From an uncultured Actinomycetes bacterium (GTDB lineage: Bacteria; Actinomycetota; Acidimicrobiia; IMCC26256; PALSA-610): a stretch of DNA of 64,000 bases. The position numbers were made by a program, and so were the translations under genes. Below are positions 1 through 64,000 of the stretch, one piece after another; position 1 is the stretch's first letter; the number at the start of each line of letters is the position of its first letter. The notes beneath the pieces were generated by a model that made no database searches, had not been told where the DNA came from, and saw only the letters and a program-made list of their open reading frames with translations. The stretch spans positions 140-64,139 of the forward strand of contig CAWFFF010000012.1 of assembly GCA_963814995.1 (NCBI GenBank), in the 5' to 3' direction.

Positions 1-429
1 GCCGACCGAGCAAGACACCTCGAACACTGGCCCGGCGATCCCGACCAATGGCTGCACGATCCGACGAGCGTCGTGGGCGGCGCGTTCGCAGAAGAGATCT
101 ATCCCGAAGATTCGGTCCGTCAGATGCTGCTCGGCAGGGTTATCCCGCCGACCGGCTGCACCTCGTGCGGCCCCGTCGAGGAGACGCTACCCGCGTACGC
201 ACCCGAGCAGCTCGCCCTGCTGCGGCTCGACACCGACTGGTATGAGTCGACTCGCCACGAACTTGTCCATATGTACCCAAGACTGGCCGTCGGCGGCGTC
301 CTGATCATCGACGACTACGGCCATTGGGATGGCGCCCGACGTGCGGTCGACGAATACTTCTCGCGAGATGCGGCTCCTGTACTCCTGAGTCGGCTCGACT
401 ACAGCGCTCGCCTCGCGATCAAGACTTAG
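1..429 (+). CDS. TylF/MycF-like class I SAM-dependent O-methyltransferase, 5'-truncated by window edge
   Basis: The frame of ORF 73..429 stays open back to base 1. LALLRLDTDWYESTRHELVHMYPRLAVGGVLIIDDYGHW matches the LRLDgDlYeST...GG.ii.DDY signature of the macrocin-O-methyltransferase family. Confidence 0.75.
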   Translation, partial: ADRARHLEHWPGDPDQWLHDPTSVVGGAFAEEIYPEDSVRQMLLGRVIPPTGCTSCGPVEETLPAYAPEQLALLRLDTDWYESTRHELVHMYPRLAVGGVLIIDDYGHWDGARRAVDEYFSRDAAPVLLSRLDYSARLAIKT

Positions 430-505
430 AGCCGCAGAGCGCGCGCGACGGCGATCTCCTGCTCCTCACGTAGGCCGGCTCGGCAGGAAATGTCATACTC
501 CCGGG

Positions 506-2566
506 ATGTCATCCGGTCAGAGCTCTGGCGACCCCGGAGCGCGCGACCTTCTGGCCGAGCTCGATGCCGAGCGTGCGGCGACGGATCATTGGCGCCGGAT
601 AGCCCGGCAGCGGTCGGCGGCGTTCGCTGAGCTACGACATCGGCCAAGCGTACGAGCCGTCCTGGGAGTAGAGCGTCGACTCGCGCCCGTCCTACGGCGG
701 AGAGCGGCGCTCTTCGATCGGGTGAGAGCGTCGTTCGAACGAACCGCGCTCGCCTTCGCCGCGCTCGGGCGGCGGCGCGGACCGCAAGTCGCCGAGCTGG
801 CGTCAACCCTCGCCCGTCTGCCGCCGCCTCCTGACGGCCTTGTGCGCATCCGGCTCGTCGTCGTCGGCGGACACCAACGGTTCCGTGCCGAGGCCATGCG
901 GGGAGTGGAGATCATGGCCGTGGAGCTCTCCGGCGACACCGTGGCCCAGGTGCGGCGCGCGATCGATACGGCCGAGAGCGACCTCGTCGCCATCGTGCTC
1001 GCGACGACCGAAGCCCTGGACGCCAGCTGGTTGCAGAGTTTGACCCAGGCGGTGACCGGTGATGTCGTGGCCGCGACACCCGTTCTCGTGCACCCCCGCC
1101 GCCCCCGAACGCGTGCAACGCCGCACGACGGCCGCGTTCGTTCTGCCGGGATGACGCTCGACCTCGACCCGCAGGGCGTTCCCGTCATACGAGCGATCGA
1201 TGCCGGGTCCCGTCCCGAGCCGCGCGGCTCGCCCAGCGACATTCCGATCGCGTCGGTGGCATGCCTCGTCGTCGATCGAGTCGCCTACGCCGCGGCTGGC
1301 GGCCTTCCCGTCATCGACGATCTCGAGATCGCCGTCGTCGAGCTCTCCGCGCGCTTACGCGTCCGAGGGGGTCGAATCGTCGTCGTGCCCAACGCCGTGT
1401 TGATCGACCATCGACCCGTGCGATCCCGCAGAGAGCTGCAGGGACCAGTCGATCCCGAGAGCCGTTCCTGGCGCTCGGCGATCGAGCGGTCCGGTCCCAC
1501 CCTGCTGCGTTCGGTACGCCCGCCCGGCGACCGTTCGCTCCGCTTCGCTTTCACGGTTGCCGCGCCCTCGGCCAAGGTGGCGGCCCAGTGGGGCGACTGG
1601 CACCTCGCCGAGGCAATGGCGGATGGGCTACGCCGGCGCGGGCATACGGTACGGCTCCAGACCGGAGATCGCGCCGACGACCCCGCGGGCCGAGTCTGCG
1701 ACGTGCATGTCGTGATCCGGGGCCTGCGACCAGTCCGCCGGAGCACCGGCCAGCGTCACGTGCTCTGGATCATCAGCCACCCCGAGTCGATCGAGGACAC
1801 AGAACTCGATGCTGCTGATCTCGTCCTGGTCGCATCTCCTCTGTTCGCCGAGCATCTCCGGCGCCGGACTTCGACTCCCGTCGAAGTACTCCTGCAGGCA
1901 ACAGACCAACACCGCTTTCACGCCCGGCCCGCCGACCGAGCGCATCAACACCCGATCACCGTCGTGGCGAAGACCCGCGACATCATGCGTCCGATTGTTG
2001 CCGATGCCCTCTCGGTCGGACTGCGGCCGAGCATCTACGGGGGCGGGTGGCGTGACCTCGTCGATCCGCAGCTCGTGGTCGCGGATCACGTCGACAACGA
2101 GGAGCTCCCGGTCGTCTACTCCTCGGCCGGCGTGGTGCTCAACGACCATTGGCGCACGATGCAGACGTGGGGGTTCGTATCGAACCGGTTGTACGACGTC
2201 CTCGCCTGCGGCACCCCGGTGGTCTCCGATCCGGTAGCCGGTCTGGTCGATCTGTTCGACGACGCCGTGCTCGAGTACCACGATCCTGCGGAGCTCCGGA
2301 TGCTCGTGGACGCAGTGCTCGAGGATCCGAAAGCGGCTCGTGAGCGAGCAGCTCGAGGCCGGGCCGCCGTGCTCGCCGGCCATACCTTCGACCACCGCGC
2401 CGCCGAACTGATCTCCACGCTCGCTCGACACACGCGACGGCGAATGACCGAGATCCGCGAATCGCGGGCGGTCAGACGAGGAGCGGCGCGTAATCCGGTG
2501 AACAGTGCGAAGGCGCAAAGAACCAGCACTCCAAGGCATAGCGCACCTCGGTCATGCCTTCGGTGA
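506..2566 (+). CDS. Two-domain glycosyltransferase (N-terminal GT-A-like region + C-terminal CgeB/GT1-type domain)
   Basis: The C-terminal ELPVVYSSAGVVLNDHWRTMQTWGFVSNRLYDVLACGTPVVSD...HTFDHRA resembles CgeB-type GT-B domains. The last ~30 codons overlap the convergent gene and may be read-through after a lost stop. Confidence 0.6.
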   Translation: MSSGQSSGDPGARDLLAELDAERAATDHWRRIARQRSAAFAELRHRPSVRAVLGVERRLAPVLRRRAALFDRVRASFERTALAFAALGRRRGPQVAELASTLARLPPPPDGLVRIRLVVVGGHQRFRAEAMRGVEIMAVELSGDTVAQVRRAIDTAESDLVAIVLATTEALDASWLQSLTQAVTGDVVAATPVLVHPRRPRTRATPHDGRVRSAGMTLDLDPQGVPVIRAIDAGSRPEPRGSPSDIPIASVACLVVDRVAYAAAGGLPVIDDLEIAVVELSARLRVRGGRIVVVPNAVLIDHRPVRSRRELQGPVDPESRSWRSAIERSGPTLLRSVRPPGDRSLRFAFTVAAPSAKVAAQWGDWHLAEAMADGLRRRGHTVRLQTGDRADDPAGRVCDVHVVIRGLRPVRRSTGQRHVLWIISHPESIEDTELDAADLVLVASPLFAEHLRRRTSTPVEVLLQATDQHRFHARPADRAHQHPITVVAKTRDIMRPIVADALSVGLRPSIYGGGWRDLVDPQLVVADHVDNEELPVVYSSAGVVLNDHWRTMQTWGFVSNRLYDVLACGTPVVSDPVAGLVDLFDDAVLEYHDPAELRMLVDAVLEDPKAARERAARGRAAVLAGHTFDHRAAELISTLARHTRRRMTEIRESRAVRRGAARNPVNSAKAQRTSTPRHSAPRSCLR

Positions 2567-3583
2567 GGTGAGTGCGGTGCAAGCACCGCTCGTCGAACAT
2601 CATCGCGTCGCCGGGCGCGAACTCGGGAACGACAGTAGGGGTCTCGGCCGCAATCTCGGCGACCAGTTCGTACGAGATCGAATGCGGACTCATAACCCCG
2701 TCGACCGGAAGGACGTCGGGTATGCGCTTGGGGACCAACTCCAGTCCCGGGGTCGGACGGTCGCCGCCGCACACGGACAGGGCCACCCAGCAATTCATCG
2801 TCCGCACGGCCGGGTCGAGGAACGACCCGTCCTGATGCCAGGCGACGAGGTTGTACAACGGAAGCGACCGGCGCAGCGTCGACTTCTGCAAAGAGAAGAA
2901 CGGTCGCTCACCGAGGTGGCCGGCGATCGCCGGGATGACGCGGGCTTGCTCGAGCTCGTCGAATTTGCGCCGTCGCGGTCGGGGAGTCGGCCAACCACGT
3001 GCCTCCCTGGTCGGCAACTCTCTGGCGCAGTTTCGCGTCGATCTTGGGCCGACTCGTCTGCAGCGGTCGATACCAGGCCAGGTCGGCGGGTTCGTTCGCC
3101 GCCGGATCGTCTGGCGAACGAACTCGCCCGCGACGTCGGTGGACCTCCTCGATGAGGCGCACGCTGCCGCGCAACCTGTGCGTCGCTGAAAACGCCGCGA
3201 ACGATCAGGCAGCCGTGGTGAGCGACCGCGCCACCCAGAATCTCGGCTGTCAGCTCGGGCGCGGGGACTTCGGGGATTTCGCCGACGATCTCCGGAAACG
3301 GATCAGTGCTGGCAGGCGGCCAGGACTCCCGACCAGTGCCGGGGTCATAGAGCACGGCGGCGCGAGCGCGGAGGTCGATCAGCTTGACCGCGAGGGCAGG
3401 ATCGGGTCGATCACGGTTGAGCTGGGCCAGAAGATCGACGGCGTCGACGAGTCGCTCTGCGGCAGTGAGCTCGGCGACGAGCGTCAACGCGTTCTCCGTG
3501 CCGATCGGACATACGTCCCCCCTCGCCTCCCGGACGGCAGAGATGGTACTTGCGTGACGTAGCGCGTCACGAGGTGTGCGCAT
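2472..3583 (-). CDS. PhyH-family Fe(II)/2-oxoglutarate dioxygenase, split over three frames as assembled
   Basis: The C-terminal frame (2472..3017) has WHQDGSF ... CWVAL ... DAMMFDERCLHRT, a PhyH-type His-x-Asp...His context. The N-terminal part (ATG at 3583, 1 nt after the upstream stop; ELTAEILGGAVAHHGCLIVRGVFS) is in another frame. Frame changes lie near ~3165 and ~2990. Confidence 0.6.
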
Positions 3584-3584
3584 T

Positions 3585-4415
3585 TCACCGACGCGGGGCT
3601 CCACGTTGCACCGATTCGAGCAATCCGAAGTGATCCACGTAATTGTCGGCAATACGGAACGTCTCCGGATCGATCACCGCGGGTCCCCGTCGAATCGTCG
3701 CCCAGAGATTGCCGACTCGGATCTCCGACACGATGTCGCCGGATGAGGCGCGTACGAGCAACAACTCGATCAGGAGCGGGCTCAGCGGGGTCGTCAGCGC
3801 ATCGGCATTACCCAACGCCCCTCCAAGGTCCGCGAAGAGATGGGCCGAGTTCCAGTCTTCGATGACGTAGACACCGCCCGGGCGCAAGTACGGAAAAAGT
3901 GTCTCGAACGAGCTCGTCGTCTCGGCCAAGAGATGCGACGCGTCGTCGATGACCAGGTCGAGAGGATCGTCGCCGAACTGTTCGCCAACGATCTGAGCGA
4001 GTCGCGCTCGATCGGCTTGATTCACTCCGTAGACCGGATGAACCATGTCAGCGAGCCCTCGCTCGTCGATCAATCGGGCCAGCGCGTCCACCGGCGTCGC
4101 GTTCAGCTCCACCGCGACGAGCCGCCGAGGACGGGCCAGGAGCGCCAAGAGTGCGGTACTCCCTCCGGACGCCACGCCAAGCTCGACGATGGCTCCTCCT
4201 TCGAAGCTCCGGCACAGGTCCATGTAAAAGTCGAGCTGTTCCTTGGATTTCAAGATGCAGAAGCGCTCGACCGTGCTTTCCCGGAACGCCGAAACGAACT
4301 CGACACCGTCGATCGAGAAGGTGTGGCCTCCGAAGAGCCCGCCGTCAATACTCACGGATCGCCGGCAGGTCTTGAAGGTCATGGCCGAACGCGTCCGCGA
4401 CGTAACGGCCGACAC
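3585..4415 (-). CDS. Class I SAM-dependent methyltransferase (CmcI/Methyltransf_24-like)
   Basis: VELGVASGGSTALLA (SAM-binding loop), LVIDDASH and PGGVYVIEDW fit the class I fold. The stop lies 1 nt before the next ATG (operon). The ATG at 4382 is an alternative start. Confidence 0.7.
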   Translation of the reverse strand: MSAVTSRTRSAMTFKTCRRSVSIDGGLFGGHTFSIDGVEFVSAFRESTVERFCILKSKEQLDFYMDLCRSFEGGAIVELGVASGGSTALLALLARPRRLVAVELNATPVDALARLIDERGLADMVHPVYGVNQADRARLAQIVGEQFGDDPLDLVIDDASHLLAETTSSFETLFPYLRPGGVYVIEDWNSAHLFADLGGALGNADALTTPLSPLLIELLLVRASSGDIVSEIRVGNLWATIRRGPAVIDPETFRIADNYVDHFGLLESVQRGAPRR

Positions 4416-5366
4416 GCGTCCCGGCGCCGATCGATTCCATGAGCCGAGTGAGCGGGACCGCGCCGGCCGTTACACCCGCGGCTGCCCCGTGCAGCGCCTC
4501 GGTCAGACGGTTGATGGGGTCCAGGTTGCAACCGCGACACACCGGTTCACCGCGTTGCGAGATACGCCGATTTTGCCCCCACGACATCGGCAAAGCTGCG
4601 CTCGAACACGCTGCCGAGCGGGGTCTGCTTCTCCCAGTCGGAGCTACACAGATAGTACTGGCCGTCGTAGCCGACGACGAGGTACAAGAACGGTGCGGCA
4701 CACATACCGCCGCCCAGCTCGCGATCGAGTCGGGCGCGAGCCGCAGCGAACTCCGGAAGAGCCTCGATCTCCGGGGGGTCGACGAAGAGCGAACCCGCCT
4801 GGTTGAGCACGTCGTAGCTGATGGCGCGATTGATTCCACGGTCCCGCCAGAACTTGCGCATCCGATCGACGTGAGCAGGGTCACCGCGGTGGTCGACGAC
4901 GACCACGACGGTCTCACAGCGTCCACGCGCCATCTCGTTGAAGCGCACGACGTTGTCGAGGGTCCTCGCGAAGGGGAGCCCGTAGATCTCCTCGTAATCG
5001 GCGCGCTCTTCTCCGGCATTGACGCACACCTGCTGCACTCCGGCATCGAGAAGCTCGCATCCGTCAGCGCGCGTCCAATAGGGAACCATTGGTGTCGACG
5101 GTAACCCTGAGCCCCGCGGCCCGACTCTGGCGCACATAGTCGGGCAGATGTTCGTTCAAGAGTGGCTCGCCCGATCCACAAAAGCTGATCGTCACGTCGG
5201 GATCGGGAAGGTCGGCCACCCTCGCGCGGAACTCGATCACGCGTCCCAGCACCTGCCCGAACACGTCCGGCGGCATGAGTCCTTCGTGCGGCGCCCGATC
5301 CCTCGGACAGAAACGGCACGCGGCATTGCACCGGCCCGCTACCTCGAGATCGACGACCGTAGCCAT
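4345..5366 (-). CDS. Radical SAM / SPASM-like enzyme, paralogue A (two frame changes as assembled)
   Basis: MATVVDLEVAGRCNAACRFCPRD carries the CxxxCxxC cluster motif, in the frame of 5064..5366. The middle is in the frame of 4547..5137. The C-terminal EPVCRGCNLDPINRLTEAL is in the frame ending at 4345. The gene is collinear along its whole length with the intact paralogue 10113..11141. The breaks lie near ~5068 (GC-dinucleotide run) and ~4560. Confidence 0.7.
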
Positions 5367-5467
5367 GTCGCCAATGCCTCCGACCGCCTTACCCTCGACC
5401 TCGACGCTTCGGGGCGACGGTAGGCAGCCCCTGTACGTCGTGTGGCCGACAGACTACATTCGGTGCC

Positions 5468-6163
5468 GTGGAATTCAAGGCGGCCGCAACGGATGCGACC
5501 ATCACGCGGGAGCAGGCCGCCTTCTTCAGAACATTTGGGTACTTGAAGCTTCCCGGCGTGTTCAGCGGAGAGATCGGTGAGATCTCGGCCGCGTTCGACC
5601 AGTTGTTCGAGGAATTCGAATCGTCGCGAGTCGATATGTCAGGAGTCGCGATCCACGGGTACGGAGAGCGAACGATGATTCCGGCATTCGTCGACCGGCA
5701 CCCCGACCTGGCTCGTCTGCGCACGGACCCCCGAATCTCGGGAATCGTCACGCCGCTGCTCGGCGACGCCGCGGAGTACAGAGACAGCGACGGCAACATC
5801 TTCTCGTGCGACACCGAGTGGCACTGCGACATCTTCGGAGCGCCGATGAAGATTCAACACCTCAAGATCTCGCTCTATCTCGATCCCGTCAGGGCCGAGT
5901 CCGGCGCGCCGAGAGTAATTCCCGGAACAAATCACTCACAGAGTGAATATGCACGCTCGCTGCGTAGCTCGTTCGGCGAGAACATTAGCCACGTCGAGGA
6001 CGTCTATGGCGTCGTCGCCCGAGACGTACCGAGCGTCGTCCTGGACTCCGATCCCGGTGACGTCCTGCTCTGGGACTATCGGACCATCCATGCCAGCTAC
6101 GGCGGCGGTCCGCGGCGCCGACTCATCACCATGAACTTCCGCGTGCCGGCGGGCGCCGAGTAG
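5468..6163 (+). CDS. PhyH-family Fe(II)/2-oxoglutarate dioxygenase
   Basis: Intact 231-aa ORF with a GTG start. FFRTFGYLKLPGVF, WHCD, PRVIPGTNH and LLWDYRTIHAS fit the phytanoyl-CoA dioxygenase family pattern. Confidence 0.75.
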   Translation: MEFKAAATDATITREQAAFFRTFGYLKLPGVFSGEIGEISAAFDQLFEEFESSRVDMSGVAIHGYGERTMIPAFVDRHPDLARLRTDPRISGIVTPLLGDAAEYRDSDGNIFSCDTEWHCDIFGAPMKIQHLKISLYLDPVRAESGAPRVIPGTNHSQSEYARSLRSSFGENISHVEDVYGVVARDVPSVVLDSDPGDVLLWDYRTIHASYGGGPRRRLITMNFRVPAGAE

Positions 6164-6212
6164 CTCGCCCGCGAACCTCTCCTCGATTGCAGACGCCGGA
6201 CCTCACGTTTGC

Positions 6213-6343
6213 GATCACGTTCCGTGGCGTGGTCATGCTTCGCTCGACCGCCAAGTCTGCGGATCGACGTTGCTCTCGCCGCTCTCGGAGAGTAGCCAAG
6301 GCCACGTGGATACGCCCCGAAACGCACGCATCGGAACGTGATC
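6213..6343. repeat. 12-bp perfect inverted repeat (GATCACGTTCCG / CGGAACGTGATC) with 107-nt spacer in the leader of the exporter operon
   Basis: Arms read directly at 6213-6224 and 6332-6343. The repeat lies in the 230-bp non-coding gap upstream of 6394..6846. Confidence 0.5.
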
Positions 6344-6393
6344 ATTGGCCGTGGAGACCGTCTAATCTGTAACCTCGACCCGAGGGAGGTTCG

Positions 6394-6846
6394 ATGCCGT
6401 ACGTAATGATGCCGGTGCCCGAAGAGCATGTCGAGGCGGTCATGCAGTTCGTCCTGCGGGCAGTTGCGCGGGCTTCCATCAAGCCCTGGGATGCCGAATC
6501 GGTGGCGCAGATATTCGAAGAAGTCGACGAGTCGACGAGGTCACTCCTCGCGTTCGTAGCGCGCGCCGCCCTCGAGAACGGTGAGCTGGCCGATGTCGAC
6601 GCGGCACGAATGTTGCAGATCACTGTTCGTGAGGTCGCAGGGATCATGAACGAGCTCGTGGCCCTCACCCGGGGCGCCGAGCGGGCCAACCTGATCAGCA
6701 GCCGGACGTTTACGGAAAAGCTCCCGAATGGCCGCTCGAAGAGCAAGCGCGTCTTCCTGATGGAGCCAGAGATCGCAGCGTTCGTAGGCGCGGCCGAACA
6801 GGCCGAGTTGCGTGGCGTGACCAACTTGCCGGATGCAAGCGGGTGA
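6394..6846 (+). CDS. Hypothetical protein (150 aa), translationally coupled to the ABC exporter ATPase
   Basis: GAGGGAGG SD 5 nt before the ATG. The stop overlaps the GTG start of the next gene (GTGA). No family recognised. A possible HTH-like segment is DVDAARMLQITVREVAGIMNEL. Confidence 0.55.
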   Translation: MPYVMMPVPEEHVEAVMQFVLRAVARASIKPWDAESVAQIFEEVDESTRSLLAFVARAALENGELADVDAARMLQITVREVAGIMNELVALTRGAERANLISSRTFTEKLPNGRSKSKRVFLMEPEIAAFVGAAEQAELRGVTNLPDASG

Positions 6847-7652
6847 CCGCGACGACAACCGGGACGGGCGTCGGCGGCTCGGACACACCGGTGCCGCCGT
6901 CGATCGAGGTCGAGCACCTCTCGGCCTCGTACCGGGTCCGGATCGACTCCGTCAATCTCGCATCTGACGTTCGACGACTGCTGCTGCGTCAGGGAGCGGC
7001 GTCAGATCGCTTGATTCCGGCACTGCGCGACGTGTCGTTCAACGTTCGCCGCGGATCTGTCCTCGCCGTCATCGGCCGCAACGGCGCAGGGAAATCGACA
7101 CTTTGCCGTGTGATCAGCGGTGTCCTCCCACCGGAGCAGGGTCGTGTCGTCGTGCGCGGCCGCCTGAACCTTCTCACCCCGGGCATCGGCTTCAGTGACG
7201 CGTTGACCGGCCGCGAGAACATCACGCTCGGCGGGCTGGCCAGCGGACTTTCGCCTGAACGTCTCGCGGAGCTGTCCGACGAAATCGGGCGGTTCGCGCA
7301 ACTCGACGAGTATCTCGACCTACCGATGCGGTCGTACTCGGGCGGGATGCGTATGCGCCTCGCGTCGTCGATCGCAGTCTTCTTGGACCCCGAGATCCTC
7401 CTCATCGACGAGGCGCTGACCGGAGGCGACGCCGCCTTCAACGAGCACATCGCCGAGAGAACCGCGCAACTTATCGGTGCCGGTCGCACGATCGTGCTCG
7501 TCACTCATGGCCTCAGCTCGGTGAGGATGATGGCCACAGAGGCGCTCTGGTTGCATCAGGGCCGGGTCGCGGAGTTCGGAGACCCCGACGAGGTCGTCAG
7601 CAAGTACATGCGGTACTGCCGCATCGAATCGCTCGGCATGGACGATGTGTGA
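6843..7652 (+). CDS. ABC transporter ATP-binding protein, Wzt/TagH-type glycan exporter (NBD only)
   Basis: Walker A GRNGAGKST, signature YSGGMRMRLA, Walker B LLIDEAL and H-loop VTHG. At 269 aa there is no C-terminal carbohydrate-binding extension. Confidence 0.85.
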   Translation: MTATTTGTGVGGSDTPVPPSIEVEHLSASYRVRIDSVNLASDVRRLLLRQGAASDRLIPALRDVSFNVRRGSVLAVIGRNGAGKSTLCRVISGVLPPEQGRVVVRGRLNLLTPGIGFSDALTGRENITLGGLASGLSPERLAELSDEIGRFAQLDEYLDLPMRSYSGGMRMRLASSIAVFLDPEILLIDEALTGGDAAFNEHIAERTAQLIGAGRTIVLVTHGLSSVRMMATEALWLHQGRVAEFGDPDEVVSKYMRYCRIESLGMDDV

Positions 7653-7676
7653 CGGCGATCGAGTGAGGTACGCCAG

Positions 7677-8525
7677 ATGACGGATTCCGTCGAATACAGC
7701 GATGTCGAGTACGTGTTCGAACCTCACTCCCGGGACATGCCGGTGCTGAGCGAGTACCTGGCGGCGCTCGGGGAGCGACGTCAGTTCATGATGGAGCTTG
7801 CCCGCGCCGACTTGCGCAGCCTTCGGTCGAGCACCGCTCTGGGCAATGTCTGGAGCGTGCTCGATCCGCTCTTCCAATCGGGCATCTACTTCTTCTTGTA
7901 CGCCGTACTGCGCAACGGCTCTTCGACCCAGCTCCAATTCCTGCCCGTCCTGCTCGGCGATTTCTTCCTCTTCGCGTTGAGCACCTCGGCGATCAACGAC
8001 GGTGGCGGATCGATCAAGCGGGCCAAAGGCCTGATGCTGAACTCGACATTCCCGAGAGCGCTGCTCCCCGTGACCGCCGTCTACAAGGCGCTGCGCAACT
8101 TCGTGCCCAGCGCGTGTGTGTTCGTCGTGCTCTTCCCGTTGCTCGGTGGAAAGGTCGGACCGGGCCTGTTCCTCCTGCCTTTGCTGTTCCTTCTCCAGGT
8201 CGCGATGAACATCGGGATCGCGCTGCTCGTGTCGACATTCGTCACGTTGATCCCCGACGCCGGCAACTTGATGACCTACGTGACACGCGTGCTGCTCTTC
8301 GCGACGCCGGTCGTGTATCCCGTAGCACTGCTGCCCGCGAAGGCGAAGCTCCTCGTAGGCTGGCAGCCTCTGTTCGCGCTGTTCTCCAGCTACCAAGCCA
8401 TCCTCGGCGGCGCCATGCCCAGCGCGGCGCTCGTCGCGCAAGCGTTGGCATGGTCTGTGGGCCTCCTTGCCATCGGTGCGCGGGTCTTCCTTCGCCACGA
8501 GCGCGAGTTTGCGATGAATCTCTGA
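7677..8525 (+). CDS. ABC-2 type transporter permease, Wzm/TagG-type
   Basis: 282-aa polytopic hydrophobic protein immediately downstream of the Wzt-like ATPase, with typical ABC-2 length and layout. Confidence 0.8.
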   Translation: MTDSVEYSDVEYVFEPHSRDMPVLSEYLAALGERRQFMMELARADLRSLRSSTALGNVWSVLDPLFQSGIYFFLYAVLRNGSSTQLQFLPVLLGDFFLFALSTSAINDGGGSIKRAKGLMLNSTFPRALLPVTAVYKALRNFVPSACVFVVLFPLLGGKVGPGLFLLPLLFLLQVAMNIGIALLVSTFVTLIPDAGNLMTYVTRVLLFATPVVYPVALLPAKAKLLVGWQPLFALFSSYQAILGGAMPSAALVAQALAWSVGLLAIGARVFLRHEREFAMNL

Positions 8526-8595
8526 CCGTACGACTCTGACTGCATGCAGTGAGACGAGCTGGCCCATCGCCGGCGCGGGCAGCTACCCTGACGTC

Positions 8596-9290
8596 GTGAT
8601 GGCGAGCACCACCGCAGATCCTGCTGAGTGCCCGGTCTGCGGCACCGTCGCTGAATCGTTCGTCGCCGCGGGCGTAAGAAGGGTGATGGCGGACCGCCGG
8701 TGCCCCACCTGCGCGTCGCTCGAACGCCACCGCGCCGTTTGGCTCTACTTTCAACAGCGCACCAACCTCTTCACCGATAAGGTGCGCATGCTTCATATCG
8801 CCCCGGAACCGGCATTGAGCCCACGGTTCGCCCGCGGTCGAACATCGACTACCTCAGCGCCGACCTCGCTTCGCCGAGAGCGATGGAGCATTTCGATATC
8901 ACAGACATTCCGTATCCGGACGAGACCTTCGACGTCATCTACGCGAGTCATGTTCTGGAGCATGTCCCTGACGACCGGCGCGCGATGCGCGAGATTCGCC
9001 GCGTCCTCCGCACGGGTGGATGGGCCGTCCTGCTCGTGCCCATGTTCGGCGCCACCACCAAAGAGGACCCGACCGTCATCGACCCGGCCGAGCGTGAGCG
9101 CCTCTTCGGTCAAGACGACCATGTGCGCCTGTACGGCCACGACGGAGAGTACGAGCGACGGCTCACTGAGGCCGGCTTCGATGTCCGAGCCGAAACCTTC
9201 GTTGCCGACCTCGGCCCGGAACGAATCCGCCGGTACCGACTCGTCAGCGGCGAGATCATCCACCTCTGCACGAAGCCGTCGGCCGCGTAG
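8596..9290 (+). CDS. SAM-dependent methyltransferase with N-terminal zinc ribbon (one frame change as assembled)
   Basis: CPVCG...CPTCASLERHR is followed by DITDIPYPDETFDVIYASHVLEHV...LRTGGWAVL (Methyltransf_11 type). Frame 8596.. switches to frame 8883..9290 near ~8838. Confidence 0.7.
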
Positions 9291-9295
9291 ATCCG

Positions 9296-10043
9296 CTACC
9301 AGTCGTTCGACGACTCGTAGCCGAGAAGTATCAGAAGCTCGCCGTAGTTCTCCTTGAAGTACGCCACATGGTCTTCGGTGAAGTGGTTGAGCCAGTCGCC
9401 CGCAATCCCCTTGCGGTAGTGGCTGGTCACGTCTTCGCGGCCGGGCGGTCTGCCCGCCATCTGCTTGAAATCACGTTTGGCGACGATGCGATCGATGCGC
9501 TCAGCCGTAAGCCCATCGTCGGTACCCAGACGAAGGAATCTGAAGATACTTGGAATCTCATCCGACGCTCCCGTCGTGATGTCCTCCATACGGAGCTCGA
9601 GCACATGCGGCTGCTCGTAGTCCCAATCAAGCATGGCTTGGAACTGAAACTTGCGGTTCTCCATCTCGAGCATGATCCCCTCATCCTCGGGCACAGACTT
9701 CAACCGCTCGCGATGCTCTTCGAGCTTGCCGAACAACGGGTGGCTATAGAGGTGCGAGAAATACGCGGAGACCACGACGTCGCGCGGATCGCGCACGACG
9801 TGAAAGCCGAGCAGATTCCCCAGCTGACGCCGCGTAGCGCTTCTCCGCGTTCATATAGCAGAGGAATGTCGAACCCGGGTCGTCGATTGCGCCAACGAGA
9901 TCTCCGTCGAAATCACGGAAGCCGTTGTATACCAACTGTTGGCGTCCGATGATCTGACAGACGTCGGCGACGATGCTCCGCATCCATTGTGTCGCACACT
10001 TGTGATGCCCGAAGTACGCAAGGAGTAGATCCTCCTCGCTCAC
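9296..10043 (-). CDS. Sulfotransferase family protein (one frame change as assembled)
   Basis: HVVRDPRDVVVSAYFSH (3'-phosphate-binding RDPxD motif) and RKGIAGDWLNHF are classical sulfotransferase motifs. The N-terminal YFGHHKCATQW is in the frame of 9744..10043. The break lies near ~9830. Confidence 0.75.
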
Positions 10044-10112
10044 GAAACCCTCCTCAAATCACACCGTCCGGCCCGTGCCACCGATGCCACAGGAAATCAG
10101 CCGCAGTTCCGG

Positions 10113-11141
10113 TCACTCGGAGAGGAGTGGTATGAGTCGTCGCGCGGGAGCGGTCGACGTACTTCCCAGCTGATGTCCGAACGCGTCCGCCATGAACCGG
10201 ACCACCGACGTTTCGTTCGTGATCGATTCCAAGAGTTCGTCGTGGTTCTCTCCGTCGGCATCGGCGTTGAGGGCCTCGGTGAGCCGGTTGATCGGATCGA
10301 GGTTGCACGTGCGGCACACCGGCTCACGAGACGAGAGGTGCGCAAGCTTGGGTCCGACGACATCCTCGAAGCTTCGGTCGAACACGCTCCCGAGCGCGGT
10401 CTGTTTCTCCCAGTCGGAACAACACAGGTAGTACTGCCCGTCGTAGCCGACGAACAGGTAGAGGAACGGTGCCGCGCACATACCCCCGCCGAGCTCACGG
10501 TCGAGCATGGCGCGAGCCGTGGCCAACTCGGGGAGAGCCTCGTACTGCATGTGGTCTACGAACAGCGAGCCGCCGCGATTCATTACCTGATAGCTGATAA
10601 TCCGATCGATCCCACGCTCACGCCAGAACGAGCGCATGTGATCGACGTGTACAGCGTCGTCGCGGTGATCGACGACGACCATCATGACCTCGCAACGTCC
10701 TTTCGCCATCTCGTTGAATCGCACGACATTGTCGAGGGTTCGTTCGAACGGGAGCTTGTATATCTCTTCGTAGTCTTCGCCCTCTTCGCCGACATTGATA
10801 CAGATCTGCTGCAAACCGGCGTCGAGGAGCTCAGTCGCTCGACGCTCGTCTAACAACGATCCGTTGCTCGATGTCGTCACCTTGAATCCCTCGGCACGAC
10901 ACATGCGCACATAGTCGGCGAGTCGGCGGTTCAGCAGGGGCTCACCTAACCCGCAGAGGCTGATCGTGACGTCGGGATCAGGAAAATCTGCGACGCGTCG
11001 GCGGAACTCCACCGCGCGGCCCAAGGTTCGAGCGAAGATCTCCGCGGACATCAGGCCCTCGTGCGGCGTCCGGTCGCGCGGGCAGAAGTGACACTTGGCG
11101 TTGCATCGGTTCGTGGCCTCGATGTCGACGACGGTCGCCAT
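10113..11141 (-). CDS. Radical SAM / SPASM-like enzyme, paralogue B (intact, 342 aa)
   Basis: NRCNAKCHFCPRD is the CxxxCxxC motif. The Cys-rich C-terminal region is CAAPFLYLFVGYDGQYYLCCSDW...EPVCRTCNLDP. GGAGGGGG SD upstream of the ATG. Confidence 0.8.
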   Translation of the reverse strand: MATVVDIEATNRCNAKCHFCPRDRTPHEGLMSAEIFARTLGRAVEFRRRVADFPDPDVTISLCGLGEPLLNRRLADYVRMCRAEGFKVTTSSNGSLLDERRATELLDAGLQQICINVGEEGEDYEEIYKLPFERTLDNVVRFNEMAKGRCEVMMVVVDHRDDAVHVDHMRSFWRERGIDRIISYQVMNRGGSLFVDHMQYEALPELATARAMLDRELGGGMCAAPFLYLFVGYDGQYYLCCSDWEKQTALGSVFDRSFEDVVGPKLAHLSSREPVCRTCNLDPINRLTEALNADADGENHDELLESITNETSVVRFMADAFGHQLGSTSTAPARRLIPLLSE

Positions 11142-11379
11142 GCGCCTCGTTCCCCCTCCACGCGAGTCTCGTCGCGAGTCTCGTCCTTACAACCCGTCGC
11201 CCACAGCCTACCTACCGCGCCGGTGTCTTGAAACAGCCGAGCCGTGGTTCAGCGTCGTACGCACCGCACACATCGGGCGGTTTGCGACCAAATTCGATGC
11301 AGCTTCGGTCAGGCTCAGGTCGTCGCCAAACGCACGGCTCTCGGGGTCCGTCCGCCCCGGTTGCACCCGAAGCCGATCG

Positions 11380-13602
11380 TCACTCGGATTCAGCAGCACG
11401 ACGGTTGATCCACGGAAACGACTCCGCCGGTTCGGCGACACCGAGCAAGCGGCAGATCGGTCCCCAGCCAGGCGATTCGTTGAGATCGATTTCGAGGAAG
11501 TTGTCGCGCCCGGCGAAGTGCTCGCGCACCCGGCGAACATGTTGATTCCACTCATCGCGCCAGGCTGCTTCGTCGACGCTCACAAAATCGCCGTGGTACT
11601 CGCCTGCTGCTCTGAGCCGGATGTTCGATTCCACGTGGCGACGGCGACTCTCGATCCAGTCGTCGACGGGACGCACCGTGAGCACGAACCGGCTCCCCGG
11701 GTACTGCTCGTCGAGGAGATCGAAGTTGAGCGAGAGCGCACGGATGTCGGAGAAGGCATCGATGTTCGGGTCGAGGCGGGAAAGCAGCGGATCGCCTGTC
11801 GCGATGCTGGCCTCGACGAGACGGCGCACCGCGGGTCCTCCCCAGTGCAGGCTCTCGCGACCGAGGATCGACAACGCCGCGTGCAGTGAGGTCGTGCCGG
11901 TCTTGTTGAGGCCGATGCCGAACACACGCGGTCGATCCGGCCGAGGATCACGTTTCGGGTTCGGCGCCCGGAAGGAACCGACGAAGTCCGTGAACTCACG
12001 GGCGTAGTACGGCGGCGCTCGATGCGGGTCGACACCATGCTTCCAGCCGTACTTGTAACGATGACCCTGCAAGAGCATGTCGACGCGAGAGTCAGTGCTT
12101 GCCGTGGTGCGGCGCGCGTGCACGACGCGAGCAGCGGGTACCGGCACGAGCTCGATGCCCATCTGCCAGGCGCGGTGCCAGTAGTCGGTGTCCTCGCAGA
12201 AGGCCGGGTTGAACCATTCGTCGAAGACCCCGACTTCGTCGTACAGAGCGCGCGAGAGCATGAAGCACCAGCCCGCCGTGCCGCCCTGATCGGGACTCGA
12301 GAACCCGAGGCCGTCGCAGTGGTCGGTATAGGGGAATGCCACTCGGCGGCCGTTCACCGCGGCTTCGTAGAGCGCGACGTCCCAACCGGGCTGGACCATG
12401 CAGTCACTGTTCAGCACTACGACGACGGGTGCGGTCGACAGACGGATGCCCGTGTTCCATCCCGTGGCGACTCCCTTGTTCTCCGGGTAGCGGTACACCT
12501 TGGCCGGGAGCAACGGGGTCGTGTGCGGCGACCCGTTGTCGACGACGACAACCTCCGTGGGAATGCGCGCGACCTCCCAGATCCGTTCGATCGTTCGGCG
12601 GGCCATGTCGGCGAGGTCGGGCGTACGACTCCACACCGGAATGGCGATGCTGAGGAGCGGTTCGATGTCCGGTCCCGTGGGCGTGTGGTCGTACGCGAGG
12701 TCGGGATCCGTGTTCTCGAACGGCTGCACGGTGGCCGGCAGGTCGGACGAGATGGCGGTTCCCCCTTCGGTTGCCCCCACCGCGCCTTTGGCGTGAAGCA
12801 GCCGGAATGTCTCGCGGTAGGCCGAATGCAGATCTTCGAGCGCGCCGGCGTCGGTGCGGCTCTTGACTTCGAGCGCGGCAACCTTGCGGCGCAGTGCGGG
12901 CTCGGTGAGGCGTTTGTCGTCCCAGAGCTTGGCGGCGTCGTCGAGCTGAAGCCGGGTCGCCATGTCGGTACCTGGATGCAGCGCGGCGATGATCGCGTGG
13001 GCCCGGCCCTTCGCCTCGGTGCGGTCGCAGAACGCGTCGAAATCGATCGAGCGCGCCATGAGACTGCGCGCCGACGCATCGTAGATGACGCGTAGCCCGC
13101 GCGGACCGAGTCTCCAGCCCATCTCGACGTCGATCGAGTAGCCGAGCCGCTGATCGTGCAGGCCGTGCCGTACCAGCAGCGAGCGCTTGCAGGAGATGCG
13201 ACCTTCCCAAAAGCCTCGCCAGTCGAGCTGTTGGCCATCGCCGAGACGCTCGTAGGCGAACATCAACCGATCGACGTCGGTGATGTAGTGCATCAACGGC
13301 GTGAGCTCGAGCTCAGGCGCCCAATCGGTGTGTCCCAGGATGGCAACGGCTTCACCCGGCTTGGCCGCGTGGGCAGCCAGGTGACGTTCGAGGTAGTCAG
13401 GCGCGGCACGATCGTCGTCGTCGAAGAACAATACGAGTGGAGCGCGCGCAAGGAACACGGCGTGGTTCTTCGCAGCACTGCGGCCGCCGTGATCAATCCG
13501 CACGCCGACAACCTGCAGACCGGAAGGCGCGGCGGCGAGAATCGCTTCGAGGTCGTCTTCCCCGGAGGCGGACGGCTTCGAGCCGTCGTCGACCACCACC
13601 AC
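11380..13602 (-). CDS. Tri-domain enzyme: GT2 + GT2 glycosyltransferase modules + C-terminal sulfotransferase-like module
   Basis: VVVVDDGS...FFDDDD and LSIAIPVWSRT...VVVVDNGS...VLNSDC are two GT-A modules. The C-terminal VFGIGLNKTGTTSLHAAL is a P-loop sulfotransferase-like module. GT2 homology (ISVLIATYERPALLRACLASF) continues upstream of the GTG at 13602 to ~13700 with no in-frame start codon, so the true 5' end is unresolved. Confidence 0.7.
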   Translation of the reverse strand: MVVVDDGSKPSASGEDDLEAILAAAPSGLQVVGVRIDHGGRSAAKNHAVFLARAPLVLFFDDDDRAAPDYLERHLAAHAAKPGEAVAILGHTDWAPELELTPLMHYITDVDRLMFAYERLGDGQQLDWRGFWEGRISCKRSLLVRHGLHDQRLGYSIDVEMGWRLGPRGLRVIYDASARSLMARSIDFDAFCDRTEAKGRAHAIIAALHPGTDMATRLQLDDAAKLWDDKRLTEPALRRKVAALEVKSRTDAGALEDLHSAYRETFRLLHAKGAVGATEGGTAISSDLPATVQPFENTDPDLAYDHTPTGPDIEPLLSIAIPVWSRTPDLADMARRTIERIWEVARIPTEVVVVDNGSPHTTPLLPAKVYRYPENKGVATGWNTGIRLSTAPVVVVLNSDCMVQPGWDVALYEAAVNGRRVAFPYTDHCDGLGFSSPDQGGTAGWCFMLSRALYDEVGVFDEWFNPAFCEDTDYWHRAWQMGIELVPVPAARVVHARRTTASTDSRVDMLLQGHRYKYGWKHGVDPHRAPPYYAREFTDFVGSFRAPNPKRDPRPDRPRVFGIGLNKTGTTSLHAALSILGRESLHWGGPAVRRLVEASIATGDPLLSRLDPNIDAFSDIRALSLNFDLLDEQYPGSRFVLTVRPVDDWIESRRRHVESNIRLRAAGEYHGDFVSVDEAAWRDEWNQHVRRVREHFAGRDNFLEIDLNESPGWGPICRLLGVAEPAESFPWINRRAAESE

Positions 13603-13685
13603 CTCGAACTCGGAACGGTCGAGGGTCTGAGCCGCGAACGATGCCAGGCAGGCGCGCAGGAGCGCCGGGCGCTCGTAGGTCGCGA

Positions 13686-15778
13686 TCAGGACGCTGATCC
13701 GGGCGCGGTCGCGGGCTCGGGCCGTACATACGCGACGGGCCGGCGGTCGGGGTCGAGGATCCAGATCCGTCGTACGAACGCATCACCGGGGGCCCTCATC
13801 GGCAACGGCTCGCGCAGACCGACACTGAGGCTGTCGGTCAGCGTCACGGAACCGGTGCGCGTCGCACCGGCGCGTACCGACAACACCGGGACCGAAGTGA
13901 CTTCATCGATCTCGCGACCGACCGAGCCCATATGCCGCTCGGCCACGGGAGGGCCGCCCTCAGGGCCTCCGATATGGGTCGGCTGGAGTCGGTCGACGTC
14001 GAGCGCGATCTGGGTTGACACGAGCGTGTCGAGGAACCGGCTCGGCAGGATCACGTCATCGCGCACATAGACGATGAAGTCGGCGTCCTCGTCGACCGAC
14101 TCCTCGGGTGCGGAGTCCGGCCGCCAGCGCTGTTCGACGATGAGGCTCGAGCTCGAGCCCAACTCGCTCAGTAGGCCCGGTGGCGGACCCGTACGGTGTG
14201 CGACGTAGGTCCCGATCACACGTACACGGGCCGTGGGAACGGGAGCCAGCACCGGCAGCGGTGTACCGCTGCCGCCAAGGTCGTATATGACGAGATGTTC
14301 GTCGAGGTGCACGCGCCGATACTCGGTCTCCAGCCGCTCGAAGAGCTCGGGATATCGGTACCGCCAACTGAAGGCCGATTTCGGCAGGACGAAATAGCGC
14401 GCCCCCGCGCACGCTGCGCTTCGAGGTGGTTCACCGCGGCGTCTCCGTCGACGGGGTCGTACCCCGCCCATCCGCCTTCCCGTGCCTGCGGAAACGGCCA
14501 ACCCGGGTGCGACGCGAGGTCAACGAGGTCGTCGTCGCCTCCGGAGGCGACGAGCACGATCTCGCCCGGTCGTCCGATCATCTGGATCCGGCGGCGGATC
14601 ACCTGCCCCATGTCTTCGCCGTCGACACCCGTGAACCGGGTCGACTTTTCGGATCCGTCGACGATCGTCCGACCTCGTTGCGACATCACCTGATCGAGAA
14701 TGCGCCCGAATATGCCTTCCACGACCTCGACGTCGTGTCGCAGCTCGACGTGTTGCGCTCCTTCGTCGGCAAGGCGGTGCCAGAGATCGTCGTCGGTGAG
14801 CACCCGCGTCACGCCCGACGCGAAGTCGGCGGCGTCGGCACCGATGAGTGCGTGCACACCCTGGACCAAGTCGAGTCCCTCGGCCCCCACCGGCGTCGTG
14901 ACGACGGGCGTGCCGGCCATCATCGACTGGAGCACTTTGCGCTTTACTCCCGCACCGTGCAGGAGGGGAACCACGGCCAGGCGCGACTGCTCGAGGTACG
15001 GCTGAACCGAGGGAACCCAACCGATGAGGCGCACTCCTGGGGTCGCGGGGTCGATGTCCAATGTCACCTGATCGAGCCAGTTCCCCAGCACCGTCAGCGG
15101 GTGGCGCCGCAGCAACTCCGGATCAAGCAACGGCAACACCTCGGCACAGAGATACTCGACCGCCTCCCGGTTCGGGACGTGGCGGAAGTTGCCGACGAAG
15201 TACATGCCGCGGCGCTGTTCGAGGGGGTACCGGGACCGCTGAATGTCCTCGGCGAGCGGGAGCGTGAAGACCCGACCTTCGCCAAGGAAGTCGGCGAGCA
15301 GATCGCGCTCCTTGTCGGATACCGCGATTACTGCATCGGCGCCATTGTATGTGTTCAATTCGCGCGTCGCTTCGGTGCCGAAGGCGGCACCGAGCGTTGA
15401 GCGTTGCCCGAACACCCCGCGCGCGTTGCGCAGGAAGTGGATGTCCATCGAGTTGACGATGACCCGCGTGTCGGGGGAGACCTTGTGCACGAGCGGAAGC
15501 AACTCTGCTGCGGGTTCCCAGAACGCGATCAGCGCAAGATCGAAGCCTCCGGAGCGGAGGATTCGCTCAGCGGCACCGAACCCGCTGTGCGTGGCCACAC
15601 CCATTTGCCGCAGCCGGCGTGCGTGACGTTCCTCGGCCTCCTCCTCTCGGGCCAGGAACGTGACCTGCCAGCCGGCACGCAGTAGGAACTGCACGGTGTT
15701 GTCGATGTCCTGCGAGCCGCTGTCGCGGTCGAAGGCGGGCATCCGCGTATGCACGACGAGCACACGGGGCTTGCTCAT
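13686..15778 (-). CDS. GT4-family (GT-B) glycosyltransferase with C-terminal accessory domains (one frame change as assembled)
   Basis: MSKPRVLVVHT... and the GT-B C-terminal half VVPLLHGAGVKRKVLQSMMAGTPVVTT. The ATG overlaps the upstream stop (ATGA). The frame switches at a GGGGG run near ~14405 (..LEAQRARG | ARYFVLPKSAFSW..) and the ORF continues to 13686. Confidence 0.7.
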
Positions 15779-18700
15779 CCCCGGCACACTTCGACGTCGT
15801 CGCGGGCGATCAGGTAACGCCATACACCATCGCTGAGCTCGCTCGGCCGGGCCGGGCGGAGATCGAGTACGCGTTGCCACGCCGACTCGGCGAGGGGGAC
15901 CGATGCCTCGCCGCCCTCGCCCGCGACTCGGACAGCGACGATCGTGGGCTGATACATCACGGATGCGCCGCGAGCCCACACACCCGCGCACCATTCCCGC
16001 ACGAACGGGCGTCCGCTGAGCATGGGCGAACCCGCGACATCGGTCCACAAGGAACTGGCCGCCGCGACCAGACCGGGGGCCCAGCACACGGGCCGTACGA
16101 AATCGTGCCACGGCGCGCGCACGTCGGCGGACGACTCCGCGATCAATCCGAGTGAGCGGTCGGCGAAGACCGTCCCGCCCGCACCTTCGAGACGTCCGTC
16201 GGCCCGCATGATCTTGCCGGCGATTGCCGTCGTCGGATCGGCCGCGGCGAGGCCGGCCGCGGCCTCGATCACTCCCGGCAGGGGGAGCACATTGGGTTCC
16301 ACCACGACGACGACGTCGTGGTCGCCGAATGCAGACGGCATGTCGGCATCGATGTCTCCGACGTGGAGATCGGCTCCGGATGCGGCGGCACGCGCCGCGA
16401 GCTGCGTCCGCCAATTCTCGTCGCTCCCGGTCCCCGCCCACACGAGCACTCGCGCCGGCGCGGGCGATGTTCCGCCTGTTCTCTCGACGCCAGTCTGGAG
16501 ACCCTTCTCGACGCGGCGAACCTCGACGCCGGAGCTGCCCGCGGCGACCACGATCACACCGAGTGCTGCGACCCGCGAGGCTTCGGCGAGATCGTGACCC
16601 TCGTCGACAACGACGACGTCGACACTGTGGTCGAGGTACGGAAGCCGGAGGTCGTCGGGAGAGCGGAACGTGGCGAAACCGACGAGCTCGCCCGCGACGT
16701 CGAGGCTCGTCCAGTCGAGTACCGCCGGAATGTGCACCGCGCCCGCTGCGAGCCCGTTGACCTCGCCCCGCAGCGACCGCGATCCTTCGCCCGCCGCCTG
16801 CGCCATATCGAAGACCGCGCCGGCGCCCTCCTCGTCGACAACCGTGCGATACGTCCGGGCCACATGATCGCGAAGCTCGGCCTGCTGGCGGAACCAGGGC
16901 CGCGATCCCTCGGGAAGAACGAGGTAGCGATGACCGGCGAATCGGAGCGCCTCGAGGTGGGCGATGTGCGCCAGGTCGTCGGCGAACGGCCGGCCCTGCC
17001 GTGTGTGCGGGAACGTGGTCGAGCGGGGTGCGACCTGGCCGACCTCCGACGGACTCCCGGGCATCACGACGAGCCAGGAGGCTCCCGCGGGGAGCGCCGC
17101 CGCGACCATCCGGGCGTATGCATCCTTCCACTGGCGCGGGGCTGGACCCTTCGGCGTCGGTGCGGGTCTCGGCGCCGGCTCCGGCGCCGGCCGCGCAAGA
17201 GCCTGCTCCCCGCCACCGGTGGCACCACGACTCTGGAGGCGCTCGGTCGCGCGCCACGTCCGTCGAGCGAGTTGCCGGGCCGGCTTCGGGAGTCGGCGTG
17301 CGACACGCTTCGCGGCCGACTTGGGATCGGCGGCGGCGTGCCGCGCCCGAATCTGACTCTGTTGCAACGTCTTTTGTGCCGGCGGTGGCAGCCGGCCCGA
17401 CACGGACCGCGCCGCGGCGCGCGCCTTGGGAAGCGCTTTGCGTCCGACGGCCTTCACGGTCGGACCGGGTTCGGCCATCCCGCGCTGCAAGATGTTGCGG
17501 GCGCGGCGCAGCTGGAACTTTGCCGGTGCCGGGAGCTGGTCGGCGACTGCGGACGCGGCCGGCACCGCCGCCCGGCGGCCGCGGTCGACGACCTTCTTGC
17601 CCGGGCGGAGAACGAAACGACGCCCACCCCGCGCCGCCCGCCCACCCGATGCGCGTAGCCGCCTGCGGATCGGACCCGCCTCGGTCGCCCGTACCACGAC
17701 GTCGAGCCGCGATGCCGTGCTGCGGGTCCGAGCATCGATGTTCGCGACCGTGGCGCCGGTGCGATCCAGGGATTCGCTCAGGATCTGCATCGTCTTCATC
17801 GTCTCCGCCTGCAGAGACTCGACGCGCGCCGTGGCTGCCTCGCGGGTTCGCGCGACCAGGTCCTCGAGATCACGAATCTTTTGCCGGTGCTGGTTCTCGC
17901 TCGCGATTCGCTCTCGTTGGATCTGCTGCTCCAGCTCACGCACCCGCCGAACGAGCTCGGCCTCCCGGACGTTGCGCTCGGTCCGGACGTCTGCTTCCCG
18001 GGCCGCGACGTCGGCGCGCAGCTCTCGCTCGCGTTCCTGCAGCCTCTCAATCGCGTCCTGACGCTGCTCGGCGTGGCGTTCGGCCACCGCGCCGTCGAGA
18101 ATCAGCCGCCGGACCCGGCCTTCGTCGGCCGCCGGCTCCGGCGCCAAGGCCACACCGGCCTCACGGCAGAGCTCGGCATAGAGCGCGCGCAGGCTGGGGC
18201 TCGCGCCGGCGTCGACGAGCCCAACCTGGATCGTGTGGTGACGCAGGTCGGTACGCACCCGCGGTGCCGCCGCGGAAAGGCCCACGAACGCGCAGAGCCG
18301 CTCGAGCTCGATCTGCGGATCGATGAAGAAGGATTCGTAGTGCGTCACGATGCGGCGACCGGCCGGGATCAACTCCAGCGCGGTTGCGTAGTAGCGCTCC
18401 CAGAGGGTCAGACCAAGTGAATAGGAGTTCTGGTTCCTTCGCTTGAGCGAGAGCGCGACCTCGAGGGGATGGCGCACACAGATGACGAACCGGAGATCAG
18501 GCTGGAGGTCGAGCCAGTAGGCCGCAGTCAGGCAGGTACGCGGGTCCTTGAAGCCCCAGTGGTCGTGCTCGCCGAGTGTCATGAGCACGCTGCTCGCCGA
18601 GGCGGCAACATGGAGCACGCGGGGGTCGTCGACAGCCAGTGGCGGCAGGTCGGGTGGGTTGTCCCACGAGCCGCCCGTGGCTTCGAGGAGCTCGTCGTTG

Positions 18701-18843
18701 CACGCGACGATTGCCTTGTTCTCCCAGAAGCCCTCGGGGTTGTCCTCGGCCGCGTCGATCAGCTCCTCGGCACCGCTCCCGAACAGGTGCAGCCCGGAGT
18801 CGTGCAGCGCGCGCGTGATCATCGAGGTCCCTGATCTGTGCAT
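15775..18843 (-). CDS. 1022-aa fusion: sulfotransferase domain - coiled coil - basic repeats - shared domain - GT-A-like glycosyltransferase half
   Basis: (G)MHRSGTS P-loop at the N-terminus, then GFWENK, DPR and VRHPLEVALS (sulfotransferase-like). A long E/R/Q-rich heptad-like stretch follows, then RRLPKPA-type repeats. The C-terminal GKIMRADGRLEGAGG...YQPTIVAVRV is GT2-like. The start is uncertain: homology (EHGPIAITG) extends 9 codons above the ATG with no canonical start codon. Confidence 0.7.
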   Translation of the reverse strand: MHRSGTSMITRALHDSGLHLFGSGAEELIDAAEDNPEGFWENKAIVACNDELLEATGGSWDNPPDLPPLAVDDPRVLHVAASASSVLMTLGEHDHWGFKDPRTCLTAAYWLDLQPDLRFVICVRHPLEVALSLKRRNQNSYSLGLTLWERYYATALELIPAGRRIVTHYESFFIDPQIELERLCAFVGLSAAAPRVRTDLRHHTIQVGLVDAGASPSLRALYAELCREAGVALAPEPAADEGRVRRLILDGAVAERHAEQRQDAIERLQERERELRADVAAREADVRTERNVREAELVRRVRELEQQIQRERIASENQHRQKIRDLEDLVARTREAATARVESLQAETMKTMQILSESLDRTGATVANIDARTRSTASRLDVVVRATEAGPIRRRLRASGGRAARGGRRFVLRPGKKVVDRGRRAAVPAASAVADQLPAPAKFQLRRARNILQRGMAEPGPTVKAVGRKALPKARAAARSVSGRLPPPAQKTLQQSQIRARHAAADPKSAAKRVARRLPKPARQLARRTWRATERLQSRGATGGGEQALARPAPEPAPRPAPTPKGPAPRQWKDAYARMVAAALPAGASWLVVMPGSPSEVGQVAPRSTTFPHTRQGRPFADDLAHIAHLEALRFAGHRYLVLPEGSRPWFRQQAELRDHVARTYRTVVDEEGAGAVFDMAQAAGEGSRSLRGEVNGLAAGAVHIPAVLDWTSLDVAGELVGFATFRSPDDLRLPYLDHSVDVVVVDEGHDLAEASRVAALGVIVVAAGSSGVEVRRVEKGLQTGVERTGGTSPAPARVLVWAGTGSDENWRTQLAARAAASGADLHVGDIDADMPSAFGDHDVVVVVEPNVLPLPGVIEAAAGLAAADPTTAIAGKIMRADGRLEGAGGTVFADRSLGLIAESSADVRAPWHDFVRPVCWAPGLVAAASSLWTDVAGSPMLSGRPFVREWCAGVWARGASVMYQPTIVAVRVAGEGGEASVPLAESAWQRVLDLRPARPSELSDGVWRYLIARDDVEVCRG

Positions 18844-18920
18844 GCCCGTGATGGCGATGGGGCCGTGCTCGGTTTCGCAGCGTCACTCCTGATCCCACTT
18901 TCAGGAACCTCGCGAAACCA

Positions 18921-19676
18921 TCAGGGGAGAAAGCCGAACTTCGTAAGGATGCTGCGCGCCGAAGCGGACGCCAGGAACCTCGCGAAGTCGCTGACTCCGG
19001 CGGAGTTACCGACGGTGACGGACGAGAAGGGGAACACCAGATTCTGGTCGTCGGGAATGGAAACGAACGTGACGCCTTTGGGAACGGTCAACCCGACGCG
19101 AAACACGAGCGCGGCATCGAGCGTGCCTGCGGCGATCGCTCGCAGCGACGCCGCCTCACAGCCGGACTTCACCGTGCCCTTGGCCGGGGTGACGCCCGCT
19201 TTCGCGAGAACAGCCACTGTCACTACGCCGAAGCTGGCCTTGGCGCCGCAGACCGCGGTCCGAAGACCACTCGTAGCAGCAAACGCCTTCACGTCGGTCA
19301 CGTGATGCGGGTTCGCCACCGGTACTGCTATGACCGCGAGGTTGCGGCCGAATGACGCAACCGGCAGATCCTTCTTGGCGTCCTTGAAGATCGCGGCGTT
19401 ACCGATTGCGATCGCGGGATTTCCGGTGGCGACCGTCTTGGCCACCGCGTTGTCGGCATCCGCCGTCACGACCACGTCGCTCCCCGGATGCTGCGTCTTG
19501 TAGGTCTGGACGAGTTCGTCGACGACCGACTTCAGATCCGGGGTCGTCACAACGGAAATTGCACCACTCGGCAAGGTCGAGCCCGAAGCGGGGCTCGCCG
19601 GCTTCTTGTCGCTGCCACACGAGCTCAGCGCGAGCGCGCTCAGCACGATAGGGACTACGACCGTCCAACGCTTCAT
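18921..19676 (-). CDS. Lipoprotein, ModA-like (oxyanion/molybdate-type) periplasmic substrate-binding protein
   Basis: Signal peptide with lipobox LALSSC. The type-2 PBP pattern resembles ModA-like binders. GGGAGGG SD upstream. No cognate permease or ATPase nearby. Confidence 0.6.
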   Translation of the reverse strand: MKRWTVVVPIVLSALALSSCGSDKKPASPASGSTLPSGAISVVTTPDLKSVVDELVQTYKTQHPGSDVVVTADADNAVAKTVATGNPAIAIGNAAIFKDAKKDLPVASFGRNLAVIAVPVANPHHVTDVKAFAATSGLRTAVCGAKASFGVVTVAVLAKAGVTPAKGTVKSGCEAASLRAIAAGTLDAALVFRVGLTVPKGVTFVSIPDDQNLVFPFSSVTVGNSAGVSDFARFLASASARSILTKFGFLP

Positions 19677-19805
19677 CGGTCCCTCCCCTGCGGACGCGCC
19701 GTATCGTAGCTGTCATGAGTTGGTTACTCCCAGTGACCGACCGTCTCTCGACCTGCACGGGGAGCGCTCAAACCGGACGAGCTGCCCGAACCAGACAAAC
19801 CTCAT

Positions 19806-21911
19806 TCAGCCGGCCCGGACGACGATCGGATCGAGCGTCGAGACGCCGGGTTGCGACTCGAGCTCGTATGCGGCGACATGGTTGTCGCCGGAACGCAGGA
19901 GCGTCTCCGGCAGCATCATCGCGAAGCGGTGGGGCGTGCCACCGTCGGCAAAGGTCGGCGAGACGCCTGCGATCGTCCCGTTGAGCGCGATGACAACCGT
20001 CGCGGCTCGACGCGCGGTTCCCCACACCAGTGCGGGAATCGTGCCGCGCTTCGTATCGACCGACTTCAGCGCGTCGTACTGCACGAGCGCCGCCTGGTTG
20101 TCGGCGGGCGCGCCGACCGTCACGTCGGTGACCTTCTTGCCGATCAGCTGCGCGTCGGGACCGACGCGGTACGCGCGCAGCGCATCGCCGGCGGGCGCGC
20201 GCGCGAACGCGCCGACGTTGACGGCGAGCATCGCCTTCTCTCCCGCGGCGCCGTCGTAACGGATGGGTTTGCCGATGCCGACCCCGAACGCGTTGACCGT
20301 CGACTTCACGAACACCTTGGTGGGGTCGGTGCGCGTGCCCGCGGGAACGCCGTCGACCTTCCAGGGGATCGTGAAGCCGGTGAGCTTCGCGATCGTGGGC
20401 AGGATGTCGATCGTCATCACGTTTTCGTCGCTGACCGTGCCGCGCGTCTGACCGCTCGCCTTCACGAACAGGGGGGCCCACAGGAGTTGCGGGTACGTCG
20501 CCGGCGGAACCGCGGCCGCGCCGAGCCCGCGCGAGTCCTCGCCCGGCGTGAACGTGATGCCGTGGTCGGCGGTGAGCACGACGACGGATTCGTCGAGCAT
20601 CTTCTGACTACGCAGCCGGGCGGTGAGCTCGCCGACGAGGCGGTCGACGTACATCGCCTGCAACTCGAGCCGCTCCCGGGCGAGCGTCACCGGCCACGCC
20701 TCGGTCGACCAGCGGTCGTTCGTCTTGGCGAAGTCGTCGGCCGGGTACGCGTACTCCTGCCCGTTCGGGAGATAGCGGTACACGACGTGCGGGAGGAGGA
20801 TGTGGAGGAAGTGCAGCGTCGGCTTCTCGCCCGCGCGGATCCCCTGCAGGAACTGGGCGAACCGCTGCGGACGGTTCGCGGTGGCGGCGCCGAGATCGAT
20901 GTCGGCGTGGTCGCCGGGCCCGGTCGCGTGGATCGCGGCGCTGACCGCGTTCGAGTCCTCGGCCTCCTGGAATCCTGCGGTGAGGTTCCCGCTCGCCTTC
21001 GCGGGCGACACCATCTTCTTGTACGTGTGCGCGACGTCGTGGAGCAGCCCGTTCACGCCGTCGGACCCGGTAGTCGGAGGCGCGGCCGCGCACAACGACT
21101 TCGGGCACAGGCGCGTCACCGACTCCGATACGTCGAGGCGATAGCTCCCGCCGAGGAACGTGAACAGGTTCTCCGGATGCGACGACGCCTCCGGGATCGA
21201 GCCGTCCTCGGGATACATCCCGGTGAGGATCGAGGGGACCGCGTGCCACGTGGCGTTGGTCACGCTCGTCTCGTTGCGGTACCACGTCGAGGTGTCGGCG
21301 AACGCGGCGATGTTCGGGAACAGGTCGCGGTCGATCCCACCGTCGGTACCGACGAACGACGCGGTGGGCCACTCGTCGAAGGTGATCATGACGACTGACG
21401 GCGCGCTCGCCACCGAGCCGAGGGTCACGGCGCGCACCGACTTGGGGAAGACGAGCTGGGTCACCGACGAGCTGAACACGAACAGCGCGACGAACAGGAT
21501 CGGCGCGGGCGAGACGAAGAGGAGCCACTGACGCGCCGCGGTCGTCTTGGCGTAGAGCGCCACGAACCCCGCGACGACTCCTGCGGCGAGCACGACGACG
21601 AGCGCCGCCGGCGTGACGAGGTGCTTCACGAGCTGCACCGCGAACAGACCCGCGAGCACGACGAGGAACGCCGCGTGCACGATCCGGCGGGCGGTGCGGT
21701 TGACGAGACCGACCACGACCTCGACGACCCAGAGTGCGACCGGCGGGGCGAACGCCAGCGCCAGCGCGAAGAGCACGATGTCGCGGTTCTGCACGTCGCG
21801 GTAGATGAACGTGTCGGCGCTCTTGCCGTAGACCGACAGGACCGGCTGCGCGATCGCGAAGCCGCACGCCGCGAACAGCTCGAGCGCGGCCCGAGCCTCG
21901 CGCCGCATCAT
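19806..21911 (-). CDS. Sulfatase/alkaline-phosphatase-superfamily membrane enzyme (LtaS / phosphotransferase-like architecture)
   Basis: N-terminal polytopic membrane region, then VVMITFDEWPTASF...SILTGMYP sulfatase-type domain and a large C-terminal extracytoplasmic region. The start is set at ATGATG 21911 with GGAGG 8 nt upstream; the ORF stays open to 22136. Confidence 0.7.
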   Translation of the reverse strand: MMRREARAALELFAACGFAIAQPVLSVYGKSADTFIYRDVQNRDIVLFALALAFAPPVALWVVEVVVGLVNRTARRIVHAAFLVVLAGLFAVQLVKHLVTPAALVVVLAAGVVAGFVALYAKTTAARQWLLFVSPAPILFVALFVFSSSVTQLVFPKSVRAVTLGSVASAPSVVMITFDEWPTASFVGTDGGIDRDLFPNIAAFADTSTWYRNETSVTNATWHAVPSILTGMYPEDGSIPEASSHPENLFTFLGGSYRLDVSESVTRLCPKSLCAAAPPTTGSDGVNGLLHDVAHTYKKMVSPAKASGNLTAGFQEAEDSNAVSAAIHATGPGDHADIDLGAATANRPQRFAQFLQGIRAGEKPTLHFLHILLPHVVYRYLPNGQEYAYPADDFAKTNDRWSTEAWPVTLARERLELQAMYVDRLVGELTARLRSQKMLDESVVVLTADHGITFTPGEDSRGLGAAAVPPATYPQLLWAPLFVKASGQTRGTVSDENVMTIDILPTIAKLTGFTIPWKVDGVPAGTRTDPTKVFVKSTVNAFGVGIGKPIRYDGAAGEKAMLAVNVGAFARAPAGDALRAYRVGPDAQLIGKKVTDVTVGAPADNQAALVQYDALKSVDTKRGTIPALVWGTARRAATVVIALNGTIAGVSPTFADGGTPHRFAMMLPETLLRSGDNHVAAYELESQPGVSTLDPIVVRAG

Positions 21912-22059
21912 CGAGCCGGCCTCCACGCCGCCACCGTATTCGACCGCGCGCGCGGCAGTGGTTTCGGGAGTTTCGCGGACCTCGCCGATGCGTTCGCCGG
22001 CGCGGTCGGGTCTCACTCTCTCGTAGGCAATCGAACCGGATGCAACACGGGAGACCGCC

Positions 22060-22758
22060 ATGAACACGACAACGATCGGCGCTCGTCGCCTCCTCGGATT
22101 CGGGGCGGCGGCTGCCACCGGTGCCGCGCTCGTCAACGCCGCCGTCTACGGAGTGGGCCGCGCCGCCGGACTCGACTTCGTCGCCTCGACGACGAGCTCC
22201 GGGCCTCAGCACATCCTCTTGGTGCACGTCGTCGGCTTCACGCTGCAGACCTTCGCCGCCGGACTCGTGGTGGCGCTCGTCGCGAACAAGGTGCGCCGGC
22301 CGGGCCTGCGGACCGTGCAGATCACCGGCGCGATCGTCGCCGTCGCGAGCGTCGTGATGGACGTGTCGATCGACTCCACCTTGGCGGCCAAGGCGACGCT
22401 CGCACTCATGCACCTCGTCACCGGCGCCGCGTACGTGGTCGCGCTCGACCGGGCGCGCTCGTCGCGCGCGAGCCGCAGCACCGGAGTCGGCGCCTGCGCG
22501 TTCGGCGGAGGGTTCGACCCCGGTGACCAGCGCGGGCCCAGTCGCGGCCTGAGGCACCGGTCGCGCCCGAACCGGTGCGCGGCCCCGCAACCCAACTCGT
22601 CCTATAACGGGACTATCGTGATACTTGTCTATATAGTGGCGCATGGCCGACGACGGGCACCGGCACGACGAGATCGCCTTCCCGGCATTGCTCCGGGCGG
22701 CCCGCACCACCTACGGCGCCGCCATCCGCGCCGCGCTGGGCGAGATCGGGTGCGGTGA
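22060..22758 (+). CDS. Small polytopic membrane protein (DUF6069-like); 3' end doubtful
   Basis: The first ~135 aa form about four hydrophobic helices. The Arg-rich tail overlapping marR looks like read-through after a lost stop (indel), so the true end is probably near 22470-22560. Confidence 0.45.
   Translation: MNTTTIGARRLLGFGAAAATGAALVNAAVYGVGRAAGLDFVASTTSSGPQHILLVHVVGFTLQTFAAGLVVALVANKVRRPGLRTVQITGAIVAVASVVMDVSIDSTLAAKATLALMHLVTGAAYVVALDRARSSRASRSTGVGACAFGGGFDPGDQRGPSRGLRHRSRPNRCAAPQPNSSYNGTIVILVYIVAHGRRRAPARRDRLPGIAPGGPHHLRRRHPRRAGRDRVR
22612..22637 (+). promoter_or_regulatory. AT-rich palindromic island with TATAGT -10-like hexamer 5 nt before the marR ATG (putative leaderless promoter/operator)
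   Basis: ACTATCGTGATACTTGTCTATATAGT has ACTAT/ATAGT ends and a TATC-GT-GATA core. It is strikingly AT-rich in a GC-rich context, and marR has no SD. Confidence 0.3.
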
Positions 22759-23101
22759 CGTGCCGAGGAACGGAGCGTTCGTCCTCGGCTCGATCGCCCG
22801 CAACGGCGCGCCGATGGGCGACGTGATCCGGGGGCTCGGAGTCTCCAAGCAGGCCGGCGGCCAGGTGGTGGACACCCTCGTCGTCCGCGGCTACCTCGAA
22901 CGTGCCCCCGACCCGGTCGACCGCCGACGCATGACCCTCGCGCTGACCGAGCGCGGACGCGTCGCGGCCGCCGCGAGCCGAGCGGCAGTCGAGCACGTCG
23001 ACGCCGCGCTCGTCGCGCGCGTCGGCGCCGAGCGGGTGGCGGCGGCGCGTGCCGCGCTCGGTGCGTTGGCCGACCTCGCGCACGACCATGACGAGCAGTG
23101 A
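22643..23101 (+). CDS. MarR family transcriptional regulator
   Basis: 152 aa with a winged-helix pattern (GVSKQAGGQVVDTLVVRGYLERAPDPVDRRRMTLALTERG). Confidence 0.85.
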   Translation: MADDGHRHDEIAFPALLRAARTTYGAAIRAALGEIGCGDVPRNGAFVLGSIARNGAPMGDVIRGLGVSKQAGGQVVDTLVVRGYLERAPDPVDRRRMTLALTERGRVAAAASRAAVEHVDAALVARVGAERVAAARAALGALADLAHDHDEQ

Positions 23102-23958
23102 CCCCGGCCGGAGCGACATCGGCGCGGCCCCGTCGCGCACGAGTCGTTCCGTCGCCGTCACGCGCGGCGACCTTCGCGCGACCGCACAGTCGAGCCGGCG
23201 ACCCGCTCGCGGAGGCGCGGCTCTGCGACGGAATGCCGTCGCACATCTTGTCGGACCGCGTGCCATCCCTACGGAGCCGCACGCGATTCTTCGACGAGGC
23301 CGTGCTGCACGCGATCGCGCAGGGCGTCCCGCAGATCGTGATCGTCGGCGCGGGCTACGACGACCGCGCGTTGCGCTTCCGTTCCCCCGGGGTGCGCTTC
23401 GTCGAGATCGACCATCCCGCGACACAGCACGACAAGGCGCACCGGCTCGCCGCGCTCGACGCCGACGATCTCGTCACGCTGGTCCCCGGCGACTTCGTGC
23501 ACGACGACGTCGCACAGGTACTCGACGGCGCGCGTCACGATCTCAGCCTCCCCTCGCTGTTCATCTGCGAGGGGCTCCTCGCGTACCTCGACCAACCGAC
23601 GATCGTCCGTCTGCTGGGAGGCCTGCGCACCCGTGCGCACCCGTCGAGCACACTCGTGGCGAGCCTTGCGGTCCACGCCGCGGGGATCGACACCGCCCGG
23701 TTCCTCGCGGTCGCGGAACTCGCGCCGGCTCGCGGGCGCCGCCGAGCCCTGGCTCACGATCCTCCCCGCGGCCGAGCACCTGGCGCTGCTCACGCGGCGG
23801 GGTGGTATGTGGAGCGGGTGGTCGACCAGGCCGACACGGACGCCACGATTGTGCGCGACCGTTCGCTGCTCGTACGGGCCGCGCCCGACGAAACGTTCAT
23901 TCCGGAGTCTGCTGAGTACGTCGTCGAGCCCTCGCGCGGACGAAGGAACGGCTGCTGA
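23098..23958 (+). CDS. Class I SAM-dependent methyltransferase (TIGR00027 / leucine-carboxyl-MTase-like)
   Basis: IVIVGAGYDDRALRF and FICEGLLAYL motifs. The GTG overlaps the marR stop (GTGA). A locally better-matching alternative frame (..GAAEPWLTILPAAEHLALL..) around 23730-23800 suggests a pair of compensating indels. Confidence 0.65.
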   Translation: MTPAGATSARPRRARVVPSPSRAATFARPHSRAGDPLAEARLCDGMPSHILSDRVPSLRSRTRFFDEAVLHAIAQGVPQIVIVGAGYDDRALRFRSPGVRFVEIDHPATQHDKAHRLAALDADDLVTLVPGDFVHDDVAQVLDGARHDLSLPSLFICEGLLAYLDQPTIVRLLGGLRTRAHPSSTLVASLAVHAAGIDTARFLAVAELAPARGRRRALAHDPPRGRAPGAAHAAGWYVERVVDQADTDATIVRDRSLLVRAAPDETFIPESAEYVVEPSRGRRNGC

Positions 23959-24042
23959 TACTCGTGACCGACGCGGTGATGGCGGGGGTGGTCGTCCCCG
24001 CCGACGAGTCGCGGCCCGGCGCCGCACCGAGCGGCCCGGGCG

Positions 24043-24891
24043 TCAGGGCTGGACGAATCGCTGCACGAACGCGAGCGCGGTGTCGGCGACCTCGCCCCAG
24101 CCGTGGTCGATCACGAGTGAGTGACCTCGGCCTTCCATCTTGACGATCTCCGTCACGCTCTTGTTGCGCTTCTGCTTCTTGTACGACGCGTTCGCGATCG
24201 CCCACGGCACGGTGTGATCCTTCTCACCGTCGATGATGAGCAACGGCCCGCGCTTGGGGTTCTTCGACTTCACCTTCACTTCGGTCCACGGGTTGAAGTT
24301 CGCGGTCGCGGCCTGGAACAACGGCGCGCCCGATCCGGGCACGGCGTACGTGTTGAACAGCTCGTGCGCTTCTTCCTCGGAGACCGCGTTGGCGAACGCG
24401 TAGCGGAACTGCTCGTAGGTGAGCGGCACCGCGCGGTGATGGTTCAGCGGGTTCCCGAGCACGGGCGACGCCGACTTGAGCGCGGAGATCGGGAGCGGCA
24501 GCACACCGCGGAACGGTGCGGGATCGATCGCGACCGTTGCCTCGGACACGCCGCGACCGGCGAGGATCTGGGCGAGCAGACCGCCGAACGAGTGCCCGAT
24601 CACGGCGGGCCGTTTCGACAACATGCCGACGACCTCTTCGAAGTGATCCGCGATCTGGCCGACCGTCTTGTCCGCGAGCACTTCGGGATGCGCGTTCGCG
24701 TCCGCCACGGTGTTCGGATCGTCGGGCCAGCCCGGGGAAATCGTCGAGAACCCGGCCGCTTCGAACCGCGTGCGCCACCGGTCCCAACTCATCGGCAGGA
24801 GCCAGAGCCCGTGGACGAACACGACCGGCGTACGGCCCGAAGCGTTCGCCTGCTTGACCTGCTCGGCCTCGAACTCGGTGATGACTGCCAC
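24043..24891 (-). CDS. Alpha/beta hydrolase
   Basis: VVFVHGLW, nucleophile elbow GHSFGG and C-terminal GRGHSL. The start is set at GTG 24891 with GGGAGG 5 nt upstream. The longer ORF to 25140 is Arg-rich and implausible. Confidence 0.8.
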   Translation of the reverse strand: MAVITEFEAEQVKQANASGRTPVVFVHGLWLLPMSWDRWRTRFEAAGFSTISPGWPDDPNTVADANAHPEVLADKTVGQIADHFEEVVGMLSKRPAVIGHSFGGLLAQILAGRGVSEATVAIDPAPFRGVLPLPISALKSASPVLGNPLNHHRAVPLTYEQFRYAFANAVSEEEAHELFNTYAVPGSGAPLFQAATANFNPWTEVKVKSKNPKRGPLLIIDGEKDHTVPWAIANASYKKQKRNKSVTEIVKMEGRGHSLVIDHGWGEVADTALAFVQRFVQP

Positions 24892-25277
24892 GGTGACCTC
24901 CCTGCCCGGGGCGCGGACGTTACCGCGCGACTTCGGACGGCAGGGCGCCGACGTCAGGGGCCCGTCAGCTATCGACTGGCCCGTCGTGAGACCCGGCGCG
25001 ACGCGACTGCATCTCGACGACAGCCCCGTGCGGCGGGTCGAGCGAGATCGTCCGCTCCGCCCGGCGGGTCTCCGTGCGACGCGCGATCGAGCGGCGCATC
25101 CACCGGCGGTACGAGAGGTCGACCACCACGAGCAGTGCAACGAACAGCAGCGCCGACGTCACGGGCAAAGTCTGACGCGGGGTCCGCCGCGGGACGCGGA
25201 TATACCCCATCTCAATGCGATCCGCCCGCCCGCTACTGCGGGCTACCCGCAGGTCCGGGCGGGCACAAGCGCGGACC

Positions 25278-26180
25278 TCAGGTGCGGTTCGGCCACAGGT
25301 CGACCGGCCCGCCGACATAGCCCCCCGCCGCCCGCACCGCCTCGCCCCACGGCGCCAGCAATGTGACGACCTCGTCCACCTCGTCGCCGAGCGCGTCGAT
25401 CGCGGGCGTCATCGCCCGGTCGGTCGCCCGCTCCATTGCTTCGCGCGCGTCGAGGCCCGCGGGGGTCAGCGTCTCCGCGGCGTCGAGCCAGCCGCGGCCG
25501 CGCAGCCGGACCGCGGCGCCGTCGAGCTCCGCGTCGTCCCACCCCCGCGTGCGGATGTAGGTGCGCAGCGGCAGGCCCATGTAGGCCTCGGTGAGCAACC
25601 CGATCTCGACCGCGTCGACGCCCGCCGACGACCACGTGCATACGTGGGCGTCGCCGCGGTACTCCCGCAACATGTCGCCGAGGTGGAACAGACGCGTCCA
25701 GGCGTCGGCCGGATCGTCCCACTGCGCGCGCAACCCCGCGAACAGCGGCCGTCCCGGCACGGCCAGCGGGTCCACGGCGCGCTCGAGGAGCGCGGCTGCG
25801 CGCGTGACGTCGGCGTCGCCCGCGCCGCAGATCCGGACGAGCTGCGCGACCGCGCCGGCGCGACGCGCCGCGAAGATCGTGCGCGCGTCGGTGATGCTCC
25901 AGCCGAAGCGGACTCCTGCGGCGACGGCACCGGGCTTGAAGACGCCGAAGGCCGACGCGACCACCTCGGGCTCCACCTGACCGAGCAGCGAACCGCGGCT
26001 CGTGAAGTACGCGGCGCCGTCGGGCGCGGCGACGCCGTTGCCGAACGAACCGGGACTCGGCGCGAACCCGAGGTCTTCGTACGCGGCGTGACACTCGCGC
26101 GCGAAGAACACCTGGCCGATGACCGGCTCGAGGGTCGCGGCCAGGGTGCGGGCGCGGCGGCGGAAGGTTGCGTCGTCCAT
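25278..26180 (-). CDS. Conserved actinobacterial hypothetical protein (SCO6745-like; family assignment tentative)
   Basis: A coherent ORF runs from MDDATFRRRARTLAATLEPVIGQVFFARECHAAYEDLGF... to the stop at 25278. The upstream 79 codons of the track ORF are low-complexity. Confidence 0.5.
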   Translation of the reverse strand: MDDATFRRRARTLAATLEPVIGQVFFARECHAAYEDLGFAPSPGSFGNGVAAPDGAAYFTSRGSLLGQVEPEVVASAFGVFKPGAVAAGVRFGWSITDARTIFAARRAGAVAQLVRICGAGDADVTRAAALLERAVDPLAVPGRPLFAGLRAQWDDPADAWTRLFHLGDMLREYRGDAHVCTWSSAGVDAVEIGLLTEAYMGLPLRTYIRTRGWDDAELDGAAVRLRGRGWLDAAETLTPAGLDAREAMERATDRAMTPAIDALGDEVDEVVTLLAPWGEAVRAAGGYVGGPVDLWPNRT

Positions 26181-26280
26181 CGGCGGAGTCTCGCCGCCGC
26201 TCCCGCGAATGCGCCAGAGCGGCCGGACGCGCGCACCGCTCGATCGCCCGCCGCCGGCGCGGTGCGTACGCTGCGCAGCC

Positions 26281-27706
26281 GTGACCGACGACCTCGCCCT
26301 CCTCGACGCCACCGCCCAAGCCGAGCTCGTCGCGAACGGGTCGGTGTCGCACCTCGAGCTCGTCGAGGCCGCGATCGAGCGCATCGAGCGCATCGACGGC
26401 CGGCTCAACGCGGTCATCCACCGGCGCTACGAGCGGGCCCGGGCCGAGGCACCGACGGCGACCGGACCGTTCGCGGGAGTGCCCTTCCTCGTGAAGGACG
26501 CCGTGTGCCACACCGCGGGCGACCCGTACCACGCGGGCATGCGCGCGCTGAAGGACGCGAGGTGGGTCGAGCCGAACGACACGTGGCTCGCAACGCGGTT
26601 TCGCGCCGCGGGATTCGTGTTCGTCGGCAAGACGAACACACCCGAGCTCGCGACGAGCATCACCACCGAGCCCCTCGCGTACGGACCGACCCGCAACCCG
26701 TGGGACCTCACGCGCAGCACCGGCGGCTCGAGCGGTGGTTCCGCGGCCGCGGTCTCGGCCGGGCTCGTACCGGTCGCGCACGGCAACGACATGGGCGGAT
26801 CGATCCGTTTCCCGGCGAGCGCGTGCGGCATCGTCGGCCTGAAACCGACCCGCGCCCGCACCACGCTCGGGCCCGACTTCGGCGAGTACTGGGGGCCGCT
26901 CACGCACGAGTTCGTGCTCACGCGCTCCGTGCGCGACACCGCGGCGGTGCTCGACGCGGTGGCCGGGGCCGGACCCGGCGACCCCTACACCGCCCCGCCG
27001 CCGGCCCGGCCCTATCTCGAGGAGATCGCCGGCGATCTCGCCGGCCGACTCCGAATCGGCTTCCGTACCGAGACCCCCGACGGCGAGGCCTCGCATCCCG
27101 ACGCGGTGACCGCCGTCGAATCGACCGCGAGGCTCCTGTCGACGATCGGTCACGACGTCGGCGCCACCGCGATCCCCGAGCTCGACAACTCGTACAACCA
27201 GGCGTTCATCACGGTGCTGTCGACGGCGGTCGCGCGCGACGTCGCGCGCTGGAGCGCCGCGCCTCGGTCACGACATCACCGACGCGCTCGAGCCGATGAA
27301 CGCGTTCTTCGCGTCGATGGGCGGCCAGGTCCGCGGCGTCGACTACGCCGGCGCGATCGAAGACCTGCAGTCGTGGACGCGCCGGGTCGCGTCCTGGTGG
27401 AACGACCACGACGTCCTCGTGGTGCCGACGAGTCCGGAGCCGCCGTTCCGGCTCGGCGAGCTCGCGCCGACGAACCGCGACCCGGCCGTCGGCGCGCGCA
27501 TGGGGCGGCTCGTGACGTTCTGCTCGCCCTTCGACGTCACCGGCCAGCCGGCCATCTCACTGCCGTTGCACTGGAACGACGACGGGCTGCCGATCGGGGT
27601 GCAGCTCGTCGCCGCGTACGGGCGCGAGGACGTGCTGCTGCGCGTCGCCGCGCAGCTCGAACAGGCACGGCCTTGGCTTGACCGCCGTCCCCCGGTACAC
27701 GCCTGA
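26281..27706 (+). CDS. Amidase (amidase-signature family), one frame change as assembled
   Basis: GVPFLVKD and the signature [14 protein letters not shown]...[16 protein letters not shown] start at 26281. An extra C near ~27263 shifts to the frame of 27296..27706, whose product continues the amidase fold (..[10 protein letters not shown].. [13 protein letters not shown]). Confidence 0.8.
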
Positions 27707-27728
27707 GGCTCGGTCGGGCGGGTACGGC

Positions 27729-28028
27729 CTACTTGTTGATGATCGCGCCGAGCCCGGCGATCATGACGACGAAGCCGATGACGAGATAGGTCACCGTGCG
27801 CACGAGCGGCGCTTGCGCGAGATCACTGTTGTCGTTGTTCCGGTAGCCGCGGACCGGGCTCCCGGGCCGGCGGCGGGCGACCGTGCGGTGCGCGGCAACC
27901 TGCGCGTCGCGACGACGCCGGAACAGCGCGAACGCGTTGGCGATGAACAGCGCGGCGCCCAACGCGAACACGAGCTCGCGGAGCACCTCGTCGTAGAAGC
28001 TGCCGGACGAGCCGACGATCGGAACCAT
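27729..28028 (-). CDS. Small two-helix membrane protein, hypothetical
   Basis: MVPIVGSSGSFYDEVLRELVFALGAALFIANAFALF ... VTYLVIGFVVMIAGLGAIINK. The upstream 50 codons of the track ORF are unconvincing. Confidence 0.45.
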   Translation of the reverse strand: MVPIVGSSGSFYDEVLRELVFALGAALFIANAFALFRRRRDAQVAAHRTVARRRPGSPVRGYRNNDNSDLAQAPLVRTVTYLVIGFVVMIAGLGAIINK

Positions 28029-28089
28029 CCGGGGCGAGGCTACCGGTCGCCCCGGCGGTCGAACGGAGCGGGCATGGCAGACTCGCCCG

Positions 28090-28749
28090 ATGCGGTTGCT
28101 CGTGGCGCGCTGCTCGGTCACGTACGAGGGCAAGCTCGGGGCCCGGCTCGGTCCGGCGCTGCGGCTCGTGCTCTGCAAGGCCGACGGATCGATATCGATT
28201 CACTCCGACGCGGGCGCGTACAAGCCGCTCAACTGGATGAACCCGCCGTGCACGATCGAGGAGTCGGCCGACGCGATCGTGGCACGCGCTCCGAAGGGCG
28301 AGACGCTCCGCATCGAGCTGCACGAGATCGTGCAGGACACGCGCTACGACCTGGGCGTCGACCCGGGACTCGAGAAGGACGGCGTCGAGGCCGAGCTCCA
28401 ACAGCTCCTCGCCGCGCGTGTCGCCGCGCTCCGCGAAGACCTTCTGCTGATCCGGCGCGAGTATCCGACCGACATCGGCCCCGTCGATCTCCTCTGCCGC
28501 GACGGCGAAGGGCGCACCATCGTCGTCGAGGTCAAGCGCATCGGTGAGATCGCAGGCGTCGACCAGCTCCTGCGGTACCAGGAGCGCCTCGACCGCGACC
28601 CCGGGCTCGCTCCCACCACGGGCATCCTCGTCGCGCAGCTCATCAAGCCCCAGGCGAAGGTCTATGCGGCGAGCAAGGGCGTGGCGTGCATCGAGATCGA
28701 CCTGAACCAACTGCGCGACGGCGTCGACCCCGACCTCACGCTGTTCTAG
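28090..28749 (+). CDS. nucS: Endonuclease NucS (EndoMS, mismatch-specific)
   Basis: Full-length match to the NucS pattern: MRLLVARCSVTYEGKLGA..., YKPLNWM, GPVDLLCRD..G..IVVEVKR, DQLLRY. Confidence 0.9.
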   Translation: MRLLVARCSVTYEGKLGARLGPALRLVLCKADGSISIHSDAGAYKPLNWMNPPCTIEESADAIVARAPKGETLRIELHEIVQDTRYDLGVDPGLEKDGVEAELQQLLAARVAALREDLLLIRREYPTDIGPVDLLCRDGEGRTIVVEVKRIGEIAGVDQLLRYQERLDRDPGLAPTTGILVAQLIKPQAKVYAASKGVACIEIDLNQLRDGVDPDLTLF

Positions 28750-28770
28750 CCACACGAGGCCGTGTGCGCG

Positions 28771-30772
28771 TCACTCGTGCGCGGCGTCGTCGAACTTCGT
28801 GTAGTCGCCGTTGAACACGAGCTTGGTCGCCCCGACCGGCCCGTTGCGGTGCTTGGCGATGATGATCTCGGCCAGACCGCGCTGGTCGGACTCCGGGTTG
28901 TAGTACTCGTCGCGGTAGATGAAGAGCACGACGTCGGCGTCCTGCTCGATGCTGTTGTGCACCACGATGTCGCCGGCAACGAAGTTGTGCGTCCGCGCGA
29001 CCGTCGCGTCGAACACAGGCTCCGTACCCCGGGGCTCGATCGCCACGACCTCGTCCCAGAGCACGTCGCTCGCACCGAGGTCGGCGAGGAACTGATCGGG
29101 AAGCGCTTCGGCGATCCGACCCATCAGCGAACGCGACACGCCTTCTTCGTACACGCGGTGGCGTCCGCCCGCCGATCCGCTCAGCCGCTCCACCAGATCG
29201 TGGGCGCGCAGGGAGCCGTTCACGAGCAGACCCTTGCGCTCGATGTAGTCCCAGACCTCGCGCGGGAACGGAGTCGCGGCGCGGATCGACCTCGGGGCCG
29301 GTGACGCGCGACGACGCGACGTGCGTGCCGACCGTGATGTCGGTGAGATGCACCCACCCGTCGAGGGTGAGGAACGGATGGTTCGCGCTCGCGGTGACGC
29401 GCCGGCCCGACGCAAGCTGCAACTCGAACACCGGCTTCGAACCGCTGCAGAAGACGTGGGCCATCACGCCCGGGACCAGCCGGAGATGCTCGTCGAGCGT
29501 GAGCACCTCGACGTCGCGTGCGCCGGCCTCGTACAGCGCGCCCATCGTGGCGGTCGTGCCGTCGGCGAGCGCGATCTCGGTGCCGGCGACGAGGCAGCCG
29601 GACTCGCGCAGGTCGGCGAGCATCGGCCGCTTGTCGGAGCGGTACTCGAGCTGACGGTTGAGCTGCGAGAGGGTGATCACGGGCGCTTCGAGCTCGCGCG
29701 CCAGGATCTTCAACCCGCGCGAGAGCTCGGAGACCTCGACCTGGCGGTTCTCCGACCGCCCGGGCGTCGACATCAGCTGGAGGTAGTCGACGACGATCAG
29801 CCCGAGGTCGCCGTAGCGGGCCTTGACCCGCCGGGCCTTGGCTCGCATCTCCATGACGGTGCAGTGTGGGTTGTCGTCGATGAAGAACGGGGCTTCGGCG
29901 AGCCGGCCGATCGCCTGGTTGACGCGCGGCCACTCGTGCTCCGAGAGCTTGCCGGTCTGCAGCTTGCGCGACTGCACGCGCGCTTCGGCGGCGAGGAGCC
30001 GCTTGGTGAGCTCGAGGTAACCCATCTCCATCGAGAAGAAGAGCACCGGCTTGCGGCCGACGAGCGCGACGTGTTGCGCCATTCCGAGCGCCAGCGACGT
30101 CTTCCCCTGTCCGGGACGCGCCGCGATGATCGTGAGGGTCGACGGCTGCATGCCGAGCAACAGGGCGTCGAGATCGCGAAAGCCCGTGGCGGTGCCGACG
30201 ATGTCGCCTTGATGGCCGTACAGCGCCTCGAGCTGGTTCATCGTCTCTTCGAGCGCGGGGTACAGCGGCATGAGCGTGTCGGCGACGCGCCGTTCGGCGA
30301 CCTCGAAGATCGCGGCCTCGGCGCGGTCGAGCGTGTCGTCGACCGCGTCCTCCGCCGCGTACGCCATCTCCTGGATGCCGCCCGCGGTCTCGATGAGCCG
30401 CCGTAGCATCGAGAGCTCGCCGACGATCTGGGCGTAGTGCGACGCGTTCGCCGACGCCGGCGTGGAGGCCTGGATCCGCACGAGCGTCTGGCGGCCGCCG
30501 AGTTGTTCGAGCAGCGACGCGCGCCGCAGCTCCTCGGCCACGGTCACCGGATCGACGGGCTCGCCCCGGCTGTGGAGTCCGTACGCGGCCTCGAAGATCG
30601 AGCCGTGCGCGGGCTTGTAGAAGTCGCTCGCCTCGAGGCGAGCCTCCACCGCGGCGGTGATCGCCTCACGGCTCAACATCATGGCCCCGAGCAGCGACTC
30701 CTCCGCTTCGAGGTTGTGCGGCGGGACGCGCGCACCGTTCGCCCGTCGTCGCGCATCCTCGATCGAGACCAT
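28771..30772 (-). CDS. dnaB: Replicative DNA helicase DnaB, interrupted by a mini-intein (plus one frame change inside the intein)
   Basis: N-extein with Walker A ARPGQGKTS, VVDYLQLM and ..LADLRESG. The C-extein SIEQDADVVLFIYRDEYY...AKHRNGP is in the frame of 28771..29415. The frame break lies at a GGGG run near ~29295. Confidence 0.9.
28954..29596 (-). mobile_element. DnaB mini-intein (about 214 aa) at the RESG|C ... HN|SIEQDAD site
   Basis: It starts CLVAGTEIALADG and ends NFVAGDIVVHN followed by S. ASANHPFLTLDGWVHL and SDVLWDEVVAIEPRGTEPVFDATV parallel the Ssp DnaB intein blocks. The 643-nt length (not a multiple of 3) confirms the internal indel. Confidence 0.85.
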
Positions 30773-30878
30773 CTGCCGTTACCGCCCTTCCCCGGAAGTG
30801 GGGACCATTGCATGCCGCAGTTGTGGGGTGGAAGGGGACAAGGCTGTGAATTGCGGGCCCCTCGCGGGGGATATCTCT

Positions 30879-31073
30879 CGATCCACAGCCCTGTGGACAA
30901 TCGCGCAGGGGTGCGCCATCAACGGGACCCGGCAGCCGGCGGGACCCGCGGCCGGAATCGCCGCTGGCAGGCGGGTGACAACGCGCCCGATTGGGCCCGC
31001 GGCCCGCTCTGCCTGGCGTGCGCCGCGCCTGTGCTCACCGCCGTCTCCCTGTGGACAGCGCGCGATGTCCACA
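30879..31073. promoter_or_regulatory. Two palindromic pairs of DnaA-box-like 9-mers upstream of dnaB
   Basis: cgATCCACA (30879-87) faces TGTGGACAA (30892-900, = TTGTCCACA). TGTGGACAg (31050-58) faces aTGTCCACA (31065-73). All lie in the 426-bp rplI-dnaB spacer. Confidence 0.5.
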
Positions 31074-31198
31074 GCGGAACGCCTCCGGGAACAATCGCTC
31101 GTGGAAATGACAACCATGTGATTCTCGCGAACGGGCGCGGTCCGGCTGAGGGACCTCCACCGGCGAGCGGCTCGGGCCCCGGAAGCCTCGCCGCCCGA

Positions 31199-31648
31199 TC
31201 AGTCGGCGGCTTCGACCTCGACGTGGACGGTCGCGACGACGTCGGGGTGCAGACGGATCTGCACGTCGGCGGCGCCGAGCTCCTTCAGCGGCTCGTCGAG
31301 TGCCAGCTTGCGGCGGTCGATCTCGGCCCCGGTCTGGCTCTGTACGGCCTCGGCGATATCGGACGCGGTCACCGAACCGAAGAGTCGGCCTTCCCCGCCC
31401 GCGCGCGCCTTGATCGAGATCGTGCGACCGGTGAACTGCGCCGCCAACGCCTCCGCGTTCTCACGCTCGCGGCGATCGCGCGCTTCACGGTTGCGCCGCA
31501 TCGCGTCGGCCTGCTTCTGGCTTCCGGAGGAAGCCTTCAACGCGAGGCCGCGCGGCACGAGATAGTTGCGGGCGTAGCCATCGGCAACGTCGACGAGGTC
31601 GCCCTTCTTACCGAGGTTGTCGACGTCGTCGCGGAGCACGATCCTCAT
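31199..31648 (-). CDS. rplI: 50S ribosomal protein L9
   Basis: MRIVLRDDVDNLGKKGDLVDVADGYARNYLVPRGLA... The ATG overlaps the rpsR stop (ATGA). Confidence 0.95.
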   Translation of the reverse strand: MRIVLRDDVDNLGKKGDLVDVADGYARNYLVPRGLALKASSGSQKQADAMRRNREARDRRERENAEALAAQFTGRTISIKARAGGEGRLFGSVTASDIAEAVQSQTGAEIDRRKLALDEPLKELGAADVQIRLHPDVVATVHVEVEAAD

Positions 31649-32115
31649 TCGCCGTCACCGCCGCTCGCGCCGCCGTCGGACAACTCGGCCGCGACGTCGT
31701 CGAAACCGGCTTCAACTGCCGCGATCTCATCGGGCGCGGCCCGCTCCTCGGACTCGATCGGGCCCGGGATGTCGCGCAGCTCGCCCTCGCGATCGCCGCG
31801 ATCCCCACGGTCGCCGCGATCGCCGCGATCGCGACGGCCCTTCGAGCGCTGCGTGACCTGCCGGACGCTGTACGGAAGCAGCGCCATCTCACGCGCGACC
31901 CGGATCGCTTTGGCGACGGCGACCTGCTGCTGCTGCGTGTTACCGGTGACGCGGCGCGCGCGCACCTTCGCCCGCTCCGACATGAACCGGCGGAGCAGGT
32001 TGACATCCTTGTAGTCGATCCAGTCGATGCTCTCCGTGATGAGGATCGACGTCTTCTTCTTGATCGGGCGCCGCTCCTTGCCGGGGGGCGCCTTCTTCTC
32101 TCTCCGTTGTGCCAT
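31645..32115 (-). CDS. rpsR: 30S ribosomal protein S18 with ~70-aa acidic/RDRGD-repeat C-terminal extension
   Basis: The core IDYKDVNLLRRFMSERAKVRARRVTGNTQQQQVAVAKAIRVAREMALLPY is followed by RRDRGDRGDRGDRGDREGE... up to residue 156. Confidence 0.9.
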   Translation of the reverse strand: MAQRREKKAPPGKERRPIKKKTSILITESIDWIDYKDVNLLRRFMSERAKVRARRVTGNTQQQQVAVAKAIRVAREMALLPYSVRQVTQRSKGRRDRGDRGDRGDRGDREGELRDIPGPIESEERAAPDEIAAVEAGFDDVAAELSDGGASGGDGE

Positions 32116-32133
32116 TCGATGATCCCTATCGGG

Positions 32134-32607
32134 TTAGAACGGCTCTTCGCCGTAGTCGTCGTATTTGTCGCCACCGGTCGCCGCGGGCGCGGCCGGCGCG
32201 GGACGCCGGGGCGGGCCGCCGCCCCCGTCGCCCGGACCGCTGCGCTCGACCTTGTGCACCTCGGCCGTCGCGAAGCGCAGGCTCGGTGCGACGTCGTCGG
32301 CGACGACTTCGACGATCGAGCGCTTCTCGCCGGCCTCGGTCTCCCAGCTGCGCTGTTCCAGCCGCCCGCTGACGACGACACGCGCGCCCTTGGTGAGCGA
32401 CGCGCCGACGTTCTCGGCGAGCTGGCGCCAGGCGACGACGTTGAAGAAGCTCGTCTGCTCGTCCCACTCCTGGGTCTGCTGGTTCCGCCAGGAACGATTC
32501 ACCGCGACGCCGAAGGTGACCTTCGAGACGCCGCTCGGCGTGTACCGCATCTCCGGGTCGCGGGTGATGTTGCCGGAGATCGTGATGCTGTTGGTATCCG
32601 TTGCCAT
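32134..32607 (-). CDS. ssb: Single-stranded DNA-binding protein
   Basis: OB-fold N-terminus (ITISGNITRDPEMRYTPSG...), Gly/Pro-rich linker and an acidic tip DDYGEEPF. Confidence 0.95.
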   Translation of the reverse strand: MATDTNSITISGNITRDPEMRYTPSGVSKVTFGVAVNRSWRNQQTQEWDEQTSFFNVVAWRQLAENVGASLTKGARVVVSGRLEQRSWETEAGEKRSIVEVVADDVAPSLRFATAEVHKVERSGPGDGGGGPPRRPAPAAPAATGGDKYDDYGEEPF

Positions 32608-32611
32608 GTCG

Positions 32612-32959
32612 CTACTCCCTATGCCTGCCGCCCGCAGCAGCGCCCGCAGCCTTCGGAGGTCCGTAGACCTTCTCCGGGATGCGCAGCACCATGTGGCGGA
32701 TCACTTCATCTGCCAGGGAGAGCGTCCGGGCCAGCTCCTCCATCGCCGGCGGATCGGCACGGGCCTGCAGGACTACGTAGTAGCCGTCGGTCTTGTGCTT
32801 GATCTCGTAGGCGAGGCGCCGCTTGCCCCAGAAGTCGACGTGGCCGCGCTCCGCGCCATTCGACTCGATGAGCTTCAGCCACCGTTCGACTGCAGCCCGG
32901 ATCGTCTCCTCTTCCAGGTCTGCATCGATGATGATCATGACTTCGTACGGACGCGTCAT
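32612..32959 (-). CDS. rpsF: 30S ribosomal protein S6
   Basis: MTRPYEVMIIIDADLEEE...WGKRRLAYEI.. with GAAGGAGG SD upstream. Confidence 0.95.
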   Translation of the reverse strand: MTRPYEVMIIIDADLEEETIRAAVERWLKLIESNGAERGHVDFWGKRRLAYEIKHKTDGYYVVLQARADPPAMEELARTLSLADEVIRHMVLRIPEKVYGPPKAAGAAAGGRHRE

Positions 32960-33161
32960 GCGCCGGTACCTCCTTCGGGCCGCCCGGTCAGGCCGCAGCG
33001 GGCCCCTTTGCCCGCCGGATGACCGGCGTCGCGGGGGCAGGATTCGGTTGTTGGAGAACCGGTGGAAGTTAGCAGATCACCTCGACTCGACCTATCGGCG
33101 CCGAACTTACAAGAGGGGTGAGACAGTTGCATGCGGCGACTGCACGCGGCGGCCGGGGCGC

Positions 33162-33677
33162 TCACGCGCACGCGCCGAGAGCCCCCGATCCCGCGGCGGA
33201 CCCGCCCGGGGTCTCGAGCGCGTAGCGGTACGGCGCCCTGCTCGCGTACTCGGGGCAGCCGGCGTCCGACCCCTCGGGGCACGGTTGCATCTCCGCCCGG
33301 TCGACGACCGCACCGGCTGCCGAGAACCACACGATGTCGAGCGGCAACAGCGTGTCGGCCATCGTGAAACGCGCGCTCGTGTCGCTCGGGTTCACGAACA
33401 GCATCCCGGCGTAGGGAGCGAGTGACCGCACCCCGCGCAGACCCTGCACCCGTTGACCGGGATCCGATGCGACCAGCACGCGCAGGCAGCGCCCGCCCAC
33501 GGCCACGCGTGCTTCGTCGAATTGCTCGAAGGGTGCGCGCGCCGTGGCCGTCGACGCGAAGCGGAGATGTCCCACCCCGCTCTCGTCCGAGCGGATCCGG
33601 ATCAACAGCGCCACCATGCCGACGAGCGCGCCCACCGCGACGACGGCTGCCGCCGCGATGCGGACGCGGGCCGGCAC
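33162..33677 (-). CDS. DUF192 domain-containing protein (membrane-anchored)
   Basis: N-terminal TM helix, then RCLRVLVASDPGQRVQGLRGV..GMLFV...FTMADTLLPLDIVWF, typical of DUF192/COG1430. Confidence 0.75.
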   Translation of the reverse strand: MPARVRIAAAAVVAVGALVGMVALLIRIRSDESGVGHLRFASTATARAPFEQFDEARVAVGGRCLRVLVASDPGQRVQGLRGVRSLAPYAGMLFVNPSDTSARFTMADTLLPLDIVWFSAAGAVVDRAEMQPCPEGSDAGCPEYASRAPYRYALETPGGSAAGSGALGACA

Positions 33678-33681
33678 CGGG

Positions 33682-34654
33682 CTACTGCGCGAGCTCGGGT
33701 TCGGCGGCGGCGCCGTAGAGACCGAGGGCGTCGGCCATCCGGTCGGTCATGTGGTACGTCTCGGTGCTCGCCGGGTAGGTGCCGCCCCGCACGTCTGCGC
33801 AGAAACGCTCGATCGACTCGGTCGCGACCATCTCCAGCGCGGCGTACGTGCGGACGAACTTGGGCGCGCGGTGCTCGGGACCCGCGAACCCGAGCAGGTC
33901 GTGCCACACGAGTACCTGCCCGTCGCAGTGACGTCCGGCGCCGATGCCGATCGTCGGGATCGCGACCGACTCCGTGATGACGCGCGCGACCGCGTCGGGA
34001 ACGCACTCGAGCACGATCGCGAAGCAACCGGCGTCGGCGAGTGCGCACGCGTCGTCGGCGAGCGCCTTGGCCGCGTCGAGCTCCTTACCCTGCACCTTGA
34101 AGCCGCCCAGCGCGTGGATCGACTGCGGGGTCAGGCCGATGTGGCCCATGACGGGGATCTCGGCGTCGAGGATCGCGTGCACCGCGTCGAGCCGCTTCCG
34201 CCCGCCCTCGAGCTTCACCGCACCCGCGCCCGCGCGGTACGAGACGCGCCGCGTTGTGCACGGTCTCGGCCGGGTTGACGTGGTAGCTGAGCCACGGGAG
34301 GTCGGCCACCACCAGAGCGCGCGGCTTCGTGCGCGCGACCGCGCCGACGTGGTGCGCCATGTCGTCGGTCGTGACCTGCAACGTGTCGTCGTAGCCCAAC
34401 ACGACCATCGCGACGGAGTCGCCGACGAGGATCAGGTCGGCGCCCGCGGCATCGACGGTTCGGGCCGACGGCGCGTCGTAGGCCGTGACCATGACGAGCG
34501 GCGCCTCACCGCCCTTGCGGGCGACGACGGCCGGGGCGGTCATCCGCCTCGGCGCGCTCGGGGTCGGGTTCGAAGTCGTGTCGGGCCCCGGCCCGGACAC
34601 GGGGATCGGCGCCGAATCCGGCGTCGCGTTTGCGGGCATCTCCGCCACCTCCAT
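33682..34654 (-). CDS. panB: 3-methyl-2-oxobutanoate hydroxymethyltransferase (one frame change as assembled)
   Basis: ..LVMVTAYDAPSAR..ILVGDS... is in the frame of 34085..34654. ..VKLEGG...PVMGHIGLTPQS...GGFKVQG... is in the frame of 33682..34218. There is an extra base near ~34237. Alternative starts are ATG 34639 (GGAGG 8 nt upstream) or 34543. Confidence 0.85.
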
Positions 34655-34738
34655 CCGTCCAGGGCACGTTCGGCTCCCGGCGGTCCCTGAAGCGTACCGG
34701 CGCGCAACCGCGTGTCACCAGCGGGCCACCGGCCACCC

Positions 34739-35074
34739 GTGCGGACGAGCCGAGCCCCCCGGCGAGCGCGAGGGAGCCATGCGAACGTGCGGACGAGCCG
34801 AGCCCCCCGGCGAGCGCGAGGGAGCCATGCGAACGTGCGGACGAGCCGAGCCCCCCGGCGAGCGCGAGGGAGCCATGCGAACGTGCGGACGAGCCGAGCC
34901 CCCAGGCGAGCGCGAGGGAGCCATGCGAACGTGCGGACGAGCCGAGCCCCCAGGCGAGCGCGAGGGAGCCATGCGAACGTGCGGACGAGCCGAGCCCCCA
35001 GGCGAGCGCGAGGGAGCCATGCGAACGTGCGGACGAGCCGAGCCCCCAGGCGAGCGCGAGGGAGCCATGCGAAC
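34739..35074. repeat. Tandem repeat, 7 x 48 bp, head-to-tail (units 1-3 differ from 4-7 by one C/A)
   Basis: The unit GTGCGGACGAGCCGAGCCCCC[C/A]GGCGAGCGCGAGGGAGCCATGCGAAC was read directly. Units abut with no spacers. Each unit contains GAGGGAG followed by ATG. Confidence 0.95.
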
Positions 35075-35270
35075 GAGGGACAATGCGTTCGTGCCGACGC
35101 GTACCTGCGAGAACTGCGGCGTCCCCGACGACGAGCTGGTGCCCGTCCGCCGGATCTACGTGGTGCCGCCGTCGTGGGACTCGCCCGGCTCCGAGACCGT
35201 CATGGCCGAACCGGAGCAATGGTGCGTGTCGTGTTGCTCGCAGTATCCGTGCGAGCTCGTCGACGACTGA
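35067..35270 (+). CDS. Small Cys-rich (CxxC...CxxCC) hypothetical protein; start ambiguous
   Basis: ..TCENCGVPDDELVPVRRIYVVPP...EQWCVSCCSQYPCELVDD looks like a zinc ribbon. Candidate starts are the ATG of the last repeat unit (35067) or GTG 35091 (GAGGGA 10 nt upstream). Confidence 0.4.
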   Translation: MRTRDNAFVPTRTCENCGVPDDELVPVRRIYVVPPSWDSPGSETVMAEPEQWCVSCCSQYPCELVDD

Positions 35271-35306
35271 ACAAGCGGGCGGCCGGGAGCTCGCCGAGAC
35301 GACGGA

Positions 35307-35672
35307 TCAGCTCGCGTGCAGGCGGCCGTGCAGCGACTGGCGGCGGAGGTGGTTCCACCGGCACTCGACGCACACCTCGACGTCGTAACAGGCGAATTCG
35401 TCGCACGACGCACCCAGCTTGCGGAGCTCGGCCGCGTTGCTGATGGCCCGGCCGTTGGCCTGCTTGAGCTTCTCGCCGTAGACGTACGAGACGAGACGGA
35501 GGTTGGTCGCGCCGCACACCGGGCACTCGTCGTCGATGTCGCTGCCGATGAACTGCGCGGCGCGCAGGAGCTCGGGATGGGCGTCACACACGTCGAGGCG
35601 GGTGAGCGTTCCCCGACGGAAATCGCGCAGAACCGCCCTGCGGGCCAGCGCGTAGTCGGTGACGCTCTGCAT
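35307..35672 (-). CDS. DUF5318 family protein
   Basis: [21 protein letters not shown]...[11 protein letters not shown]...CPVCG...CVECRWNHL. This conserved actinobacterial protein is typically found next to PadR-ino1. Confidence 0.75.
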
Positions 35673-35845
35673 CGGCCGAAAGTGTAGGTGCGCGCCGAAC
35701 GGGTTTGAACCGCGCGTCTCGCCTGCAGGTCGCGCGTGCGCGCCGGCACACGAACACCCCACCAGCCCCACGAGTCGACCTCGAACGCCACCGGAACCCG
35801 CCTTGGTGGCCGATTTCGGACAATACTCTCGGACAATGCTTGCGC

Positions 35846-35868
35846 CGATATATCGACTCGATATATCG
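35846..35868. promoter_or_regulatory. Twin palindromes CGATATATCG-ACT-CGATATATCG, putative PadR operator / divergent promoter
   Basis: Read directly. The site is AT-rich and ends 9 nt upstream of the padR ATG, in the DUF5318-padR divergent gap. Confidence 0.45.
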
Positions 35869-35876
35869 TGGTGCAC

Positions 35877-36509
35877 ATGTTGGAGCTGGCGGTACTCGGG
35901 TTGCTCGCAGAGCAGCCGCGCCACGGCTACGACCTGAAGAAGCGCCTCTCGGAGACCCTCGGACCCCTCTGGGGGATCTCGTTCGGATCTCTGTACCCGG
36001 CCCTGCGCCGGCTCGAGAAGTCGGGGGCGATCCGGGAGGTCGACGACACGACGGACCCGGCGGCCACCACCTCTTCGCCGCCCGGCACCTTCGTACCGAC
36101 CGGCTCGTTGAAGGGCGACCTCGCCGCGGCCCGGATGCGCCTGCGGGCCCGCCCGACACGCCGCACCCGCCGGGCCTATGCGATCACCGACCACGGCCGG
36201 GCCCTGTTCGCCGAGTTGCTGACCGACGAGGGCGACGACGACGAGCGCGCCTTCGCCGTCAAGCTCCTCTTCTGCGGCCATCTCGACCCGACCGCCCGGC
36301 TCGCGTTCCTCGAAAGGCGCCGCGCCCAACTCACCCAACGACTGGTCGCCGAACGCAAGCCCGCGACCCGTTCCATCGACCGTTACTCGCGCTCGCTCCT
36401 CGAGCACCGGGCCCGGTCCACCCAGCACGATCTCGATTGGATCGCCGAGCTGATCGCGCAAGAGCGCGCGGAGCAGTCCGGCGACCGAACCGAAGGAGCA
36501 ACCGCATGA
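35877..36509 (+). CDS. PadR family transcriptional regulator
   Basis: [52 protein letters not shown]. The stop overlaps the ino1 ATG (ATGA). Confidence 0.85.
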
Positions 36510-37594
36510 GCCCCGCCAAATCGTCCAACCGTGTCCGTGTCGCCATCGCCGGAGTCGGCAACTGCGCGAGCAGCCTGGTGCAGGGCGTCGAGTTCTACCG
36601 GAACGCCGACCCCGAAGAGCGTGTGCCCGGGCTGATGCACGTCGAGTTGGCGGGCTACCACGTCGGCGATATCCAATTCGTCGCCGCGTTCGACGTCGAC
36701 GCCGACAAGGTCGGTCTCGACCTCGGCAAGGCGATCTTCACGAGCATCAACAACACGATCAAGTTCGCAGAGGTCCCCGACCTCAACGTGCGGGTGCAGC
36801 GGGCCCCCACGCTCGACGGGCTCGGCAAGTTCTACCGCGAGGTCGTCGAGGAGTCGCCGGCGCCCCCGGTCGACGTCGCCCAGGCGCTGCGCGACGCGCG
36901 CGCCGACGTGTTGGTGTCGTACCTCCCGGTCGGCTCGGAGGACGCGCAGAAGCACTACGCGCAGGCCTGCCTCGACGCGGGCGTCGCCTTCGTGAACGCG
37001 ATCCCCGTGTTCATCGCGAGCAACCCCGAGTGGGCCAAGAAGTTCGAGGACGCCGGCGTCCCGATCATCGGCGACGACATCAAGAGCCAGGTCGGTGCCA
37101 CGATCACGCACCGCCTCCTCGCCCGCCTCTTCGAGGACCGTGGTCTCGCCATCGACAACACGTACCAGCTGAACTTCGGCGGCAACATGGACTTCAAGAA
37201 CATGCTCGAGCGCGAGCGGTTGCTCTCCAAGAAGATCAGCAAGACGCAGTCGGTCACGAGCCAGATCGACCAGGGCATCAGCTCCGACCACGTGCACATC
37301 GGGCCTTCCGACCACGTGCCGTGGCTGAACGACCGGAAGTGGGCCTACATCCGCATGGAAGGCCGCAACTTCGGTGACGTCCCGCTCAACATCGAGCTCA
37401 AGCTCGAGGTCTGGGACTCCCCCAACTCGGCCGGCGTCATCATCGACGCTGTGCGCTGCGCGAAAGTCGCGATCGACCGCGGGATCGGCGGCCCGCTGCT
37501 CGGGCCGTCGGCGTACTTCATGAAGTCGCCGCCGGTGCAGTACCACGACGACGACGCGCACCGGATGATCGAGGAGTTCGCCGCCGGCGCGTAG
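36506..37594 (+). CDS. ino1: Inositol-3-phosphate synthase
   Basis: [22 protein letters not shown]..., [28 protein letters not shown] and [25 protein letters not shown] upstream. Confidence 0.92.
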
Positions 37595-37685
37595 CCGTCC
37601 GGCGCGAAACCGCGACCTTCCCGACACGTACAGCCCGTCGCGGGCAGAATGCGCCCATGGCCAAACGACGGTTGGACCTCACCAC

Positions 37686-38417
37686 ATGAACACGGAGGTC
37701 TGGGACCGGATCGCGCAGCAGCGCGGTTCGGACGAGATCGGGTCGGTGCCGGACACGATCTCGTATGCCACCGACGGTCCGACCGAAGCCGACCTGCGGC
37801 TGTGCGGCGAGGTGAGTGGGAAACGCGTGCTCGACCTCGGCACCGGCGCCGGCGCGAACGCGGTCGCGCTCGCGCGGCTCGGTGCGCACGTCATCGCCGT
37901 CGACCGCTCGGTCGCGCAGCTCGCACGGGGGCGAAAGCTCGCGTCCGCCGCCGACGTGCGGGTCGAGTGGCACGAGTGCGACGCCGCCGATCTCGCGTTC
38001 CTGCGGGCCGACTCGATCGACCTCGTCGTCTCGACCGGCATGCTCGGCGAGGTCGAAGACGTCGACCGGCTCCTGCGCCAGGTGCACCGCGTGCTGCGGC
38101 CCGGGTGCGTGTTCGTCTTCTCGTTCGACCATCCGATGGCGCTCGCGGTGGGCCGCGAGGGCGAAGCCCCGGGCGCGCTTCCGCTCGGAACGCTCGAGGT
38201 CCGCCGCTCGTACTTCGACACCGACCCCGTCGAGGTCACCGTCGACGGCGAACGCATCCGAGTCTGGCCGCGCACGATCGCCGACGTGTTCGCATCGCTG
38301 CACCGCGCCGGCTACCGCGTCGAGCTGCTCCTCGAACCGGAGCCGAACGGGGGCGGTGGGCCCGGCCCCGAAGTGCCGCGCACCGTCGTGTGGCGCGCGC
38401 GCAAGGAAGGCGTCTGA
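37686..38417 (+). CDS. Class I SAM-dependent methyltransferase
   Basis: VLDLGTGAGANAVALARLGAHVIAVDRS and LRPGCVFVFS motifs (Methyltransf_11/25 type). Confidence 0.75.
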   Translation: MNTEVWDRIAQQRGSDEIGSVPDTISYATDGPTEADLRLCGEVSGKRVLDLGTGAGANAVALARLGAHVIAVDRSVAQLARGRKLASAADVRVEWHECDAADLAFLRADSIDLVVSTGMLGEVEDVDRLLRQVHRVLRPGCVFVFSFDHPMALAVGREGEAPGALPLGTLEVRRSYFDTDPVEVTVDGERIRVWPRTIADVFASLHRAGYRVELLLEPEPNGGGGPGPEVPRTVVWRARKEGV

Positions 38418-38442
38418 GCGGGCCCGCGCCCACCTACAACAC

Positions 38443-39858
38443 CTAGGCCGGCGGTGTCTCGATCCCCCGCTCGCGCGCCCACTCGGCCAGACGGGCGAAC
38501 GACGCGTCTTCGTCCATGGGTCCTTCTTCGAGGCGCAGCTCCAACAGGAACGACAGCGCGTCGCCGACGATCGGGCCCGGCGGCACCCCGAGGAACTTCA
38601 TCACCCGGTTGCCGTCGAGCGCGGGCCGGATCCGCGCGAGCTCCTCGTGCTCGCGCAGCTCGGCGATGCGCGCCTCGAGCTCGTCCATGCGGCGACCGAG
38701 CGCCGCGGCCTTGCGCGCGTCGCGCGTCGTGCAGTCGCAACGCGTCAGCTCGTTGAGGTCGTCGAGGAGCGGGCCCGCGTCCCGCACGTAGCGGCGTACC
38801 GCGCTGTCGGTCCAGCCCATGCGGTATGTGTGGAACCGGAGATGGAGCTCCACGAGCCGCGCGACGTCGTCGACGAGATCGTTCGAGTACCGCAGCGCGA
38901 GCATCCGCTCGCGGGCCATGCGCGCACCGACGACCTCGTGGTGGTGGAACGTGACGCCCTGGGGCCCGTACCCGCGCGTGCGCGGCTTCCCGACGTCATG
39001 CAGCAGCGCCGAGAGCCGGATCCGCAGGCGCGGCGACGTCTTGGCGACGACCGCGATCGTGTGCGCGAGCACGTCCTTGTGGCGGTGGATCGGATCCTGC
39101 TCGAGCTGCATGGAGTTCAGCTCGGGAAGGAACTCGTTCGCGAGCCCGGTGCGCGAACAGAGCCACAACCCCGATGACGGATCGTCGGCGACGATCAGCT
39201 TCGAGAGCTCGTCACGGATGCGCTCGGCACTGACGATCTTCAGGCGCTCGTGCATCTCCTCGATCGCGTCGACGAGCGCGGGATCGGGCTCGAAGCCCAG
39301 CGTCGCGACGAACCGCGCCGCGCGCAACATCCGCAACGGGTCGTCCTCGAAGGAGACCTCGGGCGCAAGCGGCGTGCGCAGCCGGCGCGCGACCAGGTCG
39401 ATGCGACCGTCGAACGGATCGACGAGCTGCGGGCCCGCGACGTCGGCGTCGTCGAGGGTCATCGCCATCGCGTTGACCGTGAAGTCGCGACGCGAGAGGT
39501 CGACCTCGATGTCGTCGGAGAACCTCACCTCGGGCTTGCGACTCTCGGGCCGGTACACGTCGGCCCGGAAGGTCGTGATCTCGAACCGGTCGCCGTCCTT
39601 CTCGCAGCCGACGGTGCCGAAGCGCTGACCCTGGAGCCACACCGCGTCGGCCCACGGCCGCACCGCGGCCTCGATGGTCTCGGGTCGGGCGTCGGTCGCG
39701 ATGTCGATGTCGACGATGTCGCGGTCGAGGAGCGCATCGCGCACGCTGCCGCCCACGAGATACGCGCGGCTCCCGTCGGCGCGCAGTCGCGCCGCGAGCT
39801 GCTGGGTCGGCGAATCCGGAACGAAGAAGCGTTCGAGCCGGGCGGGAACGGCGGTCAC
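38443..39858 (-). CDS. cca: CCA tRNA nucleotidyltransferase
   Basis: YLVGGSVRDALLDR..DIDIAT (pol-beta NTase motif), RDFTVNAM and the HD region LLHDVGKP. GTG start. Confidence 0.85.
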   Translation of the reverse strand: MTAVPARLERFFVPDSPTQQLAARLRADGSRAYLVGGSVRDALLDRDIVDIDIATDARPETIEAAVRPWADAVWLQGQRFGTVGCEKDGDRFEITTFRADVYRPESRKPEVRFSDDIEVDLSRRDFTVNAMAMTLDDADVAGPQLVDPFDGRIDLVARRLRTPLAPEVSFEDDPLRMLRAARFVATLGFEPDPALVDAIEEMHERLKIVSAERIRDELSKLIVADDPSSGLWLCSRTGLANEFLPELNSMQLEQDPIHRHKDVLAHTIAVVAKTSPRLRIRLSALLHDVGKPRTRGYGPQGVTFHHHEVVGARMARERMLALRYSNDLVDDVARLVELHLRFHTYRMGWTDSAVRRYVRDAGPLLDDLNELTRCDCTTRDARKAAALGRRMDELEARIAELREHEELARIRPALDGNRVMKFLGVPPGPIVGDALSFLLELRLEEGPMDEDASFARLAEWARERGIETPPA

Positions 39859-39900
39859 AGCCGCCCATTGTGGCGCGGGGCGGCGAACCCGCTCGATTAC

Positions 39901-41013
39901 TTACTGCCCGGCGGCGGCCTGCTCCGCGGCGAGCTCCATCGTGTACTGCTCGATCATGAGCCGGAGGTCGTGCGGGGTGGTCGACGCCGCGATGGCCTCG
40001 CGGAGATCGATCGTGCCGTTGCGGTAGAGCCCGAGCAGGCTCTGGTCGAACGTCTGCATGCCGTAGTACTCGCCCTCGGCGATGATCGTCTCGATCTCGT
40101 GGGTCTCGTCGGCGTTGACGATCTTGTCGAAGACCCGGCCGGTCGACACCAGCACCTCCACCGCCGGTGCGCGCCCACCCTCGCGCTTCTCGACGAGGCG
40201 CTGGCTGACGATGCCCCGCAGCGACGACGCCAGCGACATGCGCACCTGGCGCTGCTCGTGCGGCGGGAAGAAGTCGATGATGCGGTTGATCGAGTCGGTG
40301 GCGCTGATGGTGTGCAGGGTCGAGAACACGAGGTGACCGGTCTCGGCCGCGGTCAGCGCGGTCTTCACCGTCGCGACGTCGCGCACCTCACCCACGAGGA
40401 TGACGTCGGGGTCCTGGCGGAGCACCCGCTTCAACGCGGAGTGGAAGTCGGCGGTGTCGGTGCCGACCTCACGCTGGTTCACGATCGAGCACTTGTCGGC
40501 GTGCAGGATCTCGATCGGATCCTCGATCGTCACGATGTGACGGTTGTAGTTGTCGTTGATGAAGTCGATCATCGACCCGAGCGTCGTCGTCTTGCCCGAG
40601 CCCGTCGGTCCGGTCACGAGGATGAGCCCGCGCTGGTGATCGGTGAGCTTGCGGATGACCGGCGGCAGACCGAGCGCCTCGAACGACGGGATGTCGCTCT
40701 GCACGCGCCGGAGCACGAGACCGACGGAGCCGCGCTGGCGCATCACGTTCACGCGGAACCGACCGAGACCGTTGACCGAGTACGCGAAGTCGGCCTCGGA
40801 GCTCGCGATGAACTCCTCCGCGCGTTGCTTCGGCATGATCGCGAAGGCGATGCGCTCCGTCTCGACGGGAGAGACCGCGGCGACGTCGGTGCGTTCGAGA
40901 CGGCCGTCGATGCGGACGAAGGGCGGCGAACCGACCTTGATGTGGACGTCCGAGGCGCCCCGTTCGACCGCGTTCCGCAACAGCTGATCCAGATCCAACA
41001 CGGGCGCGACCAT
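39901..41013 (-). CDS. pilT: Type IV pilus retraction ATPase PilT-like
   Basis: ASDVHIKVGSPP, Walker A GPTGSGKTTT, ITIEDPIE, VILVGEVRD and TGHLVFSTLHT. Confidence 0.85.
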   Translation of the reverse strand: MVAPVLDLDQLLRNAVERGASDVHIKVGSPPFVRIDGRLERTDVAAVSPVETERIAFAIMPKQRAEEFIASSEADFAYSVNGLGRFRVNVMRQRGSVGLVLRRVQSDIPSFEALGLPPVIRKLTDHQRGLILVTGPTGSGKTTTLGSMIDFINDNYNRHIVTIEDPIEILHADKCSIVNQREVGTDTADFHSALKRVLRQDPDVILVGEVRDVATVKTALTAAETGHLVFSTLHTISATDSINRIIDFFPPHEQRQVRMSLASSLRGIVSQRLVEKREGGRAPAVEVLVSTGRVFDKIVNADETHEIETIIAEGEYYGMQTFDQSLLGLYRNGTIDLREAIAASTTPHDLRLMIEQYTMELAAEQAAAGQ

Positions 41014-41123
41014 CCTTCTCGAACTGTGGCTTCCCCTCGCGCAGGTGCCGTGTTCCCGGCCCTACCCGTTGTCGATCGGCACGAGCAGCCCGGCTCTGGA
41101 GCCGAGGCGGGCGGGAAATGTGC

Positions 41124-42140
41124 TCAATCGGTCGACAAGGGCCCCGCGGCGTGCAGATCGCGGACCGCGTGCACCACCGTGCGGCCCGGGCCGCCCGACG
41201 TCGCGGGCTCGATCCGATCCGGCTCGCCGATCAGCGTGGAGACGGTCGCCGCGGTCGAGTCCCGCAGCGCGGCGAGGTCGTAGCCGCCCTCGAGGAACAC
41301 GACGAGCCGCCCGGGCGCGGCGAGGGCCATGATGCGAGCGGTGAGGTCGGCGTAGTCGCCCGCAGCCAGGCCGAGACCGGTCAACGGATCCTCCCGGTGG
41401 GCGTCGTAGCCCGCCGAGACCAGCACCCACGTCGGGGCGAACGCCGCCGCGAGCGGCGCGACGACCGAATCCACCGCGTCGAGATAGACGTCGCCGGTGG
41501 CGCCGGCGGGCAACGGGAAGTTGACCGTCGTGCCCACACCTGCGCCCGCGCCCGCGTCGTGGAGGCGCCCGGTGCCGGGGTACAACGGCCACTCGTGCAT
41601 CGACACGTACATGACCGCCGGGTCCTCGTAGAAGATGTCCTGGGTGCCGTTGCCGTGATGCGCGTCCCAGTCGACGATCAACACGCGCTCGCCCCGGTCT
41701 CGCAACGCGGCCGCGGTCACGGCGACGTTGTTGATGAGACAGAACCCCATCGCGCCGTCTGCGACGGCGTGGTGGCCGGGCGGTCGGACGGCGCAGAACG
41801 CGAAGTCGCCGTCGCCGCGCCCGAGCGCGTCGACCGCCTCGAGCCCGCTCCCGGCGGCGAGGAGCGCGGCCTCCCAGGACGCGGTCGACGCACCGGTGTC
41901 GGCGTCGAGGTGGCCGCCACCCGCGGCGCAGAAGCGCTCGAGCCGGTCGAGGTACGCCGCCGTGTGCACGCGGCCGAGCTCCTCCGGCGTGGCGCGGCGC
42001 GGCTCCAGCCGCCGCCGGGCCTCCGGCGGGGCGCCGATGTCGAGTCCGTCGAGGACGGCCCGGACTCGCGCCGGACGCTCGGGATGGCTCCTCCCGGCGT
42101 CGTGCGCTTCGAAGTGGGCGTCCGTCGCGACGAGCAGCAC
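41124..42140 (-). CDS. Histone deacetylase-family (AcuC/Aph-like) deacetylase
   Basis: HPERPARV, RPPGHHA, DWDAHHGNGTQ and EGGY motifs. Confidence 0.85.
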   Translation of the reverse strand: MLLVATDAHFEAHDAGRSHPERPARVRAVLDGLDIGAPPEARRRLEPRRATPEELGRVHTAAYLDRLERFCAAGGGHLDADTGASTASWEAALLAAGSGLEAVDALGRGDGDFAFCAVRPPGHHAVADGAMGFCLINNVAVTAAALRDRGERVLIVDWDAHHGNGTQDIFYEDPAVMYVSMHEWPLYPGTGRLHDAGAGAGVGTTVNFPLPAGATGDVYLDAVDSVVAPLAAAFAPTWVLVSAGYDAHREDPLTGLGLAAGDYADLTARIMALAAPGRLVVFLEGGYDLAALRDSTAATVSTLIGEPDRIEPATSGGPGRTVVHAVRDLHAAGPLSTD

Positions 42141-42208
42141 CCTCCGAGGCTAACGAACGCGGGGCTTGGACCGTCCGGGGACCGTTCCCGTCGCTACGCT
42201 CGCCGCCG

Positions 42209-42910
42209 GTGAAGGCGCATCGGGCGCAGTCGTACCGGTTTCGTGGCGGCGTGGCGCGCATCGCGGCGTGGCACGGCCGAGCCGACGTCGCGTCCCTTGC
42301 TCTGCACGGACCCGACGCCCCTTCGCCGCGCGCGCTCCACCGGCTGCTCGAACGGATGCAGCAGGCGGGCTACCGCGAAGTCGTGACGAACGCGCTCGGC
42401 CCCGGGGCGAGCCTCCCCCTTGTCGACTTCGGCTTCGCGGTCCGCGGTCGCCTGCATCTCCTCGTTCACGACCTCGCGGGCTTGCCGGCCCAGACGCACC
42501 GCACCCGGCGGGCGGCCCGCAGCGATCGGGCGTCGCTGCTCGAGGCCGATGCCGCCGCGTTCGACGAGTTCTGGCGGTTCGACGCCCTCGACCTGCGCGA
42601 AGCGGCGCGGGCGACGCCGCGGGCCCACACCCGCGTCGCACCGGCCGCGCACGAACCCCACGGTTACGGGTTGTTCGGGCGGTCGGGCATCGCCGGCTAC
42701 GTGCAGCGGCTGGCGGTCGCGCCCGAGGCGCAGCACCAGGGCCTCGGCCACGCGTTGCTGGTCGACGGGCTCCGATGGCTACGGGCTCACGGCGCGAATT
42801 GCGCGTACGTCAACACCCAAGAGGACAACGAGCGCGCGCTGGCTTTGTATCTCCGGTCGGGCTTCCGCCAGCTGCCGGTCGGCCTCAACGTGCTCGGTCG
42901 AGAGTTGTGA
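42209..42910 (+). CDS. GNAT family N-acetyltransferase
   Basis: The C-terminal YVQRLAVAPEAQHQGLGHALLVDGLRWLRAHGANCAYVNTQEDNERALALYLRSGF is an acetyl-CoA-binding motif A/B. Confidence 0.8.
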   Translation: MKAHRAQSYRFRGGVARIAAWHGRADVASLALHGPDAPSPRALHRLLERMQQAGYREVVTNALGPGASLPLVDFGFAVRGRLHLLVHDLAGLPAQTHRTRRAARSDRASLLEADAAAFDEFWRFDALDLREAARATPRAHTRVAPAAHEPHGYGLFGRSGIAGYVQRLAVAPEAQHQGLGHALLVDGLRWLRAHGANCAYVNTQEDNERALALYLRSGFRQLPVGLNVLGREL

Positions 42911-44982
42911 GACGCAATCTCGGCCGGGCCGTCGCCGTCGCCGCCGCGATGGTCGCAAGCCTCGGGACCTTCGCCGCCGGCGGCACGTCGCGCGCCGGAG
43001 CGCAAGAGACGACGACATCGGTAGCCACCGCCAAACCACTGCCGGTCGGACTCAGCCTCGTCAGCCAGAGCACCTGGGTCGGGCTGCGGCAGACCTTCGC
43101 GATGACGCTGCACATCGACAACCCCGCGCTCGCGAACCGACCGGGCGCGCAGATCTCCCTCCGCATCGACCAATCGCGGACGTCGCGCAGCGGGTTCCAA
43201 GAGGTCATCGACCATGGCGACCCCGGGGACACGCTCTACCAGACCGCGATCTCCGTCTCGTCACTCCGACCCGACGCGAAGGGCGACGTCCGAATCACCT
43301 TCGGACTCCTGAACTCGGGGGTGCAGCCCACGATCCGCATCGGCCAGCCGGGCGTGTACCCGGTCGTGGTGCAACTCGTGAACACCGGGGTCGCGTCGGG
43401 ATCGTTCGTGACCTGGCTCGTCGTGGTCGACACCCGGACGCCGACGCCCATCGACAAGAAGCTCTCCGTCGCCTTCGTCGTGCCGGCCGTGGCCAACCCG
43501 ATCGTGCTGCCCACGGGCAGCGACGATCCCAAGGTCGTCGCCGAGATGAACACGAACGGCCGCCTCGACAAGATCGCGACGCTCCTCGCCCGCGCATCCG
43601 GACTGCGGTTGTCGCTCGCGCCCAGCCCGGAGACGGCCGTGGCCTGGAAACGCCTCGCGGCTCGCGACCCGGGTATCAAGCGGTCGTTCACGGCGCTGCG
43701 CGCGGCGGTCATCCGCACGAACACCGAGGTCCTGCCCGCGCCCTACGTGCCGATCGACGCCGCGTCACTCGAGGCCGCCGGTCTCGGGACCTACCTGGCG
43801 GGCGAGTACGCGCAGGGCGCGACCTCGATGCGCGCGGCGTTCGGCGTGAACCCCGCAGCGACCTCGCAGTCGACGTTCATCGACCCGGTGCCGACCAGCG
43901 ACGCGGCCGTCGACGGGCTGAACAACATGCTCATCGACCGGGTCGCCGTGCGCGAACAAGCCCTGATCTCCGTCAACCACCCGTTCTCTCCCGCGCAGAC
44001 GTTCGTGCTCGATACCGCGGGCGGCGAGTCCCGCGCGGTCGCGACCGCGCCGTACCTCGAAGACCTGCTCGAGGGGCATGATCCGAGCGCGCTGCGGGCG
44101 CAACGCTTCGTGGCCGCGCTCGCGGAGGTCGCGTACGAGGCTCCGGCCATCGCCCGCGGCGTCGTCGTCGCCCCGCCCGAACGTTGGAATCCGGATCTTC
44201 GCACGATGCAGACGGTGTTCTCGGCCCTCGGCACCCTGCCCCTCGTCCAGTCTGCGACGCTCGACGACATCTTCGCGACCGTCTCGAACGAGCAGGCCCT
44301 CGGTACCAACGTGCAGCGGCGGCTGGTCTCCGGTACACCGGCGGCCGCGCCCGTCCGCGCCGAGCAGTACCTCACGACCGCCAGCGAGCTGGCCGCGTAC
44401 CGCGAGGTGGTGGGCGCGAAGGATCCGATCGTCGCGAAAGGGAAGGCCGCGCTGCTGACCACGCTGTCGACGAGCATGTCCCCGGCCCGGGTGCAGAGCG
44501 AGTTGGCCGAGATCGACGTCGCGGTGCGGTCGTTCACTGCGGGCGTGCGCGCCGACGAGAAGCGCATCACGCTCACCTCGCGTCGGGCCGACGTGCCGTT
44601 GACGTTCGAGAACGATCTGAAACCGGCGCGCGACGTGACCGTCCGCGTGCATCTCGAGAGCTCCAAGATGCTCTTCCCGAAGGGTGCAGACCGCCAGGTC
44701 ACGCTGAAGCCCGGAAGCAACACCATCCGCTTCGACGTCGAGGCGCGCGCGTCGGGAACGTTCCCGATGACGATCACCGTCACGTCGCCGGACGGCCAGC
44801 TGAAGTTCGGTGCGCCCGTCCAGGTGACGGTTCGCTCCGCGGTGTTCGGGGGTTGGGCGGTCGGCGTGACGGTCGCCGCGCTCGTGTTCCTCGCCGGTTG
44901 GTGGGCGAACCAATTCCGCAGGACGCGCCGGAACCGGCGCGCGGAGCGGCGGCAGTCGCAGGCTCCCGCGCCCGCTACGTGA
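42907..44982 (+). CDS. DUF6049-like secreted/membrane-anchored protein (the conserved gene preceding murJ in actinomycetes)
   Basis: The GTG overlaps the GNAT stop (GTGA). It has a signal-like N-terminus VRRNLGRAVAVAAAMVASLGTFAAG, a large extracytoplasmic body and a C-terminal TM helix with a basic tail. The stop overlaps the murJ GTG. Confidence 0.65.
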   Translation: MRRNLGRAVAVAAAMVASLGTFAAGGTSRAGAQETTTSVATAKPLPVGLSLVSQSTWVGLRQTFAMTLHIDNPALANRPGAQISLRIDQSRTSRSGFQEVIDHGDPGDTLYQTAISVSSLRPDAKGDVRITFGLLNSGVQPTIRIGQPGVYPVVVQLVNTGVASGSFVTWLVVVDTRTPTPIDKKLSVAFVVPAVANPIVLPTGSDDPKVVAEMNTNGRLDKIATLLARASGLRLSLAPSPETAVAWKRLAARDPGIKRSFTALRAAVIRTNTEVLPAPYVPIDAASLEAAGLGTYLAGEYAQGATSMRAAFGVNPAATSQSTFIDPVPTSDAAVDGLNNMLIDRVAVREQALISVNHPFSPAQTFVLDTAGGESRAVATAPYLEDLLEGHDPSALRAQRFVAALAEVAYEAPAIARGVVVAPPERWNPDLRTMQTVFSALGTLPLVQSATLDDIFATVSNEQALGTNVQRRLVSGTPAAAPVRAEQYLTTASELAAYREVVGAKDPIVAKGKAALLTTLSTSMSPARVQSELAEIDVAVRSFTAGVRADEKRITLTSRRADVPLTFENDLKPARDVTVRVHLESSKMLFPKGADRQVTLKPGSNTIRFDVEARASGTFPMTITVTSPDGQLKFGAPVQVTVRSAVFGGWAVGVTVAALVFLAGWWANQFRRTRRNRRAERRQSQAPAPAT

Positions 44983-46607
44983 GCGCCGCGCTCGACGATC
45001 AGGGCCAGGGGCGCGCCGGGCTCGCCCGGTCGAGCGCGGCCGTCGCCGCGGGGACGATGCTCTCACGGCTGACCGGACTCCTGCGCGTCGTCGTGCTGGC
45101 CGCGGCCATCGGCAAGGAGTCCCTCGCCGACACGTACAACCTCGCGAACATCACGCCGAACATCGTGTACGAGCTGCTGGTCGGGGGCGTGCTCGCCGCG
45201 ACGCTCGTGCCCGTCTTCGTCGACCTGTTGGGGCATCGCAACGAACGATCGACGTCGGCCGTCTTCAGCGTCACGATGTCCGGTCTGACGCTGTTCACCG
45301 CGGCGACGATGCTCCTGTCGCCGCTGCTCGCGCGCCTGTTCGTGCTGCACGAGCACGGTCCGGATCGCTCCGCCCAATTGCACGTGCTGACCGTGCTGAT
45401 CCTCTGCTTCGTCCCGCAGATGATCTTCTACGGCTTCACCACGCTGGCGAGCGCGCTCCTCAACGCCCGTCACCGCTTCGTCGCCGCAGCGTTCGCGCCG
45501 GTACTCAACAACGTGGTCGTCATCGTCGCGTTGCTCGTCTTCGTCACGCGCACGTCGGGACGACACTCCACGATCACCGACGTCGCGCACGTGCGCAACG
45601 ACCTCGGGCTCTTGTTGCTCCTCGGTATCGGCACCACGGTCGGCATCGTCGTGATGGCACTCGTGCTCGTCCCGGCGGTCGCGCGTGCCGGCGTGCGGCT
45701 GCGATTCGTCCTCTCGTGGCGCGACCCGGCGATCAAGCGGATCGTCCGCCTGTCGGGGTGGACGATGGGCTACGTCGTGACCAACCAGCTGGCGCAGCTG
45801 TTCGTCCTCGTCCTCGCCAACAGCTCGTCGGGGAACGTCTCCGCGTATGTCTACGCCTTCACGTTCTATGTCGTCCCCCACGGCCTGCTCGCGGTCTCGA
45901 TCATGACGACGATGACGCCGAACCTCGCGCGCCGGGCCCGCGACAGGGACCGCGAAGGGCTGCGCCGCGAGTTCGGGCTGGGACTGCGGTTCATCGTCGT
46001 GCTCGTACTCCCGGCCTCGGTCTTGTTCGCCGTCCTCGCGCAACCGATGCTCGCGGTCATCGTGCGGCACCAGTTCACCGCGCACGACGCGGTCGTGACC
46101 GCCGACACGCTGCAGGCCTTCGCGATCAGCCTCGTACCGTTCTCCGTCTACCTCTATGTGATGCGCGCGTTCTACGCGCTGCAGGACACGCGCACGCCGT
46201 TCGTACTGAACGCATTCGAGAACGGCCTGAACGTCGTGCTCGCCGTCGCCCTCTTCTCGGGACTCGGCGTGCAGGGGCTCGCGCTCGCGTGGAGCGGCGC
46301 CTACCTGGCCGCCGCCGTCGTCGCGCTCGTCGTCCTGCGCCGCCGGATCGGCGGTATCCCCGACGCGGACGCCCTGCGATCGACCCTGCGCGCGGGCGTC
46401 GCGGCACTGGCCATGGGTGTGGTCGCCGCTCCCATCGCCAGCGCGATCGGGCGTTCGTCACCGGCTTCGGCCCTGCTCGCCACCGCCGTCGCGGGCGCCG
46501 CCGGTTCGATCGCGTACGTCGGGGGACTGGTCCTGATGCGCTCCACCGAGCTCACCTCTCTCGTCGCGCTGGTCCGTGGGCGTGGCGCCGCGGCTCGTGA
46601 CGTGTGA
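44979..46607 (+). CDS. murJ: Lipid II flippase MurJ (MviN)
   Basis: AAGTMLSRLTGLLRVVVLAAAIGKESLADTYNLANITPNIVYELLVGGVL... in a polytopic protein of about 542 aa. The upstream part of the track ORF (44184-44978) is Arg-rich overlap. Confidence 0.85.
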   Translation: MSAALDDQGQGRAGLARSSAAVAAGTMLSRLTGLLRVVVLAAAIGKESLADTYNLANITPNIVYELLVGGVLAATLVPVFVDLLGHRNERSTSAVFSVTMSGLTLFTAATMLLSPLLARLFVLHEHGPDRSAQLHVLTVLILCFVPQMIFYGFTTLASALLNARHRFVAAAFAPVLNNVVVIVALLVFVTRTSGRHSTITDVAHVRNDLGLLLLLGIGTTVGIVVMALVLVPAVARAGVRLRFVLSWRDPAIKRIVRLSGWTMGYVVTNQLAQLFVLVLANSSSGNVSAYVYAFTFYVVPHGLLAVSIMTTMTPNLARRARDRDREGLRREFGLGLRFIVVLVLPASVLFAVLAQPMLAVIVRHQFTAHDAVVTADTLQAFAISLVPFSVYLYVMRAFYALQDTRTPFVLNAFENGLNVVLAVALFSGLGVQGLALAWSGAYLAAAVVALVVLRRRIGGIPDADALRSTLRAGVAALAMGVVAAPIASAIGRSSPASALLATAVAGAAGSIAYVGGLVLMRSTELTSLVALVRGRGAAARDV

Positions 46608-46721
46608 CCCCCGCCCCCCGCCCCCGTGTAACCCCATCCCCGCGGCTACGTGTAACGATGGTGGAGACGCGGGGATCGGATCTCCGGTGCCCGTGCTGAC
46701 CAGCCAACCGAAGGAGTACGC

Positions 46722-47564
46722 ATGCCCGTTCGCATCGTGACCGACAGTGCGTGCGATCTCCCCGAGTCGATTTGCGCCGAGCTCGGCGTCGAGGTCGTGC
46801 CGCTCACGATCCGGTTCGGCGACCGCGAGTACGTCGACCGCAAAGAGCTCACCACCGACGCGTTCTGGAAGGAGCTCGGCTCCTCGTCGGTGCTCCCCGA
46901 GACGTCGGCCCCTTCGGTCGGCGCGTTCGAGGAGACGTTCCGGCGCCTGAGCGACGAGGGCGCGGACGCGATCGTGTGCATCAACCTGTCGGCCCGCCTG
47001 TCCGCGACGATGCAGTCCGCTCAGGTCGCGGCCAAGGCGCTCGACGGGGAGACGCCGATCGAGATCATCGACTCCCTCAGCGCGTCGATGGGAATCGGCA
47101 ACCTCGTCCTCCATGCCGCGCGACGCGCTCGCGCGACGGAGCCGGGCTCGACGACATCGTCGCGCGAGGTCGAGTCACGGCGCGCCAACCAGCACGTGTT
47201 CGCGGCGCTCGACACGCTCGAGTACCTCAGAAAGGGCGGCCGCATCGGCGGCGCGCAGGCGATGCTCGGTTCGATGCTCTCGATCAAGCCGATCATCAGC
47301 GTGATCGACGGGGCGGTCGAGCCCGCAGGGCGCGTCCGTACGCGGTCGAAAGCACTCCGTTTCCTCGTCGACCAGATCCCGGCGGGCAAGGTGGAGTTGA
47401 TCAGCGTGTTGCATGCGAACGCGCCGGACGTCGACGAATTCGTCGCGATGATCGCGCCCGTCGTGCCCGACGCGGAGGTGACCGTCGGCACGATCGGCCC
47501 CGTCATCGGTGTCCACACCGGACCGCGGGTCATGGGGATCGCGTGGATCAACCGGCCGGAATGA
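46722..47564 (+). CDS. DegV family fatty-acid-binding protein
   Basis: VRIVTDSACDLP...TSAPSVGAFEE...NLSARLSATMQSA... with GAAGGAG SD upstream. Confidence 0.85.
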   Translation: MPVRIVTDSACDLPESICAELGVEVVPLTIRFGDREYVDRKELTTDAFWKELGSSSVLPETSAPSVGAFEETFRRLSDEGADAIVCINLSARLSATMQSAQVAAKALDGETPIEIIDSLSASMGIGNLVLHAARRARATEPGSTTSSREVESRRANQHVFAALDTLEYLRKGGRIGGAQAMLGSMLSIKPIISVIDGAVEPAGRVRTRSKALRFLVDQIPAGKVELISVLHANAPDVDEFVAMIAPVVPDAEVTVGTIGPVIGVHTGPRVMGIAWINRPE

Positions 47565-47592
47565 ACCTCGTCGGTGCGCGACGACGACAACG

Positions 47593-48139
47593 ATGACGCG
47601 CTCGCCGGGCGAGCCGCGCGACGGCGACCTTTCCGCGCTCGACAGACTGTTGCGCAGGCATACGACGCTCGTGCACGGCGTCTGCCGGCGGATCCTCGGG
47701 AATCCCGACGACGCACTCGACGCGACCCAGGAGGCCTTGCTGGCGATCGCCCGCAAGATCGCGGTCGTTCGACGGTCGGTCCAAATTCTCGACGTGGGCG
47801 TACCGCGTGGCGACGAACGCTGCTCTCGACGAGGCGCGCCGCCGAGGCCGGCGGCCGGTTCCGACCGAACACCTGCCCGAGACCGCCCCCGCGGCCCGCA
47901 GTTCGGGCGAATCCGCCATCGCCGACCGCCTCGACGTCGACGCCGCCCTCGCCCACCTGACGCCCGAGTACCGCGCCGCGGTCGCGCTGCGCGACCTCGT
48001 CGGCATGGACTACGCGGAGATCGCGGACGTGCTCGGTATCCCCGCCGGCACGGTGCGTTCGCGGATCTCGCGCGGCCGGGCCGCACTCGCCGATCTTCTC
48101 GGGAACCGGGAGACCACTTCGGAGCATCCAACGACGTGA
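47593..48139 (+). CDS. ECF sigma factor, sigM-like by synteny (one frame change as assembled)
   Basis: Region 2 (DALDATQEALLAIARKI) is in the frame from ATG 47593. ..FSTWAYRVATNAALDE.. and region 4 (EYRAAVALRDLVGMDYAEIADVLGIPAGTVRSRISRGR) are in the frame of 47807..48139. The break lies near ~47775. Confidence 0.8.
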
Positions 48140-48141
48140 CC

Positions 48142-49066
48142 ATGGACGACGGCCGCCCCACCCCTTTCCCACCGGACCAGCTCGACGAGATCCTCTCCGC
48201 GGAGATCGACGGGGAGCTCGACGCGATCGCGCTCGATCTCGGCACCGACGTCGCGGGCCTGACCGCGCGCCTGCAGGTGACGCCGGGCGCGGCGGAACGG
48301 CGTGCCGCCCTCACCGGTGCACGCGAGGTCCTCGCCGCGAATACCGACCCTCGACGAGCTCACCGTCGCGCGTCTTCGGGACGCCGCGGTTCGCGAGGCC
48401 GAACGCGAGCATGCGTTCCGGCGCGATGTCGTCTCCCGTCGCCGCAACCGCTGGCTCGTGAGCGCCGGCGGCGTCGCGGCCGCGATCGCCGTCGTCGGCG
48501 GACTCGCGAGCACCATGGGCGGGAGCACGAGCTCGAAGGCGTCGAGCGCGGCGGCGACGGGTGCACTCGGTGTCACGACCGGGCCGGCACCGGCGAAGTC
48601 GGCCGCGCCGGTCGTCGCGCTCGGTGCGTTCACCGATCCGGCCACGCTCGCGGGTCCGCCGTGGCCAGTGGTGTGGCGACCGGGTCTGCCACCGCAACCT
48701 CCCCGGACTCCGCTACCCGCGAGCAGGATCTCGTCGCGGAATCCACGACCACGCAGGCGCAGGTGCAGGCGCCGTCGGCGAGCAAGTCCACTGGTTCGAA
48801 AGAGCCGGCCCAGTTCGCGACCGGAGACGCCGCGTCACCTACGTCGAGCGAGAAGACCCTCGCCCCACAGACCTCGGCGTCCGCCGCCGGGTCGGCCTGC
48901 GCGCTCGCTGCCGCAGGTCCACGCAGGTGACCGCCAGATTCTGCGCGTAACCGCGACGCTGTCGGGGAAGTCCGTCGTCGTCCTGGTCTACGCGTCGGCA
49001 ACCACGCACATCGTGGTGATCGAGGACACGCGCTGCACGGTGCTCGAGGTGCAGACGGTGCGCTGA
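48142..49066 (+). CDS. Putative anti-sigma factor (single TM), one to three frame changes as assembled
   Basis: The ATG lies 2 nt after the sigma stop. The N-terminal MDDGRPTPFPPDQLDEILSAEIDGEL.. is followed by a shift near ~48340 (extra A) to ..TLDELTVARLRDAAV..RNRWLVSAGGVAAAIAVVGGLAS (TM). The S/T/A/Q-rich middle reads better, with higher GC3, in another frame between ~48650 and ~48925. The C-terminus ..VVVLVYASATTHIVVIEDTRCTVLEVQTVR ends at 49066. Confidence 0.55.
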
Positions 49067-49093
49067 CCGGGCCGGACCGGGCCGCGCCCCGGC

Positions 49094-49408
49094 ATGTACG
49101 CTTCCGAGCCGGGAACGAGCCAAGGAACTCGAGTGAGCGACTGGACCACCGAAGCCACCGATGTGATCGAACGCACCGTCGCGATGGTGCGCGACCGGAC
49201 CGTGGAACCGGCCGAAGCGATCTCCCGGGGCATCGTCTACGGACTCCTCGCCGCTCTGGTCGCAGTCCCGGCACTCGTATTGTTGACGATTGGTGCCTTT
49301 CGCGGTCTCGTGCTGCTGGAGCAGGGCTACACCTGGGCGGCCTGGTGCACGCTCGGCGGAATCTTCCTGATCGCCGGCGGGTTCTGCTGGAGCAAGCGCA
49401 AACCCTGA
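49094..49408 (+). CDS. Small membrane protein, hypothetical
   Basis: 104 aa with two hydrophobic helices (IVYGLLAALVAVPALVLLTIGAF; AAWCTLGGIFLIAGGFCW). Confidence 0.5.
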   Translation: MYASEPGTSQGTRVSDWTTEATDVIERTVAMVRDRTVEPAEAISRGIVYGLLAALVAVPALVLLTIGAFRGLVLLEQGYTWAAWCTLGGIFLIAGGFCWSKRKP

Positions 49409-49442
49409 TCGAAACCCCTGGTCACGAACGGACATACGAGCC

Positions 49443-50388
49443 ATGAACGCGGTGGACGTCATCATCATCGGGTCGGGCCCTGCGGGACTCACGGCCGCCA
49501 TCTACACCGCCCGAGCCAACCTGAAGCCCCTGGTCATCGAGGGTCTGCAGGCCGGCGGGCAGCTCATGTTGACGACCGACGTCGAGAACTACCCGGGCTT
49601 CCCCGACGGGATCGTGGGCCCCGACCTCATGGCGAAGTTCCGGGAGCAGGCCGAGCGCTTCGGCGCCGAGTTCCTGACCGCCGACGTCGACGAGGTCGAC
49701 CTCGCTGCGACCCCCAAGCGGGTGCGCGTCGGGGGTCACGACGAATACGCCCGCGCGATCATCATCTCGACGGGCGCGGCAGGCGCGCATGCTCGGCCTG
49801 GCGAACGAGCAGACGCTGCTGGGCCACGGTGTCTCCACCTGTGCCACCTGTGACGGGTTCTTCTTCCGTGGGCACGAGATCGCGGTCATCGGCGGCGGCG
49901 ACTCTGCGCTGGAGGAGGCGAACTTCCTCACGCGGTTCGCCGACAAGGTGACCCTCGTGCACCGGCGCAAGGAGCTGCGCGCCTCGAAGATCATGCAGGA
50001 CCGCGCCTTCGCGAACCCCAAGATCGAGTTCCTCTGGAACGCGGTCGTCACCGACGTGAAGGGCGACGGTCGCGTCGAGGCGCTCGAGGTACGCGACACC
50101 GAGACCGGCTCCACCACCGACCTCCCCGTGACCGGTGTGTTCGTGGCGATCGGCCACGATCCGAACACGTTGCTGTTCACCGGCCAGATCGAGTTGGATC
50201 CCGGTGGGTACATCGTCACGCGGCCCGGTTCGACCGCAACCTCGATCCCCGGCGTGTTCGCGGCCGGCGACGTCCAGGACCACATCTACCGGCAGGCGAT
50301 CACCGCCGCCGGCTCCGGCTGTATGGCGGCGCTCGAGACCGAGCGCTACCTCGAGACCCTCGGCGACGTGTCCACGTCCGTCGGGTAA
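49443..50388 (+). CDS. trxB: Thioredoxin-disulfide reductase (one frame change as assembled)
   Basis: [19 protein letters not shown]; redox-active CATCDG; [10 protein letters not shown]; GVFAAGDV. An extra G near ~49777 joins frames 49443.. and 49789..50388. Confidence 0.9.
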
Positions 50389-50402
50389 CGAAAGGTTGTC
50401 CC

Positions 50403-50732
50403 GTGTCTGACGGTATTCTGACTCTCACTGACGCTACGTTCGACGAGAGTGTCGGCGCGGCCGACACGCCCGTCCTGGTCGACTTCTGGGCCGAGTGGTG
50501 CGGCCCGTGCAAGATGATCGCTCCGGTCCTGGCCGACATCGCCAAGGAGCACCAAGGCAAGATCCAGATCGCGAAGCTCAACGTCGACGACAACCCGAAC
50601 GTCGCGCGCCGCTACGAGGTCATGAGCATTCCGACGTTGCTCGTCATCGCGAATGGCGAGGTGAAGAAGCGCCTCGTCGGTGCGAAGGGCAAGCCGCAAC
50701 TGCTCGAGGAGCTCTCCGAGTTCATCGATTGA
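50403..50732 (+). CDS. trxA: Thioredoxin
   Basis: The WCGPC active site in a 109-aa protein of canonical length. Confidence 0.95.
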   Translation: MSDGILTLTDATFDESVGAADTPVLVDFWAEWCGPCKMIAPVLADIAKEHQGKIQIAKLNVDDNPNVARRYEVMSIPTLLVIANGEVKKRLVGAKGKPQLLEELSEFID

Positions 50733-51727
50733 GCACTGCGGTGGCGCTTCTTCGCCAGGGAGACCGCGGCGGTGCGGTGCGCGACCTGAGTACACGTCTT
50801 GCCGCGGCGGGAGCGCAAGCGGTCGCGACCGATCTCTTCGACGACTCGCTCGAAGCTGCCGTCCGCGAGTTCCAAAAGGAACGCGGGCTGCGGGTTGACG
50901 GCATCTGCGGACCCGAGACCTGGGGCGCGCTCATCGAGAGCGGGTTCCGGCTCGGTGACCGACTGTTGTACCTGTCGAGCCCGATGCTCCGCGGCGACGA
51001 CGTCGCGGAGCTGCAGCGCCGGTTGAACCTTCTGGGCTTCGACGCCGGTCGGGAGGACGGCATCCTCGGGCGCGAGACCGAGGACGCGATCCGCCAGTTC
51101 CAGCGCAACGCAGGCACGACCGCCGACGGTGTGTGCGGCCCGGGAACCCTCGCCGCGATCGCGAGGGTCAGTGGTCTCGCCGCGGGCTCCGTCGCAGGCC
51201 TGCGCGAGCGCGAGACCCTGCGCCACGCGCCGCTCCGGCTCGACGGTCTACGTGTGTTCCTCGTCGCCGAACCGGGCATGAACGCGCTCGCCACCGCGGT
51301 TCGGACCTCGATCGCGAAGCTCGGCGGCCTCGTGGCGCTCGACGTCTCGGGCGACGACCACAGCGTGCTCACCGCGCAGGCGAACAACTTCGGTGCGGGC
51401 GCATTCCTCGCGCTCTCGAACAATGGCGAACCGGGTGTGCGCTGCGCCTACTTCTCGAGCGGGACGTTCCGTTCCGAGGGCGGACACTGCCTGGCGACAC
51501 GCCTCACGGAGTCGCTGCGCTCCGTGCTCGACGACGTCGACGAGCCTGTCGGTCGTACGTATCGCTTCTTGCGGGAGACGCGGATGACCGCGGTCGTCTG
51601 CGAGCTCGTGGGTCGCGACGAAGCCGACGCGCGCGCCCTGCTGACGACCAGGCTGCCCGACGTCTCCCGCGCCCTGGTCGAGGGTCTGCGGCGCGGGGTC
51701 GAAGAACCGCCCGACCGCGTGCCCTGA
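50729..51727 (+). CDS. cwlM: CwlM-like protein: two PG_binding_1 repeats + degenerate amidase_3 domain
   Basis: Two ..FQ...GL..DGI.GP.T.. peptidoglycan-binding repeats. The C-terminal amidase_3-like fold lacks the DPGHGG-type metal site. A TTG start overlaps the trxA stop; GTG 50741 is an alternative. The position after trxB-trxA matches mycobacterial cwlM. Confidence 0.7.
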   Translation: MSTAVALLRQGDRGGAVRDLSTRLAAAGAQAVATDLFDDSLEAAVREFQKERGLRVDGICGPETWGALIESGFRLGDRLLYLSSPMLRGDDVAELQRRLNLLGFDAGREDGILGRETEDAIRQFQRNAGTTADGVCGPGTLAAIARVSGLAAGSVAGLRERETLRHAPLRLDGLRVFLVAEPGMNALATAVRTSIAKLGGLVALDVSGDDHSVLTAQANNFGAGAFLALSNNGEPGVRCAYFSSGTFRSEGGHCLATRLTESLRSVLDDVDEPVGRTYRFLRETRMTAVVCELVGRDEADARALLTTRLPDVSRALVEGLRRGVEEPPDRVP

Positions 51728-51747
51728 CGATCAGGCCTCGCCGAGCG

Positions 51748-52641
51748 TCAGGGCGCCTCGGTCGAGCCCTGGCTCATGGCCCGGTAGATGCGCTCAAGAT
51801 CCTCGAGGTTCGCGAATTCGATCTGCACCCGGCCGTGGCGGGCGCCCATCGTGATCCGTACCCGGGTCTCGAGATAGTCGCCCAGCAACTCTTCGAGCTC
51901 GAGCAGCCCGGGCGGGCGAAGCCGGCCGCCCGGATCGGCTGCGGCGGCCGCGGTCGCACTCTTCGCCGCGGGCGCGTCCTGTTGCTGGCGGATGGCCTCT
52001 TCGACCTGGCGAACCGAGAGGTCCTCCGCGATCACCCGCTTCGCCAGCTGCTCCTGGAACGCGCGGTCCGGCGTGCTCAGCAACGCCCGCGCGTGACCCA
52101 TGCGAATGGTGCCGTCCTTCAAGCAGCGCTGGATCGACGGCGGGAGTTGCAGCAACCGCAGCGTGTTGGTGATCGTCGCCCGGCTCTTGCCGACCCGGGT
52201 CGCGACCTCGTCATGCGTCAGGGAGAAATCCTCGATGAGCTGTTGATACGCAGCTGCTTCCTCCAGCGGGTTCAGTTCCTCGCGCTGGATGTTCTCGACG
52301 ATGGCGTGCTGGAGCATCGCGGCATCGTCGGCGACGCGAACCATGGCCGGGACCGTCTGCAGCCCGACCCGTCGCGCCGCCCGCCAACGGCGCTCGCCGG
52401 CGATGAGCTCGTACCCGCCACCTTCCGCGGCCCGCACCAACACAGGCTGCAGGAGGCCGACCTCGCGGATCGAGTCCGCGAGCGCGGCCAGCGCCTCTTC
52501 GTCGAAATGCTCGCGCGGCTGTTGCGGGTTCGGCCGGATCTCGGCCGTCGGTATGTCGGCCAGGCCTCCCGCCTGCTCCGCAACCGTGCCCGTCGGGATC
52601 AACGCGCCCAGGCCTCTACCCAGCCCTCCGGGTCGCGCCAC
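51748..52641 (-). CDS. parB: Chromosome partitioning protein ParB
   Basis: GLGRGLGALIP, ..IRPNPQQPREHFDEEAL..LADSIREVGLLQPVLVR.., HTH region. Confidence 0.92.
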   Translation of the reverse strand: MARPGGLGRGLGALIPTGTVAEQAGGLADIPTAEIRPNPQQPREHFDEEALAALADSIREVGLLQPVLVRAAEGGGYELIAGERRWRAARRVGLQTVPAMVRVADDAAMLQHAIVENIQREELNPLEEAAAYQQLIEDFSLTHDEVATRVGKSRATITNTLRLLQLPPSIQRCLKDGTIRMGHARALLSTPDRAFQEQLAKRVIAEDLSVRQVEEAIRQQQDAPAAKSATAAAAADPGGRLRPPGLLELEELLGDYLETRVRITMGARHGRVQIEFANLEDLERIYRAMSQGSTEAP

Positions 52642-53782
52642 GGCTCACCTCCTTCGCCAGCTCGCGGTATGCGAGCGCCCCTCGTGACGTGGAATCGAAC
52701 ACCGTCACCGGCTGCCCGAACGACGGCGCCTCGGAGATGCGCACCGTGCGCGGAACCACCGTGCGGTACACCTTGGCCCCGAAGTGCGCCCGGACCTCGC
52801 GCTCGACCTGCTCGGCGAGCTTGGTCCGCGCGTCGTACATCGTGAGCACGATCCCGCGCACGTCCAGGGCCGGGTTGAGGTTCGATTTCACGAGCGCAAC
52901 GTTGCGCAGCAGCTGACCGAGACCCTCGAGCGCGTAGTACTCGCACTGGATCGGGACGATCACGTCGTCCGAGGCTGCGAGTCCGTTCACCGTGAGCAAC
53001 CCGAGCGACGGCGGGCAATCGATCAGCGTGAAGTCATACGAGCCCGCAATCTGAGCGAGTGCGCGGCGGAGTTTGAGCTCCCGGGAGAACGCCGGGACGA
53101 GCTCGATCTCAGCGCCGGCCAGATCGATGGTCGCGGGGACAACGAAGAGGTTCTTGACCGTCGTAGGTTCGGTGCAGTCGTCGATCGGGGCGTCGTTCAT
53201 GATGACGTCGTAGATCGAGCCCTCGACGTTGCGATGGCTGATCCCCATCCCGGTGGTCGCGTTGCCCTGCGGATCGAGATCGATCACGAGGACCCGGTAG
53301 TCGAGCTCGGCCAGCGCCGCGCCCAGGTTGACGGCGGTAGTGGTCTTCCCGACCCCGCCCTTTTGGTTCGCGATCGAGATCACGAGCGGCAGAACGACCT
53401 CGTCGGCGCCCTGCGCCCCACCTCGAGCCCGCAGCGATGCGAGGGCCTCGGGGGGTGGGGCCGGCAACGGAGCCGGTGCCTCGGCAGGGGGCGCCGCGGT
53501 CGCCGCGTCGGCCGCCGGACCGTCGTCGACGGCGACGTCGGGCGCCGGGACCTCGGCATCGGAGGCCGCTCCGGAACGCTCTGCGGCAGGCTGGTCCGGG
53601 CTCGGAGGAGCTTCACCGCCCGCGTCGGCGTTCGTGGTCGCGGCGTCCGGAGTCACCGGTGCTCCTGGCATCGATTCATCGTCCCGATTCTGTGTTGAGG
53701 TCGTGTTCGCCGCCCCCCTGCCGCCGAACCAACGGCGTCGGCTCTGGCCATGACTCTCGGCGAGCGCGTCGTCAGATGCCAT
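52616..53782 (-). CDS. parA: Chromosome partitioning ATPase ParA/Soj with ~130-aa low-complexity N-terminal extension
   Basis: Deviant Walker A NQKGGVGKTTT and DLDPQGNAT. The ATG at 53782 has GGGAGG 6 nt upstream. The extension is Ala/Pro/Asp-rich. Confidence 0.9.
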   Translation of the reverse strand: MASDDALAESHGQSRRRWFGGRGAANTTSTQNRDDESMPGAPVTPDAATTNADAGGEAPPSPDQPAAERSGAASDAEVPAPDVAVDDGPAADAATAAPPAEAPAPLPAPPPEALASLRARGGAQGADEVVLPLVISIANQKGGVGKTTTAVNLGAALAELDYRVLVIDLDPQGNATTGMGISHRNVEGSIYDVIMNDAPIDDCTEPTTVKNLFVVPATIDLAGAEIELVPAFSRELKLRRALAQIAGSYDFTLIDCPPSLGLLTVNGLAASDDVIVPIQCEYYALEGLGQLLRNVALVKSNLNPALDVRGIVLTMYDARTKLAEQVEREVRAHFGAKVYRTVVPRTVRISEAPSFGQPVTVFDSTSRGALAYRELAKEVSRGATRRAG

Positions 53783-53925
53783 TTCTCGCCTCCCTCAAGG
53801 GATGTCGTCGGACCGCAGTCCATCGCAAACTGTGCGGAGGGCCGGGCGAAGGCCGTTCCCTGCACTGTGCGAAGCCGGCGCATCGTACTACTGCGCCGGC
53901 GATGCACAACAGGCTTCCGTCTCAA

Positions 53926-53941
53926 TGTTTCACGTGAAACA
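53926..53941. other. parS site TGTTTCACGTGAAACA (perfect palindrome)
   Basis: Matches the 16-bp tGTTNCACGTGAAACa consensus at all specified positions. It lies in the parA-rsmG spacer. Confidence 0.9.
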
Positions 53942-54079
53942 CGCGGATTCGTCCTGAGATCGGGGTTTGACCGGCCTTCAGGCCCGACAAACCAGCGTTG
54001 AGATCGTCCGACGAGATCTTCGCCGTTCGCCCGATCGGAAGTGTCGGAACAGCTTCGGCCCGCGAACGAATCAGGCCGT

Positions 54080-54095
54080 CAACAGACGATGTTCC
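54080..54095. other. parS site TGTTCCACGTGAAACA
   Basis: Identical to the canonical B. subtilis-type parS. It lies 11 nt downstream of the rsmG stop. Confidence 0.9.
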
Positions 54096-54105
54096 ACGTG
54101 AAACA

Positions 54106-54735
54106 TCACCAGAGCGGGCGTTTTCCGGGCCGGCCGACGCCCCGTGGGTACCGCGTCGGTGCCGGCCGCTCTTTCCGCACCACGGCAAAATGACCCTCGC
54201 CCACCTCGACGAGGTCCGCGGGCCCGAATCCCAACGGCGCCAGGCCGTCGGGCTGCCATCGACCGTCGTCCGGCTGGGGCGGATCACTCACGACCAGCAC
54301 CCCCGTGGGGCGCACGAGGCCGGCGGCGATCTCCGCCGTGATCGCCGGCGCGGCAAAGCTCCGAGCGGTGACGACCGCGAACTGCTCGCGGTACGCCGCG
54401 AGCCGTCCGACCGCCTCCCCGCGCTCCTCCAGCAGCTCGATCCGACCCGCGAGACCAAGATCGTCGATCACCTCGCGGAGGAACGCTGCGCGGCGCCGGC
54501 CGACCTCCACCAGGACGCCTGTACTCGCGGCCCACCGCGCCGCGAGCACCAGGCCGGGAATGCCGCCCCCCGTCCCGAGATCGGCGAAGTTCGGGGGCTC
54601 CCGGCCGAGCATGTCCTCGGCCGCGACCGCGAACCCTTCCGCGTGCCTGAGATGGAGTTCTACGGGCCCCGGCCCGAGGAACCCGGCGGCTCGGGCGCGT
54701 TCCAGGACCTCTGGCAGAGCCGACGCGATTGTCAC
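54106..54735 (-). CDS. rsmG: 16S rRNA (guanine527-N7)-methyltransferase RsmG (GidB)
   Basis: ..DLGTGGGIPGLVLA.., ..VTARSFA... and the conserved position between jag and parA. GTG start. Confidence 0.88.
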   Translation of the reverse strand: MTIASALPEVLERARAAGFLGPGPVELHLRHAEGFAVAAEDMLGREPPNFADLGTGGGIPGLVLAARWAASTGVLVEVGRRRAAFLREVIDDLGLAGRIELLEERGEAVGRLAAYREQFAVVTARSFAAPAITAEIAAGLVRPTGVLVVSDPPQPDDGRWQPDGLAPLGFGPADLVEVGEGHFAVVRKERPAPTRYPRGVGRPGKRPLW

Positions 54736-54798
54736 CCGAATCCGCCGGGCGCCGTGGTCATTCCGGATACACCCACCCGGGTGGATGACGTCGACTGC

Positions 54799-55815
54799 TC
54801 AGGCAGGAAAGACGACGACGCGGCGGCGAGGGTCCTCGCCTTCCGACGTGGTGTCGACGCCATCGACGTCGGCGACCACGTCGTGCACGACCTTGCGGTC
54901 GGCCGCGTTCATCGGTTCGAGCGCCCGTTCCTCGCCCGTCTCCTTGACCTCGCCTGCAACCCGGCGTGCGAACTCCTCGAGGGCCAGGCGGCGGCGCTCG
55001 CGGTATCCGGCCACGTCGACGTGGATCCACGCGCTGTGCCCGCCCGCCGAACGCTGGACGACCGCGCGCACGACCTCCTGCAGGGCCTGTATCGTCACGC
55101 CGCGGGGCCCGACCAGCGCGCCGAGACCATCGCCCTCGATGTGGACCGTCACGTCGTCGCCGTCGATCTCCGTGCGGACCGAGGCGGTGAAGCCCATCGT
55201 CCGGACGAGCTCGTCGGTGAACGTCGCCGCCTGCTCCGCCTGCTCTGCTACCGGCACCGTTTCCACATCGTCCTCCGCTTGCGTCTCGTCGCCCGTGCGT
55301 GCTTTGCGTTCGTCGGTGTCACGGTCGTCCGTAGAGACCGAGGCCGCGGCGCGACCTCCACCACCGCTATTGCCCCGCCCTCGACCTCCGCGCCGGCGCC
55401 GGGCGCCGCTCCCTGGGGCCTTGGGTGCCGACTCTGTCGCCTCACGGGGTGCGTCGGCCCCGGACGCGCCCTCGTCGTCGTTCCTGCTTGCCGCGCCCGA
55501 TCGGTCCGGTGATCGGCCGCCCCGACCGCCCCGTTGTCCACCGCTGCGCCCGCCGCGCCCGCCGCCGCCTTGTCCACCCCGGGAGGACCGCTCGTTCGGG
55601 CGCTTCCCCCGACGTTTCCGGTCGGTCGGCTTCTCCCGGGAGATCGGCTTCACGCGGGCCCGGATTCGGGCGTCGCCGCGAGCGATCCCGAACAAGCCCC
55701 GGCGGGGTTCGTCGACGATCTCGAATTCGAGCTCGTCCTCGACGACTCCGAGCCGGTCGAGTGCGAGCTCCTTGGCGTCGTCGACCGTACGCGCGGTCAC
55801 TTCGATCCAGTCCAC
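54799..55815 (-). CDS. jag: Jag/KhpB RNA-binding protein (Jag_N, KH, R3H) with expanded RGG-rich linker
   Basis: The N-terminal WIEVTARTVDDAKELALDRLGV is Jag_N. The C-terminal ..LVGPRGVTIQALQ.. is KH. ..MNAADRKVVHDVVADVDGVDTTSEGEDPRRRVVV.. is R3H. A ~130-aa linker rich in RGG/GGR separates them. Confidence 0.85.
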   Translation of the reverse strand: MDWIEVTARTVDDAKELALDRLGVVEDELEFEIVDEPRRGLFGIARGDARIRARVKPISREKPTDRKRRGKRPNERSSRGGQGGGGRGGRSGGQRGGRGGRSPDRSGAASRNDDEGASGADAPREATESAPKAPGSGARRRRGGRGRGNSGGGGRAAASVSTDDRDTDERKARTGDETQAEDDVETVPVAEQAEQAATFTDELVRTMGFTASVRTEIDGDDVTVHIEGDGLGALVGPRGVTIQALQEVVRAVVQRSAGGHSAWIHVDVAGYRERRRLALEEFARRVAGEVKETGEERALEPMNAADRKVVHDVVADVDGVDTTSEGEDPRRRVVVFPA

Positions 55816-55818
55816 GGG

Positions 55819-56757
55819 TCAGCGCTTCCGTTTCTTCTTCTTGCGTCGGGCCGCGTTCGGCGACGGCTTGTCGGAGCCGTTCGCCGAACCCGCGGCGTCG
55901 GGAGGTTCGACGTCTCCGGCCTCGAGCTTTGCGGGTGATGCCTTCCCGGCGCCGGGGTGCTCCTCCTCGTACATCTTGTTGAGGACGAAGTGCTGTTGCC
56001 CGATGCGCCAGGCGTTCGAGACGACGAAGTAGACCGTCGTCGCGGCGTTGAACCCGTAGGAGATCACGCCGAAGAAGATCGGCATGATCTTCGTGACGGC
56101 CTGCATCTGCGCGTTCGGTGCCGCGCTGCCGGACTTCGCCTGGCGAGCCTGCGTCTGACGGACTTGGTACCAGCCTGTGAAGATCACGAGCGCGAGCAGG
56201 ACGAAATACGGGAACGCGGCGCCGAAACCATCGGGGATCGCGCTGGCGGCCGACAGGTTGAGGTGCAGGCCGAGGAAATGCAAGGCCGCGGGCGAGTGCT
56301 CCTTGACCGCGGTGGCGCAGCCCTTGGGGTCGATCGTCGTGTTTCCACAGATGTCGACGTACAACTTGGACAACGTGCCCGATCGGGGGATGTGGTACTG
56401 GATCCCGGGCCGGCGGAAGGTGTCGAGCACGGCGATGCCGATGGGAAGGATGAGTATCAGCGGAAGGCATCCCGCCAACGGGTTGATCTTGTTCTCCTGG
56501 TAGTACTTCAGGAGCTCCTCGTTCTGCTTGGCCCGGTCGTCCTTGTACTTCTGTTGGATCTTCTTGATCTCCGGCTGGACCCGCTGCATCAGGATCATCG
56601 AGCGGGTCTGCTTGGCGATGAGCGGGAACTGCACACACATCACGATGAGGGTCAGCAGGATGATCGAGACGCCGAGACTGTGCGTCGGGTAGTAGAGGAC
56701 TGCGAGCAACCATCCGACGATCCGGTACAGCGGATCGAGAAAGCTCCCGGCTAGCAC
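55819..56757 (-). CDS. yidC: Membrane protein insertase YidC
   Basis: ..[54 protein letters not shown].. The start is set at GTG 56757 ([11 protein letters not shown]..), overlapping the yidD end. Confidence 0.88.
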
Positions 56758-57023
56758 GCGTGACTCCTCATCCCCGTGTCGACGGCGTCCGTGCCCGCCC
56801 GCGGGGGAACCGGATCGAAGCCCCGGCCACCCAACGGGTGACACCGGCTCAACCGCCGGATCGACAACCAGGCGCCGCGCGCCGCTCCGTGTTCCACGAC
56901 CGCCTCTCGGGCGTATTCCGAGCACGACGGGATAAAGCGGCACGGCGACGGACGATGGGCTCTCAACTGCTGGTAGATGTTGATGCCCCCGAGCATCATG
57001 CGCGCGGAGCGTGAGTTTTTCAT
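56751..57023 (-). CDS. yidD: Membrane protein insertion efficiency factor YidD
   Basis: ..[50 protein letters not shown]. The ATG lies 2 nt after the rnpA stop. Confidence 0.88.
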
Positions 57024-57025
57024 GG

Positions 57026-57356
57026 TCAGGCTCCTGCGAGCTGGGTCAAGATCGCGCGCAACGTGTTGGAAAGCTCGGCGTACGACTGGTGCGCGGCATT
57101 CGGAGTCGCGCGCGACGAGATATCCCGCGCCGGGTTCAAGTGACTGTGCGTGCTCACGCAGCGCGGCCCGGAGTCGGCGGCGGACCCGATTACGGGTCAC
57201 GGCATCACCGACGGAGCGCCCGACGGAAAATGTCACCCGCGGCGGTTCGGCCGTCGTGCCCAGCACAGCCGTCCTCACCTCGAGATTTCCTGCACGACGG
57301 CGCCGCCCACGAGCGAGCGTTCGAAACGATGATTGGCCACGAACCCGCCAGATCAG
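57026..57356 (-). CDS. rnpA: Ribonuclease P protein component (one frame change as assembled; non-canonical or unresolved start)
   Basis: ..[26 protein letters not shown]...[26 protein letters not shown].. After a CGCGCG run near ~57110 the true C-terminus ..[29 protein letters not shown] reads in another frame and stops at 57026. Only CTG or ATC is available as a start at the rpmH stop. Confidence 0.75.
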
Positions 57357-57487
57357 GCTGAGAGGTTGGAGCGGCCCTTGCTGCGCCGGCGACGGATCAC
57401 GGCGCGCCCGGCGCGGTTCCGCATCCGGAGCCGGAAGCCGTGCTTCTTCTTCCGTTTCCGATTGTTCGGCTGGTATGTCCGTTTCAC
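57353..57487 (-). CDS. rpmH: 50S ribosomal protein L34
   Basis: (M)[43 protein letters not shown], 44 aa. GTG start with GAGGAGG 6 nt upstream. Confidence 0.95.
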
Positions 57488-57824
57488 GCATGGCCTCCTC
57501 GAACGCCCGGGCCGAGGTGGGGCCCCGGGGCGGGCGCGCGGCTCGGGTCGGAGCACGCGCGCACAAGTGAATCGCAGAGTGTACGGGCTGATCACGAACC
57601 ACAGCAATCCGCCCGCAGCTCTTCGCAAGTGACCGGCAATGCCGGACAAGTGGTCCTTGTGTGACTTGTTGGCACACTCCGGCGCGGGGAGATAGCGTCC
57701 CCTTCCCCCGGAGGACCGGTCGGCCCCCGCTCTCCGGTACTTCCCCGTGGCCACGTCGTCAACGAAATCGAGGCGGCGGAACCGAATGGCCCAGGAGCAG
57801 CCCCGACCGTAGGTCCGGTCGGGC

Positions 57825-57856
57825 TTCTCCACACGTGTGGACATAGTTGTGGACAA
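57825..57856. promoter_or_regulatory. Three DnaA boxes immediately upstream of dnaA (autoregulatory / left part of origin region)
   Basis: TTCTCCACA (57825-33) and TGTGGACAT (57836-44) form the 14-nt palindrome TCCACACGTGTGGA. TGTGGACAA (57848-56) equals TTGTCCACA. Confidence 0.7.
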
Positions 57857-57870
57857 TCGGGGAGTCGGTG

Positions 57871-59271
57871 ATGGGCACTCCAGCGGCAGATGACCTGTGG
57901 GTGAAGGTCGCGGCGGCGGTCCGGGCTCAGCTCTCCGAGGCCACCTGGAACACCTGGTTCCAAGGGGTGCACGCACTCGACTGCACCGATGAGACGCTCC
58001 TGTTGGGCGTCCCCAGCTCGGTCGCGGTCGAGCGCATTCGCACGAGCTACCTCGGTCTCCTCGCCGACGCGGTCCAGGCTCTGACCGGCGTGCCCCACTC
58101 GATCGAGCTCATGGTCGACACCGCACCCCGGGCCGACGCCGACGAGATCCACGACCTGGCGCCGGACGCTCCCGCCGACGTGGTGGTCGAACGGGCCCGC
58201 GTCCCCGAAGCCGACACCGCGAACGCCTGGCCGAGCACCCAACTCAATCCCCGGTACACGTTCGACCAGTTCGTCATCGGGGCCTCGAACCGCTTCGCGC
58301 ACGCGGCAGCGCTCAGTGTGGCGGAGAGCCCGGCCCGGTCGTACAACCCGCTGTTCATCTACGGACCGGCCGGACTCGGGAAAACTCACCTGCTCCACGC
58401 GATCGGACACCATGTCCGTGCGCTGTTCTCGAGCAAGCGCATCCGCTACGTCTCGACCGAGACGATGATGAACGAATTCGTCGACGCGATGCGCTCCAAG
58501 GGCATGCCCGCCTTCAAACGCCGGTACCGCGAGGTCGACGTCCTGCTCGTCGACGACATCCAGTTCCTGGAGCGCACCGAGCAGCTCCAAGAGGAGTTCT
58601 TCTACACGTTCAACGACCTACACGGCCGGGGCAGCCAGATCGTGATCTCCTCCGACCGGCCGCCGAAGTCGATCGCGACCATCGAAGATCGCCTCCGGAG
58701 CCGGTTCGAATGGGGCCTGATCACCGACATCCAGCCCCCGGAGTTCGAGACCCGCCTCGCGATCCTGCGCAAGAAGGCCGAGGCTGAGCACCTCGAAGGC
58801 ATTCCCGACGGCGTCCTGGCCTTCATCGCCGACAACGTCGTCGACAACGTGCGTGAGCTCGAGGGGTCACTCATCCGGGTCGCCGCCTACTCGAGCCTGC
58901 ACCGGGTGCCTCTGAGCGAGGACGTGGCCAAGGAGATCCTCTCCGACCTCCTCCCGGCCCGCAGCCCTCGGGTGATCACGCCGCAACTCATCCTCGAGAC
59001 GACCGCCAAGATGTTCGGCTGGACGATCGACGACCTCTGTGGCAAGAGCCGGCGCCGGCCGCTGGTCATGGCCCGCCAGATCGGCATGTACGTCTTTCGC
59101 GAGCTGACCGACTACAGCTATCCCAAGATCGCCGAGGAGTTCGGTGGCCGCGACCACACGACGGTCATGCACGCATGCGAGAAGATCCGAGGCCAGATGG
59201 CCGAGAAACGTGTCGTCTTCGAGCAGGTCAACGACCTGATCAACCGGATCAAGCACGGTGCAAGTGGATAA
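57871..59271 (+). CDS. dnaA: Chromosomal replication initiator protein DnaA
   Basis: Walker [19 protein letters not shown], the sensor region and the C-terminal DNA-binding domain ..[36 protein letters not shown].. The start is set at ATG 57871 (GGGGAG 6 nt upstream), downstream of the DnaA boxes. Confidence 0.93.
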
Positions 59272-59475
59272 CGCTGTGGACAGCTGCGGACAACGGCGGA
59301 GCGCCCGGGGAGAACGACACGACCGGCCGCGAAGCCCTCAATCGCCTGTGCACTTCTGTGGACGACGGGGTGCGCGCGAATTGGGGCATCCACCGGGGAC
59401 GACGCGTGGTTGTCCACAATCCACAGGGCCTACTACTACAACAACCAAGAATTCAGATTCGAAAGCATCAAGGAG
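59263..59475. other. oriC core: DnaA-box cluster plus AT-rich putative unwinding element between dnaA and dnaN
   Basis: Boxes, given as their TTATCCACA-type complements: TTATCCACT (59263-71), CTGTCCACA (59275-83), TTGTCCGCA (59285-93), TCGTCCACA (59357-65), TTGTCCACA (59410-18) and ATCCACA (59419-25). An AT-rich stretch, TACTACTACAACAACCAAGAATTCAGATTCGAAAGCATC, follows at 59431-69. Confidence 0.75.
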
Positions 59476-59481
59476 GACAGT

Positions 59482-60575
59482 GTGAAGTTCCGGTGCGAGC
59501 GTGACACCCTTGCGGATGCCGTCGCGACCGCGCAGCGGACGGTGGCGAGTCGAAGCGGGGCTCTGCCCGTTCTCCAGGATCTCCGGATCTCGGCGACCGC
59601 CGACGGGTTGGAGCTCATTGGCTCCGACCTCGAGATCACCAACCGTGTGCAGGTCCCGGCCGAGGTCGAGGAGCCTGGGATCGCGGTAGTCCCGAAGCTG
59701 CTCGGCGAGATCGTTCGGAAGTTGGAGCCCGGCCCCGTCACCGTTGCGGTGACGGGCGACGAAGCGGTGATCTCCGCGGGGCGGTTCTCGACGTCGTTGC
59801 GGCTGAAGCCGGCCGAGGACTACCCGCGGCTCGCGTCGAGTGAGGGCCAGGGCGTGAAGGTCGACTCGCACGCCTTCGCCGCCGCGTTGCGCCAGGTCGT
59901 CCGGGCGGCGTCGAAGGACGATCTCCGACCGATCCTCACCGGAGTGCTCATGACGGCACATGCAGGTGGACTCAGGCTCGTCGCCACCGACTCGTACCGG
60001 CTCGCAGTCCGCGACCTGAAGGGCGTCAGCATGCTGACCGAGGGCCAACGGGTCCTCGTCGCAGCCAAGGGTCTGTCCGAGGTGCAACGACTCGCCGGCG
60101 ACGGTGAGATCGACGTGGTCCTGCGCGAGCGCGACGTCGTGTTCCGCACCTCTCGCGCCGAGGTGACCGCCCGCCTGATCGAGGGTGACTTCCCGAACTA
60201 CGAGCAGTTGATCCCGAGTGGTTACCCGAACCGGCTCACCGTCGCCGCGAAGCATTGATGGAGGCGCTCGATCGTGTGCAGATCGTCGGACAGAACCGCG
60301 ACAACGCGGCCGTGCGCATCTCGATGAACGCCGACGGCCTCGAGCTCGCGATGTCGGCGCAGGACATCGGCAACGCGCAGGAGACGCTCGACGCGAAGTT
60401 CGAGGGGACGGAGCTGACCGTTGCGTTCAACCCGGTGTTCCTGCGCGACGGTGTGGACGCGATCGACGCCGACGAGGTTGCGCTCGACACGATCGACCCG
60501 TTGAAGCCGGCCACGTTGCGCGCGGCAGGCGGCGACGACTTCCTCTACCTGCTCATGCCCGTGCGTACTTCGTAA
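59482..60575 (+). CDS. dnaN: DNA polymerase III beta sliding clamp (one frame change as assembled)
   Basis: (M)KFRCERDTLADAVATAQR... with GTG 59482 five nt after AAGGAGG. ..LIPSGYPNRLTVAA then shifts (a missing G near ~60249) into ..EALMEALDRVQIV...LYLLMPVR of frame 60255..60575. Confidence 0.9.
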
Positions 60576-60582
60576 ACGCTGT

Positions 60583-61731
60583 GTGCTCATGCTCGTGACG
60601 GCCGACGCCGGGCCGGCGACCAGTGTCGGGCATCTCTGGCTCACCGACTTCCGGTGTCTGCGCGAGATCGACATCGAGCTCGCGTCGGGGCTCACGGTGC
60701 TCCAGGGCGCGAACGGACAGGGGAAGACGAGCCTGCTCGAGGCGGTGGGCTGGGTCGCGCGGGCGCGGTCGTTCCGGGGCGTCGGCGACGCGATGCTCGT
60801 GCGCTCGGGTGCCGCCGAGTCGATCGTGCGGGCCGAGGTGACCACGAGTGGCCGACAGCAGTTGTTCGAGGCCGAGATCAAGGCCGCGGGCCGTAACCGC
60901 ATCATGTGCAACCGCCAGCCCGTCGCCCGGGCGCGTGATCTGCACGGGCTGCTCCGCGTCACCGTGTTCGCGCCGGACGACCTCAGCCTCGTGAAGGGGG
61001 GCCCGAGCGAACGGCGTGACTTCCTCGACGAGATCCTGGCCATGCTCGCGGCGCGTTACGACGCGGCGCGCACCGACTTCGAGCGCGTGTTGAAGCAGCG
61101 CAACGCACTCTTGCGCTCGGGGATCCGTGACGACGACGCCCGCTTCACCCTCGACGTCTTCGACGATCAACTCGTGCACGCCGGAGCCGAGCTCGTGCGG
61201 GGCCGTCTGAGGCTGCTCGAACGGCTCGTCCCGACGGTCGCGCAGGCGTACGAGATGCTCGCGCTCGACGCCCGGCCCGTCACCGCGACGTACGTGAGCG
61301 GGGCGGCCCCGGTGCCCCTCACGGCCGCCGACGCGGACATGATCGAAGCCCAGCTCCGCGACGCGCTGGAACGACGCCGGCGGGCGGAGATCGAACGCGG
61401 GATCACGCTGGTCGGTCCCCACCGGGACGAGTTGCAACTGATGATCGACGGCCTCGACGCTCGCTACCAGGCGTCTCAGGGCGAACAACGCACGTTGGCC
61501 TTGGCCCTGCGGCTCGCGGGCCATCTCGTGGTGCGCGAGCTCGCGGGCGCAGCCCCGGTGTTGTTGCTCGACGACGTCTTCAGCGAGCTCGACGCGAACC
61601 GGGCCGCGGCACTCGTGCGGAACCTTCCCCCCGGGCAGACGCTGCTCACGACCGCCGGTGCACTGCCTCCCGACGTCGTTGCGCAACAGACACTCGTCGT
61701 GCACGGCGGGCGCGTCGTCTCGCAATCGTGA
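60583..61731 (+). CDS. recF: DNA replication/repair protein RecF
   Basis: ..LWLTDFRCLREIDIEL..LQGANGQGKTSLLEAV.. (Walker A), ..ASQGEQRTLALALRLA.. (signature) and ..LLLDDVFSELD.. (Walker B). Confidence 0.9.
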   Translation: MLMLVTADAGPATSVGHLWLTDFRCLREIDIELASGLTVLQGANGQGKTSLLEAVGWVARARSFRGVGDAMLVRSGAAESIVRAEVTTSGRQQLFEAEIKAAGRNRIMCNRQPVARARDLHGLLRVTVFAPDDLSLVKGGPSERRDFLDEILAMLAARYDAARTDFERVLKQRNALLRSGIRDDDARFTLDVFDDQLVHAGAELVRGRLRLLERLVPTVAQAYEMLALDARPVTATYVSGAAPVPLTAADADMIEAQLRDALERRRRAEIERGITLVGPHRDELQLMIDGLDARYQASQGEQRTLALALRLAGHLVVRELAGAAPVLLLDDVFSELDANRAAALVRNLPPGQTLLTTAGALPPDVVAQQTLVVHGGRVVSQS

Positions 61732-62051
61732 AGAACCGGCGAGGTGACGAACCCGTCCCGTTGCGAGAGGCCGTCGAACGGGTCGGGCGCGAGCTCGGCC
61801 TGGCCGGTCCCGACGTCGTCGACACACTCGTCGCGCACTGGCGCGAAATCGTCGGGCCGGCGATTGCGGAGCACGCGCAGGTGCGATCGGTACGCGACGG
61901 CGAGTGCACGATCGCGGTCGACGGGCCCGCGTTCGCGACCCAACTGCGGTACGCCGCGAACGACCTCGTCGCCCGCGTGAACGAGCACTGTGGCGACGGT
62001 TCGGTGACGTCGATCCGGGTGGTCGTTTCAGGTCCCGCGAAGAACGGTTGA
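61728..62051 (+). CDS. DUF721 domain protein (DciA-type; the recF-gyrB spacer gene of actinomycetes)
   Basis: ..VVDTLVAHWREIVGPAIAEHAQVRSVRDGECTIAVDGPAFATQLRY.. The GTG overlaps the recF stop (GTGA). Confidence 0.75.
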   Translation: MKNRRGDEPVPLREAVERVGRELGLAGPDVVDTLVAHWREIVGPAIAEHAQVRSVRDGECTIAVDGPAFATQLRYAANDLVARVNEHCGDGSVTSIRVVVSGPAKNG

Positions 62052-62170
62052 AGCGCCATTTTCTGGTACACTGAGTTCACGTAAAACACCCCCTGTGACC
62101 AGGGCTTTTGTGTGCCCGGCTCGGGTGTTTTGGGCACGCCGACGACAGGCTTGCTGGAAGGGACTTACGC

Positions 62171-64000
62171 GTGGCGTACGGCGCCAAGGACATCTCCATT
62201 CTCAAGGGACTTCAGCCGGTCCGCGAACGGCCCGGCATGTACATCGGGTCGACCGGCCCCTCAGGTCTGCACCACCTCGTGTACGAGGTCGTCGACAACT
62301 CCGTCGACGAGGCTCTTGCGGGTTACGCGACCCGGATCGAGGTGACGCTGCTGCCCGGCGGCGGCTGTCGCGTGGTCGACGACGGACGGGGCATTCCAGT
62401 CGACCCACATCCCGAGTATCCCGACAAGTCGGCGGCCGAGATCGTGCTGACCATGCTCCATGCGGGCGGCAAGTTCGGCGGCGAGGCCTACAAGATCTCC
62501 GGCGGGTTGCACGGCGTCGGTGTGTCCGTCGTGAATGCACTTTCCCGCCGGCTCGAGATGGAAATTCGCAGCAACGGTGGCCGGTACTCGATGGTGTTCG
62601 TCGACGGCGGCGAACCCGTCGCCGGCTTGGAGCGCATTGGTGACTCCGACGAGCACGGCACGTCGATCACGTTCTGGCCCGACGCCACGATCATGGAAGA
62701 GGTCGAGTTCCGCGCGCAGACCCTCGTGGAGCGCCTGCGGGAGATGGCCTTCCTCAACAAGGGTCTCGAGATCGCCTTCCGCGACGAGCGCGGGGAAGAG
62801 GCGACCGAGCAGATCTTCAAGTACGACGGCGGCATCGTCGACTTCGTGATGCACCTGAACGCGTCGAAAGAGCCGTTGTTCACGACGGTCATCGACATCA
62901 GCGACACGTATGAGAGCGGCGAGGTCGAGATCGCCCTGCAGTGGAACACCGGCTTCTACGAAGGCCTCCACTCGTTCGCGAACAACATCGCCACCACCGA
63001 AGGCGGGATGCACGAAGAGGGCTTCAAGAAGTCGCTCACGAACGTGGTGAACAAGTACTCCCGCGCCAAGGGGATCCTCAAGGAGAAGGACGAGAATCTT
63101 CTCGGCGAGGACATCCGGGAGGGCCTCACCGCGATCGTGTCGGTGAAGCTGCGCAACCCGCAGTTCGAGGGGCAGACGAAGACCAAGCTCGGCAACACCG
63201 AGATCCGGTCGTTCGTCGAGCGGGCCACGAACGACAAGCTCGCCGAGTGGCTCGAAGAGCACCCGAACGAAGCCAAGGTCATCGTCACGAAGTCGACGCA
63301 GGCCGCAAACGCGCGGATGGCCGCGCGCCAGGCGCGTGATCTCACGCGCCGCAAGTCGTTGCTCGAGTCCGCGCTGATGCCCGGCAAGCTCTCCGACTGC
63401 TCTACGCGCAACGCCGGAAGAAGCCGAACTGTTCATCGTCGAAGGCGACAGTGCCGGCGGTAGTGCGAAGAAGGCGCGCGATCCGCGGTTCCAGGCGATC
63501 CTGCCGATCCGCGGCAAGATCTTGAACGTCGAGCGTTCGCGCATCGACAAGATGTTCAAGAACGAGGAGATTCAGGCCCTCATCTCGGCCGCAGGCACGG
63601 GCATCGGTGAAGAGTTCGAAATCTCGAAACTCCGCTACCACAAGATCATCATCATGACCGACGCCGACGTCGACGGTTCGCACATCCGCACGCTGTTGCT
63701 GACGTTCTTCTACCGGCAGTTGCCCGAGATCGTGAGCGGCGGTCATGTGTACATCGCGCAGCCGCCTCTGTACGGCGCGAAGCTCGGCAAGGACGATCGC
63801 GCCTATCTGAAGGACGATGCCGCCCTCGCCGCCTTCGAGGCTGCGAATCCCGGTCGCAAGATCGAGGTGAGCCGGTTCAAGGGTCTCGGCGAGATGGACT
63901 GGCACGAGCTCGGCGACACCACGATGAACCCCGCAACCCGCACGCTGTTGCAGGTGTCGGTCGAGGAGATCGACGCGATCGCAGACAAGACATTCTCGAC
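62171..64000 (+). CDS. gyrB: DNA gyrase subunit B (one frame change as assembled; 3' end beyond window)
   Basis: [41 protein letters not shown] and GGLHGVG. After ~63415 (an extra G) the frame changes to ..[34 protein letters not shown]...[22 protein letters not shown]..., which stays open to base 64000. GTG start at 62171. Confidence 0.92.

Follow-up and report, generated by a model that had tools for sequence, protein, structure and literature searches.

A radical SAM enzyme with a predicted twitch-like domain and its frame-broken paralogue in a glycan and sulfation locus of an uncultured actinobacterium

Radical SAM enzymes that carry a SPASM or twitch domain have mostly been mined as markers of peptide natural products. 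The epimerases NeoN (neomycin C) and EpeE/YydG (peptides) pair their auxiliary cluster with an essential free cysteine as the H-atom donor, and BlsE, DesII and AbmM, all from antibiotic clusters, use radicals at sugar carbons for decarboxylation, deamination or sulfur-for-oxygen exchange. In a full SPASM domain, seven to eight cysteines are conserved at the C-terminus, CX2CX5CX3C among them; anSME has such a domain and holds two auxiliary clusters (PMC10452713). A twitch domain is a shortened version of the SPASM domain in which three or four cysteines are conserved (PMC10452713, PMC10114670). BtrN, the 2-deoxy-scyllo-inosamine dehydrogenase of the butirosin pathway, acts on a carbohydrate-like substrate, not on a peptide (PMC10114670).

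Two radical SAM genes, designated here copies A and B, are located in the window analyzed (the whole stretch of 64,000 nucleotides from an uncultured actinobacterium). As the initial annotation had proposed, the pair is embedded in a glycan and sulfation locus, with glycosyltransferases, sulfotransferases, and an ABC-2 pair recognized by Pfam. The different surroundings described for the two copies are likewise borne out, with copy A placed between a CmcI-like methyltransferase and a divergent PhyH gene, and copy B between a tri-domain glycosyltransferase and a sulfotransferase. The locus comprises:

506–2566, plus strand: 686-aa protein with a C-terminal GT1-like domain (Pfam Glyco_trans_1_2, 3e-26)
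2472–3652, minus strand: second PhyH-like dioxygenase, cluster c9, in two frames (tblastn 2475–2987 in frame −3 and 3191–3511 in frame −1)
3585–4415, minus strand: Methyltransf_24 (CmcI/TylF clan) methyltransferase, downstream of copy A (Pfam, 3.7e-11)
4345–5366, minus strand: radical SAM copy A, a paralogue spread over three frames, with single-nucleotide insertions around 5066 and 4549, divergent or decaying
5468–6163, plus strand: PhyH-family Fe(II)/2-oxoglutarate dioxygenase, cluster c1, divergent from copy A (Pfam PhyH, 6.8e-12)
6843–7652, plus strand: ABC ATPase (Pfam ABC_tran, 6.8e-21)
7677–8525, plus strand: ABC-2 permease (Pfam ABC2_membrane, 3.8e-8)
8596–9290, plus strand: class I SAM methyltransferase, cluster c28, in two frames (tblastn 8695–8820 in frame +1 and 8796–9275 in frame +3)
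9296–10043, minus strand: Sulfotransfer_1 gene in two frames, directly downstream of copy B (Sulfotransfer_1 profile match)
10113–11141, minus strand: radical SAM copy B, intact ORF of 342 aa, radical SAM core and predicted twitch-like auxiliary Fe-S domain
11380–13602, minus strand: GT2 + GT2 + Sulfotransfer_4 tri-domain protein, upstream of copy B (Pfam)
~14216–15750, minus strand: GT1 gene (Pfam, frame track)
15775–18843, minus strand: 1022-aa protein with an N-terminal Sulfotransfer_3 domain (Pfam, frame track)
19806–22136: Sulfatase-family protein, LtaS/EptA-like, with N-terminal membrane helices and a DEWPTAS Thr site

The PhyH protein adjoining copy A has SnoK (1.2e-6) and EctD as its best sequence matches in the PDB. 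The Pfam PhyH match of the gene at 2472–3652 itself is weak; the representative of its cluster matches PhyH at 5e-8. The cluster of the methyltransferase downstream of copy A (c17) recurs in three related loci (L007, L031, and L039), and the c28 representative matches Methyltransf_11 and Methyltransf_23. Within the Sulfotransfer_1 gene, nucleotides 9296–9796 align to profile positions 97–251 at 1.3e-13, and the N-terminal segment GHHKCATQW, which we read as suggesting a PAPS-loop-like motif, falls in the ORF 9744–10043. The tri-domain protein shows an EpsD-like NCBIfam match over residues 2–219 and is 55% identical to a protein of locus L018, and a Sulfotransfer_3 and GT1 fusion similar to the genes at 14216–18843 is also found in L073–L075. 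For the partner proteins, NCBIfam returned generic names only. The ABC pair (6843–8525) is Wzt/Wzm-like and would act as a glycan exporter. The locus would make a sulfated, methylated sugar polymer, and the two radical SAM copies probably modify a sugar rather than a peptide.

Copy B was reported in the initial annotation as a 342-aa protein with a set of cysteine-containing motifs, and both the ORF, which is intact, and its translation (NRCNAKCHFCP, CAAPF, YYLCCSDW, and EPVCRTCNLDP) agree with that description. It belongs to the radical SAM superfamily by its CX3CX2C motif (residues 13–20, with C13, C17, and C20), by its match to Pfam Radical_SAM (PF04055, 55.6 bits with the gathering score at 29.5), and by its fold, as the AF2 model (pLDDT 88.8, pTM 0.87) consists of alternating strand and helix elements that fit the partial TIM-barrel of the superfamily. 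It would be expected to cleave SAM reductively to a 5′-deoxyadenosyl radical. The only other Pfam domain found in copy B was SPASM (PF13186, 33.5 bits, cut-off 21.5). The family comprises about 1000 unnamed homologues, mainly from Acidimicrobiia-type actinobacteria and marine Halieaceae. With copy B, every NCBIfam model stayed below its cut-off (the best scored 64.8 bits vs 380), and a literature search on this family returned nothing, with no characterized member. Copy B matches 84 of the 85 near-invariant columns of the family. It is best explained as a working member of this widespread and uncharacterized radical SAM family, and it is probably the only one of the two copies that is a standard working enzyme.

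Conservation of the C-terminal cysteines, singled out for checking in the initial annotation, held across 56 family sequences, in which C13, C17, and C20 are invariant (56/56) and C63, C150, C222, C240, C241, C276, and C279 are conserved as well. The C-terminal pattern is C222-x12-G-x4-C240 ... C276-x2-C279, with C241 as an additional adjacent cysteine, and the model places a β-hairpin (228–237) and a helix (259–271) before the CxxC. In these sequences CX2CX5CX3C is absent and no cysteine is conserved past C279. Because only five C-terminal cysteines are conserved instead of seven to eight, that motif is missing, and the NCBIfam SPASM model TIGR04085, unlike Pfam PF13186, stays below its cut-off (15.9 bits vs 27, with coverage limited to profile positions 1–68 of 93), the auxiliary domain is judged to be twitch-like, in agreement with a truncated SPASM domain with three or four cysteines, and not full SPASM. 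It would most likely bind a single auxiliary [4Fe-4S] cluster through C222, C240 (or C241), C276, and C279. The earlier assignment to the radical SAM/SPASM class is therefore retained in its radical SAM part and in the presence of a Cys-rich auxiliary domain, but its SPASM part has to be narrowed to twitch-like.

Comparison of the model of copy B with known structures by Foldseek identified BtrN (PDB 4m7t) as the best match (1.2e-11, target TM-score 0.66), followed by SuiB, anSMEcpe, BlsE, DesII, and MoaA, with more than 100 radical SAM structures matching at E ≤ 1e-3. The nearest solved structures (BtrN, SuiB, anSME, BlsE, and DesII) show TM-scores of 0.5–0.66 and identities of 14–18%, and since these neighbours are equally distant among peptide-, protein-, sugar-, and nucleotide-modifying enzymes, the fold does not pick the substrate. 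A profile search of the PDB retrieved AbmM, NifB, BtrN, and BlsE, all through the N-terminal core only. BtrN, matched at 9e-8 in sequence-profile comparison, shares with copy B a short N-terminus, its CX3CX2C lying near residue 15, and its twitch domain with one auxiliary cluster on C...C...CxxC (PMC10114670) resembles the domain predicted for copy B. However, the identity is only ~16% and the sequence match is limited to the N-terminal core, while the copy B family is ~90 residues longer, with two extra C-terminal helices, an invariant CC dyad, and conserved C63 and C150; BtrN belongs to an aminoglycoside cluster, whereas copy B has a sulfated-glycan context. AbmM (8wm2, 5.6e-8 by sequence), BlsE (7vob, 2e-4 by sequence and 1.8e-10 by fold), and DesII (8hzv, 2.9e-10 by fold) offer a precedent for radical chemistry on sugar carbons, but these matches are confined to the generic core at 16–20% identity, and nothing at copy B suggests the particular reactions of these enzymes. 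EpeE (8ai6) matches the fold at 3.5e-7, and by analogy with NeoN and EpeE/YydG a free-cysteine donor could explain the invariant extra C241, and C63, of the copy B family.

The neighbourhoods were counted in 39 related genome loci, 21 of them actinobacterial and 18 from Halieaceae. PhyH-like genes are present in 31 of the 39, usually adjoining the radical SAM gene, and orthologues of the c1 PhyH gene at 5468–6163, found in 28, represent the most constant neighbour of the family. Sulfotransferases occur in 24 of these loci and methyltransferases in 19, whereas glycosyltransferases, found in 13 of the 21 actinobacterial loci, are almost absent in Halieaceae (2 of 18). Of the two partners that the initial annotation asked about, sulfotransferases are constant companions of the family, as are PhyH dioxygenases, but glycosyltransferases are not. 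Independent metagenome loci contain two to four PhyH copies, TylF/CmcI methyltransferases, Hexapep acetyltransferases, GT4, a DegT sugar aminotransferase, and a Sulfotransfer_3 and GT1 fusion. Since the profile of the c2 sulfotransferases matches heparan-sulfate 6-O-sulfotransferase (5t03) at 4e-14, and the PhyH protein of the window is closest to SnoK, which acts on a sugar C–H, the partner proteins point to sugars. The sugar substrate envisaged for the pair in the initial annotation fits these conserved PhyH, sulfotransferase, and methyltransferase neighbours.

The loci of Halieaceae differ in one further respect. In 14 of 18 a Cys-type sulfatase (670 aa, CTPSR) lies on the same strand ~140 nt directly upstream of the radical SAM gene, in the conserved order sulfatase, rSAM, SnoaL, rSAM, sulfotransferase. 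Together with the near absence of glycosyltransferases, this leaves room for a protein or small-molecule substrate, and the family could be seen as a slimmed-down anSME-like radical SAM dehydrogenase converting the active-site Cys of the co-encoded sulfatase to formylglycine. The structures of anSMEcpe (4k36–4k39) fall in the same structural subgroup as copy B (fold match 4e-11), and a short N-terminus with the cluster motif at residues 13–20 resembles both anSME and BtrN, two radical dehydrogenases. Several observations nevertheless make such a maturase unlikely. The sulfatase linkage is found in only 1 of 21 actinobacterial loci and not in the window, where the sole Sulfatase-family protein (19806–22136) can be rejected as an anSME substrate, being LtaS/EptA-like with a Thr site, and no C/SxPxR motif was found in any credible frame. 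In addition, the CX2CX5CX3C cysteines that hold the second auxiliary cluster are missing from the family, which does not fit the three-cluster set of anSME, no anSME model appears among the 25 NCBIfam matches listed for copy B, no anSME sequence match was obtained in the PDB at E ≤ 0.01, and a tandem duplication of a maturase would be odd.

Still more improbable is a RiPP maturase that would crosslink or epimerise a ribosomal peptide, later sulfated, methylated, and glycosylated. The Pfam SPASM match of copy B, the presence of SuiB, CteB, SkfB, ChlB, and EpeE among the structural neighbours, and an ABC transporter close by could be taken in its favor. ORFs of 18–95 aa located within 2 kb of 61 radical SAM genes in 40 loci were clustered, and no conserved small ORF was found; the only recurrent ones were antisense or alternate-frame shadows of the 5′ end of the radical SAM gene, so that a precursor beside these genes is rejected, in line with the earlier remark that neither copy has a convincing one nearby. 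No precursor-size small ORFs were called in L071 and L073–L075. With only 12 residues ahead of CX3CX2C, copy B offers no space for a peptide-recognition domain (RRE, PqqD-like) at its N-terminus, the transporter is an ABC-2 type pair and not a peptidase-containing exporter, and the neighbours are sugar enzymes.

The DNA of the two copies is 74.3% identical over 883 nt, with the similarity ending ~5 nt upstream of the ATG, and after removal of both 1-nt insertions the proteins are 69.7% identical over 333 aligned residues (BLASTP E-value 8e-169, far beyond chance). Over the first 100 residues the repaired copy A is 68% identical to B, within the range of two-thirds to three-quarters estimated earlier for this collinear paralogue. 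Copy A is read in three frames (5366–5064, then ~5060–4547, then ~4550–4345). Programmed +1 frameshifting at its two in-frame TGA codons, where both shifts read CGN-TGA, was considered and rejected, as re-pairing of the P-site codons is impossible, the insertions appear in the DNA alignment as simple 1-nt events, and essential genes are broken in the same assembly. Since dnaN, gyrB, dnaB, and trxB also carry frameshifts there, the frame breaks alone do not prove a pseudogene, and their value as proof of decay of the glycan island is weakened.

It is nearly an even prospect that copy A is no more than a dead pseudogene, without any function shared by the pair, and that B is left as a single ordinary tailoring enzyme. 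Besides its two insertions, copy A has lost 12 of the 85 near-invariant residues (B has lost 1; the family median is 0 and the maximum 5), with substitutions including T10A, N11G, T25A, L65S, R189Q, G190A, M198P, Q199E, F230V, and C241S. The tree groups A and B as sisters, the branch of A being the longer (~1.8 times that of B, derived from p-distances), and two frameshifts in 1 kb exceed the ~0.2 per kb of the housekeeping genes checked (Poisson P ~0.02). On the other hand, indel errors that hit essential genes may also have produced the frameshifts of A as artefacts, a dN/dS of 0.19 between A and B indicates purifying selection on A for most of its history, and none of the three radical SAM cysteines is missing from A, which also keeps four of the auxiliary ones. 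Copy A also illustrates a practical risk, in that frameshifts of long-read-style assemblies can mimic gene decay. The description of duplicated copies dedicated to a glycan locus is correct in that they are true paralogues, but overstated with respect to the frame-broken copy A.

On balance, the best explanation is that copy B is a carbohydrate-tailoring radical enzyme, and that PhyH-type Fe(II)/2-oxoglutarate dioxygenases, carbohydrate sulfotransferases, and methyltransferases make up, together with its family, a conserved module for tailoring, which in the window is embedded in an exported-polysaccharide locus with glycosyltransferases and an ABC-2 exporter. Within this explanation, copy A is a lineage-specific duplicate at the ancestral position beside PhyH, either decaying or strongly diverged. 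Membership in the family, the conserved cysteines, the fold, and the gene neighbourhood are what the analysis shows, and substrate class and reaction are deduced from them. The substrate is quite likely a carbohydrate or glycoconjugate; dehydrogenation or epimerisation as the specific reaction can be proposed only tentatively. The reduced radical SAM cluster would cleave SAM, and the resulting 5′-deoxyadenosyl radical would take H from a sugar carbon of a nucleotide-sugar or nascent glycan. The substrate radical might then be oxidized via the auxiliary cluster to a keto-sugar, as in BtrN/anSME-type dehydrogenation, or a conserved free cysteine (C241 or C63) might quench it from the other face, resulting in epimerisation.

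We can speculate further, although the proposal taken as a whole is rather doubtful, that the family is the first radical SAM type dedicated to tailoring of sulfated glycans or glycolipids alongside PhyH. The radical SAM enzyme would then work in tandem with the adjoining PhyH, or as its oxygen-independent counterpart, both abstracting H at the same sugar position and oxidizing or epimerising it before or after sulfation, in a bacterial counterpart to the way heparan sulfate is shaped by epimerase, sulfotransferase, and sulfatase, and the module would have moved between Actinomycetota and marine Gammaproteobacteria.

The consistent non-peptide context of ~1000 environmental members, with PhyH, sulfotransferases resembling heparan-sulfate 6-O-sulfotransferase, and methyltransferases, makes the family a good candidate for new radical sugar chemistry in bacterial sulfated glycans, for which hardly any enzymes have been characterized.

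The rSAM gene of the window (copy B) and its paralogue (copy A) both lie in its polysaccharide and sulfation locus (the glycan island):

10113-11141 (-), copy B, intact ORF of 342 aa
4345-5366 (-), copy A, spread over three frames

The ORF and translation of copy B agree with the initial annotation, which had described a 342-aa protein with a CxxxCxxC motif and a Cys-rich C-terminal region. According to Pfam, residues 8–163 form the Radical_SAM domain (55.6 bits) and residues 222–280 a SPASM domain (33.5 bits). In 56 sequences of the family (SPASM/twitch-type homologues of copy B), the conserved cysteines comprise C13, C17, and C20 of the radical SAM cluster, as well as C63, C150, C222, C240, C241, C276, and C279, with the C-terminal pattern C-x12-G-x4-CC ... 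C-x2-C. SPASM domains have 7–8 conserved Cys and two clusters, and twitch domains 3–4 conserved Cys and one cluster (PMC10452713, PMC10114670). The proposed SPASM-like character of the protein stands only in part: it agrees with the Pfam match and the conserved C-terminal cysteines, but the NCBIfam SPASM model scores below its cut-off for copy B, aligning over its first two-thirds only, and the C terminus of the 56 sequences has no counterpart of CX5CX3C. Judged by its sequence, the auxiliary domain is best described as twitch-like with one extra adjacent Cys.

The AlphaFold2 model of copy B is confident (pLDDT 88.8, pTM 0.87). In a Foldseek comparison with the PDB, BtrN ranks first (1.2e-11), closely followed by SuiB, anSMEcpe, BlsE, DesII, CteB, ChlB, MoaA, SkfB, and viperin, all sharing 14–18% identity with copy B. 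Sequence and profile matches in the PDB (AbmM, 8wm2; NifB, BtrN, BlsE, MoaA) cover the N-terminal core only, and copy B is not near the cut-off of any NCBIfam family model. None of the ~1000 homologues bears a specific name; the best 120 of them share 54–67% identity with copy B, except for its exact match and one 272-aa fragment. Within the known SPASM/twitch radical SAM enzymes, these proteins make up an uncharacterised family of their own. Among species-representative genomes, orthologues occur in MAGs of Acidimicrobiia and other Actinomycetota and in Halioglobus/Haliea (Halieaceae, Gammaproteobacteria).

For the comparison of neighbourhoods, every ORF in the window and in 39 orthologue loci was assigned to a cluster, and the clusters were annotated.

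Genes accompanying the rSAM gene (actinobacterial loci; Halieaceae loci; all)
PhyH-type dioxygenase: 17/21; 14/18; 31/39
Sulfotransferase: 9/21; 15/18; 24/39
Methyltransferase: 5/21; 14/18; 19/39
Glycosyltransferase: 13/21; 2/18; 15/39
Cys-type sulfatase (CTPSR): 1/21; 14/18; 15/39

As to whether homologues keep company with glycosyltransferases or sulfotransferases, the latter occur in 24 of the 39 loci, the former mainly in the actinobacterial ones. The commonest sulfotransferase cluster, often the immediate neighbour of the rSAM gene, has a profile matching heparan-sulfate 6-O-sulfotransferase (4e-14), and FkbM, TylF/CmcI, and class I enzymes are represented among the methyltransferases. 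Independent metagenome contigs show a like neighbourhood, with Hexapep acetyltransferases and a DegT sugar aminotransferase in addition. The PhyH gene mostly adjoins the rSAM gene, often in divergent orientation. The divergent start codons are 28 nt apart in L073–L074 (L073 9247-10001), and 101 nt separate those of PhyH and copy A in the window (5366-5468); such spacing, very tight for two divergent promoters, suggests co-regulation. The closest PDB matches of the window PhyH are SnoK and EctD, the former of which activates a sugar C–H bond. Five actinobacterial loci, L005, L006, L008 (8143-10755), L010, and L031, also encode an 870-aa B12-binding radical SAM protein (cluster c16), so that their module contains a radical enzyme of another kind as well; in L006 and L008 its gene adjoins rSAM copy 2.

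These neighbours, being sugar enzymes, speak against a RiPP maturase. The initial annotation had found no convincing precursor beside either copy, and the search of the family loci likewise yielded no small ORF conserved near the rSAM gene. An N-terminal RRE is absent, and the protein begins 12 residues ahead of the cluster motif, leaving no space for a peptide-recognition domain. Peptide maturation is thus very improbable.

In Halieaceae, the operon is fixed (PhyH, FkbM, FkbM, sulfatase, rSAM1, SnoaL-like, rSAM2, sulfotransferase, aldolase/SDR; L016–L035, e.g., L017 5000-16000), with almost no glycosyltransferases, a membrane-anchored Cys-type sulfatase, an HS6ST-like sulfotransferase, and an aldolase/SDR fusion. 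The operon apparently borders a rodA-mltB-dacA-lipB housekeeping block (genes named by eye). One subclade has extra genes whose products resemble a PAP2 phosphatase and a glycosyltransferase of the MGT-like type, a hint that the substrate may be a glycolipid. Adjacency of rSAM and sulfatase in this operon, together with the anSME-like fold, would fit maturation of a sulfatase. However, only one of the 21 actinobacterial loci has a Cys-type sulfatase, the second-cluster Cys are missing, any anSME sequence signal is lacking, and the only sulfatase-family protein of the window is LtaS-like:

19806-22136 (-), Sulfatase-family protein, 776 aa, N-terminal membrane domain, DEWPTAS motif
18921-19676, adjoining gene of a solute-binding protein

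The former resembles transferases of the LtaS/EptA type, with Thr as the apparent nucleophile, rather than a formylglycine sulfatase. We consider a sulfatase maturase unlikely, if less remote than a RiPP maturase.

The tree shows that rSAM duplication recurs within the family. The Halieaceae pair is ancient and splits into two clades, one per copy. The clade of copy 2 is joined by the second copies from two actinobacterial loci, L006 and L008, a grouping which suggests that a two-copy module was transferred between phyla. The window duplication is separate and lineage-specific, with A and B as sister sequences. Their DNA similarity (74% over 883 nt) is limited to the coding region; the duplication involved a single gene and no block. 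DNA alignment with copy B locates two 1-nt insertions in copy A, near 5066 and near 4549. Without them, protein identity amounts to 69.7% over 333 residues, with 83.5% in the C-terminal Cys-rich part and 68% in the first 100 residues, in agreement with the two-thirds to three-quarters estimated by eye for the latter.

The frameshifts alone prove nothing about copy A, since the assembly has indel errors throughout, as seen in essential genes near the origin, where consecutive Pfam domains fall in different frames:

59410-60575, dnaN, C-terminal domain out of frame with the N-terminal and central domains
62108-64000, gyrB, ATPase part out of frame with Toprim and the C terminus
28736-30772, dnaB, broken within its intein
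49443-50388, trxB

Apparent pseudogenes of the window therefore need read-level confirmation. The glycan island has five frame breaks in ~7.7 kb, copy A included, whereas the housekeeping genes checked have roughly 0.2 per kb. Either genuine decay or a consensus of lower quality, if the island varies among strains, could account for this excess. Three further genes here lie in two frames each:

2472-3652, PhyH-like dioxygenase
8596-9290, class I methyltransferase
9296-10043, Sulfotransfer_1 gene

In a 52-sequence family alignment, copy A departs at 12 of the 85 columns that are ≥95% conserved (changes include T10A, N11G, L65S, R189Q, G190A, Q199E, F230V, and C241S), copy B at one, and the family at a median of 0 and a maximum of 5. 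These substitutions and the ~1.8 times longer branch of copy A argue for decay, but dN/dS between the copies (0.19; dS, at 1.18, is nearly saturated) indicates that copy A was under constraint during most of its history, which counts against long-term decay. Copy A may have lost its function recently, or it may be a paralogue that has diverged under relaxed constraint, the two being about evenly balanced; copy B is, in our reading, the standard enzyme of the pair.

The island lies ~45–55 kb from dnaA. Its G+C content (0.62–0.66 at 2000-12000, vs. ~0.69–0.73 in the remaining window) is consistent with horizontal acquisition. The region ~28000-64000 is the origin-proximal part of an actinobacterial chromosome, encoding DnaB (with an intein), an inositol-1-phosphate synthase domain, a CCA/poly(A) polymerase-like protein, DUF6049, MurJ, TrxB, a PG_binding_1-repeat protein (CwlM-like by synteny), ParA, YidC, DnaA, DnaN, RecF, and GyrB. 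An 81-nt tRNA-Ala(CGC) called by ARAGORN at 41406-41486 (-), inside ORF 41124-42140 with a Hist_deacetyl match (1.4e-88), is probably a false positive.

For an enzyme with the established fold, cluster motifs, and neighbourhood of copy B, we infer a sugar substrate and a radical reaction in which SAM would be cleaved at the C13/C17/C20 cluster, and a sugar carbon, in a nucleotide-sugar or in the glycan, would lose hydrogen to the resulting 5′-deoxyadenosyl radical. The substrate radical might then be oxidised through the auxiliary cluster to a ketone, by analogy with BtrN and anSME, or a conserved free Cys (C241 or C63) might quench it in the manner of NeoN and EpeE, yielding an epimer. Invariant basic residues, which include R12, R22, R189, K246, K265, and R272, would suit an anionic substrate with a nucleotide diphosphate or sulfate. 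Three features of the family stand out: an oxygen-sensitive rSAM enzyme is tightly paired with a PhyH dioxygenase that depends on oxygen, the family is linked to carbohydrate sulfation, and the module is common to two phyla.

Follow-up and report, generated by a model that had tools for sequence, protein, structure and literature searches.

Conserved DnaA box pairs between rplI and dnaB suggest initiator control of the replicative helicase gene in uncultivated Acidimicrobiia

Introduction

Why would a noncoding spacer in front of the replicative helicase gene carry motifs that resemble DnaA boxes, about 27 kb away from the origin of replication? This question is raised by a 64-kb stretch of DNA from an uncultured member of the Acidimicrobiia (64,000 nucleotides in full, here called the window). 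A preliminary description, made from the letters of the window, had noted inverted pairs of such motifs in the spacer between rplI and dnaB. It proposed that they serve DnaA-dependent control of dnaB or, alternatively, form a DnaA-titrating or auxiliary cluster. We followed up this proposal by counting the motifs throughout the window, by comparing the spacer with the window's own origin region and with dnaB loci of related genomes, and by weighing the result against DnaA sites described in other bacteria.

Results

Organization of the rplI-dnaB spacer

The spacer is 426 bp long (30773-31198), and the genes on both of its sides lie on the minus strand. Downstream is dnaB (28736-30772), the presumed regulated gene, which encodes a replicative helicase of 678 aa with a mini-intein. 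The upstream neighbor of dnaB is rplI (31199-31648), which encodes ribosomal protein L9. Further minus-strand genes are rpsR (within 31645-32115), ssb (32134-32607), and rpsF (32612-32959).

The preliminary description saw no convincing open reading frame (ORF) in the spacer, and we came to the same view, as the codon-position GC of the spacer is flat, without coding signal, and its ORFs gave no Pfam match. A 112-aa ORF (30779-31117) was discarded on these two grounds. Another ORF, of 46 aa (30779-30919, minus strand), starts with ATGGCGCAC (30919), crosses the box region, and stops 6 nt short of the dnaB start. It is also open in the relatives L001 to L003. Similar ORFs of 46 to 50 codons in L048, L063, L069, and L079 stop near the dnaB start and begin 6 to 8 nt past a -10 hexamer, resembling leaderless upstream ORFs. 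We judged the 46-aa ORF to be noncoding because aligned substitutions are not biased toward the third codon position (alignment read by eye) and also because frames of this length arise by chance at 70% GC.

Within the spacer, one perfect DnaA box, two boxes matching at 8/9 positions, and one matching at 7/9 positions make up two inverted pairs. The perfect box of the proximal pair is the 9-mer TTGTCCACA (30892-30900, minus strand). Its partner, CGATCCACA (30879-30887, plus strand), is placed tail to tail with it across a 4-bp gap, so that the 9-mer starts are 13 bp apart. The distal pair consists of two 8/9 boxes, CTGTCCACA (31050-31058, minus strand) and ATGTCCACA (31065-31073, plus strand), which are arranged head to head with a 6-bp gap of variable sequence. 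The preliminary description had read the proximal pair as ATCCACA (30881-30887), gccc, and TGTGGACAA (30892-30900) and the distal pair as TGTGGACA (31050-31057), gcgcgcga, and TGTCCACA (31066-31073); letters and positions are exact in both cases. Both inverted pairs are thus present as described, except that the left arm of the proximal pair reaches only 7/9 as a box.

Three weaker box-like 9-mers lie in tandem on the minus strand at 30822-30853 and are, from their sequence, candidate DnaA boxes. They read CAATTCACA (30845-30853), TTGTCCCCT (30833-30841), and CACCCCACA (30822-30830), with gaps of 3 and 2 bp between them, and the block is kept class-wide as ..TCACAGGGTTGTyCCCT..ATCCCCAGG. Between the two box pairs is a 26-nt block (CACCCGCCTGCCAGCGGCGATTCCGG, 30952-30977, minus strand) that hardly varies within the near clade and is confined to it; no second copy was found in the window. 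We also considered a second origin. An AT-rich unwinding element and DnaA-trio-like trinucleotide repeats were not found beside the spacer boxes, and this possibility was excluded because the GC content of the spacer is about 0.70 throughout, with just two TA dinucleotides.

The spacer shares its motif with the origin region

Two other places in the window served as references. Upstream of dnaA, three DnaA boxes (57825-57856) lie 15 to 46 bp before the ATG (57871) in the layout TTCTCCACA-cg-TGTGGACAT-agt-TGTGGACAA. The palindrome TCCACAcgTGTGGA, which had been reported ahead of dnaA, is present at 57828-57841. The second reference is the 212-bp dnaA-dnaN spacer (59272-59483), in which five boxes (59275-59425) precede GGGCC, the TAC/AAC trinucleotide run TACTACTACAACAAC, and an AT-rich stretch. 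This spacer is the likely oriC, since it combines boxes, GGGCC, trinucleotide run, and AT-rich stretch as origins do. Its section at 59410-59470 begins with two overlapping boxes, TTGTCCACAATCCACA, ahead of GGGCC, TACTACTACAACAAC, and the AT-rich stretch, a layout that we take to be the box, GC-cluster, and trinucleotide-repeat order of DnaA-trio unwinding modules. Next to the likely oriC, dnaN is divided between two ORFs, one with the N-terminal and central domains (59484-60258) and one with the C-terminal domain (60255-60575). The split (window positions 60250-60260) resembles a 1-nt frameshift and would thus stem either from a mistake in the assembly or from genuine disruption.

Measured from the rplI-dnaB spacer, the dnaA-upstream boxes are 26.8 kb away and the dnaA-dnaN spacer 28.2 kb, in agreement with the earlier estimate of about 27 kb from oriC. 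The motif of the rplI-dnaB spacer is the same 9-mer as in the boxes of the window's own oriC and dnaA promoter. In Mycobacterium tuberculosis and Streptomyces, the high-affinity box is likewise TTGTCCACA (PMC4285127).

The window also encodes a full-length, canonical DnaA (E of 2.8e-134 to Bacillus subtilis DnaA 8btg). Domain IV of this protein matches the box-binding domains of M. tuberculosis (3pvp; 2.5e-22) and Escherichia coli (1j1v; 1.6e-15). It retains an 11-residue segment that is presumably the base-contacting part, as in structure 1J1V.

To place the spacer motifs against the background of the window, we replaced the by-eye reading of the preliminary description with an exhaustive scan. 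The 8-mer TGTGGACA/TGTCCACA has eight matches in the 64 kb, against 0.97 expected, and none of 100 shuffles reached eight. According to the preliminary description, this 8-mer was confined to three noncoding places (upstream of dnaA, the dnaA-dnaN spacer, and the rplI-dnaB spacer). That holds for seven of the eight matches; the remaining one (47510-47517) is in coding sequence, at the 3' end of a DegV-family gene. For TTGTCCACA, a search that tolerated at most one mismatch gave 14 matches in the window versus 5.24 expected. The rplI-dnaB spacer accounts for three of these matches, the region upstream of dnaA for another three, and the dnaA-dnaN spacer for four. Of the remaining ones, two fall inside jag/khpB (55534 and 55570), one in the DegV gene (47509), and one at position 263. 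At the background rate, the rplI-dnaB spacer would be expected to contain 0.027 matches, and the probability of at least three is about 3e-6.

The two 9-mers in jag/khpB (TTGTCCACC; 55534-55542 and 55570-55578) are 36 bp apart and antisense, in a low-complexity linker. The 9-mer in the DegV gene (GTGTCCACA; 47509-47517) coincides with the 3' end of that gene and the start of a sigma-70-like ORF. The matches in these two genes are probably due to chance.

Boxes upstream of dnaB in related genomes

Next to the window, we compared 80 dnaB loci from species genomes (58 to 92% DnaB identity), which with the window make up the first 81 sequences, and we added two metagenomic loci and eight close relatives (78 to 97% DnaB identity) for a total of 91; counts of these loci are not phylogenetically independent. 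In a set of 185,579 species genomes, the best DnaB relatives are uncultivated Actinomycetota/Acidimicrobiia metagenome-assembled genomes with at most 92% identity. In a wider protein collection, the matches listed include DnaB relatives at 75 to 98% identity, with Acidimicrobiia labels at up to 98%; this collection served to fill in the near clade. A metagenome scan with the flanking 17-mer CGAGAGATATCCCCCGC yielded 45 stretches; just two of them, L106 and L111, were homologous.

Over the 81 sequences, the density of the TCCACA core is 7.05 per kb in the interval from -350 to -40 of dnaB and 0.279 per kb elsewhere, a 25-fold enrichment. At least one core is present in this interval in 69 of the 81 loci, and at least two are present in 54. 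With their flanks, the upstream cores yield the consensus TT[G/A]TCCACAG, whereas cores elsewhere in the 81 sequences lack such flanks. Perfect TT[A/G]TCCACA boxes number 43 in the 25.8 kb upstream of dnaB versus 3 in 494 kb elsewhere, an enrichment of about 275-fold that refers to the 300 bp upstream of dnaB in related Acidimicrobiia loci. Boxes with at most one mismatch are 43-fold enriched upstream of dnaB; 15 of the 81 loci have none there, even with the mismatch allowed.

The enrichment belongs to dnaB and not to the neighboring gene. In 18 loci, rplI is absent or more than 600 bp away, and in 16 of these the boxes are still found at -300 to -75 of dnaB. Locus L131 has eight cores upstream of dnaB, though its upstream gene encodes inositol-1-phosphate synthase. 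Since the boxes stay at dnaB when rplI is no longer the neighbor, they track dnaB.

The preliminary description had suggested looking for the pairs in related genomes, and there they are found: both are conserved in the near clade, and boxes are enriched upstream of dnaB class-wide. In the window and in L001 to L003, L106, L111, L126, L127, L129, and L130 (88 to 97% DnaB identity where known), both pairs are kept at constant spacing, and the rest of the spacer is scrambled. In the near clade, the distal box at 31050-31058 reads [A/C]TGTCCACA or ATATCCACA, with ATACCCACA in L003.

The distances between boxes have distinct peaks, at 11 to 12, 20, and 31 to 32 bp for tandem boxes, at 18 bp for head-to-head boxes, and at 13 bp for tail-to-tail boxes. 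As read from these sequence intervals, the peaks reflect helical phasing. The commonest lag between boxes of the same orientation is 11 to 12 bp, and the tail-to-tail offset of 13 bp was seen 20 times among relatives. The emphasis that the preliminary description had put on palindromes was not upheld, as they are not essential: tandem pairs are as frequent as inverted pairs among relatives. Of the 49 loci with at least two boxes, 24 lack an inverted pair within 40 bp, and tandem pairs are the sole type in 12.

A candidate promoter at the proximal pair

A scan of the spacer for consensus sigma-70 promoters gave no match. We did, however, observe a putative -10 hexamer of the dnaB promoter, GATTGT (30897-30902, minus strand), with a putative -26-like element, TGGCGCAC (30911-30918, minus strand), 8 nt upstream of it. 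Relatives have TGTCGCAC or TGTCACAC at the latter position. The perfect DnaA box overlaps the last 4 nt of the hexamer. All 12 near-clade sequences have the first base of the perfect box at +2 of the -10 hexamer. In the window, its partner in the proximal pair sits at the predicted transcription start. In many of the more distant relatives, boxes are at +7 to +80 from the hexamer, at times with another box about 43 bp upstream of it. A second, weaker candidate is located just upstream of the distal pair (31091-31112, minus strand) and consists of TGTCATTT (31105-31112), N8, and GATTGT (31091-31096). In the near clade, TGTCATTT is partly conserved but its -10 hexamer is not.

The general pattern of these elements, TG[T/G]C..A[C/G]-N8-nAnnnT, is present in the sense direction in 47 of the 91 loci; in the antisense direction, these regions upstream of dnaB contain 2 matches. 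It is 12-fold denser upstream of dnaB than over the rest of the loci.

The arrangement resembles that of PafBC (RecA-NDp) hybrid promoters, which follow tGTCgg-N10-tAnnnT, have no -35 element, and conserve the GTC strictly (PMC8635444). Mycobacterial dnaB itself is damage-inducible and partly PafBC-dependent (PMC8151990). Both TGGCGCAC-N8-GATTGT and TGTCATTT-N8-GATTGT in the window match the geometry of this type; as in the promoters of Mueller et al. (2021), a -35 element is absent and the upstream element lies 8 to 10 nt before an nAnnnT hexamer. The distal element also carries the GTC triplet. The proximal element differs from the PafBC promoters in having GGC, as do many close relatives; GTC is found at this position in L126, L130, L004, L005, and most distant relatives. 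Because GGC stands where PafBC promoters have an invariant GTC, the assignment of the proximal promoter is tentative. What would be new under this assignment is an overlap between the perfect DnaA box and the -10 hexamer of a promoter-like element that is conserved and has PafBC-type (-26/-10) geometry.

Sister clades have a different motif in the corresponding place. In eight of their loci, a perfect LexA box (GAAC-N4-GTTC) begins one base past a TAnnnT -10 hexamer upstream of dnaB. Such LexA/SOS boxes are located 90 to 240 bp upstream of dnaB in L042, L046, L051, L056 to L059, L066, and others, and the region that they occupy is the DnaA-box region of the window's clade. For the window's own spacer, a LexA box was rejected, as the only candidate (31089-31100) has one mismatch, is at chance level, and is unconserved.

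Discussion

An Acidimicrobiia counterpart of a known DnaA site

The site in the window is the Acidimicrobiia counterpart of an established actinobacterial DnaA site, because Hicks et al. (2020) mapped DnaA to the mycobacterial rplI-dnaB spacer (PMC7738170). In M. tuberculosis, the top DnaA windows in their in vitro IDAP-seq data are 195 to 220 nt upstream of dnaB, and binding in the rplI-dnaB spacer (inside annotated Rv0057) reached 35 to 88x versus 8 to 36x at oriC (PMC7738170). In Mycobacterium smegmatis, the top peak of myc-DnaA ChIP-seq was dnaB-rplI, with 225x versus 44x at oriC (PMC7738170). The M. tuberculosis DnaA variant I282T binds the dnaB-upstream site more weakly, and dnaB is under-expressed (PMC7738170). 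Strong DnaA sites outside oriC are very few, and the mycobacterial site is among them.

Compared by position, the mycobacterial and window sites are alike in occupying the same rplI-dnaB spacer within the same phylum, with boxes 100 to 300 bp upstream of dnaB. Each spacer also has an annotated or open frame, Rv0057 and the 112-aa ORF, respectively, both of them probably spurious. The sites differ in class (Actinomycetes versus Acidimicrobiia) and in that DnaA binding was demonstrated in mycobacteria and is predicted for the window. Hicks et al. also point out a parallel in Caulobacter, where dnaB is under DnaA control (PMC7738170). As far as the Caulobacter crescentus DnaA regulon is represented there (Hottes et al. 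2005, via PMC7738170), the initiator controls the replicative helicase gene in this case too, but the phylum is unrelated, the box consensus is TGATCCACA, and DnaA is reported as an activator.

We consider it likely that the spacer is a regulatory region of dnaB, in which DnaA binds both box pairs through its domain IV and modulates dnaB. The tie between the boxes and dnaB made in the preliminary description finds support in the motif of the window's own oriC, in the canonical domain IV, in the enrichment over 91 loci, and in the linkage to dnaB. Its proposal of DnaA-dependent control is strengthened by analogy, through the binding of mycobacterial DnaA at the orthologous spacer (PMC7738170).

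Mechanistically, DnaA would occupy the proximal (30879-30900) and distal (31050-31073) pairs by means of domain IV. The proximal pair would cover the -10 hexamer and the predicted start of the -35-less promoter TGGCGCAC-N8-GATTGT, with the distal pair about 175 bp farther upstream. DnaA may also extend to the weak boxes that follow in phase downstream of the proximal pair (30822-30853). In this manner, DnaA occupancy would set dnaB transcription and couple the supply of helicase to the level or activity of the initiator. Regarding the sign of regulation, two lines of evidence point in different directions. In the window's clade, the boxes cover the putative -10 hexamer and the predicted start site, a placement that suggests repression through exclusion of RNA polymerase, whereas the under-expression of dnaB in the I282T mutant, the sole genetic data and from M. 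tuberculosis, suggests a positive effect.

A more far-reaching idea, which we regard as rather unlikely, is that the dnaB promoter of Actinomycetota is an ancient integration point of two signals, initiator status and DNA damage, and in addition the main oriC-proximal DnaA sink of the phylum. The promoter would then be of the -35-less, damage-responsive PafBC type, and an operator slot at or just past its -10 hexamer would hold DnaA boxes in the window's clade and, in sister clades, a LexA box. The same cluster would also time initiation as a DnaA sink.

Box pairs outside the origin have also been linked to regulation in E. coli, where the DnaA regulon in vivo requires a tandem box pair with a 2- to 3-bp gap (Stringer et al. 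2024, PMC11317965). The tandem lag of 11 to 12 bp among the relatives of the window corresponds to this gap. The strong pairs of the window itself differ from the E. coli arrangement, as they are inverted (tail to tail with a 4-bp gap and head to head with a 6-bp gap).

Alternative explanations

The cluster could instead be primarily an oriC-near DnaA sink or timing element like datA or the B. subtilis clusters, with any effect on dnaB being secondary, a possibility compatible with dnaB control. Such a cluster would titrate DnaA, or inactivate it, shortly after the cluster's own replication. The datA and DARS loci of E. coli are similar in being DnaA-binding box clusters outside the origin. 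With IHF or Fis as partners, they affect the nucleotide state of DnaA; they do not serve as promoters for replication genes. The B. subtilis clusters share with the window an intergenic location close to oriC (Ishikawa 2007, PMC2533591; Okumura 2012, PMC3245932), and they both regulate adjacent genes and jointly restrain initiation (PMC2533591, PMC3245932). Deletion of the six clusters outside oriC led to early initiation, and the rescue was governed by gene dosage near oriC (PMC3245932). No helicase gene appears in the names of these six (gcp-ydiF, yqeG-sda, ywlC-ywlB, ywcI-vpr, yydA-yycS, and thdF-jag). A role as a sink would suit the distance of 27 to 28 kb between the window's cluster and oriC, and the mycobacterial rplI-dnaB spacer binds more DnaA than oriC does. 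However, the boxes of the window and its relatives are placed tightly relative to dnaB (-300 to -75) and to the promoter-like element, which would be unnecessary for a pure sink. They also move with dnaB when the synteny changes, and just three to four boxes in the cluster are good ones. Overall, we find it unlikely that titration is the primary role.

Recognition of the palindromes by another, dimeric transcription factor would make their likeness to DnaA boxes a coincidence. Dimeric regulators typically have palindromic sites or sites in tandem at 11 bp. One such factor could be the OmpR-type regulator MtrA, which has a related site in mycobacteria (GTCACAGCG) and is among the oriC-binding proteins of M. 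tuberculosis (PMC4285127). The class-wide consensus, however, is exactly TT[A/G]TCCACA and not GTCACA, and the window's own oriC is marked by the same 9-mer. The variable orientation and spacing of the sites better suit a monomeric, oligomerizing box reader, and the orthologous mycobacterial site is bound by DnaA itself. We therefore consider a coincidental likeness to be very improbable.

The probability is lower still that the inverted repeats function as RNA hairpins, in an rplI-dnaB transcript or in the dnaB 5' leader, with a part in processing, stability, or attenuation. Both pairs could form stems of 7 to 8 bp. In the distal pair, one C:G to U:A double change separates the window from L001 and L002 (with G:U in L003), and the RNA of the spacer folds slightly better than shuffled sequences do (z = -2.1). 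Yet the distal arms read TGTGGACA[G/T] and ATATCCACA in L129, L130, L126, and L127, which results in a C:A mismatch and leaves both arms valid as boxes, in which either G or A is accepted at position 3. In a four-sequence alignment, 13 of the 15 stem pairs are invariant, and the covariation score was matched by 131 of 500 shuffles. The arms conserve the box sequence beyond mere complementarity. Rfam gave no matches for the whole window at the gathering score or for the spacer at an E of <=1, and no terminator-like site was found in a terminator scan of the spacer. The hairpin reading is also at odds with the multibox loci described above that have no inverted pair nearby or only tandem pairs; a mixture of tandem and inverted pairs spaced by helical turns points to a DNA-binding protein rather than to an RNA hairpin. 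With a weak fold score, insignificant covariation, and arms that are noncomplementary in four close relatives, we rejected this reading.

Chance occurrence of the motifs in a GC-rich spacer, for which only the small number of sites speaks, has a practically negligible probability, as it is refuted by the enrichment and conservation seen in the window counts, the 8-mer shuffles, and the scans of 81 sequences.

Implications of the proposed DnaA control of dnaB

With these boxes, a DnaA site proven experimentally in mycobacteria would extend to an uncultivated, deep-branching class within that phylum. This extension to Acidimicrobiia suggests that the link between the initiator and the helicase gene is old and under selection. 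The locus reveals no new kind of element. The relatives do provide a catalogue of tolerated box geometries (tandem at 11 to 12 bp, head to head at 18 bp, and tail to tail at 13 bp), which, together with the box on the -10 hexamer, makes testable predictions for DnaA control of dnaB.

Two observations concern the dnaB gene itself. Its product owes its length of 678 aa to an insertion past residue ~400 that matches the intein splicing domain below the Pfam cutoff, hence the designation mini-intein. The insertion is common to most close relatives (DnaB of about 666 aa), and a few relatives have a DnaB of about 450 to 470 aa without the intein domain. At its other end, dnaB is convergent with nucS (28090-28749, plus strand), which encodes the endonuclease NucS, and the 3' ends of the two genes overlap by 14 bp.

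Follow-up and report, generated by a model that had tools for sequence, protein, structure and literature searches.

The array studied here lies in the window (the whole 64-kb stretch of DNA analysed, 68% G+C) next to a conserved actinobacterial gene block, ssb - rpsF - DUF192 - panB, on the minus strand. Beyond panB follow a small Cys-rich ORF on the plus strand, a DUF5318 gene on the minus strand, and genes for PadR and inositol-1-phosphate synthase on the plus strand; this synteny is kept in every orthologous locus compared. As the first-pass annotation had recognised, the two immediate neighbours of the array are panB on the minus strand and the small ORF with its CxxC...CxxC pattern on the plus strand. 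Relative to the predicted start of the small ORF at 35091, the array extends from about -352 to -17, and its left edge lies about 54 nt upstream of where panB transcription is predicted to start (Table 1). A long stretch upstream of rpsF, for which Rfam returned no significant match, is non-coding and conserved.

On the panB side, a -10-like hexamer is conserved with the pattern TAC[G/T/C][C/A]T, and the transcription start of the gene is predicted near 34684. Directly 5' of the Shine-Dalgarno sequence, the panB leader contains a conserved hairpin that lies outside the repeat and forms the left limit of the variable spacer holding the array. This hairpin is conserved in 65 distinct Acidimicrobiia sequences, has no match in Rfam and shows compensatory changes, with one of its pairs being G-C in 46 sequences, C-G in 17 and U-A in two, and broken in none. 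A 1-bp insertion near 34230-34240 splits panB itself, and at least four genes of the window are frameshifted, among them panB, an amidase gene, an intein-containing dnaB and a thioredoxin-reductase-like gene. Because these frameshifts affect essential genes, they point to residual assembly indel errors rather than to pseudogenes, and long-read assembly is one possible cause.

Table 1. Coordinates of the array and of the flanking features in the window.
Feature	Position	Strand	Basis
panB (ketopantoate hydroxymethyltransferase); conserved ATG at 34639, GGAGG at 34648-34652	33682..34639	-	
Conserved panB leader hairpin, directly 5' of the Shine-Dalgarno sequence	34655..34683	-	
-10-like hexamer of the divergent panB promoter, TACGCT	34691..34696	-	conservation
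Tandem array, 7 x 48 bp, GTGCGGACGAGCCGAGCCCCC[C/A]GGCGAGCGCGAGGGAGCCATGCGAAC	34739..35074	+	direct reading, Tandem Repeats Finder
Units 1-3, C variant CCCCCCGG, panB side	34739..34882	+	per-copy listing
Units 4-7, A variant CCCCCAGG, ORF side	34883..35074	+	per-copy listing
ATG of the last unit, start of the public 67-aa call P0001	35067..35069	+	in frame
Native promoter module GAGG-GACAAT-GCGTTC; -10-like GACAAT at 35079-35084, 6-nt spacer to the start	35075..35090	+	
Small Cys-rich ORF, 59 aa, VPTRTCENCG...WCVSCCSQYPCELVDD, conserved GTG start	35091..35270	+	homologue alignments

Direct reading and Tandem Repeats Finder (34738-35075, period 48, 7.0 copies, 99% matches, 0% indels, score 655) both give the seven head-to-tail copies of a 48-bp unit that had been described at the outset. 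As an object, the array is of an ordinary type, a bacterial minisatellite. All seven units are identical except at unit position 22, which is C in the first three and A in the last four, and the per-copy listing thus confirms the reported division into two blocks. Each unit contains GAGGGAGCC-ATG with the SD-like spacing GAGG-N5-ATG, and the ATGs of the units (34779 ... 35067) are in frame with an open reading frame that spans 34485..35270 and includes the small ORF, again as reported. The frames were rightly said to stay open across the array; however, all six are open and not just four.

Within the window, the unit is confined to the array. A 32-mer and a 30-mer taken from it matched seven and six times, respectively (expected number 0, based on 100 dinucleotide-preserving shuffles), with no match elsewhere in the 64 kb when three mismatches were allowed, and blastn-short against the masked window returned only chance matches of at most 13 nt. 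A 39-mer spanning the unit-to-unit junction had no match in 185,579 GTDB species-representative genomes, and two patterns had none in viral contigs. In the unit, we found neither inverted arms of at least 5 nt nor dyad symmetry, and no recognisable operator-type motif; the sub-repeats are limited to the short direct GAGCC / CGAGC, and the array ends in 1-2 nt of microhomology (C/CG). Neither the window nor the single-copy instances described below matched Rfam at E <= 1 or at the gathering threshold, and RNA folds of the array were no better than those of shuffles (z = -0.47 for the plus strand and +1.24 for the minus strand). On these grounds we rejected the idea that the array forms a structured cis-regulatory RNA. 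A likeness of the unit junction to the panB leader on the opposite strand (GGGAGCC...GAACGTGC...GGACG) was also rejected as not significant because 212 of 2000 shuffles scored equally.

The start of the small ORF can be placed by conservation. The zinc-ribbon-like ORF has no Pfam or NCBIfam model; its homologues have lengths of 57-80 aa, are all metagenomic or from MAGs, are labelled Acidimicrobiia or Actinomycetota, and share four invariant Cys residues (CxxC...CxxC). In an alignment of 18 homologues, most proteins start four residues ahead of the first Cys, a position that equals GTG 35091 here. At the DNA level, an in-frame ATG, GTG or TTG stands exactly 15 nt ahead of the codon for the first Cys in 47 orthologous loci, which comprise 40 distinct upstream sequences. 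In 34 of these 40 upstream sequences, a -10-type hexamer, defined by A at position 2 and T at position 6 (GAGAAT, GACAAT, TAATCT, TACGCT, TACTCT ...), ends 7-8 nt before that start, while such hexamers score 0-3 at every other offset. In actinobacteria, leaderless genes are recognised by a -10 hexamer that takes the place of the Shine-Dalgarno sequence just in front of the initiation codon (PMC4633059). Because of this conserved hexamer, we predict that the small ORF is leaderless with transcription and translation both starting at 35091, and this would place the array, which ends 4 nt upstream of the hexamer, upstream of the transcription start. The sequence following the last unit (GAGGGACAATGCG...), which the first-pass annotation had taken for a partial eighth unit, is present but is better read as the native promoter and start module that is conserved in relatives.

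The array is almost certainly non-coding and lies upstream of the small gene, not inside it. In a codon log-likelihood model trained on 16 genes of the window, these genes scored on average +0.49 per codon in frame (minimum +0.29) and -0.73 out of frame. The core of the small ORF scored +0.24 per codon and the six frames of the array between -0.51 and -0.02, the frame of the small ORF giving -0.35. The six-frame translations of the array had no match among 5.8 billion proteins.

In the following, individual loci of relatives carry labels such as L001. The spacer between panB and the small ORF is ~450 bp in the window vs 70-150 bp in relatives, and related sequence, in the following referred to as the element, is present at this site in seven copies in the window as assembled, in one copy each in L001 and L024, and in none of more than 50 other orthologous loci. 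The VNTR behaviour that had been anticipated is therefore borne out across relatives (7 / 1 / 0 copies), although it is seen between species, L001 having 82% DNA identity, and not between strains. The small-ORF protein of L001 is the closest one (89% identity); at the DNA level L001 shares 82% identity overall and 97% in the panB leader, and its single copy stands at the same place and reads GTGCGGACGAGCGAGCCCCTAGGCGAAGCCGAGGGAGCCATGTAG, followed by AC and then CACAAT-GCCTGC-GTG. Because the same sequence is single-copy in the nearest relatives, the array is a lineage-specific tandem amplification. In L024, a deletion of ~27 nt fuses the ATG of the single full copy (L024a) in frame to the ORF (ATG-TTC-GCG-TGC-GAG-AAC), three codons before the first Cys, and in this sequence the SD-ATG of the element appears to serve as the start of the small gene. 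At the variant position of the unit, single-copy relatives have ..AGG (TAGG in L001, CAGG in L024a and GAGG in the L094 copy described below), for which reason the A variant is probably ancestral and the C variant derived. Two candidates for additional long arrays were rejected, i.e. the 527-bp spacer of L003, which is a scaffold gap of Ns, and P0021 (403 aa, from the orthologue's 90% cluster), which had been considered as an ORF running through a long array and is an unrelated protein.

Copies of the element are also present at other loci. Using a degenerate 30-nt core pattern, two further copies (L093 and L094) were found in JGI soil metagenomes. The L093 copy adjoins an IS481-like transposase gene, while the L094 copy lies between a divergent SDR gene and a gene for a DAO-type FAD oxidoreductase, the homologues of which are labelled Acidimicrobiia. 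Within 6 kb, L024 has a full copy as well as a partial one; the latter (L024b) has ~33 nt, lies between DUF192 and the rpsF leader and is 96% identical to the window unit over 27 aligned nt. We rejected L024b as a clean insertion because it is a same-length patch of ~33 nt relative to the window. An nhmmer profile of the element found no further copies in the window and 103 loci, and the family is based on six sites, one of which is partial. With respect to the earlier concern that the unit might be a generic dispersed repeat, there are thus ~45-nt kin at unrelated loci in other Acidimicrobiia, but no other copy in the window. The family appears not to have been described previously and is known from these six sites.

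The L094 site provides a comparison of loci with and without the element. Orthologues at three loci (L095, L096/L097 and L098) do not have it, and the distance between the conserved ...ACTTGTGATATTT and GAGAATG-N5-RTG-GCG-CAG is 6 nt in L096, 19 nt in L095, ~24 nt in L098 and 54 nt in L094, in which the 54 nt consist of CCCGGC, the element and CG. Presence/absence polymorphism is thus found at a second locus. L094 and L001, the two cases in which a promoter module can be identified downstream, share the same layout, in which the last codon of the element is followed by 2 nt, a -10-type hexamer, 6 nt and the start codon, and in both the element sits in a divergent promoter region, ahead of a gene of the leaderless type. 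In the window, L001, L024a and L094, the element points the same way as the gene that follows it. We saw no target-site duplication at the element copies, and we infer that the element is mobile.

The three intact copies (L001, L093 and L094) contain an ORF of 14 codons from the first GTG, reading V-RTSEP(L/P/R)GEAEGA-M, with an SD-like GAGG 5 nt before its final ATG. The stop codons of this mini-ORF are TAG, TAA and TGA in the three copies, and there is one synonymous difference (GCC/GCT). That a stop is retained in 3/3 intact copies (naive p ~0.007) is suggestive and, coming from three sequences, may be a hint of translation. Compared with the family consensus, the window unit consists of the 45-nt element with one inserted C (AGC-C-GAG) and the dinucleotide AC, which is likewise found after the element in L001; CGA stands in place of the stop codon, and the mini-ORF is broken by the +1 insertion. 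The unit boundaries coincide with the element boundaries within 2 nt, and what multiplied were whole elements, in the manner of MIRU-VNTR loci. The 30 nt at the 3' end of the unit match the second copy of L024 at 28/30 positions vs 25-26/30 for the orthologous copy of L001, and there are hints in the sequences of two subfamilies (GAGCGC and GAAGCC) or of conversion between copies.

Based on these data, we suggest that the array is a non-coding VNTR that derives from a MIRU-like interspersed element, was amplified in tandem between divergent promoters and is near-neutral; we assign this reading a probability of roughly 0.68. In this model, the common ancestor of the window, L001 and L024 would already have had the element, inserted immediately 5' of the leaderless small ORF's -10 hexamer. 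In the window lineage, replication slippage or unequal recombination may then have amplified it head-to-tail to seven copies. A single A-to-C point mutation would subsequently have been co-amplified by stepwise duplication to give the contiguous block of three units on the panB side. The small gene would keep its own GACAAT hexamer and GTG start, so that the units would not be part of its protein. The SD and ATG in each unit would be a relic of the 3' end of the element, in which the ATG is the last sense codon of the mini-ORF before the stop in intact copies. The main physical effect of the array would be to push the promoters of panB and the small ORF ~290 bp further apart. The predicted transcription starts of the two genes are ~407 bp apart in the window vs ~99 bp in L001, and the array is flanked on either end by a preserved core promoter. 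The array is most likely near-neutral and its copy number unstable, neutrality being an assumption of the model; if it is neutral, the array is an ordinary minisatellite. The locus is a possible VNTR marker for an uncultured lineage of soil Acidimicrobiia, and the element would be an example, from outside Mycobacterium, of a small interspersed sequence that behaves like a MIRU.

MIRU and MIRU-VNTR loci of Mycobacterium were reportedly described by Supply et al. in 1997. The present element resembles MIRUs in size, in forming direct arrays of whole units, in dispersal, orientation and the presence of a mini-ORF, and in presence/absence polymorphism, and both are apparently mobile without a transposase. 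MIRUs are direct repeats of 40-100 bp without palindromes that are scattered in intergenic regions, are oriented with the adjacent gene, contain small ORFs and vary in copy number (PMC5056196). Mobility and insertion at start codons have been proposed for them, with the MIRU ORF being coupled to the downstream gene (PMC12548453). MIRUs lie between co-oriented genes of operons, and their ORF overlaps the stop and the start of the neighbouring genes (-4 coupling). By contrast, the present element occupies divergent promoter regions, its end lying 2 nt ahead of a -10 hexamer; translational coupling of the -4 type is absent in that the stop of the mini-ORF lies 16 nt before the downstream start, the -10 hexamer is in between, and the upstream gene is divergent. 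The hosts also differ (Mycobacterium vs the class Acidimicrobiia), and the two are likened by features and not by sequence homology. M. tuberculosis H37Rv has 41 MIRU loci; for the present element, the sequence covered comprises one locus in the 64-kb window and the full plus the partial copy in 6 kb of L024. Thus, the array is described as working like a MIRU-VNTR and is not filed as a MIRU.

The array can also be compared with other known systems. Classical contingency loci have units of 1-7 bp and switch at high frequency. As in these loci and in promoter-region VNTRs, a tandem repeat is located between divergent promoters and a change in copy number alters spacing with the frame intact; however, the present unit has 48 bp, and an intact core promoter remains at either end of the array. 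The small non-autonomous intergenic repeats REP, ERIC and Correia contain palindromes or terminal inverted repeats. The element shares with them, and with putative mobile promoters, short intergenic homologues upstream of unrelated genes and presence/absence at orthologous sites, but the present unit has no inverted repeats. Finally, V-RTSEPxGEAEGA-M directly followed by TAG, TAA or TGA recalls upstream mini-ORFs and start-stop elements; the difference is that the putative mini-ORF is destroyed in the units of the window and intact in three copies.

As a wider generalization, we speculate that Acidimicrobiia hold a family of mobile mini-ORF elements of ~45 nt (GTG-RTSEPxGEAEGA-ATG-stop) that have a fixed orientation, insert 2 nt upstream of leaderless -10 hexamers in divergent promoter regions and can be amplified as whole units into VNTR arrays; we regard this as a tentative possibility that may well prove wrong. 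If true, such elements would be a counterpart of MIRUs that is adapted to leaderless promoters instead of operon junctions, and they could rewire the promoter context or donate an SD-ATG start, as seemingly in L024. If the fixed placement by leaderless -10 hexamers held genome-wide, the elements would offer a natural system for the target choice of tiny non-autonomous elements and would show how leaderless promoters tolerate or exploit insertions.

A different explanation, which we consider unlikely, is that the array is regulatory. In this scenario, the units would bind RNA polymerase, a sigma factor or a regulator, or act as a portable upstream promoter element, and copy number would function as a rheostat for panB and/or the small ORF. 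The position of the array exactly between the back-to-back -10 hexamers of panB and the small ORF fits this idea, as does the observation that the element at two independent loci (L001 and L094) ends 2 nt upstream of a leaderless-type -10 hexamer, i.e. in the -35/upstream position. This fixed 2-nt geometry suggests either a function or a target preference. However, the unit has none of the symmetry or inverted arms looked for, 4 extra nt give the window -35 positions that are not those of L001, most orthologous loci function without the element, and the unit's own copy of the -10 (AGCCAT) does not have A at hexamer position 2. A consensus scan of 34400-35400 returned neither a sigma-70-like promoter nor a terminator, but such a scan is uninformative for this GC-rich actinobacterium.

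It is improbable, in our estimate, that the array is an artefact of assembly, in which case the true locus would have one or a few units, and the seven copies or their exact number would result from mis-assembly or polishing. Perfectly identical units are hard to count by short reads, four genes on the contig (panB, amidase, dnaB and trxB-like) are split by frameshifts, and the junction 39-mer was in no other public genome searched. Against this, the array is located mid-contig with clean, unique flanks, its two unit variants form ordered blocks (3 x C, 4 x A) with no indels between units, and the unit is authentic local sequence in that it recurs at this site in L001 and L024. Moreover, if the frameshifts reflect long-read assembly, reads would easily span the 336 bp of the array.

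We regard it as highly improbable that the units are translated, either as (GRAEPPGEREGAMRTC)n extensions of the small protein or by providing several in-frame initiation sites, as the first-pass annotation had proposed: the period is a multiple of three, the frame is open with a GAGG-N5-ATG in the ORF frame of every unit, the public gene call P0001 begins at the ATG of the last unit, the ATG of the element is the only plausible ORF start in L024, and initiation at a unit ATG is conceivable if an upstream promoter reads through the array, but the conserved start is downstream of the array in 18 homologues and ~50 orthologous loci, no homologue has such an extension, the array is separated from the start by a -10 hexamer in the leaderless register, coding scores are negative in all six frames, none of the six translations matched a known protein in the search described above, and the unit ATG in L001 is directly followed by TAG.

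The gene call with its start within the last repeat is probably incorrect. From the ATG of the last unit it is 24 nt to the conserved start, and the -10 hexamer lies in between. Judged from the homologue alignments, the 67-aa call P0001 is probably eight residues too long, the conserved protein having 59 aa from GTG 35091. Leaderless GTG starts of the small ORF are also mis-called in the public annotation of relatives; the call in one relative is truncated to 49 aa, and that in L001 uses an ATG two codons too far downstream.

In the panB 5' leader, a conserved hairpin is predicted immediately 5' of the Shine-Dalgarno sequence, and is a candidate for an undescribed cis-regulatory RNA for pantothenate biosynthesis. 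Among 65 distinct Acidimicrobiia sequences, 10 of the 11 predicted pairs are broken in at most one case each, while the outermost pair (columns 4-36) has 16 broken cases. Covariation is seen at one pair (G-C in 46 sequences, C-G in 17 and U-A in two), and two further pairs vary, one being G-U or G-C and the other C-G or U-G. No Rfam match to the hairpin was found. A second conserved non-coding stretch lies upstream of rpsF, and is probably the promoter/leader of the rpsF operon: its ~150 nt are nearly identical among the window and the loci of two relatives (L024 and L009), while the surrounding coding DNA is far more diverged. Against Rfam, this stretch gave nothing significant (best E = 0.66).

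Features of the window and of related loci (window positions unless a locus is named)
Feature	Position	Strand	Remark
Amidase gene	26092-27706		frameshifted
dnaB with intein	28736-30778		frameshifted
Conserved non-coding stretch upstream of rpsF	~32960-33110	-	~150 nt
panB frameshift	~34230-34240		1-bp insertion relative to L024
panB Shine-Dalgarno sequence	34648-34652	-	
panB 5' leader hairpin	34655-34683	-	conserved; directly upstream of Shine-Dalgarno sequence
-10-like TACGCT of panB	34691-34696	-	
Small Cys-rich ORF	35091-35270	+	59 aa, CxxC...CxxCC
DUF5318 gene	35307-35681	-	neighbour of small Cys-rich ORF
Pyr_redox_2/trxB-like gene	49371-50388		frameshifted
Palindrome	L094 3590-3625	-	conserved at equivalent site of L095-L098
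IS481-like transposase gene and element copy	L093 ~1085-1215		

The small Cys-rich protein, which is without a model in Pfam or NCBIfam, is an unnamed small zinc-ribbon-like family. Its conservation beside DUF5318/PadR/ino1 extends to at least 176 species representatives of GTDB, most of them labelled Acidimicrobiia. The gene appears to be leaderless, with a -10 hexamer followed after 6-7 nt by RTG in the window (35079-35093) and in loci of relatives (L001, L099-L103). This start is often missed in automatic gene calls. The window's own 67-aa call (P0001) starts within the repeat, a call in relatives (P0019) is truncated to 49 aa, and the L001 call uses an ATG two codons 3' of the conserved GTG.

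In each of four genes in the window, essential ones among them, one frameshift breaks the reading frame into two ORFs that overlap. This suggests indel errors left in the assembly, and not true pseudogenes; such errors bear on the trust to be placed in the copy count of the array.

The interspersed element multiplied in the array has copies at other loci too, L094 and L093 among them. In L094, it is inserted right beside the conserved palindrome AATAACGCAAGTA-nn-TACTTGTGATATT, which in L094 and its orthologues L095-L098 sits between divergent SDR and DAO-type oxidoreductase genes and looks like an operator overlapping their promoters. In L093, the element copy lies outside the IS, ~13 nt from the end of the IS481-like transposase gene, and the junction contains CTAG, as is typical of IS481 targets.
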